Assembly (NCBI GenBank): GCA_964555875.1
Contig: CAZKUD010000004.1
Location: forward strand, 3,580 to 67,579
Direction of reading: 5' to 3'
From: an uncultured archaeon
Lineage (GTDB): Archaea > Aenigmatarchaeota > Aenigmatarchaeia > QMZP01
Length of the DNA stretch: 64,000 bases
A model generated the notes under the pieces. It had not been told where the DNA came from. It saw nothing but the letters and a program-made list of their open reading frames with translations, and made no database searches. Below, piece by piece: positions 1 to 64,000 of the stretch. The position numbers and the translations under genes are program-made. The stretch's first letter is position 1; each line of letters starts with the position of its first letter.

Positions 1-507
1 GTCCTTGCCCATGTCCACGAAGCCGTCAGGCAGGTACCTCGGCATTCCCTTCAGTCTCCTGCCGCTATGGTCGAATACTGCCCAATCGAGCAGGACCTCT
101 ACGTTCAGGGCATCAATGAGGCTGTCATCGCCGTCCATCCTGCTGTAAGCATACAGGTTCATGGCCCTGATGTACCTGACAGGGTCGGCTGCGAAGAGGA
201 GTGCACCTGCCTTCTTCCTGGTTTCCAGGCTCCTCTCCCTGAATTCACGGACAGCGTCCCTCCCTGAGCCGGTCCTGTGCCCCCCGAGCAGTATGGAAAC
301 AGTGGTTTCATCCATGAGCCTCTCCATGTCCCCGCCTATGGCTTCCAGGGCATCAGGGGTTTCCAGTGCCCCTCTCGTCAGTGGGACCTCGCATACCGGC
401 TCCTGCGCGACCGGGTCTGCCCTGAGCGCCTCCAGCACTTCAGGGCCGTATTCCTCTGTTTCTGTGTTGTCAGGGTCCCTTCCATGGCCTTCCTGCATCG
501 TGCCCAT
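1..507 (-). CDS. Hypothetical protein, 3' part only. The ORF enters the window from beyond position 1. Its ATG at 505-507 lies just downstream of the stop of the 514..981 gene.
   Basis: Open minus-strand frame from 507 to position 1 with no stop, GC3-rich codons, translation begins MGTMQEGHGRDPDNTETEEYGPEVLEAL. Not in the ORF track because it is truncated. No recognisable family. Confidence 0.35.
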   Translation of the reverse strand, partial: MGTMQEGHGRDPDNTETEEYGPEVLEALRADPVAQEPVCEVPLTRGALETPDALEAIGGDMERLMDETTVSILLGGHRTGSGRDAVREFRERSLETRKKAGALLFAADPVRYIRAMNLYAYSRMDGDDSLIDALNVEVLLDWAVFDHSGRRLKGMPRYLPDGFVDMGKD

Positions 508-513
508 AACGCA

Positions 514-981
514 TCACTGGCCTCCCTCGGCCCCTCCTTCGCCTTCCAGGTTGAAGAAGTCATCCCAGTAAGCCTCCTCCATGTGGGCTGCGCATTTCGG
601 GAACATGTTGTCCAGCCAGTAGTTCTCGTCATTCGTGTGGGGAACATACACCTTTCCCCTGCCTGGGACCATCCCGGCATCCCTCAGGGCTTCCAACGCC
701 TTGTCATTGAACCTTGTGACCCAAACGTCCATGTTTTCATCCACGAAGGCCAGTATATTTTGGTTTATGCCGTATGTCCCGACGTCTACTGGTTTGCCCT
801 TTTGGATTATCCTCGGCTGGAAGGGAGGGACAAGCGTCTCGAAGGTGCCTGTAACGTTGACGAACACCGTCCTTCCGACATACCCAAGTTCCACACCAGC
901 TTCCATCGCAGGGGTGCCTTCCACATACTTCGGGTCAACCCCCCTGTACATTATCTTGTCCATGATATCACCATTTGTCAC
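514..981 (-). CDS. Hypothetical protein (155 aa)
   Basis: Clean minus-strand ORF, coding-like composition, no recognisable motifs. Confidence 0.5.
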   Translation of the reverse strand: MTNGDIMDKIMYRGVDPKYVEGTPAMEAGVELGYVGRTVFVNVTGTFETLVPPFQPRIIQKGKPVDVGTYGINQNILAFVDENMDVWVTRFNDKALEALRDAGMVPGRGKVYVPHTNDENYWLDNMFPKCAAHMEEAYWDDFFNLEGEGGAEGGQ

Positions 982-1100
982 TATTTATTAGTGACACTTA
1001 GTTATAGGGTGTATCGGGGATATTTAAAGGTTCCGGTGGGGCTCTTGATAGCGTTTTCTGGCCCAAAAACAGGAGTTTTCTGGCCTCAAAATCATGTCTC

Positions 1101-1589
1101 TCAGCACCTGGTGCTGACTGTAAGCCTTCCCTTCCTTGCCGCCTTTCTGACTGTGTCGACGTCCCCAGGCCGCTCCAGCCACTTCCAGCTGGTCTCCCTT
1201 ATCTTCTCCTTCACTCCCTCTGCGAACTCGTACTTGTCGACGTCCTTCACTGATATCCAGGCGTAGGCCTCCCTGTGGTCTTCCAGCTTCACCCTTTTGG
1301 TGGTGGGCCACACACGGAAGCAGAACCCCTTTACTGTATGGCCGTCGGGTCTCCTGAAAGCATAGTCCCAGAGGAAGTCGAACCTGTCCTTTATCCCCAG
1401 GCCTGTCTCCTCCTTCACTTCCCTCTTCAGGACCTCCATGACTCCCTCGTCCTCCTCTGCCTTCCCGCCTGGTATGGTCCACATGTTGGGGAACGCTATC
1501 TCCTTCTCATGCCTCCTGATGATGAGGAACCTCTTGTCGTCCCGCACTATCATCGCTGATATGTGCACTATGTGCTTCTTCCTTTCCAT
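1101..1589 (-). CDS. NUDIX hydrolase
   Basis: Nudix box GGKAEEDEGVMEVLKREVKEETGL (GX5EX7REUXEEXGU). Size 162 aa. Confidence 0.85.
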   Translation of the reverse strand: MERKKHIVHISAMIVRDDKRFLIIRRHEKEIAFPNMWTIPGGKAEEDEGVMEVLKREVKEETGLGIKDRFDFLWDYAFRRPDGHTVKGFCFRVWPTTKRVKLEDHREAYAWISVKDVDKYEFAEGVKEKIRETSWKWLERPGDVDTVRKAARKGRLTVSTRC

Positions 1590-2224
1590 TATTTCAGCAC
1601 CTTCCCTGTCTTCATGTACCAGAGGTAGAGGTCGAGCTCGGCCAGCCTCAGGCCGGTCTTGATTCCCATCTCCTTAAGCTTGTCCTCGCACTCCAGGTAG
1701 AACCTCCTGTTCACGCTCTTGGGCACGCGCTCTATAAGGCCGTACTCCTTCATTATCCAGAGTATGTGCCTGTCGATTATGGCCACGTCCTTGTAGCCCA
1801 CGTTCCTGAGGAAGTGGCTGGACTCCTTCCAGCCCAGTCCCTTTATGTGCTCTATCAGCCACCTCCTGGCGCTTTTCGAGTTCCTGTCCCTTATCCTGTC
1901 CTTCACGTCAGCATGCTTCCTGGCAGCCAGTATGAACTTGGCCCTTGTGTTTGGGAACCTGTGGCCCAGGCCCTTCAGCCTGGCCGCCAGCCTCTCCTCG
2001 GAGTCTCCCAGGAAGCCCTCAGGACCTATAACTTCCTGTATCTTTATGCCCCTCTGGGCAGAGCCGTTGGCTGTCAGTATGCAGAAGCAGAGCTCAGAGA
2101 ACCATTCCGCGTTCCCTTTCTGTGACAGCTCCTCGAACTCCCACATCCTCTTGTCAACTGTCCTCTTGAGGCCGCTGTTCGCCAGCTCCTTCACCTTCTT
2201 GACCAGCTGGTCTGGCGTGTGCAT
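1589..2224 (-). CDS. ogg: N-glycosylase/DNA lyase, Ogg2-type 8-oxoguanine DNA glycosylase (HhH-GPD superfamily)
   Basis: Helix-hairpin-helix region LKGLGWKESSHFLRNVGY...DVAIIDRH typical of archaeal Ogg2. About 210 aa. Confidence 0.7.
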   Translation of the reverse strand: MHTPDQLVKKVKELANSGLKRTVDKRMWEFEELSQKGNAEWFSELCFCILTANGSAQRGIKIQEVIGPEGFLGDSEERLAARLKGLGHRFPNTRAKFILAARKHADVKDRIRDRNSKSARRWLIEHIKGLGWKESSHFLRNVGYKDVAIIDRHILWIMKEYGLIERVPKSVNRRFYLECEDKLKEMGIKTGLRLAELDLYLWYMKTGKVLK

Positions 2225-2263
2225 GCTTTTTATTAAAACTGGGGGTTAAATAAAGCATACGAT

Positions 2264-2338
2264 GGCCGCAGTGGTGTTAATGGTTAGCATGTGGGACTGT
2301 GGATCCCTTGGTCCGAGTTCGAGTCTCGGCTGCGGCCC
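2264..2338 (+). tRNA. tRNA-His (anticodon GUG) with G-1, no encoded CCA
   Basis: Acceptor GCCGCAG/CUGCGGC, extra 5' G opposite discriminator C, anticodon loop CUGUGGA, T-arm CCGAG-TTCGAGT-CTCGG. Confidence 0.8.
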
Positions 2339-2360
2339 TTCCTCTTTCTGAGAGAATGAA

Positions 2361-2560
2361 TGCGGGGGGAGAGATTTGAACTCTCGAAGGCGCTAAGCCA
2401 CAGGATGTCCTATCATCGTTCCTTCCGGAACTCGATACACTTAAGTGACCTTAAGTTTGGCAGCCTTGCTTGTTGCAAGCATAGCACCTGCCCCTTTGAC
2501 CATTCCCGAGCCTTCCCTTTGGCTGAAGCCTTTGGAAAGGCTTCTCGGGAACCCCCGCTT
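2361..2560 (-). tRNA. Intron-containing class II tRNA (Leu-like; a CUUAAGG heptamer would fit a UAA anticodon loop). Spans about 200 nt, so it must carry one or more introns, possibly one in the D-loop region.
   Basis: Minus strand reads 5' GCGGGGGTTCCCGAG ... GGCTTAGCGCC (variable arm) ... CGAGAGTTCAAATCTCTCCCCCCGCA 3'. Acceptor halves are perfectly complementary, the T-arm is GAGAG-TTCAAAT-CTCTC, and the 5' end closely resembles archaeal tRNA-Leu. Internal hairpins (GAAGCCTTTCCAAAGGCTTC, CACTTAAGTG) are consistent with intron bulge-helix-bulge structures. Confidence 0.45.
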
Positions 2561-2615
2561 ATAGAGAAATTGTCCTGCCTTGTTTAAAAGGTTCTTTCAG
2601 GCACTTGGAACGGTT

Positions 2616-2819
2616 TTACTTCTTCTCAGAGAGGGTGTCGACCCTCTGCTCGAGCAGGGCCAGGCTGCCGGAGATGTCCTCCAGCATTATGGCCAACTTG
2701 TCCACCCAGGCGGCCACTATCTTCACGTCAAGGCTGTCCGCCTTGTCGTTTATCTCCTGCCTGAGCGCCCCCAGGTCGCTCTTGAACTCCTCGAATGATG
2801 TTATTGCCATAAGCATCAC
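2616..2819 (-). CDS. Small coiled-coil protein (67 aa), start overlaps trpS stop
   Basis: ORF directly downstream of trpS with a 4-nt overlap. Heptad-like sequence. No family recognised. Confidence 0.4.
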   Translation of the reverse strand: MMLMAITSFEEFKSDLGALRQEINDKADSLDVKIVAAWVDKLAIMLEDISGSLALLEQRVDTLSEKK

Positions 2820-4603
2820 TTGATGAACTTGCCCACCAGCTTCTTGGCCTTCTCCCTCTTCTTCTGGTGCTCTGTAAGGAACCTTGTCAGCAGTTCAGCG
2901 CACTCCTTCTTGCACTCCCCGCAAAGGCGCTTACCTTTCTTGCACTCCTCCCTCACCTTCTGGAGGTGCTTGTCATCCCTTGCCAGGTGGTAGGCGAACA
3001 TGTCGTAGACCGTGCACACGTCAGGGTCTGCGCCCCTCTTCCTCTGCTCGTCAGCGTTGCCCCTCCCGCCCGTGAAGGCGGCTGATAGCTTCTTGGCCGC
3101 CGCCTTCGGGGGGTCGGAAAGGGCTATATGGGAGCCCGGGTCAGAGCTTGCCATCTTGCCTCCCTTGAGGCCTTTCATGAACATGTGGTAAGTGGACGAG
3201 GGCGGGATGAAGCCGAACTCGTCCTTCACCCTGTTGGCTATGTCCCTCGTGAGCCTGAGGTGGGGGTCCTGGTCTATACCCACAGGCACCACCACAGGCG
3301 CCTTCTTCCCTTCGAACTCGGGAAGCATGGGGTGCAGGATGTCAGCCACCTGCGTCATTATGGAGGTTATCTTGCCGGGCGAAAGGTCTCCATATATGGA
3401 CTTCATCTCGTTCATGGTGGGCTTCTTGGACACTATGCCAATCAGCCTGTAGTAGGCGTTCGCCTTCCTGTGGTCGGAGTGCCTGTCGCTCTGGAAGTAG
3501 AAGTCCACGTTCTCCGGCTTCAGGCCGAGGGCTATGTAGTTGAGCAGGTACTCGTTTATCGCGACCTCCTTCAGCTCCTTGAATGTGCATTTCCTCATGT
3601 TATAGGCCTCTATGTCGGCCACGCAGAGGTATACCCTGGCCCCTATGCTCTGGTAATAGACTATCTGGTCAGCCAGCATCTTGTGGCCGAAATGGAACTT
3701 GCCTGAGGGCATCAGGCCCGTCATCATTGACCAGGGCTTGCCTGACTTCACGGCGTCAGCTATGTTCTTGAAGTCCCTGTGCCCGAAAACTATCCCCCTC
3801 TTCATGAGCGGGTGGGGATCAGGCAGCCTGTTAGACATCGGCTTGAACTTGCTTATGCCAAATTCTTCTAACAGCTTGTCGTAGTCCCTTATCTTCTGCT
3901 CCCCCCAGGGGTTTATCCTCTCTGCTGAAACGATGCCTGTCTTGACCTCCTTCCCGAGTATGTGGAGCTCGGTCTCGCCTGGCCTGCCCTTTCCCATGGC
4001 AGCCATCCTGGCGGCGTCCTTCAGGCAGTTCTTTATCCTGGCGTCCTTCACCCCCGGGACGTAGAATGCGAAGTATGCACAGTTCTTCGTCTTCCCTGTT
4101 ACTTTTGTCCTCAGCGACTGGCCCTCAAGGTACGTCCCTATCACGCCGCCTCTGTCTTTCACCACAACATCGCCCTGCTCGAGCGTGACCGTGTCGCCGG
4201 CCATGTTGGTGAACTCGTCCCCCTCCATGGCCTGGTCAACAGTGAGCGCGCCGTCCATCCTGTCGCTGTCCATCACGCCCATCAGCACCAGGTGCTTGAG
4301 CTCTGCCAGCAGCATGGCGTCCACCATCGGGGACAGGGTAGGTATGCCCTTTCCCTTGAGTACGGCCTTCACTCCCTCCAGTATGGGGAAGGGCCTGTCA
4401 TGGCGGCCGAAGAACTTGTCGTAGGCCTTTATGATGTCCACCTTCTCCCAGTTCCTGTACTCCTTCTTGACTATCCTCTCCACAGTGCTCCTCTCGTCCC
4501 TGAGCTCCCTGGACCCTGTGTTGACTGAGCCCTTCACCTCGACCAGGCCCAGACGCATGGTCGGATAGCGCTCCTTTATCCTCTGGGAAAACTGAACTTC
4601 CAT
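2816..4603 (-). CDS. trpS: Tryptophanyl-tRNA synthetase with an N-terminal B3/4-like domain (PheRS-beta editing-domain fold) of about 220 aa
   Basis: Class I HIGH motif GKFHFGHKML. KMSKS variant GGKMASSD typical of archaeal/eukaryotic TrpRS. N-terminal region LSPMVDAMLLAELKHLVLMGVMDSDRMDGALTV...GDEFTNMAGDTVTL resembles B3/4 domain consensus. 595 aa against about 380 aa for plain TrpRS. Confidence 0.8.
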   Translation of the reverse strand: MEVQFSQRIKERYPTMRLGLVEVKGSVNTGSRELRDERSTVERIVKKEYRNWEKVDIIKAYDKFFGRHDRPFPILEGVKAVLKGKGIPTLSPMVDAMLLAELKHLVLMGVMDSDRMDGALTVDQAMEGDEFTNMAGDTVTLEQGDVVVKDRGGVIGTYLEGQSLRTKVTGKTKNCAYFAFYVPGVKDARIKNCLKDAARMAAMGKGRPGETELHILGKEVKTGIVSAERINPWGEQKIRDYDKLLEEFGISKFKPMSNRLPDPHPLMKRGIVFGHRDFKNIADAVKSGKPWSMMTGLMPSGKFHFGHKMLADQIVYYQSIGARVYLCVADIEAYNMRKCTFKELKEVAINEYLLNYIALGLKPENVDFYFQSDRHSDHRKANAYYRLIGIVSKKPTMNEMKSIYGDLSPGKITSIMTQVADILHPMLPEFEGKKAPVVVPVGIDQDPHLRLTRDIANRVKDEFGFIPPSSTYHMFMKGLKGGKMASSDPGSHIALSDPPKAAAKKLSAAFTGGRGNADEQRKRGADPDVCTVYDMFAYHLARDDKHLQKVREECKKGKRLCGECKKECAELLTRFLTEHQKKREKAKKLVGKFIK

Positions 4604-4633
4604 AATATAGATTGGCTCCCCATTCTAATAACC

Positions 4634-5869
4634 TTACTCCAGGGCTTCCAGCGTTTCCTTGACATGGTCCAGGAAGCGCTGCCACCTGGATTTCTTCCTG
4701 TGCCTGACCCTCACCATGACCAGGGCCACCAGTATCGCCACGGACAGGAGGATGACCAGTATCCACCAGATGGGCTTCCTGCGCCTCTTCCAGAAGAGGT
4801 ATGCCAGTATGGCTGCTATGGAGGCCATCACGACCCACCAGTACCAGCATATCCCGAGGAACCTGCCGAAGTCCAAACCCAGGAGCATGCATTCAGGCAC
4901 GCAGTCGTTGTTGAAGCATATGTACCCGGGAGGGCACCCGCAGTCTATCGGGCAGGCCATGCAGCCCTCCCCTATGGTTGCGTCGCATATCTGGTCCCCG
5001 CAGTAGGGGCTCGGCTTCTCCACCACGGGAGGCTTGGCTATGGGCGTGCCCACCGTAAGGAAGAAGCCCGTGAAGCCTGAAGTGGACGAGAGGAAGTAGA
5101 GGAACTCGGAATCATAGCCTTCCATCCAGTACCTGTCATCGCCCTCCTCTATTGGCCCTATGGGAAGCGTGTTCCTCTTGTTCAGGTAGAACCTTATGAC
5201 CTTTATGCTGTCCGGGTCTATGTTGAACTCCTCTATCCAGTCCCTGCCCACCTTCGATATTACGAAGGAGTCCAGCAGGTTGCCCTCGTCCAGGTTCTCT
5301 GTCTGCACCATGAAGCACCTGTATGGGATTTCATAGTCATAGAGCAGCTCCTCCAGGACCTCGCAGCTTATCTGCGTCATGTTGGCCTCCGCTCCTGGGG
5401 AAGGGCTCTTGAACCTGGCGAATATGTGCATGGTGGGGTCACCCTTGGCCTTCAGGGTCTCGTTTATCAGGCCGGGGTAGACGGGCGGCGTTGGCGTTGG
5501 CGTTGGCCCGGAAGGCTCATCAGGCGGCACAGGGCACACGCCGCAATCCGACGGGCAATCGCTGCAGCTCTCGTACCCGGAGTAGCAGTAGCCGTCGCCG
5601 CAATAGCAGTCCGAAGGGCAGTTGGCATTGGTCTCGGAGGGGTAATCGCACACCCCGTTCCCGCAGTTGAGTATGGTGAGCTGAACCGTCCCGGTGGCCA
5701 GGGTGGTCATGGTGTTGGACACGGAAACCACTACCATGAACCAGGTAAGGGACAGCATGAGGGCTGCTATTATCAGGAGTGCGAGAGCCCTGTCAGGAAC
5801 CTGCCTAGCGGGTGATTTCCTGCTTCCTGACGAACTCGTAGAGGTCTTTCGCTTTCTTGTTCTTTTCAA
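4634..5869 (-). CDS. Cys-rich membrane-anchored extracytoplasmic protein. The annotated start overlaps tyrS by 65 nt, so the true start is probably internal.
   Basis: N-terminal TM helix, CPSDC-type repeats (CGNGVCDYP...CPSDCYCGDGYCYSGYESCSDCPSDCGVCP), PTPTPTPP linker, a second Cys cluster, and a C-terminal Trp-rich TM segment. Confidence 0.5.
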   Translation of the reverse strand: MKRTRKRKTSTSSSGSRKSPARQVPDRALALLIIAALMLSLTWFMVVVSVSNTMTTLATGTVQLTILNCGNGVCDYPSETNANCPSDCYCGDGYCYSGYESCSDCPSDCGVCPVPPDEPSGPTPTPTPPVYPGLINETLKAKGDPTMHIFARFKSPSPGAEANMTQISCEVLEELLYDYEIPYRCFMVQTENLDEGNLLDSFVISKVGRDWIEEFNIDPDSIKVIRFYLNKRNTLPIGPIEEGDDRYWMEGYDSEFLYFLSSTSGFTGFFLTVGTPIAKPPVVEKPSPYCGDQICDATIGEGCMACPIDCGCPPGYICFNNDCVPECMLLGLDFGRFLGICWYWWVVMASIAAILAYLFWKRRRKPIWWILVILLSVAILVALVMVRVRHRKKSRWQRFLDHVKETLEALE

Positions 5870-6899
5870 AATGATCCCTCACGGGCTTGACGAGCTTGTC
5901 TATGTGTTCGGCAATGCCCGCCTTGAGGTCTGCAGGATGGAGCTTGCCCTCCCTGAAGGCGGACTCCAGCTCCTGGTATGTCCCGAACGTGAGGGAGCCC
6001 CCGAACTTGGCAGGCCTCTCTATCGTCATGTCCTTGAAGGCCCTGAAGACTATGTGCCTCGCGTAATCCAGCATCGGGTTGTTGTCCGCTTCCTTCGGGG
6101 CGCAGTAGGCAGAGTTTATCTTCTTCCTTATCTGCTCCCCTGTGTCGTGCATGTATATGCACGTGTTGGGCTTGGACTTGCTCATCTTGGAGCTTATCTC
6201 TATGTCCATCTTCCTGTTCTTGTCGAAGCCCTCCCCTTCCCCCTTCAGGCCCCCAAGGCCCATTAGGGTGTGGTGGGATATTATCACGGGCTTCCAGAGG
6301 CCCAGCTTCGGGCCGACCTCCCTTGCCAGCATGTTGACCTTCCTCTGGTCAAGCCCGAGCTGGCATATGTCGGCCTTGAGGTGGAATATGTCGCTGCACT
6401 GCATCATGGGGTAGAAGTACTGGGCGACCTCCTTCATCTCGCCTTCCTTCCTGCCCATTATGGTGAGGCACCTGGTCGCCCTGGCGACAGAGGTTATCTT
6501 GGCTATACGTATCACCCTCTTCCAGTATTCGTCGTCCATCGAGTTGGCTGCCCAGATGAACTCCAGCTTTCCCTTTGCGGGCTCTATCCCCGAGGCCTTC
6601 CAGACCTCCTGGAAATACTCGCCGACCTTCTGTATCTTCTCCAGGTCGCCCCCCATCTTGTTGTTTATCCAGCCGAACCAGTCCGCTATCCAGAGCTTGA
6701 AATGGACGCCTGCCTTCAGCAGGTCCTTTATGTTCAGGGCCCGGTATATGCCGAAGGGAAGGTGGGCGACGCCGGAAGGCTCGAATCCGTCATAGGCCAC
6801 CGGATGGCCCTTGGCCTGGAGCAGCTGCATGAGCTCCTCGTCTGTCACCACTTCCTCGCCGACTCCCTTTATGAGCTTAAAACGCGTCTCAGTGTCCAT
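5805..6899 (-). CDS. tyrS: Tyrosyl-tRNA synthetase (archaeal type)
   Basis: FEPSGVAHL (P-x-G-x-x-HLG) and KMSKS motifs. 364 aa. Confidence 0.9.
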   Translation of the reverse strand: MDTETRFKLIKGVGEEVVTDEELMQLLQAKGHPVAYDGFEPSGVAHLPFGIYRALNIKDLLKAGVHFKLWIADWFGWINNKMGGDLEKIQKVGEYFQEVWKASGIEPAKGKLEFIWAANSMDDEYWKRVIRIAKITSVARATRCLTIMGRKEGEMKEVAQYFYPMMQCSDIFHLKADICQLGLDQRKVNMLAREVGPKLGLWKPVIISHHTLMGLGGLKGEGEGFDKNRKMDIEISSKMSKSKPNTCIYMHDTGEQIRKKINSAYCAPKEADNNPMLDYARHIVFRAFKDMTIERPAKFGGSLTFGTYQELESAFREGKLHPADLKAGIAEHIDKLVKPVRDHFEKNKKAKDLYEFVRKQEITR

Positions 6900-6933
6900 A
6901 TTACTATTTTGGCCCCAAGGCTTAAATTTTAAG

Positions 6934-7212
6934 CTAGTGCCGCTTCTTCGGGTAAACCCTCTCTATCCTCCTTCCCTTCCTGAAGACCGTCCTTCCCCCT
7001 GACTCTATCTCCTGTATCTCCTCCAGGGGCAATGTAAGGGCCTCCTGGCCTGTCTCGCCTCCCCTGAAGGTGACCTTCTGCCTGTCCACGGACACTATGT
7101 CCCTCCCGAAGACGAACGCCCTGCCGCCTGCGATTCCCTCCCCTTTGAGGGCTATGGAGCAGCTGCCTAGCCTCCCGCCGGACTCCAGGCCCTTCAGGAT
7201 GTCGTATGCCAT
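6934..7212 (-). CDS. Gly-rich small protein (92 aa), hypothetical
   Basis: Compact ORF between tyrS and radB. No confident family assignment. Confidence 0.4.
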   Translation of the reverse strand: MAYDILKGLESGGRLGSCSIALKGEGIAGGRAFVFGRDIVSVDRQKVTFRGGETGQEALTLPLEEIQEIESGGRTVFRKGRRIERVYPKKRH

Positions 7213-7247
7213 AATTCCGATTTAAATCACAGCTTCAAATATATGAC

Positions 7248-7925
7248 ATGAAGTTCCTCCGGCTTCCCGAGCCCCTGAAGGGCCTCGTAAAGGGCCTGGA
7301 GCACGGGGCGCTGACCAACATATACGGCGGCCCCGGCACCGGCAAGACCAACTGCTGCATCCTGGCCGCAGTAGAGGCGGTAAAGGGGGGCGGGAAGGTC
7401 ATATACATGGACACAGAAGGCGGCTTCTCTCCGGAGAGGCTACGGCAGGTTGCCGGGAACCCCTCTTCTATATTAAAGAGCATAATCCTGGTGGAGCCCA
7501 AGACACTGAAGGAGCAGAGCAGGATGATAAGGGATTTGGAGAAGACTGATGCCGGCCTCATCATAGTGGACTCCGTCGTTGCGCTCTACAGGCTGGAGTA
7601 CACCGACCCCAAGGTGGAGGTCCTGGAGGCATCCAGGGAGCTCTCCAGGCAGCTGGCAGACCTTTCGAACATAGCTAGGGAAAGGGGCATACCTGTCCTG
7701 GTCACGGCCCACACGTTCAAGAACTGGGACACCGGCGAGAACGAGGTGATAGGCGGCAACGTGATGAAATACTGGTCCAAGGCCATAGTGTTCCTGGAGA
7801 GGACCGGGAGGACATCAGAAAGGAGGGCCACCATAACCAAGCACAGGCACATGCCTGAGGGGGGCTCTGTCAAGTTCGAGATAGTGCAGGAAGGCATAAG
7901 GCCCTCCGGCTTCAGGATTTTTTGA
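7248..7925 (+). CDS. radB: DNA repair and recombination protein RadB (RecA/RadA paralog)
   Basis: Walker A GGPGTGKT, about 225 aa, RecA-like core without N-terminal HhH domain. Euryarchaeal hallmark. Confidence 0.8.
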   Translation: MKFLRLPEPLKGLVKGLEHGALTNIYGGPGTGKTNCCILAAVEAVKGGGKVIYMDTEGGFSPERLRQVAGNPSSILKSIILVEPKTLKEQSRMIRDLEKTDAGLIIVDSVVALYRLEYTDPKVEVLEASRELSRQLADLSNIARERGIPVLVTAHTFKNWDTGENEVIGGNVMKYWSKAIVFLERTGRTSERRATITKHRHMPEGGSVKFEIVQEGIRPSGFRIF

Positions 7926-8505
7926 GTTCCCTGTAGGCTATCTCCCCGTTGGGCTTGTCCTCTGCCCAGACGTCAGCCTGGAACGTCCAGACCTCGGTGT
8001 CCGGGTCTGTCCAGGCCGATATGGGGAGCCCGGCTTTCGTGCAGGCTGCCTCCAGGAACTTTATCGGTTCCATCCCGTGCTCGGCCGCCACCTGCGGGAG
8101 GAGCAGGCCTGTTTGCTTCCCCTTCCTGACCAGCAGGCCGTCCCTTCCTACCTTCACCTTCTTGGGGTAGTCTTCCCTGTCCCCCTCCAGCAGCCCGTGG
8201 TTCACCAGTATGGAAACCTCGACCGTTATCCTGGGCAGCTCCTCCTCCTTTATCGGGTCGAACCTGGGGTCCTCGGCCGCCTCTATGGCCGCCTCTATTA
8301 TGGCCTGGTAAAGTGGGTAAAGTGGCTCTGAGAAACCTATGCATCCCCTCAGGTTGCCGTCAGGGTAGGTGTTCAGCGTCACGAAGACACCGTACTTGCG
8401 CTTGAAATCGTCCGGTATCTCCTTTGGGCCCAGCTTCTCGCCCGTGTTCACGTAGTGCTCCAATGCTTTTCTGGCGAGCTCCACCGCGAATGAGCCTTCT
8501 GTCAT
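7912..8505 (-). CDS. AMMECR1 domain protein (AmmeMemoRadiSam system protein A-like)
   Basis: RGCIGF motif and 197-aa size. Convergent 14-nt overlap with radB. Confidence 0.8.
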   Translation of the reverse strand: MTEGSFAVELARKALEHYVNTGEKLGPKEIPDDFKRKYGVFVTLNTYPDGNLRGCIGFSEPLYPLYQAIIEAAIEAAEDPRFDPIKEEELPRITVEVSILVNHGLLEGDREDYPKKVKVGRDGLLVRKGKQTGLLLPQVAAEHGMEPIKFLEAACTKAGLPISAWTDPDTEVWTFQADVWAEDKPNGEIAYRELKKS

Positions 8506-8537
8506 GGTTTAGTATTTGCAGGGGTGCAATAAATAGC

Positions 8538-9014
8538 TCAGAGGAACGTGAGCCTGAGCTCGTCATTCCCGAAGGGGGTTTCGCAGTAATGGCACCTGAA
8601 ATTCTCAGGGTGGCCGTCGCTGTCCCTTGTTTCCACGTAGATCCTGGAAGGCTCGTCCTGGGCATTGGTTATGCAGTTGTCGTTCGGGCACTCTATGAGG
8701 CCCCTTACCTCATTGGGCACCCTGGAATGGTATTTTGCCTTGGCCATGCCGTCCTCTATCTCGCTTATGGTGTTCCTTGGAGAGACAAGGGCTATCTTTA
8801 GCTTCTGGTCATCTGTCAGGATGTTCCCCCTCCCAGGGACCGTCACCCTGGCCTTTGTTCCGTATTTCTCGCTGGGAAACCCGTCATAGACCGAGATGGG
8901 GTATGCCCCTATTATGTTCTTTACCTCGTCGCCTGTCCCCGGGAAGAGGTGGTCTATCGTTATGCCGTCCTTTATGAAATACACGTCCTCTTCATGTATC
9001 ATCCTCTCTGTCAT
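8538..9014 (-). CDS. pyrI: Aspartate carbamoyltransferase regulatory subunit
   Basis: ITIDHL region and C-terminal zinc site CPNDNC...CHYCE. Overlaps pyrB stop. Confidence 0.9.
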   Translation of the reverse strand: MTERMIHEEDVYFIKDGITIDHLFPGTGDEVKNIIGAYPISVYDGFPSEKYGTKARVTVPGRGNILTDDQKLKIALVSPRNTISEIEDGMAKAKYHSRVPNEVRGLIECPNDNCITNAQDEPSRIYVETRDSDGHPENFRCHYCETPFGNDELRLTFL

Positions 9015-10117
9015 GCTATCGTCTCCCCCTCCACGCCGTACAATTCCAGGTGCATGGTCGCCGCCCTGACGTCCACCAGGTCGGCAGACTGGTCCTCCCA
9101 GGCCTCGAAGGGAGTGTCCCTCACGTCCTTGGCTATGACCCTGGTCCTGTCCCCGTCGCTGCTGTTGAAGGGCTGCGGGTGCATTATTATCAGGTACTCC
9201 CTGGGGCTCTCGAGCATGCCGGCTTCCAGCCTCATGCCGCTGTCGTATATCTCCTTCAGCTGCTCCCTTCCCCTGTCAGTCTGCGGGAACTGCAGCTGCT
9301 GTATCCTGGAGCCGCATATCAGGTCTACCTTGTTGGCGGCCTTTGCCAGTTCCCCCCTGGTGCTTATCACATGGACGTTCCCCACCCTTTCATCGAGGTC
9401 CGCTATGGTCCTGTTGCTTAGCCCGACATACGGGTGGGAAGCAAGGTAGAGGTTCCTGACAATCCCGAAGACCGAAAGGGTGTCTATGGTGGACTTCAGG
9501 GCCCTTCCGTACTTCATGTCACCCACGCCCATCATGTCAATGCCTTCGAACCCTGAGGGCCATTTCCCCCTGTCCAGCAGGTCGAAGCCCATCCTGTCGA
9601 ACATCTTGTCCCAGACGGTGAAGAGGTCCCCTATGGCCTGCGTTGGGTGCTGGTTCTTGCCGTCGCCTCCGTTTATGACCGCTATGACCTCCCTGCTCCG
9701 GCCGTTCTCCCTGTCCTTCTCCATCTGTATCTTGGCCTCGTCCTCGACCAGCCTGGCTGCCCCGTCATTCGGGTGCCTCACCACAACCACGTTGCCTGTG
9801 GACTTCCTGCCGTAGCCTATGAAGTTCGTGGCCGTGTCCCTCAGGCTCTCTCCCTTTTCAGAAGACGTGTTCTTTGGGTCGCTGAAGCCTGTGCACCTCC
9901 CACCGTACCTCTCCATGGCCTCTATGGAGGAGTTCATTGTCCTGGTGCTGGGCTGGAAGAACATGTAGATGAGCATCTTGTTCCTGAACGCCATCTCGTA
10001 CTGCTCGCTGTTGTACTTGAACCTGCGGGCCTTGAACATTATGGTCCTGTAGTCATCAGGAGTCAGGTCTCTTGTAGAAATGATGTGCCTTCCCTTGAAT
10101 GGGCGGTTTTCTGACAT
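9011..10117 (-). CDS. pyrB: Aspartate carbamoyltransferase catalytic subunit (with about 20-aa insertions relative to typical PyrB)
   Basis: STRTR and HPTQ motifs, GDG region. pyrB-pyrI operon order. Confidence 0.9.
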   Translation of the reverse strand: MSENRPFKGRHIISTRDLTPDDYRTIMFKARRFKYNSEQYEMAFRNKMLIYMFFQPSTRTMNSSIEAMERYGGRCTGFSDPKNTSSEKGESLRDTATNFIGYGRKSTGNVVVVRHPNDGAARLVEDEAKIQMEKDRENGRSREVIAVINGGDGKNQHPTQAIGDLFTVWDKMFDRMGFDLLDRGKWPSGFEGIDMMGVGDMKYGRALKSTIDTLSVFGIVRNLYLASHPYVGLSNRTIADLDERVGNVHVISTRGELAKAANKVDLICGSRIQQLQFPQTDRGREQLKEIYDSGMRLEAGMLESPREYLIIMHPQPFNSSDGDRTRVIAKDVRDTPFEAWEDQSADLVDVRAATMHLELYGVEGETIA

Positions 10118-10167
10118 CCCCCTCTCCCTCCTAACTTATATAGATACAAAATTTTAAATAACGTATT

Positions 10168-11226
10168 ATGTTCAAGGTTGCGGTGAAGGAAGAGCTGGAA
10201 AGGATGAGGGAGATACTGGACACCAAGGGGGATAAGATGCTCTTCACGCACAGGGACGCCGACGGGATATGCTCCGGCGCCCTGCTGCTCAAGTTCTTCC
10301 CTGACTTCGAGTGCGTCATAAGGGAGGGCCCCAGGATAGAGGACGAGCTGGTGGAGGAGATAATAGACAAGGCGCCCAAGGCGATTGTTTTCCTGGACCT
10401 GCCGGTCGACCAGGAGCACAAGAAGATGGAGGAGATAGAGAAGGCGCTGCCTGACACCAAGATTCTGATAGTGGACCACCACATACCCGAGAAGAACCTG
10501 AGTAACGGCAATGTGATGCACATAAACCCCATGTTCAGGGAGAACGTCTACCTGCCTGCAAGCTTTCTCGTCTACCAGATACTCGAGGGCATGAAGCTGG
10601 AGGTGAAGAAGTACATATGGATAAGCTGCATAGGCGTGATAGGAGATTACGGCTTCGAGGACTGCAAGGAGCTGATAGAGACATGCAGGAAGGACTACCC
10701 CGAGCTGCTATTCGGCCACCCCCTGATGTCCAAGATGGGGCAGGGCGCCCAGCTCATATCGGCTGCCATCACCCTGAAGGGCCAGCCGGGCGCCAAGAAG
10801 GCCCTGAGGGCCCTCGTCAGGGCTGACGAGTTCGATGACTTCGCCATGGACAGGGAGATAATAAGCTGGTTCGACACGGTCAGGAAGGAGATAAACAGGA
10901 TACTCCTGGACTTTGACGAGAACAAGGATGTCAACAGGGAGAAAGGGGTGATAATATACGAGCTCAAGTCAAGGCTCAACATAGCGTCCGTCATATCGAC
11001 TATCCTGGCCCAGCAGAACCAGGATGACGTGATAATAATAAGGAAGGAGACCCCCAGGGGCGAATGGAAGCTCTCCATGAGGGACCAGAAGGGGAGGGTC
11101 AACCTCGGACAGCTCACCAAGAAGGCCGTCAAGGGTATAGGCTCGGGGGGAGGCCACGAGAAGGCGGCGGGCGCCCTGGTGACAGACTGGGAGAAGTTCA
11201 AGAAAAGGCTTATTTCCGGGATCTGA
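10168..11226 (+). CDS. DHH/DHHA1 family phosphoesterase (NrnA/RecJ-like)
   Basis: DADG, DHH and GGGHEKAAG (DHHA1 GGGH) motifs. Confidence 0.8.
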   Translation: MFKVAVKEELERMREILDTKGDKMLFTHRDADGICSGALLLKFFPDFECVIREGPRIEDELVEEIIDKAPKAIVFLDLPVDQEHKKMEEIEKALPDTKILIVDHHIPEKNLSNGNVMHINPMFRENVYLPASFLVYQILEGMKLEVKKYIWISCIGVIGDYGFEDCKELIETCRKDYPELLFGHPLMSKMGQGAQLISAAITLKGQPGAKKALRALVRADEFDDFAMDREIISWFDTVRKEINRILLDFDENKDVNREKGVIIYELKSRLNIASVISTILAQQNQDDVIIIRKETPRGEWKLSMRDQKGRVNLGQLTKKAVKGIGSGGGHEKAAGALVTDWEKFKKRLISGI

Positions 11227-11866
11227 GCACCACAAGCATATGGTCTTTCTCGAAAGGGTCCAGGACAACTTTCTCCACAAGCTCCAGCTCGGATGTGAGC
11301 TTCTTGACGCATTCCCTGAAGACCTCTTTAGGCTCCTTCACCACGTCCATCGAGCGTGACTTTATGGCTATCACTGCCAGGCCCCCCGGCCTGAGCTTGG
11401 CCCTGCAGTTCCTTATCAGTATCTCTGGCTGGTCGTTCGTGGCCACGTCCTGGTAGACCAGGTCAGCGGTCTCTATCCATTCGTAATCATTGGGCTTCCT
11501 GGCGTCTGCCAGAATCGGCACTATGTTGCCCCTCTTCTCTGCGACAGGGTTCAGTTCCCTGAACGCCCTCTCGGATATCTCCACAGCGTATATTACGCCC
11601 TCCTTTCCCGCTATGTCAGAGAAGAAGCTCGGTGTGTAGCCCTGGGCAGCTCCCAGGTAGAGTATCTTCATGCCCTCGCCCACAGGGAATGTCTTCAGCC
11701 CCTTGGCCACGGCGGCGGCCAGCTTTGACCTGGTGGGGTCCCATACCCTGTATTCCTCTTCCCCTATGGTGACCAGCTGTTCGGTGTAGCTCCTGAAGCC
11801 GGGGACCAGGTTCTTCGTGAGCATCTGGCCTTTCGCCTTCCAGACGCCCGGGAATATCTGCTTCAT
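11210..11866 (-). CDS. flpA: Fibrillarin-like rRNA/tRNA 2'-O-methyltransferase
   Basis: YRVWDPTRSKLAAA signature and SAM-MTase motifs. Nop5 is not adjacent. Confidence 0.9.
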   Translation of the reverse strand: MKQIFPGVWKAKGQMLTKNLVPGFRSYTEQLVTIGEEEYRVWDPTRSKLAAAVAKGLKTFPVGEGMKILYLGAAQGYTPSFFSDIAGKEGVIYAVEISERAFRELNPVAEKRGNIVPILADARKPNDYEWIETADLVYQDVATNDQPEILIRNCRAKLRPGGLAVIAIKSRSMDVVKEPKEVFRECVKKLTSELELVEKVVLDPFEKDHMLVVLRSRK

Positions 11867-12705
11867 GCTAGATTATCCGCCTGCTGCCTAATAAGCTCCT
11901 TGACCTCTTCCAGGAAAGGCACCTTTCCCTGGGCCCCCCAGCCCACGGTGGCGAAAGCCCCCATGGCATTGGCGAAGAGGCATTTCCTCTTCATGCCCCA
12001 TCCCTTCAGGTCCCCGTATATGAAGCCTGCCGCGAAGGCATCGCCTGTGCCAAGCTGGTCTATGGTGTCCACCATGAAGGCGGGGGTGTCTATGTCCTTA
12101 CCCATATGGTAGACGTTGGAGCCCCTCTCCCTCTTTGTGACCGCCAGGGTGGACTTTATGTCCGGCATCATGCCTTTTATGTACTTGGATTCCTTAGTGT
12201 TGCAGAATATGGCGCTTATGTGGGGGTCCTTAAGGTAGTGCAGGTTGTATTTCGAGTCTATGTTCTGGAGGGTGACGTAGAACTTTATCTTGTGCTTCTT
12301 GGCGAACTCCAGGTACTCCTTGAATATGGGGTTGACTATCTCTATGAATATGGCCTTCGCCTTCTTCAGGTATTCCATGTCCTTTGCGTTCAGCTTCCCT
12401 ATCCTCTTGTAATCGTCCATGTCTATGAACTCCTTCAGGCCCTTCCCTGTCCTCATGTGGCATCTTGGGGTCCTGTACGCTGACTCGTGCCTCATCTTGG
12501 AAGTGTCTATGCCGAGGAGGGTCAGCCTGGCTATCATGGACTTGCCCTCGGGGTCATTGCCTATCAGGCCGAGCACCCCTGTCCCGGCTCCGAGGGCCTG
12601 CAGCCTGACCAGGGTGTTGATTATGGAGCCCCCCGCCGACTTCTTCACTCCCTCGGCCGTGTATATTATGTCTATCCCTGCCGGCCCTATGCCTATGACG
12701 TCCAT
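11863..12705 (-). CDS. PfkB-family carbohydrate/nucleoside kinase (ribokinase-like)
   Basis: DTIDQLGTGDAFAAGF (DTxGAGD) anion-hole motif. Confidence 0.8.
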   Translation of the reverse strand: MDVIGIGPAGIDIIYTAEGVKKSAGGSIINTLVRLQALGAGTGVLGLIGNDPEGKSMIARLTLLGIDTSKMRHESAYRTPRCHMRTGKGLKEFIDMDDYKRIGKLNAKDMEYLKKAKAIFIEIVNPIFKEYLEFAKKHKIKFYVTLQNIDSKYNLHYLKDPHISAIFCNTKESKYIKGMMPDIKSTLAVTKRERGSNVYHMGKDIDTPAFMVDTIDQLGTGDAFAAGFIYGDLKGWGMKRKCLFANAMGAFATVGWGAQGKVPFLEEVKELIRQQADNLA

Positions 12706-12706
12706 G

Positions 12707-13384
12707 TTATCCCTCCCACCCCAGCAGCCCGGGCAGCTCCGCTATGCTGGGTATTATCAGCTCAGGGTCCTGCCCTGCCTCCAGGAACTCCAGCCTTCCT
12801 GTCATTCCTGTCAGGACAGATATCGGCACCAGTCCTGCCCCCTCGGATGACAGGTACCCCGGAACCGAATCGTCCACATACGCTGCTTCCCTTGGAAGTA
12901 TCCCTTCCCCGTCCAGCTTTTCCAGCACCTTCTCGAACGCCCTGGGGTTAGGCTTGTGGTATCCGGTGTCGTCTGAGGTGCTGATGAACCCGAATATCTC
13001 AGGGTCTATCCCCGAGCCTGTCAGCTTGGCCATGAGGGCCTCCCTGTCCCTGGTGGTGAGCATGCCTGTAACATACCTCCTCCTTGCCTCTCCCAGGACC
13101 TCCAGGGCCCTCTCTGCAAGGGGGTATGAGTCCTGCCTCTTGCTGCTGTAGCATGATATGATGGCCTCCCTCTCCTCCTCTGTGGTTTCAGGCCAGACAT
13201 TGGCGACCAGGGCCTGGAGGGTCGGGCTGTTCCACACGGCCTTTATGTCATCCCCTGTGGGCACCCTCACGCCCGCCTCCTGGCCAGCGGCCTGGAAGTT
13301 GGCAACCCTGGTCCCGTAAGAAAGTATGATAGTGTCATCGTTGTCGAATACCAGTGATTTCAGGGCTGAAAGGTCGTGTTTCAT
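12707..13384 (-). CDS. HAD-superfamily hydrolase
   Basis: FDNDDT motif I, KPNP motif, DD near C-terminus. Confidence 0.75.
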   Translation of the reverse strand: MKHDLSALKSLVFDNDDTIILSYGTRVANFQAAGQEAGVRVPTGDDIKAVWNSPTLQALVANVWPETTEEEREAIISCYSSKRQDSYPLAERALEVLGEARRRYVTGMLTTRDREALMAKLTGSGIDPEIFGFISTSDDTGYHKPNPRAFEKVLEKLDGEGILPREAAYVDDSVPGYLSSEGAGLVPISVLTGMTGRLEFLEAGQDPELIIPSIAELPGLLGWEG

Positions 13385-13429
13385 ATTCCCTCAAGTGGTT
13401 TGAGGTTTAAAAATGTGGCGGTTGAGGCA

Positions 13430-14305
13430 TCAGTCTGTGAGGCCCAGGTCGGCCCTTATCCGCTCTATGCTGATGAACACCTTCTTCTTGACGCCGACGT
13501 CCTCCACCAGCCTGTCAACGGGCTCCCTCAGCCTTTCGCCGGATTCCTCGTCGCCGAAGGTCATGACCCTGTGGCCTGCCATGTCGTTCCCGTACCTCGT
13601 CCTTATGCTCTCCAGCCCGTTGTCGTCATTGAACGGCATGTACACGACTGAATGGCCGTTGTCTGTCAGGTAAAGGGCGTATGCCATCGCAAAGGGCGAT
13701 GCCCCGGAAGGCACCTCGGCTATGAAAGCCACGTCCTGGCCCTTGAAATAGTCCTCTGTGAACCTCCGCCTCTTCTTCAGCCACCTCAGCGGCATCTCAC
13801 CCAGGTCCTCTACCTTCATTACCCCCGTCCTGTTCCTTGTCTCTGACATGAGCTGGTTCCTGTAAAGCTGGTCCCTTGTGAACATCTCGAACGTGGGGGT
13901 GCACAGGACATACATGAATCCCTTGTGGCCGTCCCGCATCTCCCTCGCTATGGCGAAGGGCTTGGCAGTGTCCTCCACCGGAAGGTCCGAGAAAACCGCC
14001 ACCTTCTTGTCCCTGTAATGGGCCTCGGAATGGCCTGTCACCCTTATGTTCCTCCCGCTCTTCCCGGAGGATTCGGCCTCACCGTTCTGGATGAAAAGCG
14101 GATAGCCCAGTATGCTCAGGCTGGGGTCCTCTACCCTCAGCAAGACCCTTGTCATCCCCATGTAATCGTCGCCTCCGGGATGTATGCCGTAGAAGACCGA
14201 ATCACATGACCCCACGTACCTGGCGAGCCTCTCCATGTTCTCGTTCGAGAAAAACCCGAATAGCTTTGTCCTCATTGCCCTTTGGAGGTGCTCTTGTGTT
14301 GTCAT
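13430..14305 (-). CDS. Hypothetical protein (291 aa)
   Basis: Clean ORF, no recognisable motif. Confidence 0.5.
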   Translation of the reverse strand: MTTQEHLQRAMRTKLFGFFSNENMERLARYVGSCDSVFYGIHPGGDDYMGMTRVLLRVEDPSLSILGYPLFIQNGEAESSGKSGRNIRVTGHSEAHYRDKKVAVFSDLPVEDTAKPFAIAREMRDGHKGFMYVLCTPTFEMFTRDQLYRNQLMSETRNRTGVMKVEDLGEMPLRWLKKRRRFTEDYFKGQDVAFIAEVPSGASPFAMAYALYLTDNGHSVVYMPFNDDNGLESIRTRYGNDMAGHRVMTFGDEESGERLREPVDRLVEDVGVKKKVFISIERIRADLGLTD

Positions 14306-14326
14306 AGCGTCTAATATTATCCCCAG

Positions 14327-15205
14327 TTACTTTTTAAGCCTTTCCTTGCCGTTTTTGTCCTTCAGGAGCCCTCTTATCTTGTCTATGGGCTTGTCCTTTC
14401 CCGTGTCGCTCCCTCTCCAGACCCTTGTGAGGAAGCCTGGCTGCGCCCTTTCGCCCTCCCCCAGGAGGGACTCCAGGTAGAGTTTCTCCTGGTCCCTTAT
14501 CACATCAGGATGTGGCAGGGCCGGAGCGTCCCTCCCTTCAATGGACAGCCCCAGGGTCGCATAGGCGAACTGCCTGGCATTGTACTGCTCTGCCGTGGTA
14601 AAGTCCCTTTCAATCGCCTCTTCCACCATAATCCTTATCTCAGTGTCAGTGTAATTATCCCTCTTCTCGTTGAGCTCCCTCATCCTCACATCGAGCTTGT
14701 CCAGCCTGAGGTCGCCTCCGCAGGAGAAGTCTGCCTGCTCAAGCACGTCCTCCTCGACCGCATAGACCCATTTCCTGCCGTTCGGGTTGTCGAGAGCCTG
14801 CTTCATGTTCCTCATCCTTCCCAGCCTTGCCCTTATAAGATTCATCGTCTTGCCGCTGTAGACCGCGTCATCCACCATTATGACCACCCTTCCCTTGGCG
14901 AGCCTCTCCGGTATGGTGCCGCTCTTCTTGGGCAGCTCGTAGTATTCCACGTCCAGCCCCTCTGAAAGCAGGTATGCCCTCAGGCTCATGCCGAAGTACA
15001 TGCCGCCTGACATTATCGGGACTACCAGCACGCCCTTGTAGGCGTCCTCAAGTTCGGATTCCATCCTGCTGGCGTATTCTACTATCTGGGGCCCCACCCC
15101 GAAGGTGAATTTCCTGACCCTTGGGTGGTTCAGGCCGAACTGCGTCTTCTTCGGCCTGACATCTTTTATCGGCCTGCCGTCACATTCACCTGCGTCCATC
15201 ATCAT
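14327..15205 (-). CDS. Phosphoribosyltransferase (PRTase type I) domain protein with C-terminal extension of unknown function
   Basis: PRPP-binding motif VVIMVDDAVYSGKTM. Confidence 0.65.
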   Translation of the reverse strand: MMMDAGECDGRPIKDVRPKKTQFGLNHPRVRKFTFGVGPQIVEYASRMESELEDAYKGVLVVPIMSGGMYFGMSLRAYLLSEGLDVEYYELPKKSGTIPERLAKGRVVIMVDDAVYSGKTMNLIRARLGRMRNMKQALDNPNGRKWVYAVEEDVLEQADFSCGGDLRLDKLDVRMRELNEKRDNYTDTEIRIMVEEAIERDFTTAEQYNARQFAYATLGLSIEGRDAPALPHPDVIRDQEKLYLESLLGEGERAQPGFLTRVWRGSDTGKDKPIDKIRGLLKDKNGKERLKK

Positions 15206-15209
15206 GATA

Positions 15210-16148
15210 TCACTCCATGAACTTCACGGAATCTATGTCTCCGTCCCCTTTCTTGTCAATGCCGGACATGACCTTTGCTATCACCTTCTTGTCCTTGCTG
15301 TTGCCCCCCATTATCTTGTCGTGGAATTTCGTGAGCGCCAGTATGGCCGTCTTCAGGCCCATTGAGCGCTTTCCGGCAAGGTACAGCATCCACTTCTTGT
15401 CATTGAACGGGTTGGGGAGCTTCATGACGACAGCGTCGTGGTCGTAGTTGTAGAGCTCCCCGCTCAGCTTGGATGATATGGAGAACTGCTTCTTGTCATC
15501 GAAATGTATCGGCAGCATCTCGTTCATCCTGTCCGCTATCGTGTTGACCTTCGGGTTGCCTATCACTATTATGTTGTTGTCCTTCAGGTCGCCCTCCCTT
15601 GCGGCGGTGTCCATCACGTAGCCGTTGCTGGACTGCTCCGTCAGCATGCTTCCAAGGAACATCATCAGGCCTGCCAGGTGGGGCCCGAACCTTGCCGTGG
15701 CCTCGTAGCGCCCGTGGGGATACGGGCTGCCTATTATTATCTTGGCATTGAGCCGGCCGTCCTTTATGAAGGGGTCCATCAGCTTTTCCAGGCTTTCCTT
15801 TACCATCGGCTTGGGCTTTGTCATCGCTTTCCCTCCATCGAAGAGCCTGGTGGAGACCACGGGGGAAACCACCCCGTATATCTTGGCTGTCATGGAATAC
15901 CTCTTCTCTGACCGGATGTGCTTTACCACACCGGCACTCTCCAGCCTTCTCAGGTGGTAGTATATCTTCTGCTCGTGCTGGTTCAGCCGCCTTGCCAAGT
16001 CCATGGCGCACGCGGGCTCCTTGACCAGCTCCTCTATTATCTTGAGGGAGAGCTCGGAGCTGAACATGCCCATCTTTGACGGGTCGACCAGTATGGAATC
16101 GTATATCACGGGGTTTCCGCCATTGTTGTCTATCAGCTCGAATTGCAT
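15210..16148 (-). CDS. Winged-helix (ArsR/TrmB-like HTH) domain protein with C-terminal domain of unknown function
   Basis: HTH segment SLKIIEELVKEPACAMDLARRLNQHEQKIYYHLRRLESAGVV near the N-terminus. Confidence 0.6.
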   Translation of the reverse strand: MQFELIDNNGGNPVIYDSILVDPSKMGMFSSELSLKIIEELVKEPACAMDLARRLNQHEQKIYYHLRRLESAGVVKHIRSEKRYSMTAKIYGVVSPVVSTRLFDGGKAMTKPKPMVKESLEKLMDPFIKDGRLNAKIIIGSPYPHGRYEATARFGPHLAGLMMFLGSMLTEQSSNGYVMDTAAREGDLKDNNIIVIGNPKVNTIADRMNEMLPIHFDDKKQFSISSKLSGELYNYDHDAVVMKLPNPFNDKKWMLYLAGKRSMGLKTAILALTKFHDKIMGGNSKDKKVIAKVMSGIDKKGDGDIDSVKFME

Positions 16149-16383
16149 AACAATCGATTTTTTCTTTCCGTGAGGATTTATAAGCTTTTATGAAACCAGT
16201 TGTAGTATACATTTTCCTTTTTTATAATGAAAAAATATTTTTTAGTTTTATAAATGTTTTTATAGAGGGTTTATTATTGCCTTATTAAAAGAATTTTTAT
16301 AAAAGCGAAGTATGTCGTTTTAAAAGCGCTATATAAGGCATATTTCCAACTCTTCTACAGGAAATTATCGAAAAATATAAGGA
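16149..16383. promoter_or_regulatory. 235-bp AT-rich divergent promoter region with several TATA-like boxes (TTTATAAGC, TTTTATAATG, TTTTATAAATG, TTTTAAAAGCGCTATATAAGG)
   Basis: GC content far below the window average. Lies between divergent genes 15210..16148(-) and 16384..16863(+). The TTTATAAATG element recurs upstream of other genes (22537, 40118). Confidence 0.45.
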
Positions 16384-16863
16384 ATGGGGTGGTTGAAAAT
16401 GGTGTCTGTGTGCCAAATCTGCAAGGAACCGATATGGAATTTCTTTTGCCCGGACTGTCTCGCCAATGACATAACCAAATGGCTTCCCTCCAACATGGCG
16501 GACAAGTTCCTGAAGTTCCATAAGCAGTTCTCCGGTTACTTCCATTCGAGCCTTGACACGACCTTCAACTGGTGCCTCAGCTGTAAGGGGCTTAAGGAGT
16601 CGACCATATGCCCCTACTGCTACACCAATGAGGTCATATACTGGCTCAGGGCGAGGAACCCGAAGATGGCGACAAGGTTTGCACAGCTGTTCCCGTTCGA
16701 TTTCGAGAAGATCGGCCACAAGTCCCTCTTCAAGACAGAGAGCCAGCCGGTCGACCACAAGAACGAGAAGAAGCAGCTGGGCATATGCGATGTCTGCGGG
16801 GAGTACTCGGACGAGTTAACATGTGTAGAAGGGGAATGGGTCTGCGACGGCTGCAAGGAATGA
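16384..16863 (+). CDS. Cys-rich zinc-finger/zinc-ribbon protein
   Basis: Six CxxC pairs (CQIC...CPDC, CLSC...CPYC, CDVC...CDGC). Confidence 0.55.
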   Translation: MGWLKMVSVCQICKEPIWNFFCPDCLANDITKWLPSNMADKFLKFHKQFSGYFHSSLDTTFNWCLSCKGLKESTICPYCYTNEVIYWLRARNPKMATRFAQLFPFDFEKIGHKSLFKTESQPVDHKNEKKQLGICDVCGEYSDELTCVEGEWVCDGCKE

Positions 16864-16864
16864 G

Positions 16865-17197
16865 TCAAAGGTCCTTCCCCAGTTCTTTTTCTTTTTTCTT
16901 CATCTTGTTCTGGTATCTCTTCAGCCTTCTGTAGGACTCAAAGACCTCTGCGAAGCCTATGACTACTATCACCCAGCCGACTGCCTGGACCGCAATCAGG
17001 ACGTCGCCCACTATCCCTGATATGCTGACCACCGCCAGCCCCAGGACTATGAACGTGAGCCCTGTCCTCATGAAGCTTAGGATGGTCCTCTCCTTGGAGA
17101 GTATGGTCTGCTCCTCTGCCAGGATGGTCCTCTCCTCCTCATGGGTTATGCGTCTTGCCTTCTTTTTCGGCTTTCCTCTGGGCCGTTTCTTGGCCAT
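16865..17197 (-). CDS. DUF202 (YidH-like) small membrane protein
   Basis: ERTILAEEQTILSKERTILS repeats followed by two TM helices. Confidence 0.6.
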   Translation of the reverse strand: MAKKRPRGKPKKKARRITHEEERTILAEEQTILSKERTILSFMRTGLTFIVLGLAVVSISGIVGDVLIAVQAVGWVIVVIGFAEVFESYRRLKRYQNKMKKKEKELGKDL

Positions 17198-17202
17198 GTT
17201 TA

Positions 17203-18903
17203 CTATTTGTCCCCCTTTCCCTTTTGTATCTTATAGAGGGCCCTTATCCTGTCCAGGCTGTCAGCCTGCTGGGGGCCCTTGTCCTTCCTGAGCCTGACGA
17301 ACCTAGGGAACCTAAGCGCCCAGCCGCTCGAGTAGGTGGGGCTCTTCTGTATCTCCTCGTATGCCACCTCCACCACCACCTTGGGCCTTATGGCGACCTG
17401 GTTTCCCTTCTCGCTCTCTACCAGGGGCTTCAGTATTTCTGTCAGCCGCTTAAGGGTGACCCCCCCTTCTGTCTCCTTCTCCTTGAGGCCTGTCCCCAGC
17501 ATGCCGCACTCCAGGAACTTGCCTGTCCCGGGCTCCCTGCATCCGAGCACGAACGAGCCCAGCCAGCCTGTCCTCTTTCCCGTGCCCCAGGCGGCCCCTA
17601 TAATGACTAGGTCCAGGTTCTCCATGACAGGCTTGACCTTCAGCCAGCCGCCTGCTACCCTCCTTCCAGGGACGTACAAGGCGTCCAGGTTCTTCACTAT
17701 CAGGCCCTCCTGGCCCGAATCCAGGGCCGACTTGTAGAACTTCTCTGCCTTCTCCAGGTCCTTTGTCCTGAGCTGCTTGGCGAACTGGAACCTGCCCTCT
17801 ATCGGCCTGACTATCCTCTTGAGCTCCTCCAGCCTCTTCTCCAGCGGGGCGTCGAACAGGCTCTTGCCCTCCACATAGACCGCATCGAACAGGTTCATCT
17901 GGACAGGTATCTCCTTTGCCGCCTTATCGACCCCGTGCTTCCTCTTTATCCTGGTGGACAGCATCTGGAACGGCATCGGCCTCTTCGTCTTCGGGTCTAT
18001 GGCCAGCAATTCCCCCTCTATTATCGCGTCCTTCGCCCTTATGCCCCTCTTGGCCAGGTCCACCAGGTCAGGGAACGCCTTCGTGACGTTCTCAAGCCTT
18101 CTTGTGAATATGGATATCTTGTCGCCCTTCTTGTGTATCTGGGCCCGCATGCCATCGTATTTGTACTCCATTGCCGCGTGCTCGTAGGCCCCCAGGGCAG
18201 ACTTCAGGTCTGGCGCCTTCTCTGCCAGGAGCACTATTATGGGCCTGCCTATCTCCATCCTGAGCCTCTTCAGTCCTTTCTCCCCCTTCTCCTTGGCTAT
18301 CCTGGCTATCTCGCTGTAGTCAGGGTACAGGTTCCAGCCTGACTCCACTGCCTTCACGTCTATTCCAAAGGCGTCTGATATGGCGTCACGCACTATGCCC
18401 TCTGCCACGCCTATCCTGAGTTCCTCCAGGACTGTCCTTACTATGTACCTGGCCTCCTTCGGGCCTGCGTGCGCAAGCAGCTCCACGATGAGGTTCATCT
18501 TCCTGTCCTGGCTGCCTGACTCTGCCTGCCTGGCTATGGCCTGCAGGTTCTTGAACACGAAATCGACAGTGAGCTCCTTCTTCATGAGGGTCCTCTGCCT
18601 CTTCTTGCCCTTCAGCCATTCGGCTGTCTTTCCCAGGTCGCCCATCTCATTGAACTTCCTGGCGACATCAGAAGGCTTCATGCCTATCGATTTCGATATC
18701 GCCCTTATCATGAGCTGGTTGGCCACCCCCATCTTGTCGTCTGACCAGTTAGGGAAGGGCCTTCCCATGACGAGCAGCACCAGTTGCGGCAGCTGGCCTG
18801 TAGGGGCTGATTTCAGGAGCTTGGATATGATGTCCCTCTTGGCCAGCTTGGCGCTGGTCTTCTCCAGCTCCTCATAGATGTCGGCCAGCCTTGAATACAG
18901 CAT
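17203..18903 (-). CDS. lig: ATP-dependent DNA ligase
   Basis: Adenylation motif KYDGMRAQIH (KxDG), OB-fold region. 566 aa. Confidence 0.9.
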   Translation of the reverse strand: MLYSRLADIYEELEKTSAKLAKRDIISKLLKSAPTGQLPQLVLLVMGRPFPNWSDDKMGVANQLMIRAISKSIGMKPSDVARKFNEMGDLGKTAEWLKGKKRQRTLMKKELTVDFVFKNLQAIARQAESGSQDRKMNLIVELLAHAGPKEARYIVRTVLEELRIGVAEGIVRDAISDAFGIDVKAVESGWNLYPDYSEIARIAKEKGEKGLKRLRMEIGRPIIVLLAEKAPDLKSALGAYEHAAMEYKYDGMRAQIHKKGDKISIFTRRLENVTKAFPDLVDLAKRGIRAKDAIIEGELLAIDPKTKRPMPFQMLSTRIKRKHGVDKAAKEIPVQMNLFDAVYVEGKSLFDAPLEKRLEELKRIVRPIEGRFQFAKQLRTKDLEKAEKFYKSALDSGQEGLIVKNLDALYVPGRRVAGGWLKVKPVMENLDLVIIGAAWGTGKRTGWLGSFVLGCREPGTGKFLECGMLGTGLKEKETEGGVTLKRLTEILKPLVESEKGNQVAIRPKVVVEVAYEEIQKSPTYSSGWALRFPRFVRLRKDKGPQQADSLDRIRALYKIQKGKGDK

Positions 18904-19071
18904 ATTATTATATTGTGGGGCCCGGCTATAACAGCTTTTACGGCCTGGCTATCTGGTCAGCCCCTTTAGAAGCATTTAAAACTACCGCATAGTAACAAAA
19001 GCTTTATAAAGCTTTCGGCCAAATAATGAAGTATAATTTACCACTGAGGGGCGATAAGCATTTATACCCCA

Positions 19072-19893
19072 TTGGTAAATAATAATGGAAAGTGTGATAA
19101 TATGGTAGCAACAACTCACGTGCTGGACACGCTGAAAAGCATTGGTCTGAACCTCTATGAGAGGAAGATATTCGTAGCCCTGCTCGCAAAAGGCGTAGCA
19201 ACAGCAGCTGAGGTTTCAGAGATTGCGACCGTCCCCAGGTCAAGGAGCTATGACGTCCTGCAGTCGCTTGCTGAGAAAGGCTTCGTGCTGGTGCAGCCTT
19301 CAAAGCCAATAAAGTATGTGGCCCTGGCGCCCAAGGATGCGCTGGAGAGGACCAAGCAGATTCTCAGGAAGAATTATGACGAGGCAAAGGAGAGGATAGA
19401 AGGCCTTTCCAACTCGCCCATCCTGGGCGAACTCGAGGCCATACACAAGAAGGGCCTCAACATGGTGTCCCCGAACGAGATGACAGGCACCCTGAAGGGG
19501 AGGCACATAATCAACAGGCAGCTCAAGTCCATATTCAAGGAGGCCAGGGACAGCATAAGCATCTGCACCACAGGGACGGGCCTTAACGACCTTTATTCTA
19601 ACCATTTCAGGGTTCTCAAGAAGATATCCAAGAGCGGCGTGAAGCTGAAGATAGCGGCCCCGCTTTCCGACAACGGGGCAGTGAAGGCCTTCAGGGAGAT
19701 AGCCGACATAAAGAACCTGAAGAGGAACGCTGGCAGGTTCTGCGTCATAGACCGGAACCATGTGCTGGTCGCCCTGACCGACGACTCAAAGGTCCACGAC
19801 ACACAGGATGTCGCCTTCTGGGCGAACTCAGAGCACGCTGCCGGTGACCTCATGTCACCCTACTTCGACTTCCTCTGGAAGGGAGCCAAGTAA
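19072..19893 (+). CDS. TrmB-family transcriptional regulator
   Basis: N-terminal wHTH LGLNLYERKIFVALLAKGVATAAEVSEIATVPRSRSYDVLQSLAEKGFV plus C-terminal effector domain. Confidence 0.75.
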   Translation: MVNNNGKCDNMVATTHVLDTLKSIGLNLYERKIFVALLAKGVATAAEVSEIATVPRSRSYDVLQSLAEKGFVLVQPSKPIKYVALAPKDALERTKQILRKNYDEAKERIEGLSNSPILGELEAIHKKGLNMVSPNEMTGTLKGRHIINRQLKSIFKEARDSISICTTGTGLNDLYSNHFRVLKKISKSGVKLKIAAPLSDNGAVKAFREIADIKNLKRNAGRFCVIDRNHVLVALTDDSKVHDTQDVAFWANSEHAAGDLMSPYFDFLWKGAK

Positions 19894-19932
19894 TTATAAC
19901 CTGATTCTTACAATAGCTTATTGGTGTTAGGC

Positions 19933-20544
19933 ATGCGTCTCATCATAGTAAGGCACGGCCAGACCGAATACAACGTCAAGAATATCGTACAGGGCCAGTC
20001 CGGCAACCCCCTGGACGAGACCGGCAGGGAGCAGGCCAGGAAGGCTGGGGAGCGGCTATCGGCAGAGAAGATAGACGTCGCCTACTCCAGCGACCTGAAC
20101 AGGGCCAGGATGACCTGCGAGGCCATAATGAAGCACCACCCGGGCATCCCTGTGCACTATGTGAAGGAGCTGAGGGAGATGGACATGGGCACGTTCGTGG
20201 ACGGACCCAAGGAGGCCTACAATCAGCACAAGAGGAAGTCAGGCCTCAGCAAGCTCGAATACAGGCCCCCGGGAGGAGAGAGCCACCGTGACATGAGGGA
20301 GCGTGTGATACCCTTCCTGGAAGGCATAAAGGAGGGGCACAGGGGCCAGACGGTCCTGATAGTGACCCATGGGGGAATCAAGCGCATACTGATGGGGGAG
20401 CTGATGGGCAAGACCGTGGAGGAATATTTCAAAGAGAAGTGGGGCAACACGTCTGTCAGCATAGTCAATGTCACAGGGAAGGGCCATGAGGTGATGGTCT
20501 ACAACTGCACCAAGCACCTGTCAGAGAAGCCGGGGCAGATGTGA
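19933..20544 (+). CDS. Histidine phosphatase family protein (phosphoglycerate mutase-like). The ORF track starts at TTG 19921.
   Basis: RHGQTEYN catalytic motif, second His in THGG. Confidence 0.8.
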   Translation: MRLIIVRHGQTEYNVKNIVQGQSGNPLDETGREQARKAGERLSAEKIDVAYSSDLNRARMTCEAIMKHHPGIPVHYVKELREMDMGTFVDGPKEAYNQHKRKSGLSKLEYRPPGGESHRDMRERVIPFLEGIKEGHRGQTVLIVTHGGIKRILMGELMGKTVEEYFKEKWGNTSVSIVNVTGKGHEVMVYNCTKHLSEKPGQM

Positions 20545-21423
20545 TCAGTACATGAAGCGGAATCCGGATTTCTCGAGTTCCGCGAACTCCTTCCACTTGC
20601 CGTCTATCTGTTCTTGCATCTTCTTGAGTGTGGCTTCGTTCACGTGCTTGAACCTGCCCTGTAGCCTGAGGTAGCTTTCTACCGGCTTCCTGGGCTCCGC
20701 CCTCTTGGTTATCCTGAACTTGCCGTCCTCTATCTCATAGAGGGCCCACATGCCTGTCTCGACGGCCAGCTTGCCGACGTCCACTGTCTTCTCTGTCCCG
20801 AACTTCCAGCCCGTCGGGCAGGGGCAGTGTATGTGCAGGAACGAGGGCTGCTTATCAAAGGCCTTCCTGACCTTGGCCATCAGGTCAGAGGGGTAGGCTA
20901 TCGAAGCTGAAGCGGCATAAGGTATCCTGTGGGCGGCCACTATCTCCAGGAGCTGCTTCTTGTACTGCTCCTTTCCCACCGTGGTCTTTCCCGGAGGGCT
21001 CGTGGTGGTCCAGGCCCCATACGGGGTCGCGCCTGACCTCTGGACGCCCGTGTTGGCATAGCATTCGTTGTCGACGCAGACCTGGGTGACCTTGTGGCCC
21101 CTCTCGAGCATGCCTGACAATGCCTGCAGGCCTATGTCGAACGTCCCTCCGTCGCCCGCTATCGCCAGGACCTTCCAGTCCTTGCCCATCTTCTTTATGG
21201 CTGCCTCTATCCCGCTGGCCACTGCCGAAACGCACTCGAATGCCGTGTGTATCCAGGGCACCTTCCAGGCCGTAAGGGGATAGACTGAAGTCGTGACCTC
21301 CAGGCAGGAGGTGGCTGTGGTCACTATCACCTTCTCAGGCGCCGCCCTGCCTATCAGGTTCATAGCGATGCCTATGCCGCATCCTGCGCACAGGGAGTGC
21401 CCGGACTCGATGAGCTGTGCCAT
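20545..21423 (-). CDS. porB: 2-oxoacid:ferredoxin oxidoreductase beta subunit (PorB/KorB-like, TPP-binding), apparently solitary
   Basis: N-terminal CAGCG, TPP motif GDGG, CPxP cluster. No alpha/gamma/delta genes in the window. Confidence 0.8.
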   Translation of the reverse strand: MAQLIESGHSLCAGCGIGIAMNLIGRAAPEKVIVTTATSCLEVTTSVYPLTAWKVPWIHTAFECVSAVASGIEAAIKKMGKDWKVLAIAGDGGTFDIGLQALSGMLERGHKVTQVCVDNECYANTGVQRSGATPYGAWTTTSPPGKTTVGKEQYKKQLLEIVAAHRIPYAASASIAYPSDLMAKVRKAFDKQPSFLHIHCPCPTGWKFGTEKTVDVGKLAVETGMWALYEIEDGKFRITKRAEPRKPVESYLRLQGRFKHVNEATLKKMQEQIDGKWKEFAELEKSGFRFMY

Positions 21424-21528
21424 AACCCTATTTACCGGCCTCCTTTTATAAGCTTATTTCAGGGGGCTCTGGCTATTGCCGAGCCTGACGGCTGGGGAGT
21501 GAAAAATAAGAACTAGTTTCTTTGGTAC

Positions 21529-21573
21529 AGTAGCTTTCTTGCAGAAGCGGCAGCTCTCGTAAAGAAAGCTACT
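21529..21573 (-). ncRNA. Conserved 3'-end hairpin element, copy A (12-bp stem, 21-nt loop GCAGAAGCGGCAGCTCTCGTA on + strand)
   Basis: Perfect inverted repeat AGTAGCTTTCTT/AAGAAAGCTACT. Abuts the stop codon of the 21573..21821(-) gene. Loop shares AGAAGCG-NN-AGCTCT with copies B and C while the stems differ (compensatory). A T-tract follows on the minus strand. Confidence 0.45.
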
Positions 21574-21821
21574 CACTTCTTCTTCTCTTTCTTGAGCTCC
21601 TTCTGGGCCCTGAGCTCGTCCATCTCGAGCCAGACAACGAACAGGCCGACGATTATCAGGAAGATGGGTATGACGCCGGTGAGAACCACTATGAAGTTCT
21701 TCAGCCAGTCGATGCCGAAGGTGCCCAGCACTCCCATGATTGGGATGACCGAATCAACGAAGAGCCCCAAGCCGATTATTATCAGTATGAGCCCGATTAT
21801 TATCTTCAGCGCTGGATGCAT
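21573..21821 (-). CDS. Small membrane protein with Lys-rich C-terminus (82 aa)
   Basis: Two or three predicted TM helices. Confidence 0.5.
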   Translation of the reverse strand: MHPALKIIIGLILIIIGLGLFVDSVIPIMGVLGTFGIDWLKNFIVVLTGVIPIFLIIVGLFVVWLEMDELRAQKELKKEKKK

Positions 21822-21929
21822 TTTACCCTCCTATCTATAAACTCTTCTTGGTGATTGTATTTAAAAGTTTTCTGGCTTAAAACACTTATTTAAGCAGGAT
21901 TCACAATAATTAGCTATTGGGTGAGGCGC

Positions 21930-22499
21930 ATGGTATACAAGCATATGGCAAGGCTCTGGAAGAGGCCAAAGGAAAGCGTTCCCCAGACCTGGAAGCAGAG
22001 GCTGATAGACTGGAGGAAGGAAGGCACGGTCACAAGGATAGAGAGGCCCACCAGGATAGACAGGGCCAGGAGGCTCGGCTACAAGGCAAAGCAGGGCTTC
22101 GTGATGGTAAGGGTGAAGATGCCCAAGGGGCTCAGGAAGAGGCCCAAGCCTTCCGGCGGCAGGAGGCCCAAGAGGGCAGGAAGGTACTTTTCCCTCGGGA
22201 AGTCCAAGAGATGGACGGCAGAGGAGAAGGCAGCCAGGAAGTTCGCCAACCTGGAGGTGCTCAATTCCTATTACGTCGGTGAGGACGGGTCCCAGCAGTG
22301 GTACGAGGTCATAATGGTCGACCCGAAGAACCCCTCTATAATAAAGGACAAGGACATAAGCTGGATAAGCGAGCACAGGGGCCGGGCATCAAGGGGCCTG
22401 ACCTCGGCAGGCAAGAAGGGAAGGGGACTGACGAAGAAGGGCATCGGAGCAGAGAAGGTCAGGCCTTCCCTGAAGGCGAAGAAGGGAAGGGGCAAGTGA
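21930..22499 (+). CDS. rpl15e: 50S ribosomal protein L15e
   Basis: WKRPKE...[21 protein letters not shown]...[13 protein letters not shown] signature. The ORF track begins at an upstream GTG. Confidence 0.9.
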
Positions 22500-22566
22500 G
22501 CGAAAGCAATCAGAGGGTAACGCCCCGGCTCTCAGCTTTATAAATGTGTTGCAACTAATTATATTC

Positions 22567-23097
22567 ATGGTGTTTGAAACCATTATCCAGAACATGCAGA
22601 CAATGGGCTTTTTCCAGTATCTGTTCCCATTCCTGCTTGCGCTGGCGATACTTTACGGCGTCATGACTGTCGCCCTGAAGGACAAGATGCCGAAGAACGC
22701 GATTGCTCTGATATCGCTGATACTCTCGTTCTTCGTGATGCTGTTCGTCAGCTCAAACCCTGGAATAGTAACATTCCTGATGAACATCTCTGGCTACTGG
22801 CTGGTGATAGGATCCGGAATACTGTTCCTTCTGGTTCTGCTGGGAATGTTCGGAATTAAAGCAGAGAAACTGATGGAAGGGGACTGGAGCAAGTGGATCC
22901 TGATACTTGTCATCGTTGCGATCGCGCTGGTGATCTTCTTCGGTGCAGGCGGGGAGGCCCTAGTCGGAGTGCCCTCAGGAGTATTCAGTTCTGAGCTGTG
23001 GACGATAGTGTTCTTTATCGTCATACTGGCTCTCGTGATGTTCGTGATGGGCAAAGAAGGCGGCTCTGGCGGAGGCGAGAAGCCGAAGCCAGCCTAA
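22567..23097 (+). CDS. Polytopic membrane protein, hypothetical (ORF track starts at GTG 22546; the ATG at 22567 sits about 27 nt after the TATA box at 22537, suggesting a leaderless mRNA)
   Basis: Five or six hydrophobic helices, Gly/Ser-rich C-terminus. Confidence 0.55.
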   Translation: MVFETIIQNMQTMGFFQYLFPFLLALAILYGVMTVALKDKMPKNAIALISLILSFFVMLFVSSNPGIVTFLMNISGYWLVIGSGILFLLVLLGMFGIKAEKLMEGDWSKWILILVIVAIALVIFFGAGGEALVGVPSGVFSSELWTIVFFIVILALVMFVMGKEGGSGGGEKPKPA

Positions 23098-23103
23098 AGC
23101 CGG

Positions 23104-23125
23104 TTTTTGCTTTTTCTTTTGTTTT
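23104..23125 (+). terminator. Oligo-T archaeal terminator (TTTTTGCTTTTTCTTTTGTTTTC)
   Basis: T-tracts immediately after the 22567..23097 stop. Confidence 0.45.
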
Positions 23126-23170
23126 CACCCTTTAGCCTCACGGCTGTCCAGGGAATCTTCCAGAAAGGGA

Positions 23171-24040
23171 TCAGGCCTGCTTCTCTTTCATCGTCTTGAT
23201 GGTCTCTGACAGGGACCTGAGGGACTGCATCATGGGGGTGAGGCTGTCCTTTATGGCGCGCTCCATCGCCTCTGTCCTCTCGCTGAGCTCCCCTATCGAT
23301 GACTTGTAGGATTCCATGCCGGCCTTTATCTCCTCTACGCCTGCCGAGCCTCCGCCCCTGCCTGCGCCTGGCTCCATGCCGGCCATCCTGGAGCTTATGG
23401 AATCGACCCTCTTTGACAGCTCAGCCAGCTGGGCCTCTATCGTCCTTATCCTTTCTTCCACTATGCTCTCCGCTATCTCTTCCATCTCTCCCCTTCCCAC
23501 ATGGCTCGCCTTCCTTCCGGGGGGAGGGGGCAGCGGCTCCATCTCCTCATCAAAGTCCTCGTCCTCTGGCGGCAGGGCGGAAGGCCTTCTGCCGGCAGGG
23601 GCCGGCGGCTGGGGCGCGCCTTCAGGCGGCCTCCATCCCCTCGAGGGGGGCTCCGGCTCTTCCCCCAAGACATCATCTCCCTCAGGAGGCGCGAACCTTC
23701 CCGGAGGGAACTCTGCCATCTCGAGCGAGCCCGGCCCAGGTGGCGGCTCCATCTCCTGCCCGGCCGGGGGCCTGGGCGCAGGCGCCCTTGGCGCCGGCTC
23801 CCTCTGGGGCTGCCTGGCGGGCGCTATGTCCGGGACTGCAGGGGTTCCTGTGACCGATTCCTTAAGCACGCCCTTCATGGCCTGGTCGACATCCTTCGGG
23901 CCGTAACCCTCTGCCCTGAGCGACCTCAGTATCTCGACCTCTGAAAGGCCCTGGGCAGAAAGCTCCCTAACCCTGTCCCCTGCTCCCGGCCTGCCTGGCG
24001 TGGACTTGGGCTTTTTCTTAAAAAGTGACAGACTTACCAT
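23171..24040 (-). CDS. Pro-rich low-complexity protein with C-terminal coiled coil
   Basis: PxxP-rich middle, heptad-rich C-terminus. Confidence 0.45.
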   Translation of the reverse strand: MVSLSLFKKKPKSTPGRPGAGDRVRELSAQGLSEVEILRSLRAEGYGPKDVDQAMKGVLKESVTGTPAVPDIAPARQPQREPAPRAPAPRPPAGQEMEPPPGPGSLEMAEFPPGRFAPPEGDDVLGEEPEPPSRGWRPPEGAPQPPAPAGRRPSALPPEDEDFDEEMEPLPPPPGRKASHVGRGEMEEIAESIVEERIRTIEAQLAELSKRVDSISSRMAGMEPGAGRGGGSAGVEEIKAGMESYKSSIGELSERTEAMERAIKDSLTPMMQSLRSLSETIKTMKEKQA

Positions 24041-24082
24041 ACCTCTCCTAATAGAATATTTTGTATTCCTTTCTTATTAATG

Positions 24083-24505
24083 TTATTCGTTGATGCCCTT
24101 CTTCGACCAGTAGCCCTTGAGCCTCTTGTCAAGCATCCTCTCCACTTCCTCCTTCGTCATGAACTGGGACTTCAGGGGGCTGTATATCTCCAGGAGCGTC
24201 TCGAGCTCCTTTATCTTTGTCATGCTCACGGACTTCTTGAGCCTGTCCACTATGTCCTTTATGGTCCCCTCTATCTTTATTATCCTCTCGCTCTCGTCTA
24301 TTATACTCTTCTCCAGGACCTCCACCATGTTCTTGACCTGCTTGGTCTGCTCCATCAGGGCCTCCTCCAGCGTGGTTATCCTGGAGGTGGTGACGTCCGC
24401 CTTCTCCTCCAGTATCCTGAGCCTCCTCATGTTGGAGTTCGTGCGCTCCACCAGCTCCGTGAGTATCTCCCTGATGGTGAGTCTTGCTGGCGCTTTTTTC
24501 GGCAT
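24083..24505 (-). CDS. Coiled-coil protein (140 aa)
   Basis: Continuous heptad pattern. Divergent from the ATPase gene. Confidence 0.45.
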   Translation of the reverse strand: MPKKAPARLTIREILTELVERTNSNMRRLRILEEKADVTTSRITTLEEALMEQTKQVKNMVEVLEKSIIDESERIIKIEGTIKDIVDRLKKSVSMTKIKELETLLEIYSPLKSQFMTKEEVERMLDKRLKGYWSKKGINE

Positions 24506-24548
24506 ACCTGTTTTTTATTAAGTCGTCTGGGCATAAATATATACAGGG

Positions 24549-26816
24549 GTGCCTATGGCTGCTTGTACCTGTCCTTATGAATATAATGAAGAACGGATGC
24601 AGATACGCTTCAACTGCATGGGCAGCGTCTACGGGTCTTCCATAGAGGACTTTGCCGAATGCATGTCGCATGCCATGGATGCCATCCTGGAGACCAAGAA
24701 GGTCCAGTCCATTGTTTTTGCCAGGGAGAGGGAATACGAGTACGATGCTGAGCAGGTCGGGATGCTGCTCGAGATAGCGCATGTCATAGAATACGTGATG
24801 AGGGAGAGGCTGGTGTCAAGGGCCCAGAAGATGTTCGTGAGGTGCAAGAAGTGCTACCCGGAGTGGCACGGGACCTTGAACCACATCGTTTTCGACCTGC
24901 TGAGGAAGGACCCGATAGGCGGCTACGTGCAGCTCACCAGGGAGATGAGGAAGCTCAAGTCAATGAAGTCCAGGGACAGGAGATGCCAGCTCTGCATCGG
25001 GAAGTACCTGGACGACGTCCTGGGGGTCGTAAAAGGCAAGCTCGAGGAGACCAGGATGATAAAGGAGGCCAGGCCGCATGTTATGGGCTACCATATCGGA
25101 GACAGGAGCCTCTACAGGCAGATTTTCATGCCCAGCACTAGGCCCAATTTCATGTTCACGCGCTTCATGGTCACCCCGCCTGAGGGAGGCAGGAGCGTCG
25201 ACAGGTACAAGGTCGGGGACGTCCAGATAGAGGTATACAAGCTCCCCCATGAGGCAGAGTACTTCTACCATGTGCTTCCGCCCGAGTTCAGGCTGCCTGA
25301 GGACCAGTATGCGGTGCTGGACGCCGCCAGAAGGTACATGGCGACCCACAGGCCGACGACTGCGGAGTTCATGAAGTCCGAGAGGATAAGGGACATATTC
25401 TTCAACATAGGCCGGGACACCATAAGGGACACGGCAGACTCGATGAAGGTGCACCTGACGTCCAAGCAGGTTGACCAGCTGGCCAACATACTGACCAGGT
25501 ACACGGCAGGGTTTGGCGTGCTGGAGATACTGCTGTCCGACGAGAAGCTCCAGGACATCTACCTGAACTCCCCCATAGAGAGCCAGCCCGTCCTGGTCTT
25601 CCACGGGGACTGGGGGGAGTGCAAGACCAACCTCATACCCACCAGGGAAGACGCCGAGGCCTGGGCGACAAGGCTGAGGATACAGTCAGGCAGGCCCCTG
25701 GACGAGGCCAACCCCGTGCTGGACGTTGACATATCTGTTCCCGGAGGGAAGGCCAGGTTCGCTGTTGTAACCAACAGCCTGTCCCCCGAGGGGCTGGGCT
25801 TCGCGATAAGGAGGCACAGGTACAGGCCCTGGACCCTGCCCCTGTTCATACAGAAGGATTTCCTGAGCCCGCTTTCCGCTGGACTGCTCTCCTTCCTGGT
25901 GGACGGGAACGCCGCCATGCTGGTGGCAGGCGGGAGGTCATCGGGCAAGACGTCGCTGCTCTCAGCATTGATGCTGGAGCTGCTCCCCAAGGTCAGGATA
26001 GTCACCATAGAGGACACCCTGGAATTGCCGGTCGAGCAGATGAGGAAAATGAAGTACAACATAGAGAGCCTCAAGTCCCGTTCCGTCATCACGAGGGTCG
26101 AGACAGAGATGCCTGCCGACGAGGCGCTCAGGACGTCCCTCAGGCTGGGAGATTCCGCCATGATAGTGGGGGAGATACGTAGCGTCGAGGCCAAGGCCCT
26201 CTGGGAGGCCATGAGGATAGGCGCCCTGTCTAACGTGGTGGCAGGCACCATACACGGGGAGAGCCCCTACGGGGTGTATGACAGGGTGGTGAACGACCTG
26301 GGCGTCCCGCCCACCTCCTTCAAGGCGACCGACATAGTCGTGATATGCAAGATGCTGAGGTCTGCCGACGGCCTGAAGAGGTACAGGAGGGTGACGGACA
26401 TAACAGAGGTCAGGAAGAAATGGGAGCATGACCCTGTTAGGGAAGGCGGCTTCATGGACCTCATGCAGTACTCCGGGAAGGAGGACAAGCTGAAGGGGAC
26501 CGATACCCTGGTTAACGGGGAGTCGGAGATACTCAACAGGATCTCGTCCTATGTGAAGGAATGGTCGGGCAACTGGGAGGCTGTCTGGGGGAACATACAG
26601 CTCAGGGCCAAGATAAAGGAGACCATGGCCCGACTTTCAACCGAGCTCAACCGGCCCGACATAGTGGAGGCCGAATGGGTCGTAAGCTCCAACAACAAGT
26701 ACCACCTGTTAGCAGAGAGGCTCAGGCAGGAGATAGGCTATTCTGACCCCAGGAGGGTGTACGAGGAATGGCTGAAGTGGTTCAAGGGGAGCATAAAGAA
26801 GGCGGCTTATGGCTGA
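24549..26816 (+). CDS. FlaI/VirB11/GspE-family secretion-type ATPase with a roughly 300-aa Cys-containing N-terminal extension
   Basis: Walker A GGRSSGKTSLLSAL, VTIEDTLEL, Asp/His boxes IVGEIRSVEA and TIHGESP, FAIRRH. N-terminal CTCPYEY...CKKC...CQLC. 755 aa against about 540 aa for FlaI. Confidence 0.8.
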   Translation: MPMAACTCPYEYNEERMQIRFNCMGSVYGSSIEDFAECMSHAMDAILETKKVQSIVFAREREYEYDAEQVGMLLEIAHVIEYVMRERLVSRAQKMFVRCKKCYPEWHGTLNHIVFDLLRKDPIGGYVQLTREMRKLKSMKSRDRRCQLCIGKYLDDVLGVVKGKLEETRMIKEARPHVMGYHIGDRSLYRQIFMPSTRPNFMFTRFMVTPPEGGRSVDRYKVGDVQIEVYKLPHEAEYFYHVLPPEFRLPEDQYAVLDAARRYMATHRPTTAEFMKSERIRDIFFNIGRDTIRDTADSMKVHLTSKQVDQLANILTRYTAGFGVLEILLSDEKLQDIYLNSPIESQPVLVFHGDWGECKTNLIPTREDAEAWATRLRIQSGRPLDEANPVLDVDISVPGGKARFAVVTNSLSPEGLGFAIRRHRYRPWTLPLFIQKDFLSPLSAGLLSFLVDGNAAMLVAGGRSSGKTSLLSALMLELLPKVRIVTIEDTLELPVEQMRKMKYNIESLKSRSVITRVETEMPADEALRTSLRLGDSAMIVGEIRSVEAKALWEAMRIGALSNVVAGTIHGESPYGVYDRVVNDLGVPPTSFKATDIVVICKMLRSADGLKRYRRVTDITEVRKKWEHDPVREGGFMDLMQYSGKEDKLKGTDTLVNGESEILNRISSYVKEWSGNWEAVWGNIQLRAKIKETMARLSTELNRPDIVEAEWVVSSNNKYHLLAERLRQEIGYSDPRRVYEEWLKWFKGSIKKAAYG

Positions 26817-26946
26817 AAAGAAGGACGGGAAGGAGGCCAAATCCACTTACATGTGCGCTGTTTGCGGGCACATATCGATAGGCAGGATACCTGTCAAGTG
26901 CCCTGGATGCGGCGCAGGAAAGGAGAACTTCCAGAAGGTAGCATGA
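26809..26946 (+). CDS. Zinc-ribbon micro-protein (46 aa; MAEKKDGKEAKSTYMCAVCGHISIGRIPVKCPGCGAGKENFQKVA), translationally coupled to nadK by an ATGA overlap
   Basis: CxxC-x13-CxxC. Starts 8 nt before the ATPase stop. Not in the ORF track (under 60 aa). Confidence 0.45.
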   Translation: MAEKKDGKEAKSTYMCAVCGHISIGRIPVKCPGCGAGKENFQKVA

Positions 26947-27644
26947 AAGTCGCGGTGGTCAGCTGGAACAAAAGGCTCATAGAGAGGGAGCTGAAGAAGG
27001 CGGGCCTCACCATAACCGATAGCAAGCCTGATGTAGCGGTCTGCGTCGGCGGGGAGGGCACGTTCCTTTTCGGGGAACAGAAGTATCCGGGGGTCCCCAA
27101 GCTGCTCCTCTACCACCACTGCAGTGGCTGCAAGTCGCACGATTACGGGGACATCCTGAAGAAGCTGGAGGGAGGCATGTACAGCACAGGGGAGAAGGTG
27201 AAGATAGAGGGCGCAGTGAACGGGAAGAAGTCCAGGAAGCTGGTGGCCCTCAATGACATAAGCGTGCATTTCAGCCCCCCCTGCGCCCTGGGCATAAACG
27301 TATCGGTCAACGGGAGCCCGATAGCGCAGAACCTGATAGGCGACGGCGTGGTGGTCTCGACGCCATACGGCTCAACAGCCTACTTCCATTCCATAACCCG
27401 CAAGGATTTCAAGAACGGGATAGGGATAGCCTTCAACAACCCCGTCAGTAGGACCGGCAGCGTGGTGGTCCCTGAGACCTCCGTGATAGACGTGGAGGTG
27501 ATGAAGGGCGAGGGCTACATGTCAGCAGACTGCAACAGGAAGGTCTTCCCCCTGAAGAAGGGCGACAGGGTCACGGTAAGAAGGTTCCCTGAGCCCGCCA
27601 GGATAATCAGGCTGAAGGGCCACGAAGAGAAGATAGAGCTCTGA
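26943..27644 (+). CDS. nadK: NAD+ kinase
   Basis: GGEGT (GGDGT variant), NDxxV, DGVVVSTPYGSTAY motifs. The ORF track extends upstream to 26853 in the same frame. Confidence 0.85.
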   Translation: MKVAVVSWNKRLIERELKKAGLTITDSKPDVAVCVGGEGTFLFGEQKYPGVPKLLLYHHCSGCKSHDYGDILKKLEGGMYSTGEKVKIEGAVNGKKSRKLVALNDISVHFSPPCALGINVSVNGSPIAQNLIGDGVVVSTPYGSTAYFHSITRKDFKNGIGIAFNNPVSRTGSVVVPETSVIDVEVMKGEGYMSADCNRKVFPLKKGDRVTVRRFPEPARIIRLKGHEEKIEL

Positions 27645-27692
27645 GCAACCGGCCTCAGCAAGCCTTAAGAATTCTCCTTCTCTACTTCATTT

Positions 27693-28670
27693 ATGTACAG
27701 GTGCAGGAACTTCAGGATGCTGCTGCCTGACTCTGAAGAGGTCAGGCTGTACGGGAGCCAGGACATAGTGATAGAGGAGGGCCGGCCCATGGCCAGGACC
27801 GTCCAGGACGTCGACCTCTACATGAGGATGGAAGAGGCCTGGTGCAGGCTGTTCAGGGATGCTGTTAAAAACGACAGGAACCTCTTCGCAGGCCCCCAGT
27901 ACAGGCTCAGCTCATACGGACTGTTGCCTGATGGAAAGCTCCTGCTCAGGCTCGGGCCGACAGACTACAGGGAGTTCGTGGGAACCAACATGGAAGCAGG
28001 CAAGGATCCTGAGTATATGAAGGCTCTCATTGAGAGAGGCATGCTGAGACTGCAAGATGAGAACGCGTTCTTTTCCAATACCATGGCAATATGCTCTGCC
28101 ATAGAGACATCAGACGGGAAGGTGGTTGCCGGCCTGAGGGGGGACAGGACGCGTGTGGCAGAGTACGGAAGGGCATGGCACACCATAGGGGGGCACCCGA
28201 ACCCTTCCCGTTTTGCTCCCACAAGGGCAGACCTCATCGATGCAATGACAAGGGAGATAACAGGCGAACTTCTGATAGAGGAGGAGGACATAACAGATAT
28301 CAGGGCTGCCGGCCTGGTCAGGAACGGATACACAAGGAAGCCTGAGCTGCTATTCACATCCAGGATAGGCCTTCCTTTCAGCGCCATAAAGGAGAGCAGG
28401 ATAGCTGACGGAAAGGACGAGCACTTCATGTTCTTCGGCCTGGACGGGCCAGAGGAGCTTGCTGACTTCCTCAGGAAGAACCAGGCCAACTTCACGTTCC
28501 CGGAGGGCGCAAGGCTGACGGACGAGGAAAGGGCCATAATGACGCCGGATGGCCTCGCAGACAACACGAGCAACCACTTCTGCCCCCCGGGGGAGGCGTG
28601 CTGGACTGTATATCTCATGCAGAAGGGTATGGACATACGAAGGGAACTCCCTCACCTGGAGCCTGTCTGA
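27693..28670 (+). CDS. Hypothetical protein, possibly a divergent NUDIX-like fold
   Basis: Segment WHTIGGHPNPSRFAPTRADLIDAMTREITGELLIEEED weakly resembles a Nudix box. Low confidence. Confidence 0.4.
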   Translation: MYRCRNFRMLLPDSEEVRLYGSQDIVIEEGRPMARTVQDVDLYMRMEEAWCRLFRDAVKNDRNLFAGPQYRLSSYGLLPDGKLLLRLGPTDYREFVGTNMEAGKDPEYMKALIERGMLRLQDENAFFSNTMAICSAIETSDGKVVAGLRGDRTRVAEYGRAWHTIGGHPNPSRFAPTRADLIDAMTREITGELLIEEEDITDIRAAGLVRNGYTRKPELLFTSRIGLPFSAIKESRIADGKDEHFMFFGLDGPEELADFLRKNQANFTFPEGARLTDEERAIMTPDGLADNTSNHFCPPGEACWTVYLMQKGMDIRRELPHLEPV

Positions 28671-30136
28671 TTCGCCCTGTAAACGACCACCGCCTCGGGC
28701 TCGCCCCACTGCCCCCAGGACTTCACCTTCTCGAACTCCCTGTCGAAGTACGCTATCGTCCTGGCAGGGTTCATGAGCTCGAACTTGTATGAGAGCACGT
28801 AGGTTATGTTGTGCTTCTCCAGCAGCGGCAGGACAGCAGTAGCCTCCCATGTCCTGGCTATTATCTGGGCCTGGCACGCCTCCCAGGCATCGTTGACGAT
28901 GTAGTTCTCGCAGTACGGCACGGCCTTCCTGCCCACCAGGTACACGTAAGGGTAGGACTGCGTAAGTACGCTCTCTCCGGGCCCTGTCTTTCCCTCCAGG
29001 AAAAGGGCCGCCTGGTAGAGCCCTGACGCAGAGTCCCTGTCCTCCCATGCCATGGACAGGCCGTATGCTAGGCTGGTGACAGAGAGCACGCATACGGCAG
29101 CCACCGCCAGCTTCTTCCAACGGCCGTTCAGCATGGCCTCCCTTGCGCCCAGGCCGGCAAGCAGGGCATATGCGGGGAAGAACGAGAGCAGGTACCTGGG
29201 CTCCTTATGGCCGGACCCCAGGAAGAATGCCAGTGATATTACCAGTACCAGGACCGAAACCATCAGGGCAGGGTTCCTCCTCCTGCGCTTTGAGTGCAGG
29301 ACGAAAAGCCCGAATGCCAGGAAGACCCAGGCGTAGTTGAGGGACGAAGCAAGCATATGGAGGCCCTCCAGAAGGGTCTGTGCGAACGAGAAGGTCCAGA
29401 TGTTGAAGTTGGTTACGAAGGCCCCCACAGGGTTCCCGTAATAGGCCTGGCCTATCCAGAACCAGGGGATTAGCGACAGGATGAACCCTGACAGCAGGGC
29501 GGCGAGGGGCCTGAATTCAGGCATCCTCTTCCTGGCAAGGGGAGAAAGGAAGTAGACGATGTAGGCGAGCACCAGGACGTAAGCCAGGTACCTCGTCATG
29601 AAAGCTGCCCCTGCAAGGGCCCCGCAGAGGAACAGGTCCTTCTTGTCCCTGCCCCTGGACCAACTGGAGAACATAATCATCGAATGGGAGAACAGGACAA
29701 TGAATATGGGCTCTGACATTATCTTGGAGCTGAAGAAGACGAACAGGTGGGACGTGGCTGTGAAGGCAGCGGCAAACAGGGCCCCGGTTTCCCCCAGGGC
29801 GTCCCTCCCCAGCCTGTAGACGGCCAGCACTGAAAATATCGATATCAGCGCAACGAAGCACCTGGCATAATCGGCTGACCAGTAAAAGGATGATATCACC
29901 AGCGGCGTGACAGGGGGCCTGAAGCTCTCCAGGGGGACGCCGGGCTCAAGGGTGTACTGGTAGGATGAGAGGGCCCTTCCCAGCCCCAGGTAGACCGCCT
30001 CGTCCCACCAGAGCCCACCTGACTGGGATATGACGTAAAGCCTGCCTGCAAGCGATGCCAGCACCACGAGCGCCAGGAGCGCCCCCCACCGGGAAAGTTT
30101 CATGTATTTATTTTCTCCTGCCGAAATAATAAGCAT
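28652..30136 (-). CDS. GT-C fold glycosyltransferase (GT39/GT83, ArnT/PMT-like), polytopic membrane protein
   Basis: More than ten TM helices, first-loop DE motif LWWDEAVY, large C-terminal soluble domain. Confidence 0.7.
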   Translation of the reverse strand: MLIISAGENKYMKLSRWGALLALVVLASLAGRLYVISQSGGLWWDEAVYLGLGRALSSYQYTLEPGVPLESFRPPVTPLVISSFYWSADYARCFVALISIFSVLAVYRLGRDALGETGALFAAAFTATSHLFVFFSSKIMSEPIFIVLFSHSMIMFSSWSRGRDKKDLFLCGALAGAAFMTRYLAYVLVLAYIVYFLSPLARKRMPEFRPLAALLSGFILSLIPWFWIGQAYYGNPVGAFVTNFNIWTFSFAQTLLEGLHMLASSLNYAWVFLAFGLFVLHSKRRRRNPALMVSVLVLVISLAFFLGSGHKEPRYLLSFFPAYALLAGLGAREAMLNGRWKKLAVAAVCVLSVTSLAYGLSMAWEDRDSASGLYQAALFLEGKTGPGESVLTQSYPYVYLVGRKAVPYCENYIVNDAWEACQAQIIARTWEATAVLPLLEKHNITYVLSYKFELMNPARTIAYFDREFEKVKSWGQWGEPEAVVVYRANQTGSR

Positions 30137-31376
30137 GCTATGGACTACTATCCTTAACTATCTCGCCTGGTACATATTCGTGTTCCTGGGCGTGATGTGG
30201 ATACTGGTGCTCTTCCAGAACAAGGGGAAGGTCAAGGGGAAGGTGCCCAGCCCCTCCAGGCTGCCTCCGGTCTCGGTCATACTGCCTGCGTACAACGAGG
30301 AGAAGACCCTCGCCAAGAGCATAAGGTCGATACTCAGCCTGGACTACCCCAGGAGGCTCCTGGACATAATAGTCGTCAATGACTGCTCCACTGACAGGAC
30401 CGGGGAGATTGCCGAGTCCTTCAGGAAGGAGGGCGTGAGGGTGCTCCACAACAAGAGGAACGTGGGCAAGGCGGCCGGCCTGAACAGGGGGATAGCGGCC
30501 GCCAAGCACGAGCTGATAGCGACAGTGGACGCGGACTCCATAGTGGAGCCGCCCATCATAAGGAAGATGGTCGGCTACTTCAGCGACCCGGGGGTCGCCT
30601 CGGTCACCCCTGCCCTGAAGGTCTGGAAGCACGGGGGCATGCTGGAGAAGATGCAGCACGCGGAGTACCTGCTGAACGTGTTCCTGAGGAAGATACTCTC
30701 CTTCCTGGACTCCATACACGTGACCCCCGGGGTGTTCTCCATGTACAGGAAGAGTGTGCTGAAGGAGATAGGGGGCTTCGATGAGGGCAACCTGACAGAG
30801 GACCTGGAGGTGGCCCTCAACATACACAGGCACGGGTACAGGATAGAGAACAACCTGGACGCCTGCTCTTACACGCTCTGCCCGAGGAAATGGAGGCAGC
30901 TGTTCAGGCAGAGGATTAGGTGGTACAGGGGCGCGATACAGAACACCATCAAGCACCGTCATCTGTTTTTCAACCCCAGGTTCGGGAACCTCGGGATGTT
31001 CTTCCTTCCGGCGAACATAATCTCTGTGGTGGCGATAATAGCGCTGTTCTTCGTCATGGCCTGGAACTGGATGAGCACGACTGCCGACTATGTCTGGAAG
31101 ATGTCGATGATAAACTGGGACTTCTCGGTGTACATGGGCTCATTGGACCTGATGTCCATGTTCTCGAATGCGATTTCCACGCCCATGCTCTTCGCCCTCA
31201 TCGGGCTGGTCCTGGGTGGCTACGTCCTGTACGTGAGCTTCAAGGTGTGCGACTCCAGGGTCAGGCACAACAAGCTGGGCTACCTGCTCTACCTGGTCCT
31301 GTTCCCGATGGTCATGATGGCCTTCTGGACGCTCGCCTTCCTGTACGAGGTCGTCGGCGCGAAGAAGAACTGGTGA
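30102..31376 (+). CDS. Family 2 glycosyltransferase, membrane-integrated (processive-type motifs)
   Basis: LPAYNEE, DXD (VDADS), QRIRWYRG (QxxRW). TM helices at both ends. Confidence 0.8.
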   Translation: MYLFSPAEIISMLWTTILNYLAWYIFVFLGVMWILVLFQNKGKVKGKVPSPSRLPPVSVILPAYNEEKTLAKSIRSILSLDYPRRLLDIIVVNDCSTDRTGEIAESFRKEGVRVLHNKRNVGKAAGLNRGIAAAKHELIATVDADSIVEPPIIRKMVGYFSDPGVASVTPALKVWKHGGMLEKMQHAEYLLNVFLRKILSFLDSIHVTPGVFSMYRKSVLKEIGGFDEGNLTEDLEVALNIHRHGYRIENNLDACSYTLCPRKWRQLFRQRIRWYRGAIQNTIKHRHLFFNPRFGNLGMFFLPANIISVVAIIALFFVMAWNWMSTTADYVWKMSMINWDFSVYMGSLDLMSMFSNAISTPMLFALIGLVLGGYVLYVSFKVCDSRVRHNKLGYLLYLVLFPMVMMAFWTLAFLYEVVGAKKNW

Positions 31377-31458
31377 GGCCTTTGCGGGCTTCGCCCCCCA
31401 CTTCGCAAAAAAGGTTTCAAACAAACAACTTTTTATTCCGGGGAGACAATCTTAATCT

Positions 31459-32124
31459 ATGGCCAGGAAGCAGCTGAACGCAGGCACCATAATATCAGCC
31501 CTGATAATATCGGCGGTCATATTCTGCGGAGGCATGATGCTGGGATTCAGCATCAACAAGGAGAGGCTCGTCACCATAGAGGATGAGATGAGGGAGGTAA
31601 CCAGGCACGTGCAGAACTTCCAGCTCCAGTTCCTGTTCTTCGACGTCCTGGGAGACAGCGCGACCTGCCCCCTCCTGGGCGCGACCCTGGCTGACATAAA
31701 CAAGGCCTCATACGAGATAGGGGCCAAGCTCACCACACAGGGTGAGGAGGGCCAGGTGCAGGACTATGACACTTACGTGAGCCTGAAGAACGAATACTCC
31801 AGGCTGCTCGTGAGCTACTGGCTGCTGACACAGAAGCTCCAGGAGACGTGCGAGATGGACGCCAAGACCGTCATATACTTCTACAGGAAGGAGTGCGCAA
31901 GGTGCGACGACCAGGGGTTCATACTGACTTACCTCAAGAAGAAGTACGGGGAAAGGCTGCTGATATTCGCCCTGGACGCGGACCTGAGCGACGCGTCGGT
32001 GCAGACCCTGGTCAACTACTACAATGTGGAGGAGTACCCTGCCCTCATAATAGACGGGGAGCTGCATGAGGGCTTCCTTTCAGAGGCGCAGATGAAGGGC
32101 ATGATGGGGCTCAACGGGCTGTGA
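31459..32124 (+). CDS. Membrane-anchored thioredoxin-like protein (CxxC)
   Basis: N-terminal TM helix. FYRKECARCDDQG resembles a Trx-fold active site. Confidence 0.5.
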   Translation: MARKQLNAGTIISALIISAVIFCGGMMLGFSINKERLVTIEDEMREVTRHVQNFQLQFLFFDVLGDSATCPLLGATLADINKASYEIGAKLTTQGEEGQVQDYDTYVSLKNEYSRLLVSYWLLTQKLQETCEMDAKTVIYFYRKECARCDDQGFILTYLKKKYGERLLIFALDADLSDASVQTLVNYYNVEEYPALIIDGELHEGFLSEAQMKGMMGLNGL

Positions 32125-32534
32125 TTATGAGGCATTTTTTGGGCAGGCACAAGGGGCGCTTCACCAGGTTCTGCGTGGTGGGCCTTTCAGGCGTGCTGGT
32201 CAACGAAGGGCTGCTCTGGCTGTTCACGGACATGCTGGGCATATTCTTCCTGCTGTCCTCCCTTGTGGCGATAGAGATATCCATCCTTACCAACTTCACC
32301 CTCAACGAGCTCTGGACATTCAGGGACATGAGGGGCGGGCGGGAGGTCTACACCAGGATGTACCTCTACAACCTGGTCGCCCTGGGCGGGCTGGTGATAA
32401 ACCTCTTTGTTTTGTACGCCCTCACCACCACAGGCATGCACTACCTGATAGCCAACCTGTTCGGCATAGCCGCGGCTGTCCTCTGGAACTACTTCGTGAA
32501 CTACAGGTGGACCTGGCTGGGGGAAAACACTTAA
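32121..32534 (+). CDS. GtrA-family membrane protein (glycolipid translocation / GtrA-like)
   Basis: 137 aa, four TM helices, RF..VG N-terminal pattern, WNYFVNYRWTW C-terminus. Confidence 0.7.
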   Translation: MIMRHFLGRHKGRFTRFCVVGLSGVLVNEGLLWLFTDMLGIFFLLSSLVAIEISILTNFTLNELWTFRDMRGGREVYTRMYLYNLVALGGLVINLFVLYALTTTGMHYLIANLFGIAAAVLWNYFVNYRWTWLGENT

Positions 32535-32556
32535 GACCGACTTCTTAAGATAAAGC

Positions 32557-32883
32557 ATGGCCAAACTGAAGCTAGCTGCGGTGTTCAACAATGAGGAAGA
32601 GAACTACTTCAAGATAAAGGTAGCGGACAGCAGGAGCAAGAAATACATAATGAGCCTTAACAAGTTCCTGGAAGACCTCGGCATAAAGAGCTACCTGGGA
32701 AAGCAGTGCGATGAATGCAGCGAGAAGCACAAGGACTGGGTGGGCATGCACCAGTTCTTCAGGAGCATGAAGCATGTCGTGCACATAGTGTGGGGGGAGA
32801 AGTTCATAGCAGTATTGGTCAAGTGCGCCCCGAAGGACAGACAGGCTATGGTGGACACTCTGGAAAAGCACTTCGACTTCTGA
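32557..32883 (+). CDS. Hypothetical protein (108 aa)
   Basis: Clean ORF upstream of metG. Confidence 0.45.
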   Translation: MAKLKLAAVFNNEEENYFKIKVADSRSKKYIMSLNKFLEDLGIKSYLGKQCDECSEKHKDWVGMHQFFRSMKHVVHIVWGEKFIAVLVKCAPKDRQAMVDTLEKHFDF

Positions 32884-32922
32884 GCAAACTTTAAATTGAA
32901 CGGAGTGCAACGTTTCTAATAG

Positions 32923-35067
32923 GTGGTTGGGATAGCCGGTAAGTTTTACATCACGACAGCCATTGACTACGTCAATGCGAAGCCGCACCTTGGGCATGCG
33001 TACGAGAAGCTGGCAGCTGACACGATAGCCAGGTGGCACAGGCTTAAGGGGGAGGACGTGCTCTTCCTGACAGGGACAGACGAGAACGCCCAGAAGAACG
33101 TGCAGGCTGCAGAGAAGGCAGGCAAGCCTGTCAAGGAGTTCATAGACGATGTCGTGAAGAACTTCCTGAACCTGTGCAGGGTGTACAACATCTCATATGA
33201 CGATTTCATCAGGACCACAGAGGACAGGCACCACCAGGTGACCAGGTCCCTCTTCCAGAAGATGCACGACAGCGGGGACATCTACAGGGGGCATTATGAG
33301 GGCATATACTGCTACGGCTGCGAGGCCTTCTACCTGGAGAAGGACCTGAAGGGCGGATGCTGCCCTGTGCATAAGACCAAGCCTGTGGTCATAAAGGAGG
33401 AGGCGTACTTCTTCAAGCTGAGCAAGTACGAGAAGAGGCTGCTGGACTTCTACAGGAAGCTGCCTGACAACGTGCTTCCGAAGAGCAGGAAGAACGAGAT
33501 GCTGAACAGGATAGGAGAGGGCCTGAGGGACCTCTGCGTGAGCAGGCAGAAGGTGGAATGGGGGGTGAAGGTGCCTTTCGATGAGAACCACAGGGTGTAC
33601 GTCTGGTTCGATGCCCTCATCAACTACATATCAGCACTGGGGTGGCCTAAAGGGGAGAGGTTCAGGAAGTACTGGCCGGCTGACATACACATGATAGGCA
33701 CCGATATCAACTGGTTCCATTCCGTCATATGGCCCGCCATGCTGATGTCGGCGGGGATAGAGCCCCCTAAAACAGTGTTCGTGCACGGCATGATTACGTC
33801 AGAAGGCGAGAAGCTAAGCAAGACCAGGGGCATAATAGTGGACCCATTCGACCTGGTCGAAAGGTATGGGCTGGACCAGGTGCGTTACTTCCTCCTAAGG
33901 GCAGGCCCGTTCGGCGAGGAGATAGACTACACTGAAGAGGCGATAGTGGGCAGGATAAACGGCGAGCTTGTGGCCGACTTGGGCAACCTACTGAACAGGG
34001 CCGTGACACTGGCAGAGAAATACAAGGGAGAGATAAAGGGCAAGCCTGAGCTGGACAGCGGCCTGGGACTTGAGAAGCTCTCCCTCCACATGGACAGGCT
34101 CGAGCTGCACCATGCGCTGGAGGAGCTCTGGAGGTACATGGGCATCTGCAACAAGTACATCAACGACAGGGAGCCCTGGAAGCTGGAAGGGGATGAGCTC
34201 TCGAACGTGCTCTACAACCTGCTCGAGGCCCTGAGATGCATAGCGATTCTCATAACCCCCTTCATGCCAGGGACAGCCGGGAAGATGAACGAACAGCTTG
34301 GGGTGAAGCCGGGCAAGCTGGCTGACTGCAAGTTTGGGCCCTGGGAGGGCAGTGTCAGGAAGGGCGGGCACCTGTTCGAGAAGGTCGAGTTCAAGAAGAA
34401 GGAAGGGAAGGCGAAGGAGATATCGGTCAACGTCACCCCTGAGGCCCAGAAGCTCGGGATAAAGGTCAGGGCAGCCGTAATAACGGGCGTGAAGGTGAAG
34501 AGGAAGCAGTCAAGCCTGGAGAAGCTCAAGAAGGACGAGGTGGGGCTGACAGACCTGGACGCCATAGGGAAATCCAAGGAGATCGAGGGCTACAGGCTGC
34601 TTTACGAGAAGGTCGGGGCCAAGGTGGAGAATCCGGTTGCCCACCTTGCCGGCATAGTCAAGAAGGCAGGCAAGCTGCCCACCATCAACACTGTGGTCGA
34701 TTCCTATAATATAGTGGCCCTCAGGAAGCGCCTGTCAGTGGGTGCCCATGACCTGGACAGGATACAGGGCAACGTCAATTTCAAGATAACCGACGGCAAG
34801 GAGTCCTGGACTCCCCTGGGGGAGGACAGGCCAAAGGCTGTCCCGGAAGGCGAGTATGCCTGCGTGGACCAGGCCAAGGTGCTGTGCAGGATGGACATCA
34901 AGCAGGGAGACCAGACCAAGATAACCGACAGGACGAAGAACATATTTGTCTATGTCCAGGGCAACCCCAACACGCCTGACGACTATCTCAAGCAGGCCCT
35001 GGAGGAGATAATAACCAACATCACCCGGTTCTGCGGCGGGAAGGCCGTGATTTCTGAGCCTATATAA
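32923..35067 (+). CDS. metG: Methionyl-tRNA synthetase with a C-terminal B3/4-like domain
   Basis: HIGH (KPHLGHAYE) and KMSKS (KLSKTRG) motifs, MetRS zinc knuckle CYGCEAF...CCPVH. C-terminal 200 aa (INTVVDSYNIVALRKRLSVGAHDLDRIQGNVNF...) resembles the PheT B3/4 domain rather than the usual EMAP-like tRNA-binding domain. Confidence 0.85.
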   Translation: MVGIAGKFYITTAIDYVNAKPHLGHAYEKLAADTIARWHRLKGEDVLFLTGTDENAQKNVQAAEKAGKPVKEFIDDVVKNFLNLCRVYNISYDDFIRTTEDRHHQVTRSLFQKMHDSGDIYRGHYEGIYCYGCEAFYLEKDLKGGCCPVHKTKPVVIKEEAYFFKLSKYEKRLLDFYRKLPDNVLPKSRKNEMLNRIGEGLRDLCVSRQKVEWGVKVPFDENHRVYVWFDALINYISALGWPKGERFRKYWPADIHMIGTDINWFHSVIWPAMLMSAGIEPPKTVFVHGMITSEGEKLSKTRGIIVDPFDLVERYGLDQVRYFLLRAGPFGEEIDYTEEAIVGRINGELVADLGNLLNRAVTLAEKYKGEIKGKPELDSGLGLEKLSLHMDRLELHHALEELWRYMGICNKYINDREPWKLEGDELSNVLYNLLEALRCIAILITPFMPGTAGKMNEQLGVKPGKLADCKFGPWEGSVRKGGHLFEKVEFKKKEGKAKEISVNVTPEAQKLGIKVRAAVITGVKVKRKQSSLEKLKKDEVGLTDLDAIGKSKEIEGYRLLYEKVGAKVENPVAHLAGIVKKAGKLPTINTVVDSYNIVALRKRLSVGAHDLDRIQGNVNFKITDGKESWTPLGEDRPKAVPEGEYACVDQAKVLCRMDIKQGDQTKITDRTKNIFVYVQGNPNTPDDYLKQALEEIITNITRFCGGKAVISEPI

Positions 35068-35080
35068 GTATTTTGGTGAT

Positions 35081-35229
35081 TCAGTATATATTGTGTAGAA
35101 TATAGATTGGGAATACTATTTTGTAGGACACATACACTTATATAGGCGCTCAGACTAATTACATATTGCGCTTGTCATACTATATATTGTGTGCCAGACA
35201 CGAGAAATACACAATTTCCTTGTATTTCC
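35081..35229 (+). promoter_or_regulatory. nrdD upstream control region: two NrdR-box-like palindromes (TCAGTATATATTGTGT 35081-35096; ATACTATATATTGTGT 35177-35192; centres 96 bp apart) plus inverted repeat GAAATACAC-N9-GTGTATTTC-like at 35203-35229
   Basis: Match to the bacterial NrdR-box consensus acaCwAtATaTwGtgt (15/16 and 13/16). AT-rich 200-bp leader. SD GGGAGGGAG 7 nt before the ATG. Confidence 0.4.
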
Positions 35230-35269
35230 GTGTTACTGGCCAGTGACAAAGGCATGGGAGGGAGATGAT

Positions 35270-37525
35270 ATGAAGTGTCCATTTTGCGGAAAAGAGGAAA
35301 CCAAGGTCCTTGACAAGAGGGAATCAGGGGTATCCAACAGGCGGAGAAGGGAGTGCCTGAGCTGCAAGAAGAGGTTCACCACTTACGAGAAGATAGGCGG
35401 CCTTCTGACAAAGGTCCGCAAGAGGGACGGAAAGGAAATAGATTTCAGCCAGGACAGGATCACTGAAGCCATCTGGGCATCTGCCAGGGAGGTAGGAGGC
35501 AAGGACAAGGAGCTCGCCAAGAAGCTGTCCGACAGGGTGGTGCAGGTCCTGGAGGAGAAGTTCGGCGGCTACACTGTGCCGACTGTCGAGCAGATACAGG
35601 ATCTTGTGGAGAAGGTGCTGGTCGAGGGCGGGCACTACGAGACAGCCAAGGCCTACATACTGTACAGGAAGAACAGGGAGAAGCTGAGGGAGGCCAAGTC
35701 CACGATGGTGGACGTCGAGAACACCATAAGCTCATACCTGGACAGGAGGGACTGGAGGGTCAAGGAGAACAGCAACGAGGCCTTCTCGTTTTCCGGCCTC
35801 CTGCTCTACACTGCAGGCAAGGTGATGGCCAACTACAACCTGAACGAGATATACACGCCGGCCATAGCCGAGGCGCACAGGAAGGGCTACATGCACGTGC
35901 ACGACCTCTCCCACGGGGTCATAGGCTACTGCTGCGGTCATTCGCTCAAGAACCTGCTCCTTACAGGGTTCGGGGGCGTGCCCAACAAGGTGGACGCCAA
36001 GCCAGCCAAGCACCTGGACGTGGTGGTGCACCACATGATAAACTACATAGGCTGCCTGCAGATGGAGTTCGCAGGCGCGCAGGCTTTCAACTCCGTGGAC
36101 ACCCTGCTCGCGCCCTTCGTGAAGGAGGACAGCCTGACATACAAGCAGGTCAAGCAGAACATGCAGAAGCTCGTCTTCTCGCTGAACGTGCCCTCCAGGT
36201 GGGGGTCACAGTACCCGTTCTCCAACCTGACTTTCGACTGGGTGCCTCCAGAGGACCTCAAGGGCCAGAAGGCCATAGTCGGCGGGAAGGAACTGGATTA
36301 CAACTACGGCGACTGCCAGGCAGAGATGAACATGATAAACAGGGCCTTCATAGAGGTCATGCTCGAGGGAGACGCGAACGGGAGGATATTCACCTTCCCC
36401 ATACCGACCTACAACATAACCAGGGACTTCGACTGGGACTCTGAGAACGCCAAGCTGCTCTTCGAGCTCACGGCCAAGTACGGGACACCCTACTTCCAGA
36501 ACTATGTGGGCTCCAACCTGAACCCAAATTCGGTCAGGGCCATGTGCTGCAGGCTGAACATGGACCTGACGCAGCTAATGAACAGGCCGGGAGGCATGTG
36601 GTCGATGGGCGACAGCACAGGCTCCATAGGCGTGGTCACCATAAACCTTAACAGGCTTGCGTACGAGGCCAAGGACAAGGACGAGTTCCTAGAGAAGATA
36701 AAGCACTACATGATGCTTGCGAAGACGTCCCTGGAGACCAAGAGGAGGGTGGTGGAGAACAACATGAGGAACGGCCTGATGCCCTATACCAAGAGGTACT
36801 TGGGCACATTCAAGAACCACTTCTCAACCATCGGCCTGTGCGGCATGAACGAGGCCTGCCTCAACCTGATAGGAAAGGACATAAGCTCGCCCGAAGGGAA
36901 GGAGCTCACGATAGACACCCTCAAGTTCATGAGGGAGAAGACGAGGGAGTTCCAGACAGAGACAGGAAGCCTCTACAACCTGGAGGCGACCCCTGCCGAA
37001 TCGACCGCATACAGGTTCGCCAGGCTGGACAAGAAGATGTACCCTGACATAAAGGTGTCCGGCACCGAGGAGACGCCGTACCTCACCAACTCGACGTACC
37101 TGCCTGTCGGGCACACAGACGACGTGGTGCAGGCGCTGGAGCACCAGAACGACATACAGCCATTGTACACTGGAGGGACGATGTTCCATACGTTCCTTGG
37201 GGAGAAGGTCTCCAGCGGGGAGTCGGCCAAGATGCTGGTCAAGAAGATAGCGGTGAACACCAGGCTGCCGTACTTCTCGATAACCCCGACCTTCAGCATA
37301 TGCCCGACCCACGGTTACGTGAGGGGCGAGCATTTCAAGTGCCCACAGCCGAACGGCGGCTCAGAGCCCTGCGGGAAGAACTGCGAGGTGTTCTCCAGGG
37401 TGGTCGGTTACTTCAGGCCAATCCAGAACTGGAACGACGGAAAGCAGCAGGAGTTCAAGGAGAGGCTGGAATACCAGGAGAACAAGGCCTTCTCGAGGGA
37501 CTTCTCCTTCACTAAGGCCACATAG
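35270..37525 (+). CDS. nrdD: Anaerobic ribonucleoside-triphosphate reductase (class III) with an NrdR-like zinc-ribbon + ATP-cone N-terminus
   Basis: N-terminus MKCPFCGKEETKVLDKRESGVSNRRRRECLSCKKRFTTYEKI (NrdR-type Zn ribbon), ATP-cone, C-terminal glycyl-radical motif RVVGYFRPIQNWNDGKQQE. The ORF track starts upstream at 35189. Confidence 0.9.
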   Translation: MKCPFCGKEETKVLDKRESGVSNRRRRECLSCKKRFTTYEKIGGLLTKVRKRDGKEIDFSQDRITEAIWASAREVGGKDKELAKKLSDRVVQVLEEKFGGYTVPTVEQIQDLVEKVLVEGGHYETAKAYILYRKNREKLREAKSTMVDVENTISSYLDRRDWRVKENSNEAFSFSGLLLYTAGKVMANYNLNEIYTPAIAEAHRKGYMHVHDLSHGVIGYCCGHSLKNLLLTGFGGVPNKVDAKPAKHLDVVVHHMINYIGCLQMEFAGAQAFNSVDTLLAPFVKEDSLTYKQVKQNMQKLVFSLNVPSRWGSQYPFSNLTFDWVPPEDLKGQKAIVGGKELDYNYGDCQAEMNMINRAFIEVMLEGDANGRIFTFPIPTYNITRDFDWDSENAKLLFELTAKYGTPYFQNYVGSNLNPNSVRAMCCRLNMDLTQLMNRPGGMWSMGDSTGSIGVVTINLNRLAYEAKDKDEFLEKIKHYMMLAKTSLETKRRVVENNMRNGLMPYTKRYLGTFKNHFSTIGLCGMNEACLNLIGKDISSPEGKELTIDTLKFMREKTREFQTETGSLYNLEATPAESTAYRFARLDKKMYPDIKVSGTEETPYLTNSTYLPVGHTDDVVQALEHQNDIQPLYTGGTMFHTFLGEKVSSGESAKMLVKKIAVNTRLPYFSITPTFSICPTHGYVRGEHFKCPQPNGGSEPCGKNCEVFSRVVGYFRPIQNWNDGKQQEFKERLEYQENKAFSRDFSFTKAT

Positions 37526-37555
37526 CACTTTTATTTTTTATTCACAATCATAATT

Positions 37556-38248
37556 ATGGACATCAAAGGCATACAGAAGACATCGATGATAGACTACCCC
37601 GGGAAGATGAGCGCCATCATATTCCTTCCCAAGTGCACGTTCAGGTGCGGCTTCTGCCACAACGTCGACCTGGTCACGGGCTGGGAGAAGCTGGACACAA
37701 TAGACGAGAGGGAGGCACTCAACTTCCTGAAGGACAGGAAGAAATGGCTTGACGGCATCGTCATTACCGGCGGGGAGCCGACCGTCCACAGGGACCTTCC
37801 GGATTTCATAAGGAAGGTCAAGGAGCTGGGATACCTGGTCAAGCTCGACACGAACGGCTCCAACCCCTACATGCTGGAGGACCTGATAAAGGAGGGGCTG
37901 ATAGACTACATAGCGATGGACATAAAGGGCCCGAAGGAACGCTATGACGAGATATGCAGGGTGAAGGTGAACATCAAGCTGATAGAGATGTCAGTCGAGC
38001 GGATACGGGAGTCCGGCCTGGATTATGAGTTCAGGACCACCGCCGTACCGGGGCTGATAACAGTGGAGGACATTGCCAAGATAGGGGAATGGATGAAGGG
38101 GTCCAGGCTCTATTGCATACAGCAGTTCAGGCCCATGAGGACGCTTGACGGCAGCCTGCAGAACAGCAGGCCTTACAAGCCCGAGGAACTCCAGAAGATG
38201 GCAGAGGTTGCGGGCCCTTTCTTTGATAAGGTGGAAATAAGGCAATGA
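37556..38248 (+). CDS. nrdG: Anaerobic RNR activating protein (radical SAM)
   Basis: CTFRCGFCHN (CxxxCxxC), GGEPT. Confidence 0.85.
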   Translation: MDIKGIQKTSMIDYPGKMSAIIFLPKCTFRCGFCHNVDLVTGWEKLDTIDEREALNFLKDRKKWLDGIVITGGEPTVHRDLPDFIRKVKELGYLVKLDTNGSNPYMLEDLIKEGLIDYIAMDIKGPKERYDEICRVKVNIKLIEMSVERIRESGLDYEFRTTAVPGLITVEDIAKIGEWMKGSRLYCIQQFRPMRTLDGSLQNSRPYKPEELQKMAEVAGPFFDKVEIRQ

Positions 38249-39240
38249 AGATAGTCATCTGCGGCAGCATGAAGCTGGCCAAGGAGATGAACGAGGCCAG
38301 GAGGAAGCTGGAGGGGATGGGGCACGAGGCCATTTGCCCGCCTGACACAGACCATTGCGTGGCCAACCCTGACCTGAACGAGGAAGTCGAATACTGCATA
38401 GAGCATGATGTCATAAGGGAGCATTTCAGGCTAATAGCAGACGCTGACGCAGTGCTCACCCTCAACCACACGAGGAAGGGCATACCCGGGTATGTGGGAA
38501 GCAACACCCTGATGGACATGGCCATAGCATACCACCTGAAGAAGAGGATATTCCTTCTTTACCCCATACCTGACATGGACTGCGCGACAGAGCTCAGGAT
38601 AATGCAGCCCACCGTACTTGACGGCGACATGTCCAGGATACCGTTCGCCAGGTCCAGGGTGGTGCTGGCATCCAAGTCTCCCAGGAGGATGCAGCTGCTT
38701 GAGCAGCTCGGGGTCGACTTCGAGATAGTCGCGAGCAAAGCAGACGAGAGCAGCATACAGGATGACGACCCCACGGAGATGGTCAAGAAGCTGGCGGAGC
38801 TGAAGGCAAGGACCGTGGCGGAGAAGGTCGGCAAGGGGCCGGTCATAGTGTCAGGCGACAGCCTCACCTTCATGGACGGGAAGCCGATAGGAAAGCCCAA
38901 GGCCGCAACAGGGGACGAGGCGAGGGAAAGGGCCAGGGAGATGCTGAGGACGTTCTCAGGCAGGTCCCATGACGTCTATTCAGGCCTGTGCGTGCTCAAC
39001 ACGGAGACGGGAAAGATGCTGACGGACGCTGTCAGGACTGTCGTGACCTTCAGGGAACTGACCGAGAAGGACATAGAGGAGTGCGTGAAGGAGAAGAGGA
39101 TATACGGGGGCGCAGGCGCCTATGTGCCTGAGACATGGCCCAGGTGCTTCCAGGGGCTGGAAGGCTCGCACACCAATGTGCTGGGGACACCCACAGAGAG
39201 GCTGATACCCATGCTCAGGGAAGCGGGGGTGGAGATATGA
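38245..39240 (+). CDS. Fusion protein: N-terminal LOG/nucleoside 2-deoxyribosyltransferase/DNPH1-like Rossmann domain + C-terminal Maf nucleoside-triphosphate pyrophosphatase
   Basis: N-domain ADAVLTLNHTRKGIPGYVGSNTLMDMAIAY resembles the xDAxIALPGGxGTxEE core. C-domain VVLASKSPRRMQLLEQLGVDFEIVASKADES is a Maf signature. ATGA overlap with nrdG. Confidence 0.7.
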   Translation: MKIVICGSMKLAKEMNEARRKLEGMGHEAICPPDTDHCVANPDLNEEVEYCIEHDVIREHFRLIADADAVLTLNHTRKGIPGYVGSNTLMDMAIAYHLKKRIFLLYPIPDMDCATELRIMQPTVLDGDMSRIPFARSRVVLASKSPRRMQLLEQLGVDFEIVASKADESSIQDDDPTEMVKKLAELKARTVAEKVGKGPVIVSGDSLTFMDGKPIGKPKAATGDEARERAREMLRTFSGRSHDVYSGLCVLNTETGKMLTDAVRTVVTFRELTEKDIEECVKEKRIYGGAGAYVPETWPRCFQGLEGSHTNVLGTPTERLIPMLREAGVEI

Positions 39241-39806
39241 GGTCCATAGCCATATACCTCTCAGGGAGCATAAGGAAGGGCGAGAAGGACAGCAACAAGA
39301 TCTGCTGGGAGAAGGAGGACAAGGACTTCATAAGGAACGAGCTCGAGGGCTGGGAAGTCATGCTGCTGGACCCCCAATCAAGGGGAGACGACCTGTCTGA
39401 CCATATTTCAGTCTTCGGAAGGGACATGACCCAGGTTGCCAACTGCGACTTCGTGCTCGTGGACGGGAGGCAGAAGAGAGGCGTCGGCGTGGGCATGGAG
39501 ATGCTGATGGCCAAGATGAGGGGCATACCCGTGGTATCGGTAATACCCAAGAACAGCCATTACCACAGGGACAAGGTCGATTACCTGGGACAGACGGTCA
39601 GGAACTTCACGCACCCGGCCTTCTATGCCATTTCGGACCACATAGCTGAAGACCTGGCAAGCGCCATGGCATGGGTGAAGGAGCAGCTGATGGACCCCAG
39701 GCCGGTCAAGGGCCTCCATGTGGTGGAGGACGCGATGAAGCGCTACAGGGAGACCCAACTGGAGAAAGACAAGAAAATGAAAGAATTTCTATCAGGGAGG
39801 CAATAA
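39237..39806 (+). CDS. Nucleoside 2-deoxyribosyltransferase/DNPH1-like domain protein (standalone)
   Basis: IYLSGSI ... CDFVLVDGRQKRGVGVGMEMLMAKMRGIPVV pattern. ATGA overlap with the preceding gene. The ORF track starts upstream at 39135. Confidence 0.55.
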   Translation: MRSIAIYLSGSIRKGEKDSNKICWEKEDKDFIRNELEGWEVMLLDPQSRGDDLSDHISVFGRDMTQVANCDFVLVDGRQKRGVGVGMEMLMAKMRGIPVVSVIPKNSHYHRDKVDYLGQTVRNFTHPAFYAISDHIAEDLASAMAWVKEQLMDPRPVKGLHVVEDAMKRYRETQLEKDKKMKEFLSGRQ

Positions 39807-39812
39807 TATACT

Positions 39813-40088
39813 ATGTATCTGCTGGTTGGCGTCCTGGGCGCAGTCCTGATCCTCCTGTCGTGGGTGTTCGAGACTATAGAAGGGGTGAAGGAGCACAGGA
39901 GCCTCATGGACATCAGGTTCGCCGCCATATACATGCCAGGCGTGGTCCTCCTCGTGGCGTACAGCTGGTACATAGGGGACGCAGTCTTCTTGTGGCTGAA
40001 CGCCGCCATAGCTGTTTTCGTGGCAGCTGAGCTGCTCTATTCCATACACGTGAAGAAGGTCCATAGAGGCAGGAAGCGCAAGAAGTAG
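39813..40088 (+). CDS. Small membrane protein (91 aa)
   Basis: Two or three TM helices, basic C-terminus. Confidence 0.45.
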   Translation: MYLLVGVLGAVLILLSWVFETIEGVKEHRSLMDIRFAAIYMPGVVLLVAYSWYIGDAVFLWLNAAIAVFVAAELLYSIHVKKVHRGRKRKK

Positions 40089-40163
40089 TCAATCGACGTA
40101 GCCTGTTTGTGCATTTATAAATGTTTCTTCCCATACTATAGAATTCATAAGCGAGGGTCAACT

Positions 40164-40346
40164 ATGCCTAAACCGGAGATTGATTTCGAGAAGTGCCAGC
40201 ATTGCGGAGTCTGCGTTGACGTCTGCCCCCTTCAGTGCTTCGGGAAGAAGAAGGACAAGGTCGAGATAACGAAGCCGAACGAATGCATAGGGTGCAGGTC
40301 ATGCGAGGTGCAGTGCCCGCAGGCTGCTATAACGGTGAAAGACTGA
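40164..40346 (+). CDS. 2x[4Fe-4S] ferredoxin
   Basis: CQHCGVCVDVCP and CIGCRSCEVQCP motifs. The ORF track starts upstream at 40107. Confidence 0.8.
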   Translation: MPKPEIDFEKCQHCGVCVDVCPLQCFGKKKDKVEITKPNECIGCRSCEVQCPQAAITVKD

Positions 40347-40347
40347 C

Positions 40348-40566
40348 ATGGCCAATAAAATCACCAAGGACATGACGATTGGGGAAATAGTCAAGGACCA
40401 CCCTGAGGCAGCCCAGGTGCTGATGGAGCACGGGTTCCACTGCCTGGGGTGCGCCATGGCCTCAATGGAGACCCTGGAGCAGGGCGCCAAGGCCCACGGC
40501 CTGGACGACAAGCAGGTCGGAGAGCTTGTAAAAAAACTGAATTCTAAGTCTGGGTTGAAGAAGTAA
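40348..40566 (+). CDS. DUF1858-type small redox protein (hybrid-cluster-protein-associated disulfide domain)
   Basis: MTIGEIV...PEAAQVLMEHGFHCLGCAMA pattern. Confidence 0.55.
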   Translation: MANKITKDMTIGEIVKDHPEAAQVLMEHGFHCLGCAMASMETLEQGAKAHGLDDKQVGELVKKLNSKSGLKK

Positions 40567-40613
40567 ACCGATACCATACAAACCCTTAAATACTTTTCCT
40601 TACAATAAGTAAG

Positions 40614-41027
40614 ATGGCTACTGCAACGGCGGACAGGGAAACATCGCACGGACTGGTGGTTGAAACAGTCAGAAAGGAATACCAGGAAGGCCCCATGGAT
40701 TTTGACATAGACCTAGACTGCAGCATAGAAGAGGCCAGGGACGGCGTAAGGAAGGTTGCCGTCCAGAACCCGAAGGGCCACAGGGTCAACGAGTTCGTGG
40801 TCGAGAGCGTGAAGGAAATCGTTTACGGCACGCCCGGGGCCACCAAATATGCCATCGATTTCGTCCTGGGGGAGGATATCGGCCATGTTGACCCGGCATA
40901 CCTTTTCAACAGGTTCAGGGCCGCAGCCAGGGGCGGAGAGCTTCCAGAAGGGATGTACCTGGACGGCATGAGGCTGGCGGTCGCCAAAGGAGAGGACCTG
41001 TTCTCGCTAGTTCTCAAGTACAGGTGA
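40614..41027 (+). CDS. Hypothetical protein (137 aa)
   Basis: Clean ORF. Confidence 0.45.
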   Translation: MATATADRETSHGLVVETVRKEYQEGPMDFDIDLDCSIEEARDGVRKVAVQNPKGHRVNEFVVESVKEIVYGTPGATKYAIDFVLGEDIGHVDPAYLFNRFRAAARGGELPEGMYLDGMRLAVAKGEDLFSLVLKYR

Positions 41028-41086
41028 GGGCTTCTTGCAACATGTTGGGAAAAGCTTTATATACCAGACTTAACAATCGTTAAACC

Positions 41087-41443
41087 ATGGCCATAAAGTC
41101 CCCCCAAGAGATAGAGGTCTGGTACGTCATCCCCGCCATAAGGCGCGAGATGGTGCTGGAGTTCAGGAAGAGGAAGGTCAGCCAGAAGGCGGCGGCAGGG
41201 CTGCTGGGCCTGACAGAGGCAGCGGTCTCCCAGTACATGAAAGGCAAGAGGGGGACCGACGTCAGTTTCAGCCCTGTAATGAAGGCTGAGATAAGGAAGT
41301 CGGTAGACGCCATACAGGAAGGAGCCAGCGTGATGGAGGAGATACACAAAATGACCGTCCTGTGCAAGAAGAACGGCGTCCTCTGTAGGCTTCACAGGAA
41401 GATGGGGAATGTCCCCAAGGAGTGCACAATATGCCTGGGATGA
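41087..41443 (+). CDS. HTH (XRE-like) transcriptional regulator with C-terminal Cys motif, upstream of iscS
   Basis: SQKAAAGLLGLTEAAVSQYMKGKR helix-turn-helix. C-terminal C..C...C.IC. Confidence 0.6.
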   Translation: MAIKSPQEIEVWYVIPAIRREMVLEFRKRKVSQKAAAGLLGLTEAAVSQYMKGKRGTDVSFSPVMKAEIRKSVDAIQEGASVMEEIHKMTVLCKKNGVLCRLHRKMGNVPKECTICLG

Positions 41444-42594
41444 TATACCTGGACAATGCAGCCACCACACCGGTGGCTGGAGAGGTGCTGGAGGCAATGG
41501 TGCCATATTTCAGCGAGAAGTACGGGAACCCCTCCAGCCTTCACACGCCTGGACAGGATGCCAGGAAGGCGATGGAGGAGGCAAGGGAGCAGGCGGCAAG
41601 GGTGATAAATGCCGACCCCGATGAGATGATATTCACTTCAGGCGGCACAGAGGCCGACAACCTGGCGATAAAGGGCGCTGTTTTTAATTCATGCGGCTCT
41701 GAGGAGAGTCCGCACATAATAACCTCCAGGATAGAGCACCCGGCAGTGCTTGAGGTATGCAAGTGCCTGGAAGAGATGGGCATGGATGTCACTTACCTGA
41801 AGGTGGACAAGGACGGCATGGTAGACCCCGAGGACGTGGAGAAGGCCATAAGGAAGGGAACCGTCCTTGTTTCAATCATGCATGCCAATAATGAGATAGG
41901 CACGATAGAGCCTATAGGGGAGATAGCCAGGGTCTGCAAGAGGCACGGGGTGCTCTTCCACACTGACGCTGTGCAGACTTTCGGCAAGGTGCCCATAGAC
42001 GTAAGGAAGATGGGCATAGACCTTCTTTCAGCCAGCAGCCACAAGGTACACGGCCCCAAGGGGGTAGGATGCCTCTATGTCAGGAGGGGGGTGAAGCTGC
42101 ACACCATGCTGCAGGGAGGCGGCCATGAGAGGGGCATGCGCTCCGGCACAGAGAACGTGGCGGGCATAGTGGGCTTCGGAAAGGCATGCGAACTCAGCAG
42201 GAAGACGATGAAGAAGGAATCTGCAAGGCAGAAGGCGCTGAGGGACAGGCTCATATCAGGTGTCATGGGCATACCTGGAACCAGGCTGAATGGGCATCCC
42301 GGCAAGAGGCTCCCAGGGAACGCGAACTTCGGCTTCGGTTCCATAGAGGGGGAGAGCCTGGTGCTGAGGCTGGATGCCAGGGGCATAGCGGCAAGCACGG
42401 GTTCTGCCTGCTCGACGGGCAAGCTTGAGCCGAGCCACGTGCTCACTGCGATAGGGCTGAAGCCAGAGGAGAGCCACGGAAGCCTGAGGCTGACCCTAGG
42501 GAGGCAGACCACCAAGGATGACATAGATTACACTATCAGGGCCGTGAAGGAGGAGACATGGGAGCTCAGGAAGATGAGCCCGATAAGGGAATGA
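41422..42594 (+). CDS. iscS: Cysteine desulfurase (IscS/NifS family)
   Basis: PLP-lysine motif SSHKVHGPKGVGCLYV, active-site GSACSTG. Confidence 0.9.
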   Translation: MHNMPGMIYLDNAATTPVAGEVLEAMVPYFSEKYGNPSSLHTPGQDARKAMEEAREQAARVINADPDEMIFTSGGTEADNLAIKGAVFNSCGSEESPHIITSRIEHPAVLEVCKCLEEMGMDVTYLKVDKDGMVDPEDVEKAIRKGTVLVSIMHANNEIGTIEPIGEIARVCKRHGVLFHTDAVQTFGKVPIDVRKMGIDLLSASSHKVHGPKGVGCLYVRRGVKLHTMLQGGGHERGMRSGTENVAGIVGFGKACELSRKTMKKESARQKALRDRLISGVMGIPGTRLNGHPGKRLPGNANFGFGSIEGESLVLRLDARGIAASTGSACSTGKLEPSHVLTAIGLKPEESHGSLRLTLGRQTTKDDIDYTIRAVKEETWELRKMSPIRE

Positions 42595-43034
42595 TTATGG
42601 CACAGTATTCAGACACCGTGATGGAGCACTTCAAGAACCCCCACAACGTGGGGGAGATAAAGGACGCCGACGGAATCGGGAAGATAGGCAACAGGAGGTG
42701 CGGCGACGTGATGTGGCTTTACATAAGGGTGGAAGGCGGCAGGATAGCAGACATAAGGTTCAAGACCATGGGGTGCGCGGCTGCCATAGCGACAAGCAGC
42801 ATGCTGACCGACATGGCGAAAGGCAAGACCCTGGAGGAGGCCCTGAAGATAACCAGCAAGGGCCTGGCCGAGGAGCTGGGCGGCCTCCCCCCGGTGAAGC
42901 TGCACTGCTCCATCCTGGCAGCCGATGCGCTCGCAGAGGCTGTGTACGACTATTACATGAGGTGCGGGAAGCCTGTCCCAAAAGGCCTGCAGGAGAGGCG
43001 CGATTCACTGAAGAAGAGGGAGGGGCACCAATAA
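42591..43034 (+). CDS. iscU: Fe-S cluster scaffold IscU/NifU-like
   Basis: Conserved Cys in NRRCGDVM, GCAAAIA, HCS. ATGA overlap with iscS. Confidence 0.85.
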   Translation: MIMAQYSDTVMEHFKNPHNVGEIKDADGIGKIGNRRCGDVMWLYIRVEGGRIADIRFKTMGCAAAIATSSMLTDMAKGKTLEEALKITSKGLAEELGGLPPVKLHCSILAADALAEAVYDYYMRCGKPVPKGLQERRDSLKKREGHQ

Positions 43035-43058
43035 ATATCTGACAGCCATATTTTTACT

Positions 43059-44180
43059 ATGATTGACCATGACGACTTCGGGCCGGAGAAGGTCATAACA
43101 ATATTCAACCCCAAGGTGGACCTGCATGCAGTGACGGTCGTGGACAACACTGCCCTGGGGCCCGGCAAGGGCGGCATCAGGATGACCCCAACCGTCAGCG
43201 TGGAGGAGGTCATGAGGCTGGCCAGGGCAATGACCTGGAAGTGCGCCATGGCAGAGCTTCCGTTCGGAGGGGGCAAGTCAGGCATAATAGCCAACCCGAA
43301 GGAATTCTCCGGGGAGAAGAAGAGGGAGCTGGTGGAGGCATTCGGAGAGGCCCTGAAGGAGGTTTCACCGGCCATATACGTGGCAGCGCCGGACATCAAC
43401 ATGGCAGAGGACGAGATGAAATGGTTCTCTGAAGCGAACGGGAACCCCAAGTCCTGCACAGGCAAACCCAGGGAGATGGGCGGCCTCCCGCACGAGCTGG
43501 GTTCCACAGGGTTCGGGGTGTTCCACGCAGCCAAGGTCGGCGCCGAGTTCCTGGGAATGAAGCTTAAGAACGTCAGGTTCGCCGTGGAGGGCTTCGGCAA
43601 CGTGGGCTGGTTCGCCGCCAAGTTCATGACCGAGAAGGGCGCCAAGATGGTCGCGGTGTCCGATTCCAAGGGATGCGTATACAACCCGGAAGGCATCGAT
43701 TTCAAGAAGCTGGCGGAGGTCAAGAAGGACACCAGGTCCGTCGTTAATTACAGGCCCGGGAACGTCCTGCCCAACAAGGAGATACTGGGGCTTCCCGTAG
43801 ACGTTCTGATAACCGCAGCCGTGCCTGACCTGATTCTCATGTCTGACGCTGAGGACATCAAAGCCAGGCTGATAGTGGAGGGCAGCAACATACCCGCCAA
43901 GAAAGAGGTGGAGGACGAGCTCTTCAAGAAGGGCATAACAGTCGTACCGGATTTCGTGGCCAGCGCAGGCGGCGTGATATCCTCCTACGTGGAATACAAG
44001 GGCGGGGAAGAGAAGGAGATGTGGGAGATGATAGAGTCCAAGGTCAAGAGGAACACCCAGATAATGCTGCAGTCAGCCAAGGAGAAGGGCATCAGCCCGA
44101 GGGACGCTGCCCTGGAGATAGCCAAGGATAGGGTTCTCAAGAAATGCAAGACATGCTACGTCCCCGAAGACGGCCAGTAG
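43059..44180 (+). CDS. Glu/Leu/Phe/Val dehydrogenase family protein (short form)
   Basis: GGGKSG catalytic lysine motif, NAD(P) GFGNVG. Confidence 0.8.
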   Translation: MIDHDDFGPEKVITIFNPKVDLHAVTVVDNTALGPGKGGIRMTPTVSVEEVMRLARAMTWKCAMAELPFGGGKSGIIANPKEFSGEKKRELVEAFGEALKEVSPAIYVAAPDINMAEDEMKWFSEANGNPKSCTGKPREMGGLPHELGSTGFGVFHAAKVGAEFLGMKLKNVRFAVEGFGNVGWFAAKFMTEKGAKMVAVSDSKGCVYNPEGIDFKKLAEVKKDTRSVVNYRPGNVLPNKEILGLPVDVLITAAVPDLILMSDAEDIKARLIVEGSNIPAKKEVEDELFKKGITVVPDFVASAGGVISSYVEYKGGEEKEMWEMIESKVKRNTQIMLQSAKEKGISPRDAALEIAKDRVLKKCKTCYVPEDGQ

Positions 44181-44212
44181 GCTAATTTTATTACGCGCCC
44201 CAAATATTAAGC

Positions 44213-46927
44213 ATGGGCGCCAATCTCCCACCCAATGCACTTGCCCTGCTGAAGCAGAGGTACCTCCTGAAGGATGACAGGGGAAGGGTCAGGGAGACGC
44301 CTGAGCAGATGTTCAGGAGGGTCGCAAGGGCTGTCGCCAAGGCCGAGGGCAGGAACGCGGGGAGGTTCGGGAAGGAATTCTTCGGCATGATGAGCAGGCT
44401 GGAGTTCCTGCCAAACAGCCCGACCATGTTCAATGCGGGCACCAAGCTGGGCCAGTTGTCGGCATGCTTCGTGCTGCCCATAAACGATTCGCTGGTCAGC
44501 ATATTCGACGCGGTCAAGCACACTGCACTGATAGAGCAGAGCGGGGGCGGGGTCGGCCTGTCCTTCTCGAGGATCAGGCCGAAGGGCTCAATGGTGAAAT
44601 CTTCCAGGGGCCAGGCCAGCGGGCCTGTCTCGTTCATGAGGGTGTTCGACACTGTCACAGGCGTGATAAACGCGGGCGGCAAGAGGAGGGGCGCCATGAT
44701 GGGCGTCCTGGACGTGGGCCATCCCGACATAATGGATTTCATAACATCCAAGGAAGGCTATGACGTGCTCAGCAATTTCAACATATCGGTGGCGGTCACA
44801 GATTCCTTCATGGAAGGCGTCAGGAAAGGGAACAGGAAGGTATGGGACGCCATAGTGGAGGGCGCATGGAAGGGCGGGGACCCCGGGCTGCTTTTCATGG
44901 ACGAGATAAATAGGGGGAACCCGACCAGGAAGCTGGGAAAGGTGGAGACCACCAACCCCTGCGTTCCTTCCCATACATGGATAATGACAGGCGGCGGGCC
45001 GAGGCTGGTGGACGATATTATAAACAACAGTGTTGGCATAGGCGTCAATGGCTGCTCCTACCAGACCGCAGGTTTCTTCAGGACGGGGAGGAAAGAGGTG
45101 TTTAAGATTACAACCAAAGAGGGCCTGGAGGTGGAGGCAACTGCAAGCCATCCCTTCCTAAAGGCCGAAAAGATAACCAGATACAAGACGTATCCCAAAT
45201 GGACGGCTCTTGGCGAGCTGAAGCGCGGGGACAGGCTCGTTTTGAGCGAGCATAATGGAAATAGATGGGACGGGGATTTGTCCAAGGATGATGGTTACCT
45301 CTTGGGCCTGCTCTTTGGCGACGGCACCATGACAAAGAGGAATGCCATACTCTACTCCTGGTCAACAAGCAAGGGGGACGAAGGCGTAAGGAAGGCTGTC
45401 ATGGATATAGCCAAAAAGATAAGGCACAGAAGGGACTTCATAGGATGGTGTTACAACAAAAGAACTAAGAGGTATTCACTGAGCCTGGCATATATTGATG
45501 GTCTAATCCGGAGGCTGGGTGTAGGAAGAAAGATAATAAATGGCCCCATTGAAAGGGAATCTTATGATTTTTACGTTGGGTTCATAGGGGGCCTGTTTGA
45601 TGCCGATGGCTCTGTGCAGGGCGACCAGAGGAAGGGCGTTTCCATAAGGCTCTCCCAGAGCAATGTGCCAAACCTGAAAGCCGTACAGAGGATGCTATTA
45701 AGATTGGGAATAATGTCAAAATTATACCAAAACAGGAGGCCTGGGGGCTTAAAAAGACTGCCAGACGGGCGCGGTGGAAAAAAGGATTACAAAATAAAGG
45801 CCCAGCACGAGCTTGTCATATCAAACAGGGGTGTCCTTAAGTTCTTGAATTTGATAGGGTTCAGGAACATTAAAAAGAAGGAGAGGCTTGATGCCCTAGT
45901 TAAGGGCTACAGGAGAACTATTAACAAAGATATGTTTGTGGCCACAATAGAAAGCATCGTCCCCCTTGGGATTAAGGAGGTCTTTGACATTAATGTCCCG
46001 GTTGCGCATTGTTTTGACGCAAATGGATTCTTAGTTCACAATTGCGGGGAAGCCGTGCTGCATCCCTATGAGAGCTGCAACTTGGGCAGCATAAACCTCA
46101 CCAGGATGGTAAGCGGAGGGAAGGTGGACTGGGAAAGGCTCAGGAAGACTGCCAGGCTGGCGGTAAGGTTCCTGGACGACGTGATAGACGTCAACAGGTA
46201 CCCGATGCCCCAGATAGAGGCCATGACCAAGGCCAACAGGAGGATAGGCCTGGGGGTGATGGGCTTCGCGGACATGCTGATAATGCTGGGCATACCGTAT
46301 GACTCTGAAGAGGCCCTGAGGACGGCAGGGGAGCTCATGAGGTTCATAACCGAAGAGTCCCACAGGATGTCAGAGGAGCTGGCAAAGGAGAAGGGACCGT
46401 TCAGGAACATGGCCAAGAGCTCCTGGAAGAGGCCCATGAGGAACGCGACCACCACCACAATAGCGCCAACCGGCAGCATATCCATCATAGCCGGGGTGTC
46501 CTCAGGCATAGAGCCCCTCTTCGCTGTCAGCTACGTTAGGAGCGTCCTGGGGGGCAGGAAGATGGCAGAGACCAACCGGCTTTTCAGTGAGATGGCAAAG
46601 AGCAGGGGGTTCCACTCCAAGAAGCTCATGTCAGAGGTTGCCAGGAAGGGCACTGCCAGGGGCGTGAAGGGGATCCCGAAGGACGTCCAGAGGCTGTTCG
46701 CCACGGCCCTGGAGATAAGCCCGGAATGGCACGTAAGGATGCAGGCCGCCTTCCAGAAGCACACCGACAATGCTGTGTCTAAGACCGTCAACTTCCCGAA
46801 GGGCGCCAGCCGGTCAGACATAGACAGGGTCTTCATGCTGGCGCACAGGCTGAGGTGCAAGGGGATAACAGCATACAGGTACGGCTCCAGGAAGGAGCAG
46901 GTCCTGACATGCGGGGAGTGTGAGTGA
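44213..46927 (+). CDS. nrdJ: Adenosylcobalamin-dependent ribonucleotide reductase (class II, NrdJ-like) interrupted by one intein
   Basis: Extein motifs TTNP|CGE at the active-site Cys and C-terminal redox pair CGECE. Extein is about 543 aa after removing the 361-aa intein. Confidence 0.75.
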   Translation: MGANLPPNALALLKQRYLLKDDRGRVRETPEQMFRRVARAVAKAEGRNAGRFGKEFFGMMSRLEFLPNSPTMFNAGTKLGQLSACFVLPINDSLVSIFDAVKHTALIEQSGGGVGLSFSRIRPKGSMVKSSRGQASGPVSFMRVFDTVTGVINAGGKRRGAMMGVLDVGHPDIMDFITSKEGYDVLSNFNISVAVTDSFMEGVRKGNRKVWDAIVEGAWKGGDPGLLFMDEINRGNPTRKLGKVETTNPCVPSHTWIMTGGGPRLVDDIINNSVGIGVNGCSYQTAGFFRTGRKEVFKITTKEGLEVEATASHPFLKAEKITRYKTYPKWTALGELKRGDRLVLSEHNGNRWDGDLSKDDGYLLGLLFGDGTMTKRNAILYSWSTSKGDEGVRKAVMDIAKKIRHRRDFIGWCYNKRTKRYSLSLAYIDGLIRRLGVGRKIINGPIERESYDFYVGFIGGLFDADGSVQGDQRKGVSIRLSQSNVPNLKAVQRMLLRLGIMSKLYQNRRPGGLKRLPDGRGGKKDYKIKAQHELVISNRGVLKFLNLIGFRNIKKKERLDALVKGYRRTINKDMFVATIESIVPLGIKEVFDINVPVAHCFDANGFLVHNCGEAVLHPYESCNLGSINLTRMVSGGKVDWERLRKTARLAVRFLDDVIDVNRYPMPQIEAMTKANRRIGLGVMGFADMLIMLGIPYDSEEALRTAGELMRFITEESHRMSEELAKEKGPFRNMAKSSWKRPMRNATTTTIAPTGSISIIAGVSSGIEPLFAVSYVRSVLGGRKMAETNRLFSEMAKSRGFHSKKLMSEVARKGTARGVKGIPKDVQRLFATALEISPEWHVRMQAAFQKHTDNAVSKTVNFPKGASRSDIDRVFMLAHRLRCKGITAYRYGSRKEQVLTCGECE
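44960..46042 (+). mobile_element. Intein with LAGLIDADG homing endonuclease, inserted at the NrdJ TNP/CGE site
   Basis: Begins with Cys (CVPSHTW), ends HN followed by Cys. Two LAGLIDADG blocks LLGLLFGDG and FIGGLFDADG. Locally lower GC. Confidence 0.8.
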
Positions 46928-47436
46928 TGGGAGACATATACCTATACACGGGCAAGGGGGCAGGCAAGACCACCAACGCCCTGGGGCTTGCCCTGAGGAT
47001 GGCAGGCCACAACAAGACCACGGTGATAATACAGTTCCTCAAGTGGTGGAAGAAGACAGGGGAATACAGGATGAGGAACCGGCTTAAAGGATACCACATC
47101 TACCAGTTCGGGAGGAGGGGCTGGAAAGGGCTGGAGAACCTGGGCCCCAAGGACAGGGAGCTGTGCGAGAGGGGTCTGGAGAAGGCCAGGAAGGAGATTA
47201 AGAGGAGGAGGCCCCACCTGCTGGTGCTGGACGAGCTGAACCTGGCGGTGCACTGCGGGATGCTCGACGTGAAAGAGGTCCTGGAATTCCTGGACTCTGT
47301 CCCGAAGAGGACGGACGTGGTGATAACCGGCAGGCATGCGCCCAAGGAACTGGTGAGAAGGGCGGAATACGTGAACGAGATAGTGATGGTCAAGATGCCC
47401 AAGAAGCCTGCCAGCAAGGCAGGCATACAGTATTAA
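46927..47436 (+). CDS. cobO: Cob(I)alamin/cob(I)yrinic acid a,c-diamide adenosyltransferase (CobA/CobO/BtuR)
   Basis: P-loop TGKGAGKTT, VIIQFLK, VLDELN. Start overlaps nrdJ stop (TGATG). Confidence 0.85.
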   Translation: MGDIYLYTGKGAGKTTNALGLALRMAGHNKTTVIIQFLKWWKKTGEYRMRNRLKGYHIYQFGRRGWKGLENLGPKDRELCERGLEKARKEIKRRRPHLLVLDELNLAVHCGMLDVKEVLEFLDSVPKRTDVVITGRHAPKELVRRAEYVNEIVMVKMPKKPASKAGIQY

Positions 47437-47819
47437 TCCTTCTTGACTAGGACTGCGCTTATGGCTCCGTGCTGGCCGGGCCTGCTTCTGACGCGAGCCT
47501 GGCCGGCCTCTGTCTTTATTATGGCCCCCTTCGTTAGGACATTCCTTCTCACATAATGCGGGTTGGCGTCGTTAGATGTGGTCGAGATTATCTTGGACTT
47601 TGTGACCTTGCCTGTCTTGGGGTCGGAAACATTGGCCACGTCTATGGACTTGAGCTTCACTTTGGCTCCCCCGCCGCGCACCCTCTTGTGCCTGACGTTC
47701 CTTTCATCTATCCTGGTCTCAAGGAACCTGGTGCCCTTGTCCATCCTTCTCTTCTTCCTGAGCCTGCTCAGCTTCTTGCCGGTCTTCGTCCTTTTGGAGC
47801 GCAGATGCCATGTCGTCAT
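47433..47819 (-). CDS. rps8e: 30S ribosomal protein S8e
   Basis: N-terminal basic RSKRTKTGKK region, conserved core. Confidence 0.85.
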   Translation of the reverse strand: MTTWHLRSKRTKTGKKLSRLRKKRRMDKGTRFLETRIDERNVRHKRVRGGGAKVKLKSIDVANVSDPKTGKVTKSKIISTTSNDANPHYVRRNVLTKGAIIKTEAGQARVRSRPGQHGAISAVLVKKD

Positions 47820-47920
47820 AGTATCACATAGTACTTGCTTATTTAAATGGTTTTATTCGTCTCCGGATTTTTAAAGCTTCCCGGAATCAAGCTTATATAC
47901 ATTCAACTCTTTAATAAACC

Positions 47921-48151
47921 ATGGAAAACGGTACTAACAAAAGGCCATTGGACGTGTTGGGCTCCTCGCTGGAGAAGAACATCCTGGTCAAGACCAAGTT
48001 TGGCGATGACATAACGGGAGTTCTCAAGGCGTTCGATTCCCACATAAACATCTGGATGGACGATGCCAGGATGCAGGGAGAGAAGGAAGTCAGCCTCGGC
48101 AAGGTCCTGATCAGGGGCGACAACATAGTTTTCATATCGCCTGCGAAGTGA
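47921..48151 (+). CDS. Sm-like archaeal protein (LSm)
   Basis: Sm1/Sm2 motifs, VLIRGDNIVFI. Confidence 0.85.
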   Translation: MENGTNKRPLDVLGSSLEKNILVKTKFGDDITGVLKAFDSHINIWMDDARMQGEKEVSLGKVLIRGDNIVFISPAK

Positions 48152-48219
48152 GAAGCTTCTTCTTCAGGGACAAGCTTAAAAACCCTTGAGTGATAAAATG
48201 ATTATTGTAAGGTGAAAGC

Positions 48220-48411
48220 ATGGGCGGAGGAACCAAGGCATTCGGGAAGCAGAACAAGAAGACGCACATAATCTGCAGGAGGTGCGGCAAGCACACGTAC
48301 CATGTGAGGGACCGGAGGTGCGCAGCCTGCGGTTTCGGGGCATCCTCCAAGCTCAAGCAGTACACCTGGCAGAACAAGGCCAACAAGGGCAAGTGCAACA
48401 GGCTGAAGTGA
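48220..48411 (+). CDS. rpl37e: 50S ribosomal protein L37e
   Basis: GTKAFGKQNKKTHIICRRCG...CAACG zinc ribbon. Confidence 0.9.
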   Translation: MGGGTKAFGKQNKKTHIICRRCGKHTYHVRDRRCAACGFGASSKLKQYTWQNKANKGKCNRLK

Positions 48412-48425
48412 TCTGGTTTTGGATA

Positions 48426-48463
48426 GAACCCTTTGTAGAAGCGTAAGCTCTCGTAAAAGGTTC
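48426..48463. ncRNA. Conserved 3'-end hairpin element, copy B (stem GAACCCTTTG/TAAAAGGTTC with one bulge, loop TAGAAGCGTAAGCTCTCG)
   Basis: Between convergent rpl37e and tbp. Same loop core as copies A and C with a different stem sequence. Confidence 0.45.
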
Positions 48464-48499
48464 TGCAACAGGCTGAAGCGAATCTTTTCAGAAGAAACC

Positions 48500-49126
48500 C
48501 TAACACTTCTCAGGCTTTATCTTTATGCCTATGGACTCCAGCTTCTCCTTCAGCTTCCTCAGCGCAGCGTGCACGTCTGACAGGGTGTGTGCTCCTGTGC
48601 AGATTATCTTGCCTGAGCTGAAGAGCAGGAATGCCACCCTGGGCTCGCTTATCCTGTAGACCAGGCCAGGGAACTGCTCAGGCTCATATTCAGCGTTCTC
48701 CAGGCTGAAGGTTATCTCTTCCAGGTTCAGCTGGGCGTTTATCTTGGAGCTGGCCACTATGTTCTCTATCTTGACGTCGTATTTCCTCGGCATGGATATG
48801 CCCACAGAGCGTATCCTCTTGACCACCTTGTCTATTGCAACGTTCGCCAGCTCTATGTTCTTGGCGCCTGTGCACACTATCTTGCCGCTAGAGAATATCA
48901 GGGCAGCCGCCCTGGGCTCCTTGGTCCTGTAGACCAGGCCAGGGAACTGCTCAGGTTCATATTCAGCGTTCTCTATCTCCCCCACCAGCTTGTTGAGGGG
49001 AATCTTCTTGCCCAAGGCCACGAAAGCGACGACGTTCTCCACCTTGACGTGGAATTTCCCGCTTCCCCCTCCCTTGGAGGCCCTTTTTGGGGCAGCCTTT
49101 GCCTTAGTATTGGTTGGTTTTGCCAT
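48500..49126 (-). CDS. tbp: TATA-box binding protein
   Basis: Two direct repeats ENAEYEPEQFPGLVYR...SGKI(V/I)CTGA. Confidence 0.9.
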   Translation of the reverse strand: MAKPTNTKAKAAPKRASKGGGSGKFHVKVENVVAFVALGKKIPLNKLVGEIENAEYEPEQFPGLVYRTKEPRAAALIFSSGKIVCTGAKNIELANVAIDKVVKRIRSVGISMPRKYDVKIENIVASSKINAQLNLEEITFSLENAEYEPEQFPGLVYRISEPRVAFLLFSSGKIICTGAHTLSDVHAALRKLKEKLESIGIKIKPEKC

Positions 49127-49270
49127 AACTATCTATAACCGTAACCTTTTTAAACCCTTATTTTATCTATTGGTATTGAACCGCATATAAATGCGATAAA
49201 ACACTGGTCATAATTGGCTCTTTCTCAGAACAGAGTTAACAATGATGAACAGAAAAAAGGAAGTGATAAA

Positions 49271-51103
49271 ATGAACGAAAAAACAAAAAGCGCTAGCAAT
49301 AAGTCTAGCAGAAAGAAGGTCGTCCCGGACACGAGCGTGCTCATCCTGGGGACGATATCGGGCCGGATAAAATCCGGCAAGCTGAAGGGCGCAAGGATCC
49401 TCATTCCCAAGGCAGCCATAGACGAGCTGCAGGCCCAGGCAAGCAGGGGTCACGAGACCGGCTTCAAGGGGCTTGAGGAAGTCAAGGCCATAAGGGCGCT
49501 GGGAAAACAGAAGGGCATAGAAGTGGAATTCCCGGGCACGCGGCCGACCCTAGAGGAGATACACCTGGCCAAGAAGGGCAGGATAGACGCCCTGATAAGG
49601 GACGTTGCCGCCAAGAGCGGCGGGAAGCTGCTTACTGCCGATTATGTTCAGGCCCTTGTGGCCGAGGCAGAGGACGTTGCAGTGGAATACGTCCCACAGC
49701 CCGTCAAGAAGAAGGTCAGCATAGAGTCCTTCTTCAGGGAGGGGATGCAGTCCCTCCATATGAAGGTGGGGGTGCCTCCCATGGCCAAGATAGGCAGGCC
49801 TGGCGAGGTGAAGCTCGTGCAGCTCAAGAAGCAGAAGGTGGACGAGGACGGGCTGAAGGCAATGATAGACGAGATAGTCTACCAGGCCAAGAAGAAGGAC
49901 GATTCCTTCATAGAGATAGGGAGGAACGGAGCCACTGTCGTGCAGATGGGGGAGTACAGGATATCCATAACCAGGCCCCCTTTCTCTGACGCCATGGAGC
50001 TGACAGCTGTCAGGCCCATAGCCAAGGTGAAGCTGGACGACTACCAGCTGCATGAGGAGCTGAAGGAAAGGTTCGCCAAGAAGTCCCAAGGTGTCCTGAT
50101 AACAGGACCGCCTGGGGAGGGCAAGACGAGCTTCGCCTCGGCCCTGGCCAAGTTCCTGAGCAGCCAGGACAAGGTTGTCAAGACATTCGAGCAGCCCAGG
50201 GACCTGCAGGTAGGCCCTGAGGTCACCCAGTACGGCCCCCTGGAGGGGGACTGGGTCAAGTCAGCGGAGATTCTCCTGCTGGTGAGGCCCGACTACACCA
50301 TATTCGACGAGATCAGGAAGACATCCGACTTCAGGATATTCGGTGACATGAGGCTGGCTGGTGTCGGCATGATTGGGGTGGTGCACGCCACGTCCCCCGT
50401 GAGCGCAATACAGCGTTTCATAGGGCGCGTTGAGCTGGGCATGATACCCAACATAATAGACACCGTCATCTTCGTGGAGGCAGGCAGGGTCTCCAAGGTG
50501 TACGAGATGGTGCTGAGCGTGAAGGTGCCTTCAGGCATGACCGAGGCCGACCTGGCCAGGCCTGTGGTGGAGGTGAAGGACTTCGCCACCAAGAAAGCGG
50601 AGTATGAGATATACACGTTCGGGAACGAGAACGTCATCATACCTGTCAAGGAGGGCGCCAAGGGCTCGCCTGTCAATGAGCTCGCCAAGCAGAGGGTAGA
50701 GCAGGAGCTCAGGAGGTACGACCCCTCTGTGGAGGTGGAGGTCGTCGGCGCCAACAAGGTGGTGGCCCGGGTCCGCAATGAGTCCATGGCCCGGCTCATA
50801 GGAAGGAAGGGCGAGAACATAAGCTCCCTGGAGAAGAGGCTGGGCATCTCAATTGATGTCCAGCCCAGGGAAGCCACAATGAAGCAGGGACTGAAATGGA
50901 GGCACCAGGAATCCGGCGCCTTCGTGAACATCCTTGTGGACCCTGAGCTCACAGGAGAGCAGGTGGACGTCTACAGGGCTGACGAGTACATATTCTCCCC
51001 CTACGTGGGGAAGGGCGGGGCGATAAAGGTCAAGAAGCGCTCCCCGCTCGGCAGCAAGATAATGGGAGCGATATACTCCCGAAGACTGAGAGTGATGGCA
51101 TAA
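49271..51103 (+). CDS. PIN-domain / PilT-PhoH-like ATPase / C-terminal KH domain protein (COG1855-like)
   Basis: PIN-like N-terminus, Walker A GPPGEGKTS, KH-like RLIGRKGENISSLEKRLGISIDV. The ORF track starts at 49214; the ATG at 49271 has an SD-like AGGAAGTGA. Confidence 0.75.
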   Translation: MNEKTKSASNKSSRKKVVPDTSVLILGTISGRIKSGKLKGARILIPKAAIDELQAQASRGHETGFKGLEEVKAIRALGKQKGIEVEFPGTRPTLEEIHLAKKGRIDALIRDVAAKSGGKLLTADYVQALVAEAEDVAVEYVPQPVKKKVSIESFFREGMQSLHMKVGVPPMAKIGRPGEVKLVQLKKQKVDEDGLKAMIDEIVYQAKKKDDSFIEIGRNGATVVQMGEYRISITRPPFSDAMELTAVRPIAKVKLDDYQLHEELKERFAKKSQGVLITGPPGEGKTSFASALAKFLSSQDKVVKTFEQPRDLQVGPEVTQYGPLEGDWVKSAEILLLVRPDYTIFDEIRKTSDFRIFGDMRLAGVGMIGVVHATSPVSAIQRFIGRVELGMIPNIIDTVIFVEAGRVSKVYEMVLSVKVPSGMTEADLARPVVEVKDFATKKAEYEIYTFGNENVIIPVKEGAKGSPVNELAKQRVEQELRRYDPSVEVEVVGANKVVARVRNESMARLIGRKGENISSLEKRLGISIDVQPREATMKQGLKWRHQESGAFVNILVDPELTGEQVDVYRADEYIFSPYVGKGGAIKVKKRSPLGSKIMGAIYSRRLRVMA

Positions 51104-51112
51104 GAAAGGGGC

Positions 51113-51562
51113 TTACTTCACCAGCAGCTTGGCCCTGCTGAGGTTCCACTTCCAGTCAACTGGCATGAGTCCCCTGCCCTTGTAGTACTTGGCAAGGCGC
51201 CTTATCTTGGACTCGGTGATTTCGAGGCCCCTCTTGGAGGTATAGTCCCTCTTGTTCTTGGAGAGGTGCACCTCAAGGCCCGCAGCCTTCTTGATGAGGT
51301 TGACCATGTCCTCAGGAAGCTCTGGGTAGGCCTTGTTCTTCCTCATGACATCGGCTATCTTGAGCTTGCTCATCCTCACGGAAGGGATGCCGTACTGGTC
51401 CCTCAGGACCAGCCCTATCTGGGCTGACTGCATGCCTTCCTTGGCGTGCTTGAGTATTATGCCCTCTATCTCCTTGGGCTTGTACTTCATCCAGGGGGCC
51501 ACCTTCTGCATGGGTTTCTTTGACCTTGACTTGCCCCGCTTTCTGGAATACATCCTTGCCAT
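51113..51562 (-). CDS. rps15: 30S ribosomal protein S15P/S13e
   Basis: MARMYSRKRGKSRS N-terminus and conserved S15 core. Confidence 0.9.
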   Translation of the reverse strand: MARMYSRKRGKSRSKKPMQKVAPWMKYKPKEIEGIILKHAKEGMQSAQIGLVLRDQYGIPSVRMSKLKIADVMRKNKAYPELPEDMVNLIKKAAGLEVHLSKNKRDYTSKRGLEITESKIRRLAKYYKGRGLMPVDWKWNLSRAKLLVK

Positions 51563-51611
51563 AGTATCTTTTTTGCACTCAGGGTTTTTAAAAGCATCAC
51601 GGGGTTTGCTC

Positions 51612-51648
51612 CCCCGCTTTGGAGAAGGCGGAAGCCTCTAAAGCGGGG
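51612..51648 (-). ncRNA. Conserved 3'-end hairpin element, copy C (9-bp stem CCCCGCTTT/AAAGCGGGG, loop GGAGAAGGCGGAAGCCTCT)
   Basis: Directly abuts the thrC stop (51649). Loop resembles the A/B core (AGAAG(G)CG-NN-AGC(C)TCT). Confidence 0.4.
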
Positions 51649-52908
51649 TCAAGGTTTAAAAGCCTTGAGGAAACGCGGACCGGTGCTCTTCACCTCTATG
51701 GGCTTGCCCCTGACGCCTGTCTTGGGCGTCTTCAGGCCGTGGCCTGTAACCATGCAGACCACATTGCCTTTGAATCTCTTTTTGGACTTCAGTATGCCTG
51801 CCAGGGCGACAGCCCCTGCAGGCTCGGCGAACAGGCCTTCCTTCTGGGCCAGCATCTCCCTGCACCTGAGGATATCCTGGTCTGTGACCGTTATGCACGT
51901 GCCTCCCGACTCCTTGATGGCTGCGAGCGCCCTCTTGCCGTCGAGGGGGTCGCCGCATTCAATTGCCACAGCTACTGTATGGCTGCACCTCTTCCTGGGC
52001 CTTCCTGTGAAGTCCTGGAAGACAGGGGAGCACCTGGAGGACTGTATGCCTGAGATTATTGGGAGCTTCTTTATCCAGCCCAGGGTGTAGAACTCCTGGA
52101 ACGCCTTCCAGGTGGCAGAAATAAGGGTTCCGTTGCCCACAGGGCACACCACATGGTCCACATGGGGCAACTGGTCAGCTATCTCGAAGCCCACCGACTT
52201 GGTCCCTTCCCTCCTCCAGAGGTAGTCGCCCAGCATGTACAGGCTCTTCCTCCTGGTGAGCCGCTCGACTGCCCCGGCCGCCTCAGCATAATTGCCCCTT
52301 ATGCGGTAGAGCCTGGCCCCGTAGGCCAGTATCTGCTCCATCTTGACTAAGGCCGTATCAGAGGGCGAAACTATGGTGCATTTCAGGCCTGACATGGCCG
52401 AGTACGCTGAAACAGAGGCGCCCATGTTGCCTGTGGACGCGCAAACAACGTGCCTGGCCTTCTGCTCCAGGGCCCTGGCCACCTCCACAGAGGAGCCCCT
52501 GTCCTTGAAGGAGCCTGTCGGGTTCTGCGCCTCGTACTTGAACCAGAGCCTGAACGGCAGCCTGGACTCCTTCTCCACCCTCTTGGAGCGCACGAGAGGC
52601 GTGCCGCCTTCCTGTATGGAGACCAGCTTCCTGACAGGGAAGAACTCCGCGTACCGGGAATGGTTGAAGGGTCGGGACAGGACGTCCTTTCTCTTAAGCC
52701 TGGACAGCTTCCTGTAGTCCATCATCACTTCAAGGCTGCCCCCGCAGGGGCACCTGGCGTTGGGGTACTTCAGGGGATAGGCCTTCCCGCACTCTGAACA
52801 GCGTATGCTTTTCGCGTACATCCATTTATAATTGGGCTCGGACCAAATTAAACTATGGCTATATCTGAGGCCATGGTGCTTTTGCCCATGGTTTTCCAGT
52901 ACATACAA
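51649..52908 (-). CDS. thrC: Threonine synthase with N-terminal zinc ribbon (alternative start at 52821)
   Basis: PLP lysine FKDRG. N-terminal CSECGK...CPCGG. The start as drawn overlaps a divergent gene by 54 nt. Confidence 0.85.
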   Translation of the reverse strand: MYVLENHGQKHHGLRYSHSLIWSEPNYKWMYAKSIRCSECGKAYPLKYPNARCPCGGSLEVMMDYRKLSRLKRKDVLSRPFNHSRYAEFFPVRKLVSIQEGGTPLVRSKRVEKESRLPFRLWFKYEAQNPTGSFKDRGSSVEVARALEQKARHVVCASTGNMGASVSAYSAMSGLKCTIVSPSDTALVKMEQILAYGARLYRIRGNYAEAAGAVERLTRRKSLYMLGDYLWRREGTKSVGFEIADQLPHVDHVVCPVGNGTLISATWKAFQEFYTLGWIKKLPIISGIQSSRCSPVFQDFTGRPRKRCSHTVAVAIECGDPLDGKRALAAIKESGGTCITVTDQDILRCREMLAQKEGLFAEPAGAVALAGILKSKKRFKGNVVCMVTGHGLKTPKTGVRGKPIEVKSTGPRFLKAFKP

Positions 52909-53619
52909 GTGATAGGATACATAGTGATGGTGCTGTTCTTCGGCTCAATAGCCATGAGGGGCTGGAAGGGCTGGTTCCCCTGGTACATCAACCTGCTGGC
53001 CAGGGTGGGGACAGGGTTCGTCTGCCTGATTGCCGGGGTCTCGCTCGGCCCGTTCATGACGGGCCTGAGGACAGGGATACTCGCCATGTTCCAGCTGGAC
53101 CTGATAACGGTCGGGGTGATATCATCAGTCATCATGTCCGTTGCCCTCTACCTTATATCATTCAAGTCCCACAGGGCGGCCCTGAGCGTAAAGAAGAGGA
53201 TACACAAGCTGGAGAGGAAGCTCAGGGGAATGGGCCACCCTCCCAAGGGGATGACCAAATGGAAATGGGCCGGCCTGGCGATAATAGTTGCCCTGGTGGC
53301 ACTTTCGGCTGTCAGCTTCAGGGGGTTCCCTGAGAATGCCGCGTCAGAGATGTTCAAGAGCATGGGGCTTCCGGAAGAGGTGGCGGACATGTCCCCGGAA
53401 TGCCTGAGCGCCATGATGGCCGTGACCTCCGTAGGAGAGATAAGGGACCCGCCCCTGTACGAGAACGACGCCCTGAAATCCACAATTGAGGCGGAGTCGG
53501 GCGAGACCGTATTCGAGATGTACAGGATAGAGAATGCCGGGGCCACCATAATAGCCGTGAAGACCGTCAGCGACAAGACCTGCTTCGCCACAGAGACCGA
53601 TTTCTGCATGTGCCAGTGA
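52855..53619 (+). CDS. Membrane protein, hypothetical (254 aa)
   Basis: Four or five TM helices in the N-terminal half, soluble C-terminal domain. Confidence 0.5.
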   Translation: MAISEAMVLLPMVFQYIQVIGYIVMVLFFGSIAMRGWKGWFPWYINLLARVGTGFVCLIAGVSLGPFMTGLRTGILAMFQLDLITVGVISSVIMSVALYLISFKSHRAALSVKKRIHKLERKLRGMGHPPKGMTKWKWAGLAIIVALVALSAVSFRGFPENAASEMFKSMGLPEEVADMSPECLSAMMAVTSVGEIRDPPLYENDALKSTIEAESGETVFEMYRIENAGATIIAVKTVSDKTCFATETDFCMCQ

Positions 53620-53700
53620 GAGGCTACCAGAAAGGTTTAAATATGTGCCAGCCAATTAATACTCAACAAATTCAGCGTTGGATAAAGGAGGTGGCCTTTC

Positions 53701-53769
53701 ATGGAGGACTTCAAGATGACCCTTTTCGACGATGAAGAGAATGAAGACGATCTTAATGAGGAAGACTGA
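53701..53769 (+). CDS. Candidate 22-aa highly acidic micro-ORF MEDFKMTLFDDEENEDDLNEED
   Basis: Preceded by a canonical SD (AAAGGAGGTG) 5 nt upstream of the ATG. Intergenic location. Under 60 aa, so absent from the ORF track. Confidence 0.25.
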   Translation: MEDFKMTLFDDEENEDDLNEED

Positions 53770-53776
53770 ATGAGCT

Positions 53777-54184
53777 TCATCCCTTTCTGATTTCCCGTAT
53801 GATCCTGCTAGTGCTGTATCCAGGAAGCCTTTTCTTTATCCTGACAACCTTGCATTTTATGCCCATTGCCTTCAGGCGTTTTCTTATTTCATTATCGTCC
53901 TGGTCGAAGCCCAAGGCTATCACGTCTGGTTTCTCCTCCCTTACCGCCTTCATCATGTCTGACGGGTGGCCCACCCTCACCTTGTCGACGAACCCCAGGC
54001 TGCCCACCATATCCTTCCTGTCCTTTGCAGAGAACGAGAGCCTGCCGCTCTTTCTGCCGGCTGTCCTGTCATGGGCCACCACCACCACCAGGCTGGTGCC
54101 CAGCCTCCTGGCGGCCTTCAGGAAGAATATGTGCCCCGGATGGAGCAGGGAGAACACGCCGCCGACAAGGACCTTCCTTCCCAT
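53777..54184 (-). CDS. ribL: Cytidylyltransferase-family nucleotidyltransferase, archaeal FAD synthase RibL-like
   Basis: GGVFSLLHPGHI (HxGH) motif, 135 aa. Similar to archaeal RibL/PPAT-type enzymes. Confidence 0.6.
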   Translation of the reverse strand: MGRKVLVGGVFSLLHPGHIFFLKAARRLGTSLVVVVAHDRTAGRKSGRLSFSAKDRKDMVGSLGFVDKVRVGHPSDMMKAVREEKPDVIALGFDQDDNEIRKRLKAMGIKCKVVRIKKRLPGYSTSRIIREIRKG

Positions 54185-57100
54185 CAGCCCCTCCTTACCG
54201 TGAGCGCGTATCCGGAACCGGTCTTGTTGCTCTCCAGGATAAGCTTGTGGGTCCCTGGGTTGAGTATCAGGTCGCTCTGCACGTCTATGTTGCCGTAGCC
54301 CAGCAGGCTCTTGACCGTGCTGTAAAGTCCCAGCCCGTAGCCGAAGCTCGGGGAAGGCTTCTCCAGGAACTGCTGGGACTTTATCAGGCCCATCTTCTCC
54401 TCTATCGCCCTCCAGTCACCCTTCGTGAAGACCAGGAAGGCCAGCGGGTTGTCCTTGCCCAGGGCGACTGTCATGGTGTGGGAGGAGGGGGTCTTGTCGT
54501 ATCTCAGGAACTCGGGATTCTGGTAGGCGAAGACCAGGCCGTAAAGGACCCCGCTCCCGTAGCTGGCGAGGTAATAGCTGGGCGGGCTGTTCCAGACAGT
54601 CCCCCACTGGCTGGCTGGCTTGGCGCCTGCCCCGGGCACGTAAACCATGTTGCTGGTGTTGTTGATGGTCAGGCTTATGGTCAGGTTGCCCACGGCCGCG
54701 CCTGACACTGTCAGGGTGTCGTTCTCTGACTTGCTGTCATACCCTCCCCTATGGCATGTGACGTTCCAGCCGTATGTCCCGTGGCTGCTGAATGACCTGC
54801 TGAAGGTGTAAAGGGCTGTGGGTATGCTGTAGGACATCTGGTACTGCCCGTCGCTGAAGCTTATGTTGCAGCTGCTGCTCGTTAGCGCGCTGCCGCCTGA
54901 GGTGTAGTTGGCGTAGAAGCCGACAGACTGCCCGACCCTTATGGTCTGCCCGCCGCCCGCAGGGTCTCCGCTGTCCCATATGCTCAGTAAGGACGCCTGG
55001 GTGTCGCATATGTTGTCTATCCCGTCAGCGTCATCGTCCTGCCCTGTGTTAACCTGGTTCGGGCACATGTCGCACACCATGTTCGGGTCCCCGTAGAGGC
55101 TCGTGTTCACGCCCTCTGTCCAGCCGTCCTGGTCGAAGTCTGCCTTGGCGCAGGTCCAGCCCGTCCCCCTGCTGGTCAGGCTGTCGCAGACATAGAAGAC
55201 CTTCTTGTAAGAGCTCACCTGGTCGCCGTCCTCGTCCGTCACGTTCACGTAGGCCCTGTACATGCCATCAGAGTTGGGGGCGGGCACGGTCCCGTTGCAC
55301 TCCACGGTCGAGCCCGAGCCCCCTGTCTTCGTCAGGGTCCCTGACCAGACAACCGAGCCAGAGGAGTCCTCTATGTAGGCGTTGCATGCAGCGGACTGGA
55401 AGTTTCCGCTGTCCGCTGTCCTGAAGCTGGCTCCTATCAGCGCGCCGTCAGTGCTGCGGTAGAATGGCTCTGTCATGTTTATGGACGCTGCTGTCGGGAC
55501 AGGCATGACGTTTATCCCTATCGTCCTGCTCCCCCCATTGGTGCCCGTGTTGTCTGCGCCGTCCGTTGCGTTGGCGGAGAGCTGGTAGCTCCCGTCATCG
55601 TCAGTGTAGGTGGTGGCGTACAGGCAGTTCCCGTCGCTGGACTGCACGACCGTCCCGTCAAGGTCGAAGGCGCACCTGCATATGCCTGACGGGTCGCTGG
55701 ACGGTATCGCCCTGTACCTTATGGTGCCCCCGTATGGTATGTTCACGAAGTTCGAGGAGTTTATCGGCCCGACCTCTACTGAGGAGACGGTCGGCGGCGT
55801 GTTCTCATAGACTGTCGGGCTCCTGGTGCCTGCCCCATTGTCCGGGGAGCCGTCCGAAAGCGAGTTGGTTATGGAGATGGAGTATGTCTTTGCCTGTGGC
55901 GAGGACACCCCTCCACAGTTCAGGGTGACATCAAACCCGTTCAGCGGGTTCCCTGCTCCCACCTGGCCCGGGTCATGGTCTATCCTTCCGACCTGGTCCT
56001 GGGTGGACACGTACCTGAGCTTGTTGGCGTTGGTGCCGCTCATCGTGCAGTTGGAAGCGTTGTACGGGAAGTACCTGGTCGGGTCTGTGGCGTCGCCCAG
56101 GATTATGGAGATCGAATTGTAGCTGCCTGAGCCCACCACCCTTACCGTGTAGTTGGTGAAGACATAGTGCCTCTGCAGGTGTCCCACGGAAACCGTTGTC
56201 CCGCCTACGGCTGACGGGCTTGTCGTGTAAGGTATGGTGGTGCAGCCCACAGTCGACCAGCCCTGGCTCGGGCACGCGCCCACGCCGTAGCAGTCGCTGT
56301 CGGCGCAGTCATAGTAGCCGTCGGCGTCATTGTCCAGGCCGTCCGTGCAGCTGGTTTCGGTCCCGTATTCGCACCATCCCACTCCGTTGCAGTCCACGTC
56401 AGCGCAGTCTGCCCCTCCCTGCGCGTCATTGTCGAAGCCGTCGAAGCAGCTGGTTTCGGTCCCGTATTCGCATGCCTCCCCGTTGGCCGTGGAGCCTATC
56501 TCCCCTGAGCAGTTTATGTCCGCGCAGTCTGTTATTCCTGTCGGCATCATGTGGTCATTGTCCAGGCCGTCCGAGCAGGATGACCAGGTGTAGTTCTCCT
56601 CTCCCGGGCAGGGGCCGCATGAGCCGAACTTCCTGTTGCAGTCAGGGTCGGTGCAGTCAGTGCCGCCGTTGGGCCAGCCCTGGGAGTTGTCCCCGTCGTC
56701 ATCATAGTTGTTGTTGCAGAACTGGTAGTGCTGGGCGAGGTTGAACTCGTATGGGTAGCAGACCTCGTTCGGGTTGGCCGGGTTGGCCACCCCCAGGCAG
56801 TCCACGTCAGCGCAGTCTATGTTGGCCGCAGGACCTGTGTATGTCATGGAGGGGTTGTCCAGGTCATTGTCTATGTTGTCGAAGCACTGGCTGTCATTAA
56901 CCTGCCCGTACCTGTTGTGCCTCTCATTGGTCGGGCACGTGTCGGTCCCGTTCGTCTGGCCCCTGCAGTCATAGTCCCTGCAGTCCGAGCCGCCGGTCTG
57001 GCTGCAGCTCCTGCTGTTGGAGCCGTCGTCATAGTCATTGTTTATGCCGTCGAAGCACCAGCCAGCCAAATTGCTCTCGTTGGACGGGCAGGGGTCTGAA

Positions 57101-60100
57101 GTGGACGTGCCTCCCTTCTGCCAGCAGACTGTCGGGTCGCAGCAGTCTATGTAGTCGGTGTAGCCCGTGCTGTACGGGGTGGATGCGTCCTGGTCATTGT
57201 CGAACAGGTCTGCGCATGCTGTCCTCCAGGGGTAGAATGACTCATGGGTGGCGTTGCTGAAGCCAGCCCCCTCCTGGTACTCGCACAGGTTGGTCATGTC
57301 CTGGTAGTCGCCGGGCTTCAGGTCGCAGTCGGCGTCCGCGCAGTCGTACCCGTCCTGGGCGTCGTTGTTGAAGCAGTCGTAGCAGGTGAGCTCCAGGCCG
57401 TACTCGCAATAGGCGTTCCCTGAGGTGCAGTTTGTGCCGCCTATGAACCCGTCGCAGTCCTGGTCAGCGCAGTTGGGGTAGTAGTCCAGGTCGTTGTCGG
57501 GCACGTATCCGCTCACTGCCGGGTCAGAGCATGGCGCGGATATTGTCCCTGACATCTCCTCTGTCTCGTTCCAGTTGGTGGGTGCCGAGGAGCTTACTAT
57601 TATGGGCACGTCGTAGATTATCAGGTTGGAGCCGTACTGAGTTATGGAGACCGTTATGTTGTGCTCGCCAGAAGACCATCCGCTGGTCAGGTTGACGTAC
57701 ATGACCATGTCTATGTCGCCTGTGTAGCCTGATGCGTCCTCCGCCTTGTAGGTCACGTTCTGGCCGCCTGACTGGGCTATCTGGTCGCTTGTGAGGTTAT
57801 GAGAGCCCGGTGCAGGGTACTTGCCGTACGAAACGAATCCGTCATCGAGGTCTGTCAGGGCGAAGGCTATCGGCTGTCCGGTGGAGTAGCTGCCCCCGTC
57901 GAACCTGAACTTCAGCGTGCCGCCGTTCTGGACGTACCTGGTGTAATAGTATGTCGTGGAGTGCCCGCCCACTGTCTTGGTCTCCCAGCATATGCCGTTC
58001 GAGCATGTCCCCCCGAACGGGTCGTCGACTGGCGTATGGTTGGCGCAGGAGTAGGTTATGCCTCCGCAGTACTGGTCACCGCAGTCCGACAGGACGTTCC
58101 CGTCATTGTCCTGGCCGTCATGGCACCAGCCCTCTATGTTGACGCCCCTGCTCATTGCCACCGCGAAGGCTACGTCACCGGAGTAGTCGCACCTGTAGGT
58201 GTTGTTGAAGAACACCTTGTCGAACTGGAGGAAGCAGTCGAGCGCCCTGTAGGCGTCGTCGCCTATGTCGTCGAACCTGTTCCAGGTGTTCCCGTGGACG
58301 AATATCTTCTTGCCCAGCCAGGGCTCCCTCCCGTAGTCTGTAGCGTTGGTGTACAGGAGCCCCCTCCCTGAATTGTACAGGGAGCAATTGTGCACCCACC
58401 AGGGAGAGGTCTTGTTGTAGGAGTCCGAGAAGCTCATGTTGTGGTTAAGGTATTCCTGGCCGTTGCTCACGCTGCTGCCAAGCGTCTTGTTCAGGTAAAG
58501 CATGCTGCCGTTGGACATCTCTATCTCGCACTCGAGTATGCTGCCCGAAGAGGCGCTGAAGTTTTGGAATGTTATGTTGAAGTCGAACTTGTGCGTGCCC
58601 GGTATGGTCGCATTATAGGGCTCGTAAACGCCCTCCGGGAAGCTTATGTTGAGCCAGGCCACCACAGTCGTCAGGTTGGCTGGGTACGGGCCCAGGTCGT
58701 TGACGAACCCTGTCACGTTGGCCCCGTTGGTTGCGTTGTAGGGATACTGTGAGCCGTAGTCCCCGAAACCGTCGCCGTCAGTGTCGAATATCTGCAGGGT
58801 GCTGAGGTCGTCCCACGTGTTGCCCTCGTGTTGGTAGCCCTGGGGCTTGGATGTGTTTGTCCTGTAGAACATGTTGCCTGAAACTGAGCCAGCATGGTAG
58901 CCAATGCTTCCGGTGAAATTGTTGGAGTAGAGCACGTTGCCGACCGAGTTGTCTGTCAGGTTTGCCCCTATCTGGTTTTCCAGGAATGTGTTGTTGCTGA
59001 TGGTGTTGTTTTCAGCGCTGTCCAGGTGTATTCCTATCTGGCTGCTGTCGCGCACGGTGTTGAGGCATACTGAGTTGTTGTCTGCTGAATCCAGCAGTAT
59101 GCCAACAGGGTTCCTTTCCAAGGCGTTGCCGGAAACCGTGATGTTTTCAGCGCTGTCCAGGTAGATGCCGGACTGGCTGCTGTCGCGCACGGTGTTGAGC
59201 CGGATTGAGTTGAAAATTGAGTTGTAGTCATAGATGCCTATGTAATTGTAATCCGCTGTGTTGTTGTACACAGTAATGTTCTCGGAAGTGTCCAGGTAGA
59301 CGCCCTGGGCGTTGGAGCTTACATTATTCTGTTCCAGCGTGCCGTTGTTTGACAGCTCGACAATAACGCCTGAATTGCTGTTGTTGTACAGGGTGTTCTC
59401 CCACACATGGCTGGAGTTGCTGTCATGCAGCATGATGGCATCAGTGAAGTTGAGTATGGTGCAGTTGAAGATGGAAACGTTCTCCTGGCCTGTCACGTTT
59501 ATGGCTATCCCGGAGCCGTCTCCCCTCAGGATGTAGTCGGCGCAGTCGAACGTGATGTTGCTGGCGTTTATTATGAAGCAGTCCCCTGTCACGTTCAGGT
59601 CCTGTATCATGGTGGTGTCGTTGTTTATGAAGCCGCAGCTCAGGTCGCAGACGTTGTCTATCCCGTCAGCGTCGTCGTCCCTTCCCGTGTTCACCTGGCC
59701 CGGGCACATGTCGCACACGAAACCCTGCCCGTACATGCTTATGGTGACGCCCTCTGTCCAGCCGTCCTGGTCGAAGTCTGCCTTGGCGCAGGTCCAGCCC
59801 GTCCCATTGCTGGCCAGGCTGTCGCAGACATAGAATACCCTGGATTCGGAGCTCACCTGGTCGCCGTCCTCGTCCGTTATGTTTACGTAGACCGTGTACA
59901 GCATGTCGATGTTCGGCACTGGTATGGTCCCGTTGCATTCAGCTGCCCCTGAGCCCAGGCTGGTCTTCGTCAGGGTGCCGGAGGAATATACACTGCCCAT
60001 GGCGTCCTGGATGTAATAGTTGCAGGTCCCCGGGAAGCTCCCGTCGCTGGAGGTCTGGAAGCTGGCGCCGAAGCCCATGTCCTCTGTGCTGTAGAAGAAG

Positions 60101-63100
60101 GGCTCTGTCTTGTTTATATTGGTGCTGGTAGAAACGGGCATGACGTTTATCTGGAACGTCCTGCTGCCTCCGTAGGAGCCCAGGTTGTTGGCCCTGTCCC
60201 TGGACCTGGCCCGTACGGTGTAGACGCCGTCGTCCTGGGTGTATGTCGTGGAGTAAGTGCAGTCGCCGTCAGTGTTCGGGAAGGAGGAGCTGTCCAGGTC
60301 GAACTGGCACTGGCATATGCCCGAAGGGTCATTGCTCGCGTTTGCCCTGTACCTTACGGTGCCCCCGTAGGGTATGTTTATCCCGTCAGTGGCATTGACC
60401 GGGCCCGCCTCTATCCTGTGGACTGAAGGCGCCACGTTCTCGTATATGGTGTAGCTGTGGGTCTTGCTGCCTGATTCCGTCCCGCTGCTCAGCTGGTTGC
60501 TTATGGTCACCGGGTAGGATTCTGACTGCGCGCTCTCGTTCCCGCCGCATGTCAGGGATATCGAGAAGCCGTTCAGTGGGGTGGACTGGGAGACGTTTAT
60601 GTCCTGTATGGTTCCCAGGTCGTCACCGCTGGTCACCCACTGGAGGCTGTCTGTCGGGTCTATAAGGGTGCAGTTGGTGGCATTGAAGGGGAAGGGGTCA
60701 GCAGGCGGGGAGGTCTTGCCTATTATCATGGCTATCGCCCAGTAAGTGCCTGTTCCGGTTATGTTTATCGTGAAGTTGTCATAGACATGCAGCCTGTACA
60801 GGTGGTTGGTGTATATGGTGCTGGAGCCCACCCGGGAGTTGCCTGTCCAGGCGGGCACTGTCAGGCACCCCACAGTGGACCAGAGCTTGGGGGAGCATGT
60901 GCCCACTCCATAGCAGTCAGTATCCACACAGTCAATGTAGCCGTCGGCATCATTGTCCAAATCGTCTGAGCAGGTGGTTTCGGTTCCGTGCTCGCACCAT
61001 CCCACGCCGTTGCAGTCGCTGTCGGCGCAGTCAGCCCCTCCCTGCGCATCGTTGTCGAAGCCGTCGAAGCAGCTGGTTTCGGTCCCGTATTCGCATCTCT
61101 CCCCGTTGGCCGTGGAGCCTATCTCCCCTGAGCAGTTTATGTCAGCGCAGTCCTGGCCATCCGTGAAGGAATCCGCAGTGTTGTCATAGTCATCGTCCAG
61201 GCCGTTGGCGCATGAGTCCCAGGTCACGTTCTCCTCCTCCGGGCAGGGGCCGCATCCGTTGAACTGCTGGTAGCAGTCAGAGTCTCCGCAGTCAGTGCCC
61301 CCTGGCCATCCCGCATGGGCGTCCCCGTCATTGTCGAAGCTGTCAGCGCAGAACTGGTAGTGCTGGGCGAGGTTGAACTCGTAAGGATAGCAGACTTGAT
61401 TCGGGTTGGCCGGGTTGGCGACCCCGAGGCAGTCCAGGTCAGCGCAGTCTATGTTGGCCGCTGGCGCGTTGTATGTCATGGACGGGTTGTCCAGGTCGTT
61501 GTCTATGCCGTCGAAGCACTGGGAGGCGTTGAACTGGCCTGTCAGGTTGTAGGCCTCATGGACAGGGCAGGTGTGCGTGGTGTTGGAGACGCCCCTGCAG
61601 TCATAGTCCCTGCAGTCGGCCCCTGTGTTCACGTTGCAGTCGGCGTTGTTGGAGCCGTCGTCATAGTCGTTGTCTATGCCGTCATGGCACCAGCTGCCGA
61701 CCGTGTTGTTGGCGGTATTATTCTCCTGTGCCGGGCAGGGGAAGTTGGAGGTGTCCGTGCTGGTCCCGCCCTTCTGCCAGCAGACGGTGGTGTCGCAGCA
61801 GTCTATGTTGAGCAGCGGGCCGTACGGGGAGGCTGCGTCCTGGTCATTGTCGAACGTGTCCTGGCAGGCGGTCTTCCAGGGGTAGAATGATTCGTGCGTG
61901 GCGTTGCTGAAGCCGGCCCCCTCCTGGTACTCGCAGAGGTTGGTCATGTCCTGGTAGTCCCCGGGCTTCAGGTCGCATTCCGCCTCCGCGCAGTCGTACC
62001 CGTCCTCTGCGTCGTTGTTGAAGCAGTCATAGCATGTGAGCTCCAGCCCGTACTCGCAGTAGGCGTCTCCCCCCGTGCAGTCCGAGCCTCCCACCTGCAG
62101 GTCGCAGTCCTGGTCAGCGCAGTTAGAATAGTAGTCCATGTCGTTGTCCCAGGAGTCAGCGCAGGGGTCGTCTATAACGCCCGCCATCGGGTCGCTCTCG
62201 TTCCAGGCCGTTGGGGAGCTGTCGTTTATGTAGAGGGGGATGTTCTCTATCAGCAGGCTGTCGCCGTACTGCGTTATGGTCAGCTCGAAGGTGGTCTGGC
62301 CTTCCCCGTAGCTGCTCAGGTTGGTGTACAGGACCATGTCTATGTCGCCGGAATAGCTGCTCTGCTCCCAGGCCTTGCATGTTATCCCGCTGGTTGACGT
62401 CTGGGTCAGGTTGTGGGAGCCCGGGCCCGCGTACTTGTCGCAGCCTGTCCAGTTGCCTGACTGGAGGCTGGTTATGGCGAACTCCATTATCCTCCCCTGG
62501 GCGTCGTTGTGGTTGCCTGCATCGAACCTGACCTTCAGGGACTCTGTAGAGCTGTTCCTGACGTACTGGTTGAAGTAATATGTCACAGGGTACCCGCCGA
62601 CAGTGGCTGTCTCGCTGCAGACGCCGTTGCTGCAGACGGCGGTCCCGGAGTAGTTGAAGGCAGGGTCAGGGAGCGACGGGTGGCTGAGGCAGGAGTACGT
62701 TATGCCGCTGCAGTCGTCGTCAGAGCAGTCGGTTGCCGCATCCGTGTCGTCGTCCTGGCCGTTATGGCACCAGCCCTCCACCTGGGCTCCCTGGGACATC
62801 TTGACCGAGAACGTCACGTCTCCCGCCCAGTCGCACCTCCTGGTGTTGTTGAAGTATACCTTGTCGAAGCCCTGGTAGCACGACTGGGCCTTGTAGCCGT
62901 CGTCAGTCTGGGTGTCGAACTTGGTCCAGAAGTTCCCGTGGACGAATATGTTCTTCCGGAGCGGGCTGCCGTAGTCGGATGAGTTGGTGTAAATGGCTGA
63001 ACCTCCCTCGCTGGCCCTCAGGGAGCAGTTGTAGACGTACCATGGCTGGTCCCTGTCTATGTAGCTGCTGTCCCAGTCATTGGCAGTCAGGGTGTAGCTC

Positions 63101-64000
63101 AGGTTGTAAGTCACATTGCTGTAGCTGCTTGACAGCGTCTCGTTCAGGACTAAGGTGGAGTTGTCCGAGCGCCTTATCTGGCACTCGATGTTCTGTCCGG
63201 ATGAACCCGAGAACTCCTGGAAGGTTATGTTGAACTCGGACTTGTGCGTCCCCCATGTCACGCTGGCGTTCTGGGGCTCATAAATACCCTCGGGCCAGGT
63301 TATGTTGATCCAGTATATGACGTCACTTATCAGGACGCCGTTCTTGCTCGTGCTGTATGCGGTGTACTCTGACCTGTCGAACGCCTTGGCCTTGCAGGTC
63401 CAGTTCTCCCCCACCTGCGTCATTGAGCTGTTCAGGGTGCCGGCAATACCAAGCCCTGTGCCGGTTATGGTGTTGGAGAAGCCGCCGTACTTGTAAAGCA
63501 CAGCCGGGACAGAGCCGTAGTCGTCGTCCCTTCCAGTGACGAGGAGGTTATCATGATTGTCAACAGCTATACCGTATCCCATCTCGGTTGAGCCCGGATC
63601 ACCTATGCTCCAGTTCATCACCATGTCGCCTGTGCCGTTGAGTATCAGGACCAGCATGTCCCCTCCGAAGCCGTAGGAAGATGCGTTTCCTGTCACTATG
63701 GTCTGGCCCATGCTGTCTATGGCCACGTCATATGCCAGGTCTGGGCCGGATGAGGTTCCCCAGGTGAACCTCCAGTTCTGGGTTCCGGATGAACTGTAGT
63801 TTGCGACGAATATGTCGCACACTCCCTCGTATCCTATGCTCGTGCAGTTGTCTCCTGTCACTATTATGTTGTCCTGGCTGTCAATAGCAAGGGCATGCGG
63901 GAAGTTGGAGAAGGCCGAGCCCCCGGCAATGAACGGTTCCGACCACATAAGGCTTCCGTTCGGCATGTACTTGTTTATGACCCAGTAATAGTAGGTGCCG
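54184..64000 (-). CDS. Giant cell-surface protein (at least 3270 aa; the N-terminus lies beyond the window) with an SBBP beta-propeller, parallel beta-helix (NosD/PbH1-like) repeats, TSP3-like calcium-binding Asp/Cys-rich repeats and Ig-like segments
   Basis: Single uninterrupted minus-strand frame. The reading frame stays open past the first in-window Met (63966) to the window edge. Motifs include YGIAVDNHDNLLVTG (SBBP), repeated NxS/T-rich beta-helix turns, and DFDQDGWTEGV...CDMCPNQVNTGQDDDADGIDNICD. Confidence 0.85.
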   Translation of the reverse strand, partial: GTYYYWVINKYMPNGSLMWSEPFIAGGSAFSNFPHALAIDSQDNIIVTGDNCTSIGYEGVCDIFVANYSSSGTQNWRFTWGTSSGPDLAYDVAIDSMGQTIVTGNASSYGFGGDMLVLILNGTGDMVMNWSIGDPGSTEMGYGIAVDNHDNLLVTGRDDDYGSVPAVLYKYGGFSNTITGTGLGIAGTLNSSMTQVGENWTCKAKAFDRSEYTAYSTSKNGVLISDVIYWINITWPEGIYEPQNASVTWGTHKSEFNITFQEFSGSSGQNIECQIRRSDNSTLVLNETLSSSYSNVTYNLSYTLTANDWDSSYIDRDQPWYVYNCSLRASEGGSAIYTNSSDYGSPLRKNIFVHGNFWTKFDTQTDDGYKAQSCYQGFDKVYFNNTRRCDWAGDVTFSVKMSQGAQVEGWCHNGQDDDTDAATDCSDDDCSGITYSCLSHPSLPDPAFNYSGTAVCSNGVCSETATVGGYPVTYYFNQYVRNSSTESLKVRFDAGNHNDAQGRIMEFAITSLQSGNWTGCDKYAGPGSHNLTQTSTSGITCKAWEQSSYSGDIDMVLYTNLSSYGEGQTTFELTITQYGDSLLIENIPLYINDSSPTAWNESDPMAGVIDDPCADSWDNDMDYYSNCADQDCDLQVGGSDCTGGDAYCEYGLELTCYDCFNNDAEDGYDCAEAECDLKPGDYQDMTNLCEYQEGAGFSNATHESFYPWKTACQDTFDNDQDAASPYGPLLNIDCCDTTVCWQKGGTSTDTSNFPCPAQENNTANNTVGSWCHDGIDNDYDDGSNNADCNVNTGADCRDYDCRGVSNTTHTCPVHEAYNLTGQFNASQCFDGIDNDLDNPSMTYNAPAANIDCADLDCLGVANPANPNQVCYPYEFNLAQHYQFCADSFDNDGDAHAGWPGGTDCGDSDCYQQFNGCGPCPEEENVTWDSCANGLDDDYDNTADSFTDGQDCADINCSGEIGSTANGERCEYGTETSCFDGFDNDAQGGADCADSDCNGVGWCEHGTETTCSDDLDNDADGYIDCVDTDCYGVGTCSPKLWSTVGCLTVPAWTGNSRVGSSTIYTNHLYRLHVYDNFTINITGTGTYWAIAMIIGKTSPPADPFPFNATNCTLIDPTDSLQWVTSGDDLGTIQDINVSQSTPLNGFSISLTCGGNESAQSESYPVTISNQLSSGTESGSKTHSYTIYENVAPSVHRIEAGPVNATDGINIPYGGTVRYRANASNDPSGICQCQFDLDSSSFPNTDGDCTYSTTYTQDDGVYTVRARSRDRANNLGSYGGSRTFQINVMPVSTSTNINKTEPFFYSTEDMGFGASFQTSSDGSFPGTCNYYIQDAMGSVYSSGTLTKTSLGSGAAECNGTIPVPNIDMLYTVYVNITDEDGDQVSSESRVFYVCDSLASNGTGWTCAKADFDQDGWTEGVTISMYGQGFVCDMCPGQVNTGRDDDADGIDNVCDLSCGFINNDTTMIQDLNVTGDCFIINASNITFDCADYILRGDGSGIAINVTGQENVSIFNCTILNFTDAIMLHDSNSSHVWENTLYNNSNSGVIVELSNNGTLEQNNVSSNAQGVYLDTSENITVYNNTADYNYIGIYDYNSIFNSIRLNTVRDSSQSGIYLDSAENITVSGNALERNPVGILLDSADNNSVCLNTVRDSSQIGIHLDSAENNTISNNTFLENQIGANLTDNSVGNVLYSNNFTGSIGYHAGSVSGNMFYRTNTSKPQGYQHEGNTWDDLSTLQIFDTDGDGFGDYGSQYPYNATNGANVTGFVNDLGPYPANLTTVVAWLNISFPEGVYEPYNATIPGTHKFDFNITFQNFSASSGSILECEIEMSNGSMLYLNKTLGSSVSNGQEYLNHNMSFSDSYNKTSPWWVHNCSLYNSGRGLLYTNATDYGREPWLGKKIFVHGNTWNRFDDIGDDAYRALDCFLQFDKVFFNNTYRCDYSGDVAFAVAMSRGVNIEGWCHDGQDNDGNVLSDCGDQYCGGITYSCANHTPVDDPFGGTCSNGICWETKTVGGHSTTYYYTRYVQNGGTLKFRFDGGSYSTGQPIAFALTDLDDGFVSYGKYPAPGSHNLTSDQIAQSGGQNVTYKAEDASGYTGDIDMVMYVNLTSGWSSGEHNITVSITQYGSNLIIYDVPIIVSSSAPTNWNETEEMSGTISAPCSDPAVSGYVPDNDLDYYPNCADQDCDGFIGGTNCTSGNAYCEYGLELTCYDCFNNDAQDGYDCADADCDLKPGDYQDMTNLCEYQEGAGFSNATHESFYPWRTACADLFDNDQDASTPYSTGYTDYIDCCDPTVCWQKGGTSTSDPCPSNESNLAGWCFDGINNDYDDGSNSRSCSQTGGSDCRDYDCRGQTNGTDTCPTNERHNRYGQVNDSQCFDNIDNDLDNPSMTYTGPAANIDCADVDCLGVANPANPNEVCYPYEFNLAQHYQFCNNNYDDDGDNSQGWPNGGTDCTDPDCNRKFGSCGPCPGEENYTWSSCSDGLDNDHMMPTGITDCADINCSGEIGSTANGEACEYGTETSCFDGFDNDAQGGADCADVDCNGVGWCEYGTETSCTDGLDNDADGYYDCADSDCYGVGACPSQGWSTVGCTTIPYTTSPSAVGGTTVSVGHLQRHYVFTNYTVRVVGSGSYNSISIILGDATDPTRYFPYNASNCTMSGTNANKLRYVSTQDQVGRIDHDPGQVGAGNPLNGFDVTLNCGGVSSPQAKTYSISITNSLSDGSPDNGAGTRSPTVYENTPPTVSSVEVGPINSSNFVNIPYGGTIRYRAIPSSDPSGICRCAFDLDGTVVQSSDGNCLYATTYTDDDGSYQLSANATDGADNTGTNGGSRTIGINVMPVPTAASINMTEPFYRSTDGALIGASFRTADSGNFQSAACNAYIEDSSGSVVWSGTLTKTGGSGSTVECNGTVPAPNSDGMYRAYVNVTDEDGDQVSSYKKVFYVCDSLTSRGTGWTCAKADFDQDGWTEGVNTSLYGDPNMVCDMCPNQVNTGQDDDADGIDNICDTQASLLSIWDSGDPAGGGQTIRVGQSVGFYANYTSGGSALTSSSCNISFSDGQYQMSYSIPTALYTFSRSFSSHGTYGWNVTCHRGGYDSKSENDTLTVSGAAVGNLTISLTINNTSNMVYVPGAGAKPASQWGTVWNSPPSYYLASYGSGVLYGLVFAYQNPEFLRYDKTPSSHTMTVALGKDNPLAFLVFTKGDWRAIEEKMGLIKSQQFLEKPSPSFGYGLGLYSTVKSLLGYGNIDVQSDLILNPGTHKLILESNKTGSGYALTVRRG
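54950..64000 (-). repeat. Intragenic tandem duplication: two modules of about 4.65 kb (about 1550 aa each) at high nucleotide identity within the giant surface-protein gene
   Basis: Near-identical segments offset by 4640-4650 nt (for example 55000-55080 vs 59641-59720, and 57340-57410 vs 61990-62060). Confidence 0.8.

Follow-up and report, generated by a model that had tools for sequence, protein, structure and literature searches.

The life of DPANN archaea is one of attachment to host cells, and the means by which they hold on to these hosts and exchange material with them is an open question in the field. Two earlier studies describe systems close to the locus considered here. Pilus-like loci that include coiled-coil proteins (CCPs) were reported in cluster-2 DPANN, Aenigmarchaeota among them, by Hamm et al. 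2024 (Nat Commun, PMC11291902). In the classification of Makarova, Koonin and Albers 2016 (PMC4858521), ATPases of subclade 4F carry an additional, variable N-terminal Cys-rich domain, which is prominent in Methanomicrobia and for which disulfide bridges were proposed; this subclade is also present in 'nanoarchaea' devoid of identifiable cognate pilins, and some of its loci hold a cytoplasmic coiled-coil protein, arCOG07564.

Here, we examined a secretion-superfamily ATPase gene and its surroundings in the window, i.e. the whole 64-kb stretch of DNA that was analysed. The organism of the window is represented in JGI 3300017991 and 3300018080. The open reading frame lies on the forward strand at 24549-26816 and encodes 755 aa when read from a GTG. 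The ATG at 24555 (753 aa) is a likelier start than the GTG at 24549; it retains the conserved N-terminal Cys, which is cut off in the public call P0001 (739 aa, internal ATG). Residue numbers below follow the 753-aa form. The complete secretion-ATPase core claimed in a preliminary description of this DNA was found intact: a motif scan located Walker A (GGRSSGKT, residues 459-466, 25929-25952), the Asp box (RIVTIED, residues 481-487, 25995-26015), Walker B (MIVGEIR, residues 536-542, 26160-26180) and the His box (GTIHG, residues 564-568, 26244-26258), all on the forward strand, and the Pfam T2SSE model matched with 62.9 bits (cut-off 24.9), which places the protein in the PilB/CpaF/FlaI/VirB11 superfamily. 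Within the 753-aa form, alignments with the NCBIfam FlaI and TadA models and with PDB entries 2oap, 8rkd and 4ii7 delimit a counterpart of the FlaI/GspE2/CpaF N-terminal domain (approximately residues 191-440; 25125..25874, forward strand). It is followed on the same strand by the catalytic domain (25875..26624, from the motif scan and Pfam T2SSE) and by a helical C-terminal tail of about 60 aa with the stop codon (26625..26816); this tail is kept in the family, the columns of alignment A2 being conserved as far as W742.

The solved structures nearest to the ATPase by sequence are Archaeoglobus fulgidus GspE2 (102 bits), CpaF (79) and FlaI (60), well above PilT, VirB11 and GspE structures (about 25 bits each). 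None of the more specific models designates it: the VirB11 model TIGR02788 gave 55.7 bits (cut-off 249.95), the NCBIfam FlaI/ArlI equivalog NF058587 122.3 bits (cut-off 550), and the TadA-type NCBIfam model 122.8 bits, i.e. about the same as the FlaI model and likewise far under its equivalog cut-off. Taken at the level of sequence, the protein is a member of the archaeal VirB11/CpaF/FlaI superfamily with the characteristics described for subclade 4F.

These scores bear on whether the gene could encode the archaellum motor ArlI/FlaI, with the remaining arl operon elsewhere. Some homologues have indeed been named 'flagellar protein FlaI' by JGI, FlaG, FlaI and FlaJ are listed in most Aenigmarchaeota MAGs (Li et al. 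2021, PMC8407114), and some members of a neighbouring coiled-coil family (CC289, see below) match FlaC_arch weakly. Against this, the ArlI equivalog fits no better than the TadA model, and Sulfolobus acidocaldarius FlaI scores below GspE2 and CpaF. Pfam scans of 33 ORFs of the window retrieved no Arl family, the arl operon context thus being absent there, and neither an archaellin nor a KaiC-like (ArlH) Pfam family was present among the gene calls of 10 related loci. The neighbours in related loci are instead the membrane protein family M181, coiled-coil genes, TadC-like genes and diverse prepilins, the last lying downstream and including adhesin-sized ones. An archaellum motor is thus an extremely unlikely identity for this protein, and the common 'FlaI' annotation of such ATPase genes is corrected. 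We consider it very probable that the protein serves as the assembly ATPase in a pilus-like system of the type IV filament kind, conserved in cluster-2 DPANN.

The main peculiarity of the protein is its N-terminus. The preliminary description had counted a 300-aa N-terminal region with three Cys pairs; the part that has no counterpart in FlaI or GspE2 is shorter, about 190 aa, the FlaI model alignment beginning at residue 225, and residue 302 corresponding to residue 112 of A. fulgidus GspE2. The three pairs (CxC, CxxC and CxxC) were recovered, together with two single cysteines, giving eight positions in all (4, 6, 21, 36, 97, 100, 144 and 147). The AF2 model of residues 1-190 (24555..25124, forward strand) combines a small alpha/beta unit with a helical bundle and is confident (pLDDT 91.8, pTM 0.84). 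The region had not been recognised and its fold prediction was proposed as a check; searches of Pfam and the PDB matched no domain, and comparison of the predicted fold with PDB and viral structures returned no match (best E>0.4). A sequence-profile search of the PDB gave a subtilisin prosegment as its sole match, which was rejected as spurious.

The eight cysteines are kept across the family far above chance, and all are lost in some lineages (e.g. P0123 and P0137-P0139). A ligand swap is apparent between positions 24 and 4: the two residues exclude each other, C4 being present in nine sequences and C24 in 124, with no sequence having both. The cysteines probably form two Cys4 metal sites, predicted as C4/C6/C21/C36 (site 1) and C97/C100/C144/C147 (site 2), with zinc as the probable metal. 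What is new here, as far as modelling goes, is a confidently folded N-domain with two predicted Cys4 sites and no structural precedent. The extension is shared with ATPases of Methanolobus and Methanosarcina, and since it is present in Methanolobus in the absence of adjacent coiled-coil or M181 genes, it cannot serve solely as a coiled-coil adaptor.

Full-length orthologues of the ATPase (47-69% identity) were found in Aenigmatarchaeota, Nanohaloarchaeota, Woesearchaeota and Nanoarchaeota, and those that include the N-terminal extension are spread over 80 species-level genomes of these four DPANN groups. Identity is about 65% across Aenigmatarchaeota and at least 47% across the four phylum-level groups; a level of about 65% over 750 aa was seen in more than 100 clusters. 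A distant homologue from Methanolobus zinderi (WP_176964379) is 34% identical over its full length; a 9-TM TadC-like gene comes next downstream, and neither coiled-coil nor M181 genes lie beside it. The usual order in the related loci is one to five M181 paralogues, CC289 and CC140, then, divergently, the ATPase, a TadC-like gene and prepilin-like ORFs. Judged by such sequence comparisons, few surface machines of cluster-2 DPANN are as conserved as the pilus-like system.

The divergent pairing of the ATPase with a gene for a 140-aa coiled-coil protein and one for a Pro-rich coiled-coil protein, as first described, was seen again. CC140 (24083-24505, reverse strand) encodes a 140-aa cytoplasmic protein whose C-terminus bears the conserved motif DLxNPIxSxFVT (alignment A5), and its orthologues in the related loci L001 and L002 are 41-43% identical. 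CC289 (23171-24040, reverse strand) encodes a 289-aa Pro-rich cytoplasmic protein (alignment A4), with orthologues in L001, L002 and L004; its N-terminus is basic and precedes a small helical domain (residues 23-60 approximately), which a Pro-rich linker joins to a coiled-coil domain of about 110 aa at the C-terminus. CC140 is probably a paralogue of this C-terminal domain: hhalign of alignments A5 and A4 gave a probability of 92% (E=6e-7, 52 columns), and jackhmmer searches cross-matched too. An AT-rich intergenic region of 49 bp (24506..24554), which presumably holds a bidirectional promoter, separates the start codons of CC140 and the ATPase. Conservation of these neighbours had been named as a check of the preliminary description: CC140 is upstream of the orthologous ATPase in 50 of 73 informative loci, CC289 in 51 and both in 48, and these loci come from several DPANN phyla. 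The ATPase has no adjacent coiled-coil genes in about one third of loci, including those of close relatives (L007, L008 and L012).

One may ask on which side of the membrane these coiled-coil proteins act. The top PDB match of the CC289 profile was the reovirus attachment protein sigma-1 (6GAO, chain 6gao_A, E=3e-7), and the others were mostly trimeric coiled-coil fibres (spike HR1, trimeric autotransporter adhesins, haemagglutinin HA2); the same sigma-1 analogy was drawn by Hamm et al. 2024 (PMC11291902). The machine could accordingly be of pilus type with coiled-coil proteins that are exported as sigma-1-like attachment fibres or cargo, and not retained as a cytoplasmic scaffold. Such coiled-coil matches are largely compositional, however, and no TM segment, signal peptide or class-III prepilin signal was predicted in CC140 or CC289. 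Additionally, the Pro-rich linker and small helical N-domain of CC289 are typical of cytoplasmic adaptors. Export of these proteins hence appears improbable, and a cytoplasmic role beside a pilus-type motor is preferred. Matches of the CC289 family to FlaC_arch (11 of 36 members) and DUF7310 (13 of 36) are weak, of coiled-coil type and all under curated cut-offs. As they are weak and sub-threshold, we kept the likeness to ArlC as an analogy and not as membership; CC289 was likewise rejected as an ArlC homologue or an ESCRT-like protein.

A further linked family was found next to CC289. M181, a membrane protein of about 180 aa with five predicted helices (22546..23097, forward strand; five hydropathy segments, family profile E=2e-38), is present as a single copy in the window, where the public gene call begins at the ATG at 22567. 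In 44 related loci, the family adjoins CC289 as one to five tandem paralogues (BLAST cluster of 115 members). Its homologues, about 260, are unnamed, some of them matching DUF2070, and the AF2 model built with database homologues is helical with low confidence (pLDDT 70, pTM 0.39). M181 is reported here for the first time as a candidate additional component of the system.

The statement that no FlaJ/TadC-like platform or pilin gene lies near the ATPase was confirmed at the scale of the whole window. A profile built from 70 TadC-like proteins found no TadC in the 64 kb, nor in L001 or L002, and the Methanolobus TadC-like protein used as a query matched none of the three; as the single-protein and 70-member profile searches were both negative, TadC is truly absent at window scale. 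Scanning for class-III signal peptides returned one spurious antisense ORF only, and no prepilin peptidase (Peptidase_A24) was found in the 64 kb. From the same observations, the preliminary description had proposed an undescribed machine that is neither an archaellum nor a pilus motor. Its first half agrees with the ArlI scores given above. The ATPase could indeed have been recruited, together with CC140 and CC289, by a new machine that builds coiled-coil filaments or resembles a secretion system and that has neither TadC nor pilins: both are missing from the window, it is the coiled-coil genes and not TadC that are tightly linked to the ATPase in this sublineage, and the ATPase is unusually conserved for its length.

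The related loci and a complete genome point the other way. In most DPANN lineages, orthologues with the same N-terminal extension and coiled-coil neighbours have TadC and prepilin-like genes directly behind them, a TadC/T2SSF-like platform gene of a family of about 700 aa being found within 72 of 87 related loci, usually directly 3' of the ATPase. T2SSF is the sole Pfam family matched by this platform family (11 of 24 members), and its profile matched no PDB sequence. The ORFs 3' of TadC are diverse and prepilin-like, large adhesin-sized ones included: of the 305 ORFs that lie past TadC, 74 have class-III-signal-like N-termini, versus 14 of 1094 elsewhere. An adjacent TadC is lacking in the window, L001, L002, L010 and L094. 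The complete genome CP070801.1 shows the same split and has kept a cognate TadC orthologue (P0331) at 229-252 kb, beside a Peptidase_A24 gene; its ATPase is at 634-656 kb, i.e. about 400 kb away. A solitary TadC (P0328) on a 143-kb contig was considered as that of the window and rejected, this contig belonging to another organism (39% GC vs 56%, own S15 gene). As read from gene content, the missing platform gene is thus probably the result of a lineage-specific split of the locus in this Aenigmatarchaeota sublineage, after which the ATPase, CC140, CC289 and M181 are still linked. A new coiled-coil machine is consequently very unlikely, and the type IV pilus-like system is retained. Nor is the system undescribed: Hamm et al. 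2024 (PMC11291902) have already published, for these lineages, loci in which a pilus-type ATPase and TadC go together with coiled-coil proteins.

The genes immediately 3' of the ATPase in the window do not belong to this system. A micro-ORF (26809-26946, forward strand) had been described as a 46-aa CxxC...CxxC protein whose stop overlaps the nadK start; the motif and the overlap (its TGA and the NadK ATG form ATGA) are correct, the length is 45 aa, and the gene is not conserved. It also shares 8 nt with the end of the ATPase gene, the stop included, and it is a member of the rubredoxin-like zinc ribbons (Pfam RUBY_RBDX PF21349, 34.2 bits vs a cut-off of 26.5, E=1.7e-8). It is missing from the syntenic loci L001, L002 and L094, and was rejected as a partner of the system, small ORFs found 3' of the ATPase elsewhere being unrelated or absent. 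On its distribution, the zinc-ribbon micro-ORF together with NadK is specific to the window's genome and outside the conserved system.

The pilus-type machine may be pictured as follows. By analogy with its family, an ATPase hexamer would hydrolyse ATP and dock on a divergent polytopic platform of TadC/T2SSF type, and class-III prepilins, once cleaved by the prepilin peptidase, would be driven from the membrane into a filament. The N-terminal 190 aa would fold into an added structural domain, in which two Cys4 sites probably hold zinc, and CC140 and CC289, possibly anchored by M181, may assist the motor from its cytoplasmic side as a scaffold or a regulator. An ancestral order, with M181 paralogues, CC289 and CC140 on one side and the divergent ATPase, TadC and prepilins on the other, was split in this sublineage, so that M181, CC289, CC140 and the ATPase stayed together and TadC, the peptidase and the pilins are presumably encoded elsewhere. 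A bolder and rather doubtful proposal is that the N-terminal extension, CC140/CC289 and tandem M181 constitute a DPANN-specific cytoplasmic and membrane substructure of the pilus motor, stator-, ring- or switch-like. If so, this substructure would have no solved counterpart, and through it a type IV filament machine would be suited to the host-attaching or host-penetrating life of these episymbionts; the cohesion of its genes while TadC and pilins disperse would then be a sign of a tight physical complex. Little in the window is new in a fundamental sense; what it does show is which components remain linked when the locus breaks up. With these results, the prediction of complexes, cross-linking and cryo-tomography have defined targets in the few DPANN systems that can be cultivated.

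Compared with GspE2 (2OAP), Caulobacter CpaF (8RKD, 9E24) and FlaI (4II7), the ATPase shares the two-domain hexameric core with Walker A/B, Asp and His boxes, and differs by its additional residues, about 190 at the N-terminus and 60 at the C-terminus. CC140 and CC289 resemble ArlX of Crenarchaeota and ArlC/D/E of Euryarchaeota in being coiled-coil or helical cytoplasmic proteins encoded beside the ATPase. ArlX and ArlC/D/E are thought to build a ring or scaffold around the archaellum ATPase, and a scaffold role of CC140 and CC289 would parallel theirs. ArlX has a TM anchor whereas CC140 and CC289 have none, and the analogy is functional only, with no significant homology.

The loci reported by Hamm et al. 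2024 (PMC11291902) have the same gene set (CpaF-like ATPase, TadC and coiled-coil proteins) in matching lineages, and sigma-1 (6GAO) is the best structural analogue of the coiled-coil protein in both studies; the linkage of a CpaF-like ATPase with coiled-coil genes that typifies them was seen here in 48-51 of 73 loci from four DPANN groups. Their CCPs NAR1_03220 and NAR1_01690 are likened to CC140 and CC289 by gene context and the sigma-1 analogy, not by sequence identity. Unlike in those loci, TadC and pilins are outside the locus in this window, and the available text mentions neither the N-terminal extension nor the M181 family. As for subclade 4F (PMC4858521), the placement rests on matching descriptions and not on a tree with reference sequences: the ATPase has a Cys-rich N-domain with eight cysteines, and its alignment, extension included, reaches M. 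zinderi. Similarly, the likeness of arCOG07564 to CC140/CC289 is one of description, all being cytoplasmic coiled-coil proteins. In contrast to the disulfide bridges proposed for the Cys-rich domain of this subclade, metal sites agree better with the 4+4 pattern of the cysteines and with the ligand swap.

Best protein matches assign the window DNA to an archaeon of Candidatus Aenigmatarchaeota, a DPANN lineage. Its secretion ATPase can be read on the + strand from a GTG (24549-26816, 755 aa) or from an ATG (24555-26816, 753 aa). The ATG is the more likely start, because homologue alignments reach within a few residues of the query N-terminus and because it keeps the conserved N-terminal cysteine lost in the public 739-aa call. 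That call (P0001) begins at an internal ATG, loses the conserved CxC of the first putative metal site, and agrees less well with the family alignment than the ATG at 24555. The complete catalytic core announced in the preliminary description was found, i.e. Walker A (residues 459-466, 753-aa numbering), Asp box (481-487), Walker B (536-542) and His box (564-568), and the Pfam T2SSE model is satisfied (62.9 bits, cut-off 24.9).

Among NCBIfam models, the best scores were obtained with the TadA-type model (122.8 bits, cut-off 373) and the ArlI/FlaI equivalog (122.3 bits, cut-off 550), followed by VirB11 (55.7 bits, cut-off 250), the PilB, GspE and PilT models remaining under 30 bits. Against PDB entries, the ATPase scored 102 bits with Archaeoglobus fulgidus GspE2, 79 with CpaF, 60 with FlaI and about 25 with PilT, VirB11 and GspE. 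These profile scores place the protein in the archaeal/Tad-type branch of secretion ATPases. An archaellum ArlI was rejected on its distance from the equivalog cut-off, in agreement with the earlier view that this is no archaellum motor, and VirB11 was rejected on both its model and its PDB score. A second, unrelated ATPase of the superfamily lies at 49214-51103 (+, 629 aa); it combines PIN, P-loop PilT-like ATPase and KH domains and is not a pilus component.

The N-terminal region had been described as an unrecognised extension of 300 aa. The part lacking an equivalent in FlaI and GspE2 is shorter, about 190 aa. AlphaFold2 modelled residues 1-230 confidently from 36 diverse sequences (pLDDT 91.8, pTM 0.84), predicting a small alpha/beta unit (strands 8-11, 16-20, 52-56 and 59-63; helix 34-47) and a six-helix bundle (65-175), after which the FlaI-type N-domain opens with its first strands. 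The region remained unrecognised after fold prediction: Foldseek returned no match better than E=0.4 in the PDB and viral models, and the sequence profile had no meaningful match in the PDB. The family consensus contains eight cysteines, split evenly between C6, C21, C24 and C36 (site 1) and C97, C100, C144 and C147 (site 2), and the pattern with all eight is the commonest (64 of 168 sequences). In the sublineage of the window, position 24 is a Ser and a new Cys occupies position 4. C4 and C24 are mutually exclusive (C24 is absent from 9/9 sequences with C4, and C4 from 124/124 with C24), so that the swap leaves site 1 with four ligands. Such cytoplasmic ATPases had earlier been proposed to hold disulfides; the preservation of four ligands argues for two structural metal sites, probably zinc, rather than disulfides. 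As several lineages have lost all the cysteines, these sites are dispensable for the fold.

The ATPase family is large and well conserved, with more than 100 clusters (90 % identity) sharing 61-89 % identity across the full length. Scores below 1e-30 were obtained for 292 representatives of a library clustered at 50 % identity; many align from residue ~5 to ~750, among them a Methanolobus zinderi protein (839 aa, 34 % identity). Others, e.g. a Methanosarcina protein (917 aa), align from residue ~195 only, and their N-terminal regions gave no alignment to the window extension. When one genome was scanned for each GTDB species, 80 loci showed full-length matches (47-69 % identity). Record titles assign 13 of them to Aenigmatarchaeota, 5 to Nanohaloarchaeota (one being the complete genome CP046106), 21 to Woesearchaeota and 5 to Nanoarchaeota, the rest being MAGs unclassified or of doubtful label. 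Typical DPANN-type loci were also seen in MAGs whose label reads 'uncultured Methanosarcinales archaeon' or 'Armatimonadota bacterium' (L042, L054, L056, L065, L067, L073, L074, L076), and these contigs are likely mis-binned or mislabelled; L067, L073 and L074 additionally carry the three neighbouring families discussed below. Several of the clusters contain inteins, and many orthologous ATPases (P0054, P0072, P0091, P0121, P0122 and others) reach 1260-1780 aa through one or two of them, matching Pfam Intein_splicing and LAGLIDADG_3 and inserted just past the Walker A region, where the alignment breaks near residues ~469 and ~492.

As previously noted, the ATPase is divergently paired with two coiled-coil genes, CC140 (24083-24505, -, 140 aa) and CC289 (23171-24040, -, 289 aa), 49 bp separating the pair from the ATPase start. 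Both products are helical/coiled-coil, and neither contains a hydrophobic segment. In CC289, a basic N-terminus precedes a helical domain of ~40 aa (consensus GxSExEIIxxLxxxGYSxxEIDxA); a variable linker rich in Pro and Gln then leads to a conserved coiled-coil domain of ~110 aa, which terminates with LEKAFKxxLPxLxESVRxL. CC140, a coiled coil, bears the C-terminal motif DLxNPIxSxFVT, whose Pro is invariant. The two coiled-coil domains are probably paralogous, as indicated by jackhmmer cross-hits and by hhalign (probability 92 %, E=6e-7), scores that coiled-coil composition can inflate. Pfam matches were all sub-threshold, the most frequent being DUF7310, a haloarchaeal coiled-coil region, and FlaC_arch. 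The top PDB match of the CC289 profile was reovirus sigma-1 (6GAO), and other trimeric coiled coils came next; the sigma-1 analogy would suit exported attachment fibres, a reading that we hold to be improbable given that the coiled-coil proteins carry no signal sequence. The small helical domain of CC289 (GYSxxEI) recurs C-terminally in a 177-aa membrane protein (L006, 6882-7415, +) that adjoins a more distant ATPase, itself differing in the N-terminal region, and thus looks like a mobile adaptor module.

ORFs were clustered over 87 loci, i.e. 86 related loci (L001-L086) and a 23-kb window stretch around the ATPase. The recurrent order begins with M181, a membrane protein of ~180 aa present as one to five tandem paralogues, and continues with CC289, CC140, the divergent ATPase and a polytopic protein of ~700 aa. 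The latter, found in 72 of the 87 loci and directly after the ATPase in most, displays the TadC/FlaJ topology (two TM, soluble, TM, soluble, TM); its sole Pfam match is T2SSF (11 of 24 members), and some members are named TadB by JGI. In many loci its gene is followed by runs of ORFs with class-III (prepilin)-like N-termini, which contain one protein of 500-1100 aa. This motif, M-(R)-K-G then about 20 hydrophobic residues, occurs in 74/305 ORFs downstream of TadC vs 14/1094 other ORFs. Where at least 1.8 kb of upstream sequence was available (73 loci), CC140 occurred in 50, CC289 in 51 and the two together in 48. The coiled-coil neighbours are thus conserved, and they belong to a pilus-type locus. 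One woesearchaeal locus (L083) has, upstream of the main ATPase and on the opposite strand, a second superfamily member of 511 aa, which may be part of the second pilus-like locus type of Hamm et al.

M181 (window copy 22546-23097, +, ~180 aa, five predicted helices) is represented by 115 copies over 44 loci (related loci L009-L086, upstream of CC289). Its homologues are all unnamed, a few weakly matching DUF2070, and its model is helical with low confidence. It always adjoins CC289; the two may be on opposite strands or on one, M181 then following CC140 and CC289 in operon-like fashion. This constancy suggests a functional link. The available portions of the papers cited here make no mention of M181 as a component of DPANN pilus loci.

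No TadC/FlaJ-like or pilin-like gene was found within the 64-kb window, which bears out their reported absence near the ATPase. The same arrangement, M181, CC289, CC140 and ATPase without a following TadC, occurs in L001, L002, L010 and L094. L094, the closest relative on a long contig (70 % ATPase identity), is syntenic with the window on both flanks: DNA ligase, TrmB, 2-oxoacid oxidoreductase beta subunit, L15e, M181, CC289, CC140, ATPase, glycosyltransferases and MetRS. In the complete 1.05-Mb genome CP070801.1, the source of L001, the TadC of the nearest lineage retrieved P0331 (701 aa, 58 % identity) in region 229,782-251,887, divergent from a Peptidase_A24 gene, the ATPase region being at 634,197-656,467. 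A TadC would by analogy be encoded outside the window in the present organism. Three close relatives (L007, L008, L012) keep the ATPase beside TadC and have lost the adjacent coiled-coil genes. The locus breaks up in differing ways within the phylum, its parts being retained. A 1202-aa beta-helix/NosD protein is encoded near the relocated TadC of CP070801.1 (L087, 13255-16863), and a giant window ORF (54184-63966, -) with NosD/right-handed beta-helix repeats, 3260 aa long or more, is probably a surface protein.

Downstream lies the micro-ORF of the initial description, here found to be rubredoxin-like and 45 aa long (26809-26946, +); it has an 8-nt overlap with the ATPase stop codon, and its TGA overlaps the ATG of the NAD kinase gene. 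Both genes are absent from L094, syntenic on both sides, and hence are an insertion specific to the window genome. A glycosylation cluster directly follows the ATPase region (28652-32534): a PMT_2/Alg9-like glycosyltransferase gene (28652-30136, -) comes first, then genes for a GT2 (30102-31376, +), a thioredoxin-like protein with a membrane anchor (31459-32124) and GtrA (32121-32534). The PMT_2 and GT2 genes occupy the same position in L001, L002 and L094, and the cluster may glycosylate pilins or surface proteins.

The preliminary description envisaged an undescribed coiled-coil-filament or secretion-like machine. The loci of orthologues carry TadC and prepilins, and CP070801.1 keeps TadC and a prepilin peptidase elsewhere; the window locus is instead a further, split-locus member of a pilus-type system already described, and no new machine devoid of a platform. 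Makarova, Koonin and Albers (2016, PMC4858521) described subclade 4F of archaeal secretion ATPases, some of whose loci encode a cytoplasmic coiled-coil protein; nanoarchaea have the subclade but no identifiable pilins. DPANN pilus islands are full of unrecognisable pilins (Makarova et al. 2019, PMC6393860). Hamm et al. 2024 (PMC11291902) report two conserved type IV pilus-like loci in Nanohaloarchaeota, Woesearchaeota, Pacearchaeota, Nanoarchaeota, Aenigmarchaeota and Undinarchaeota, encoding a CpaF-like ATPase, TadC and coiled-coil proteins that resemble sigma-1 (6GAO) and were detected in the Ca. Nanohaloarchaeum antarcticus proteome. CC140 and CC289 are very likely these proteins, since our independent profile search gave the same 6GAO match, in the same locus type and lineages. 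The new details are modest, i.e. the N-domain fold and its ligand swap, the likely CC140/CC289 paralogy and the M181 family.

By family resemblance, a hexameric ATPase at the cytoplasmic face of the TadC platform would drive processed pilins into a surface filament. More tentatively, the N-domain with its two putative metal sites and the coiled-coil pair might act at the motor as an accessory scaffold or regulator, the coiled-coil pair perhaps being tethered by M181. Methanolobus has the N-domain with no adjacent coiled-coil or M181 genes, which speaks against a simple model of N-domain binding to the coiled-coil proteins. Such a scaffold would be comparable to ArlX or ArlC/D/E at the archaellum.

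Follow-up and report, generated by a model that had tools for sequence, protein, structure and literature searches.

The last ~215 residues of the methionine--tRNA ligase (MetRS) encoded in the window, which is the whole 64,000-nucleotide stretch of DNA that was analysed, are modelled as a whole CtdA-type deacylase fold, joined by a flexible tether of ~35 residues behind the anticodon-binding domain. CtdA is a free-standing canavanyl-tRNA-Arg deacylase with structures in the PDB (9f7e, 9mkl) (PMC10018355, PMC12449066, PMC12268091). Judging from sequence conservation, from a pocket that varies with the partner synthetase and from gene linkage, we consider it fairly probable that the tail is an appended post-transfer editing domain, which would strip tRNA-Met of a neutral methionine analogue.

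The MetRS gene and the fold of its tail

The complete MetRS gene (32923..35067, + strand) starts with GTG and encodes 714 amino acids followed by a stop codon. Its body scored 610 bits against the NCBIfam model NF008900 (cutoff 598), which identifies a genuine methionine--tRNA ligase. Residues 1-465 (32923..34317, +) comprise the catalytic Rossmann body and the helical anticodon-binding domain, as assigned by Pfam (tRNA-synt_1g with E 2.1e-104, plus Anticodon_3), by motifs and by the secondary structure of the full-length model. The HIGH and KMSKS motifs are present as HLGH at residue 22 and KLSKT at residue 297, and a zinc knuckle (CYGC/CCPVH) was recognised by its motif at residues 130-150. 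The neighbouring genes in the window (a GT2 glycosyltransferase, GtrA, a 108-residue orphan, NrdD, NrdG and Maf) are functionally unrevealing. A scan around the gene, designed for non-archaeal signals, revealed three sigma-70-like sites where 1.8 were expected and no terminators.

The anticodon-binding domain is followed by a poorly conserved linker (residues ~466-501; 34318..34425, +), which is modelled as coil without secondary structure and contains the Lys-rich stretch KKKEGKAKE. In the full-length model the linker block 491-500 has a mean pLDDT of 62, and the position of the module relative to the core is not fixed (pTM 0.71). The attachment point lies at the anticodon end of MetRS, distant from the synthetic site. 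The module occupies residues 502-714 (34426..35064, +) and was assigned as a complete CtdA-like B3/B4 module by Pfam, AF2, Foldseek and phmmer. Using the full MetRS sequence, Pfam detected B3_4 (PF03483) at residues 573-703 with an E-value of 2.7e-19 and 69.9 bits (gathering cutoff 29.3), and a search with the tail alone lowered the E-value to 1.8e-20. The AF2 model of the tail reached a pLDDT of 97.1 and a pTM of 0.92. These results far exceed chance expectation and confirmed the sequence-only reading, which had described a C-terminal B3/4 domain and had proposed the Pfam search of this region as a check. The stretch 34390-35067 singled out there corresponds to residues 490-714 plus the stop codon, and the peptides quoted from it to residues 588-625 and 655-682.

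The same reading had likened the extension to the B3/4 domain of PheT. The likeness holds for the fold and for the Pfam family, and the conserved Asn is shared as well (N254 of E. coli PheT is equivalent to CtdA N105; PMC12449066), but PheT is not the nearest relative. In Foldseek, CtdA and about 30 PheRS-beta chains all matched with a probability of 1.00; the TM values were 0.85/0.81 over 227 columns for CtdA 9f7e (E 3.5e-17) and ~0.6 for the PheRS-beta structures. A PDB sequence search with the tail yielded E 1e-9 for CtdA and 2.6e-3 or worse for PheRS-beta. By structure as well as by sequence, the tail matched the two solved CtdA deacylases best. In phmmer the tail aligned to residues 17-218 of the 231 residues of CtdA, and the full-length CtdA architecture of ~230 amino acids, including the N-terminal helical insertion, is present. 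Tail and CtdA agree in whole-protein architecture and size, although they are only ~20% identical and CtdA is free-standing while the tail is fused to MetRS.

A PheRS-type editing domain, which would hydrolyse Tyr- or m-Tyr-tRNA-Phe in trans and would be fused to MetRS incidentally, is very improbable. It would agree with the Pfam B3_4 membership, with weak matches to pheT models and with the resemblance of GAHDLDRIQG in the tail to GTHDLDTIQG in eukaryal PheRS-beta. However, the NCBIfam pheT models (TIGR00472) scored only 27-30 bits at a cutoff of 402.65, the TM values favour CtdA, and Gly607 is located at the position of E. coli His265 (equivalent to CtdA G116; PMC12449066). In addition, no linkage to PheRS was found at any locus inspected.

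We also considered that an error in assembly or gene calling had joined MetRS to an adjacent B3/4 gene, as split arrangements exist elsewhere (L063, and L072, which is apparently frameshifted). This artefact is effectively refuted: the reading frame is uninterrupted across 32923..35067, in two JGI samples, on a total of four public contigs, an identical product of 714 residues was called independently, and the fusion recurs in more than 40 distinct orthologous clusters of DPANN archaea, down to 44% identity.

Pocket residues and sister modules

Alignment of the tail with CtdA and with fused and free-standing homologs placed the residues of the putative pocket in four motifs, the geometry of the pocket being derived from the CtdA alignment only. 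The motif LPTINTVVDSYN (residues 585-596; 34675..34710, +) ends with Y595-N596, the equivalents of CtdA Y104 and N105. Both are catalytically relevant in CtdA (PMC12268091), and the N105A variant is inactive (PMC12449066). Among 102 homologs this dyad is nearly invariant, with Y595 in 101 and N596 in all. In GAHD (residues 607-610; 34741..34752, +) G607 corresponds to G116, and H609 replaces E118; position 609 is His in 88/102 homologs and Tyr or Phe in the remainder. The motif CRMDIKQ (residues 655-661; 34885..34905, +) retains the equivalents of the CtdA specificity residues C166 (C655, 89/102) and Q173 (Q661, 95/102), as well as R167, whereas N170, W171 and R172 are replaced by D658, I659 (Ile or Val in the family) and K660. 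In YVQGN (residues 677-681; 34951..34965, +) Tyr replaces I189, Q679 (96/102) replaces E191, and G680 is invariant. A C-terminal CGG motif (residues 704-706; 35032..35040, +) is kept in at least 90% of the fused and free-standing homologs. Of 83 sequences compared, fused or free-standing, 47 carry the 14-residue pocket signature YNGHDCRDKQYQGN without any change.

The exchanges E118 to His and E191 to Gln, which are conserved as such, leave the pocket of the tail without the two acidic groups of CtdA. Since E118 and E191 were reported to be catalytically relevant in CtdA (PMC12268091), the chemistry of the tail may differ from that of CtdA or may be weaker.

Comparison with orthologs showed an identity of the tail versus the catalytic core of 78 versus 85%, 52 versus 61% and 53 versus 53%, and an identity of 25-65% for the linker versus 49-85% for the core. 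Hence the tail is conserved almost to the level of the core while the linker decays, and this sequence pattern points to selection on the tail.

Related B3/4 modules were also found as fusions with LysRS of both classes (I and II) and with ArgRS. In MetRS numbering, the modules of both LysRS classes carry F or Y at 609, N658, R660, D661 and D679, and the ArgRS-fused module retains the CtdA signature with E609, N658, W659, R660 and D679. The MetRS-type pocket is neutral at the corresponding positions (H609, Q661, Q679), whereas the Lys and Arg types carry acidic residues. As two unrelated LysRS classes share one signature and the ArgRS and MetRS types differ from it, the pocket tracks the amino acid of the partner and not the fold of the partner.

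These findings also bear on the idea that the tail is a non-catalytic appendage for tRNA binding and/or dimerisation, i.e. a degenerate deacylase fold that replaced the EMAP/Trbp111 domain, a possibility which we regard as rather unlikely. The tail is indeed located where EMAP-type domains are found, linker-borne after the anticodon-binding domain, and would share a tRNA-directed role with them, although their OB fold is unrelated. An EMAP-type domain is absent from this MetRS, as stated in the sequence-only reading: Pfam found no tRNA_bind (PF01588) at E<=1, and tblastn with two tRNA_bind domains produced no match in the whole window. The Lys-rich linker and the loss of the equivalents of E118 and E191 would suit such an appendage, as would the dimeric state of CtdA (PMC12449066) and its basic tRNA-binding surface (PMC12268091). 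Against this, the buried polar pocket including the Tyr-Asn dyad is nearly invariant, which is unexpected for a purely surface-binding role, and the pocket residues co-vary with the amino acid of the partner. Furthermore, many relatives of ~900 amino acids possess tRNA_bind in addition to B3/4 within a single chain, and B3/4 is therefore not simply a substitute for EMAP. The statement that the one stands in place of the other thus applies to the MetRS studied here but not to the family.

The window contains a second B3/4 domain at the opposite terminus of a synthetase, as had been noted before. The ORF 2816..4603 (- strand) is a TrpRS according to NCBIfam NF008925 (493.6 bits, cutoff 451), and Pfam detected B3_4 (E 9.1e-11) at its N-terminus (residues 1 to ~228; nt 3920-4603) in addition to tRNA-synt_1b. 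This domain is 23% identical to the MetRS tail (tblastn E 2.5e-7), and in the domain tree the two copies belong to different, deep-branching lineages. The sequence comparison therefore upholds the proposed independent acquisition and indicates that the TrpRS N-domain is a separate deep-branching fusion. It lacks the Tyr-Asn dyad and most of the pocket residues, and so the jobs of the two domains probably differ. A homolog search with the TrpRS N-domain retrieved two proteins only.

Distribution and gene linkage

The module was found on two types of MetRS core, which are only 27-30% identical to one another. Besides the simple fusion and the longer form with tRNA_bind, a third architecture combines MetRS and B3/4 with an AlaX-like domain. 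Closely related syntenic lineages with 65% core identity possess a MetRS without any tail, and in those lineages the tail is therefore dispensable. Proteins of the kind named 'B3/4 domain-containing' or 'PheT-related' make up 465 clusters when the limit is E<=1e-30, and 2325 when it is E<=1e-10. The motif of the module is carried by 294 GTDB species.

Free-standing orthologs, which are 40-50% identical to the tail and share its pocket signature, occur in Chloroflexia, Erysipelotrichaceae and archaea. In a Woesearchaeota MAG, MetRS and the free-standing copy overlap at the stop codon of MetRS (ATGA). A SAM synthetase gene is located directly upstream on the same strand in one Patescibacteria bacterium and one Nanoarchaeota archaeon, a Cys/Met PLP enzyme is encoded upstream in Erysipelotrichaceae, and a MetY-MetX-MetW cluster adjoins the ortholog at locus L002. 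The neighbours of most free-standing orthologs are uninformative, as were two of the first three contexts inspected, and the enrichment near methionine genes is a post hoc estimate. Among cultured organisms, Absicoccus strains possess a free-standing relative, and its pocket signature is a close variant.

The tail could also be active as a deacylase but recognise its target by something other than the methionine side chain (a broad specificity, D-aminoacyl-tRNA, or Met on wrong tRNAs), its fusion to MetRS being opportunistic. This possibility, which we judge to be unlikely, would be in line with the range of fusion partners in the wider family, which includes several synthetases and a YbaK-like editing domain, and with the location of most free-standing copies away from Met genes. 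On the other hand, the pocket signatures are partner-specific and convergent on the two LysRS classes, and the MetRS-type signature recurs beside MetRS, MetK and Met-biosynthesis genes in independent lineages. The genomic links of the tail family are to methionine and not to arginine.

A 'CtdA-2' clade has been described from Chloroflexi, Bacillota and archaea, and synthetase fusions are not mentioned in that report (PMC12449066). By the published description it resembles the tail family in its taxonomic spread and in the conservation of N105 and G116, with differences in other pocket residues. It differs by a missing or changed C166, the position of the largely retained Cys655. Literature searches, with subscription-only papers outside their coverage, found no published description of B3/4 fusions to MetRS or LysRS.

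Proposed editing of tRNA-Met

To our knowledge, textbooks assign to MetRS pre-transfer proofreading only and no post-transfer editing domain, and LysRS and ArgRS are viewed likewise. A deacylase tail on MetRS would add proofreading after transfer, a step absent from canonical MetRS. In the proposed mechanism, MetRS would now and then load onto tRNA-Met a non-cognate amino acid that is neutral and resembles methionine. The mischarged 3' end, swung over in cis or recaptured upon release, would then enter the pocket that B3 and B4 form between them, where the Tyr595-Asn596 dyad would position a water molecule for hydrolysis of the ester bond. Selection of the side chain and exclusion of methionine would be due to His609, Asp658, Lys660, Gln661, Tyr677 and Gln679. 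For the tail we infer the hydrolytic activity, the tRNA-Met substrate, the action in cis or in tethered trans, and the dimerisation. The latter is suggested by the dimeric CtdA; the tail may likewise dimerise MetRS, a role that the EMAP-type domain performs in canonical MetRS.

Candidates for the edited amino acid are norleucine, ethionine, O-alkyl-homoserines and methionine in oxidised or hydroxylated form. Canonical MetRS eliminates homocysteine before transfer by cyclisation, and it is therefore not evident why selection would favour a step after transfer. Since Hcy-tRNA in addition cyclises by itself, homocysteine is an unlikely substrate.

The B3/B4 domain of PheT is a cis-acting post-transfer editing domain, and the same role is proposed here for the MetRS tail. 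In contrast to PheT, MetRS is a class I enzyme that carries none of the other beta-subunit domains but MetRS domains only, and the pocket residues are different. AlfB, an AlaX-family deacylase hydrolysing (2S,3R)-hydroxymethionyl-tRNA-Met (PMC13149037), provides a precedent for a dedicated deacylase that guards tRNA-Met against a methionine analogue accepted by MetRS. It differs from the tail in being free-standing and encoded in a proteobacterial biosynthetic gene cluster, and as an AlaX-family protein of unrelated fold it was rejected as a homolog.

A wider reading, which we put forward tentatively, is that CtdA-like B3/B4 modules form an unrecognised suite of amino-acid-matched proofreading domains, recruited repeatedly by MetRS on both core types, by class I and class II LysRS and by ArgRS. 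The MetRS of the window would then edit post-transfer against a neutral analogue of methionine, and the free-standing orthologs would act as a widespread trans-editing factor for tRNA-Met in DPANN archaea, Chloroflexia and CPR bacteria. If this is true, tRNA-Met is naturally subject to proofreading after transfer, and the sister modules extend the point to both LysRS classes and ArgRS. Natural amino-acid analogues yet undiscovered would press on small-genome, host-dependent archaea and bacteria, and hundreds of proteins annotated as 'B3/4 domain-containing' or 'PheT-related' would gain a function. In protein engineering the modules might also serve as tools to suppress or tune how methionine surrogates are incorporated, and the free-standing relative in Absicoccus offers an experimental entry point.

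The C-terminal module of MetRS

The MetRS gene (32923..35067, + strand) is an uninterrupted open reading frame of 714 aa with a GTG start, and gene calling on four public metagenome contigs of up to 119,989 bp, originating from two JGI samples, gives an identical product. Residues 1 to ~465 are a normal MetRS: Pfam tRNA-synt_1g matches with E 2.1e-104, accompanied by Anticodon_3, the NCBIfam equivalog NF008900 scores 610 bits (cutoff 598), and the motifs HLGH (aa 22) and KLSKT (aa 297) and a CYGC/CCPVH knuckle are present. The sequence-only reading had assigned a B3/4-like end in place of the usual EMAP-type domain to positions 34390-35067, which are residues 490-714 plus the stop codon. Pfam B3_4 (PF03483) matches residues 573-703 with E 2.7e-19 (69.9 bits, cutoff 29.3), and the peptides quoted in that reading were found in the protein. 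An EMAP/Trbp111 score, named there as contrary evidence, did not occur: tRNA_bind matched neither the MetRS protein nor anything else in the window.

The proposed likeness to PheT held for the fold, but the nearest relative is CtdA, a free-standing canavanyl-tRNA-Arg deacylase. In a search against all PDB sequences CtdA structures ranked at the top (9f7e, E 1.1e-9; 9mkl, E 9.9e-9), with an alignment covering residues 17-218 of 231, whereas PheRS-beta chains reached E 2.6e-3 or worse. The AlphaFold2 model of the tail, built with 64 homologs, has a pLDDT of 97.1 and a pTM of 0.92. Foldseek placed CtdA first (E 3.5e-17, TM 0.85/0.81) and the B3/B4 part of PheRS-beta second (TM ~0.6). The NCBIfam pheT models gave 27-30 bits against a cutoff of 402, and a derivation of the tail as a piece of PheT was rejected. 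Because CtdA is the best match in both searches over nearly its full length and the pheT scores are low, the tail (residues ~502-714) is an entire CtdA-type deacylase module. The earlier interpretation is thus supported, with CtdA in the place of PheT.

In the model of full-length MetRS (pTM 0.71) both bodies are confident, while residues 466-501 form a coil with a mean pLDDT of 62 at residues 491-500. This linker is Lys-rich (KKKEGKAKE) and poorly conserved. The predicted structure fits a tethered, mobile module.

Pocket residues and synthetase partners

We aligned CtdA and the TrpRS N-domain with 102 further sequences, of which 40 are fused tails and 62 free-standing homologs. Catalytically relevant residues of CtdA are Y104, N105, E118 and E191 (PMC12268091); the substitutions N105A, G116H/W and Q173G abolish activity, and the specificity is tuned by C166 (PMC12449066). 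The Tyr-Asn dyad corresponds to Y595 (kept in 101/102) and N596 (102/102) of the window protein, G116 to G607, C166 to C655 (89/102) and Q173 to Q661 (95/102). At the other positions N170 is D658, W171 is I659 (Ile/Val), R172 is K660 and I189 is Y677. The putative hydrolytic dyad is retained, whereas the two acidic pocket residues of CtdA are replaced by neutral ones, E118 by H609 (His in 88/102) and E191 by Q679 (96/102). Of 83 fused and free-standing sequences, 47 carry exactly the same pocket signature of 14 residues, YNGHDCRDKQYQGN.

Among the top profile matches the module is also fused to other synthetases, and the partners were confirmed by curated HMMs: class II LysRS (the public proteins P0294, P0314 and P0356), class I LysRS (P0275 plus fragments) and ArgRS (P0261, two tandem modules at the N-terminus). 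At positions 609, 658, 659, 660, 661 and 679 the pocket reads H, D, I/V, K, Q, Q with MetRS as partner, F/Y, N, Y/H, R, D, D with both LysRS classes, and E, N, W, R, Q, D/E in ArgRS and CtdA. One acidic variant on two unrelated LysRS folds and the CtdA variant on ArgRS speak for recognition of the amino acid by these modules, which would serve as partner-matched proofreading domains. Among the indirect arguments for editing of an uncharged methionine-like substrate by the MetRS tail, such pockets are the strongest.

In P0275, P0294, P0314 and P0356 the module is C-terminal and carries the same acidic signature; judged from the sequences, this is a convergent recruitment by two unrelated enzymes of one amino-acid specificity. 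P0294 additionally contains tRNA_bind and HD domains. The first module of the ArgRS P0261 (1124 aa) keeps the CtdA signature (GGEN, N-W-R-Q), as expected for a putative cis-acting editor of canavanine or an arginine analogue. In P0245 (387 aa) a YbaK/ProX-type editing domain is joined to a MetRS-type B3/4, and in P0213 (563 aa), possibly a gene-call artefact, a GFO/IDH/MocA oxidoreductase is joined to a B3/4 with the exact MetRS-type signature.

Distribution and gene neighbourhood of the module

A full-length search revealed more than 40 clusters of fused MetRS-B3/4, down to 44% identity, from MAGs labelled Diapherotrites/Iainarchaeota, Undinarchaeota and unclassified archaea. Identities of three orthologs to the core, linker and tail of the window MetRS are 85%, 65% and 78% (P0002), 61%, 25% and 52% (P0004) and 53%, 50% and 53% (P0009). 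The motif IN[TKR][VIL]VD[SCI]YN, scanned against the GTDB species representatives, identified relatives in 294 species, and the best 80 loci show four arrangements. The first is a short-core MetRS with B3/4 of ~700 aa (e.g. Ca. Iainarchaeum andersonii, complete AR10 genome CP010424, Aenigmatarchaeota), the second a zinc-knuckle archaeal-type MetRS with B3/4 and tRNA_bind of ~900-926 aa (e.g. Woesearchaeota, Bathyarchaeota, Micrarchaeota), and the third a MetRS of 987 aa with B3/4 and an AlaX-type domain (tRNA_SAD; Aenigmatarchaeota). The fourth is free-standing, with 213-230 aa, for example in Chloroflexia, many CPR/Patescibacteria, Nanoarchaeota, Erysipelotrichaceae including the cultured Absicoccus, and Bacteroidaceae. 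Since B3/4 and tRNA_bind occur in one chain, B3/4 is not merely an EMAP replacement. The two MetRS core types bearing the module share only 27-30% identity, so B3/4 was either fused to MetRS at least twice or transferred from one type to the other. The 987-aa MetRS, at 4459-7419 of locus L039 (Aenigmatarchaeota MAG JAGVVZ010000010.1), has two editing-type modules in series, B3/4 followed by an AlaX-like part (AlaRS C-part plus tRNA_SAD, CGGTHV motif).

A profile search across 1.84 billion cluster representatives yielded 2325 clusters at E<=1e-10, of which 465 lie at E<=1e-30; the 150 best include 112 free-standing proteins and 21 with a MetRS part. The closest relatives without the tail have 65% core identity and the same upstream order (T2SSE ATPase, GT2, a 220-aa protein, MetRS), and their MetRS ends at 482 aa without a remnant of the tail. 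The tail was thus gained or lost recently, and these lineages can do without it. In such relatives a gene for a 137-aa GNAT acetyltransferase (L088:5446-5859, L089:5449-5862) overlaps the MetRS stop codon and is followed by an eIF-5/eIF-2B-family gene.

A Pfam census of free-standing orthologs covered 83 immediate neighbours. S-adenosylmethionine synthetase was found twice, directly upstream on the same strand (Patescibacteria L058, Nanoarchaeota L031), and Cys_Met_Meta_PP also twice, L081 and L084 being one Erysipelotrichaceae lineage; further neighbours include genes of the SAM-hydrolase type, DTW genes and methyltransferase genes. The homolog P0175 adjoins a MetY-MetX-MetW cluster. In the Woesearchaeota locus L063 the MetRS stop codon lies within an ATGA overlap with the B3/4 gene (GTGAGATGAACG), and in L067 there is a MetRS gene at a distance of 2 kb. 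Four independent Met-related cases compare with ~0.4 expected, by a rough post hoc estimate in which a genome of ~1500 genes is taken to hold ~6 Met-related ones and each of 45 loci to have 2 neighbours. The remaining neighbourhoods were mostly uninformative. That the tail is a deacylase not tied to the methionine side chain is quite unlikely beside a module repeatedly linked to MetRS and Met/SAM genes, with a neutral pocket in contrast to the acidic one of the Lys and Arg versions.

Proposed function and the TrpRS copy

Tethered to MetRS, the tail is a whole deacylase module, well conserved and with its dyad intact. It is probably, though by no means certainly, an appended post-transfer editing domain directed against a neutral methionine analogue. 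It would hydrolyse tRNA-Met bearing a non-cognate neutral Met-like amino acid, either in cis, with the CCA end swinging over, or through immediate recapture by the tethered module; the coil of 35 residues would be long enough to bridge the distance between the anticodon-binding domain and the acceptor end. The substrate could be norleucine, ethionine, a hydroxylated or oxidised methionine, or one of the O-alkyl-homoserines that MetY-type enzymes produce; homocysteine, being cyclised by MetRS before transfer, is a less probable candidate. The tail may also dimerise MetRS, since CtdA is a dimer (PMC12449066). A non-catalytic appendage for tRNA binding or dimerisation, to which such a dimer would lend itself, is an unlikely reading of a module that keeps its dyad. 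The editing function would have a precedent in AlfB, which performs dedicated proofreading on tRNA-Met (PMC13149037), but AlfB belongs to the unrelated AlaX family.

Previous knowledge covers the B3/4 fold as well as the CtdA family and editing by PheRS. The CtdA papers deal only with free-standing proteins and do not mention synthetase fusions (PMC12449066, PMC12268091); a 'CtdA-2' clade from Chloroflexi, Bacillota and archaea was left without an assigned function (PMC12449066). The AARS Online table of domains common to synthetase families lists MetRS with EMAP, GST and WHEP and without B3/B4. Full-text searches of the open-access literature turned up no account of B3/4 modules on MetRS, LysRS or ArgRS, and the public fused and free-standing sequences are annotated merely as methionine--tRNA ligase or 'PheT-related protein'.

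The second B3/4 domain of the window (nt 3920-4603; Pfam B3_4 E 9.1e-11) is located at the N-terminus of TrpRS (2816..4603, - strand). It is an independent fusion, as had been proposed: it is 23% identical to the MetRS tail and forms a deep, separate branch in an unbootstrapped NJ tree. Only two homologs were detectable. In all three sequences the Tyr-Asn dyad is changed to Met-Leu, Q679 to Phe, and most pocket residues differ. The role of this domain is probably different from that of the MetRS tail, perhaps a non-hydrolytic one. Plasmodium TrpRS reportedly has an analogous N-terminal AlaX-like appendage.

Further genes of the window were noted. Downstream of MetRS, an anaerobic ribonucleotide reductase NrdD (35189-37525, + strand) has an N-terminal NrdR-type zinc ribbon and an ATP-cone; public gene calls start it 27 codons further downstream, at MKCPFCG. 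It is followed by a radical-SAM activase (37556-38248) and a Maf-like protein (38245-39240, + strand), whose Maf domain starts at residue 138 after a 137-aa extension without Pfam match. A ribonucleotide reductase large subunit (44213-46927, + strand) contains an intein with a LAGLIDADG homing-endonuclease domain, and a protein with PIN, secretion-type ATPase and KH domains (49214-51103, + strand) is an archaeal-type combination. Taken with an ATP-dependent DNA ligase encoded at 17203-18903, this protein supports a DPANN-like archaeal source of the window. A probable surface protein is encoded by a giant ORF of 3260 aa (54184-63966, - strand), which contains an Ig-like domain and NosD/right-handed beta-helix repeats.
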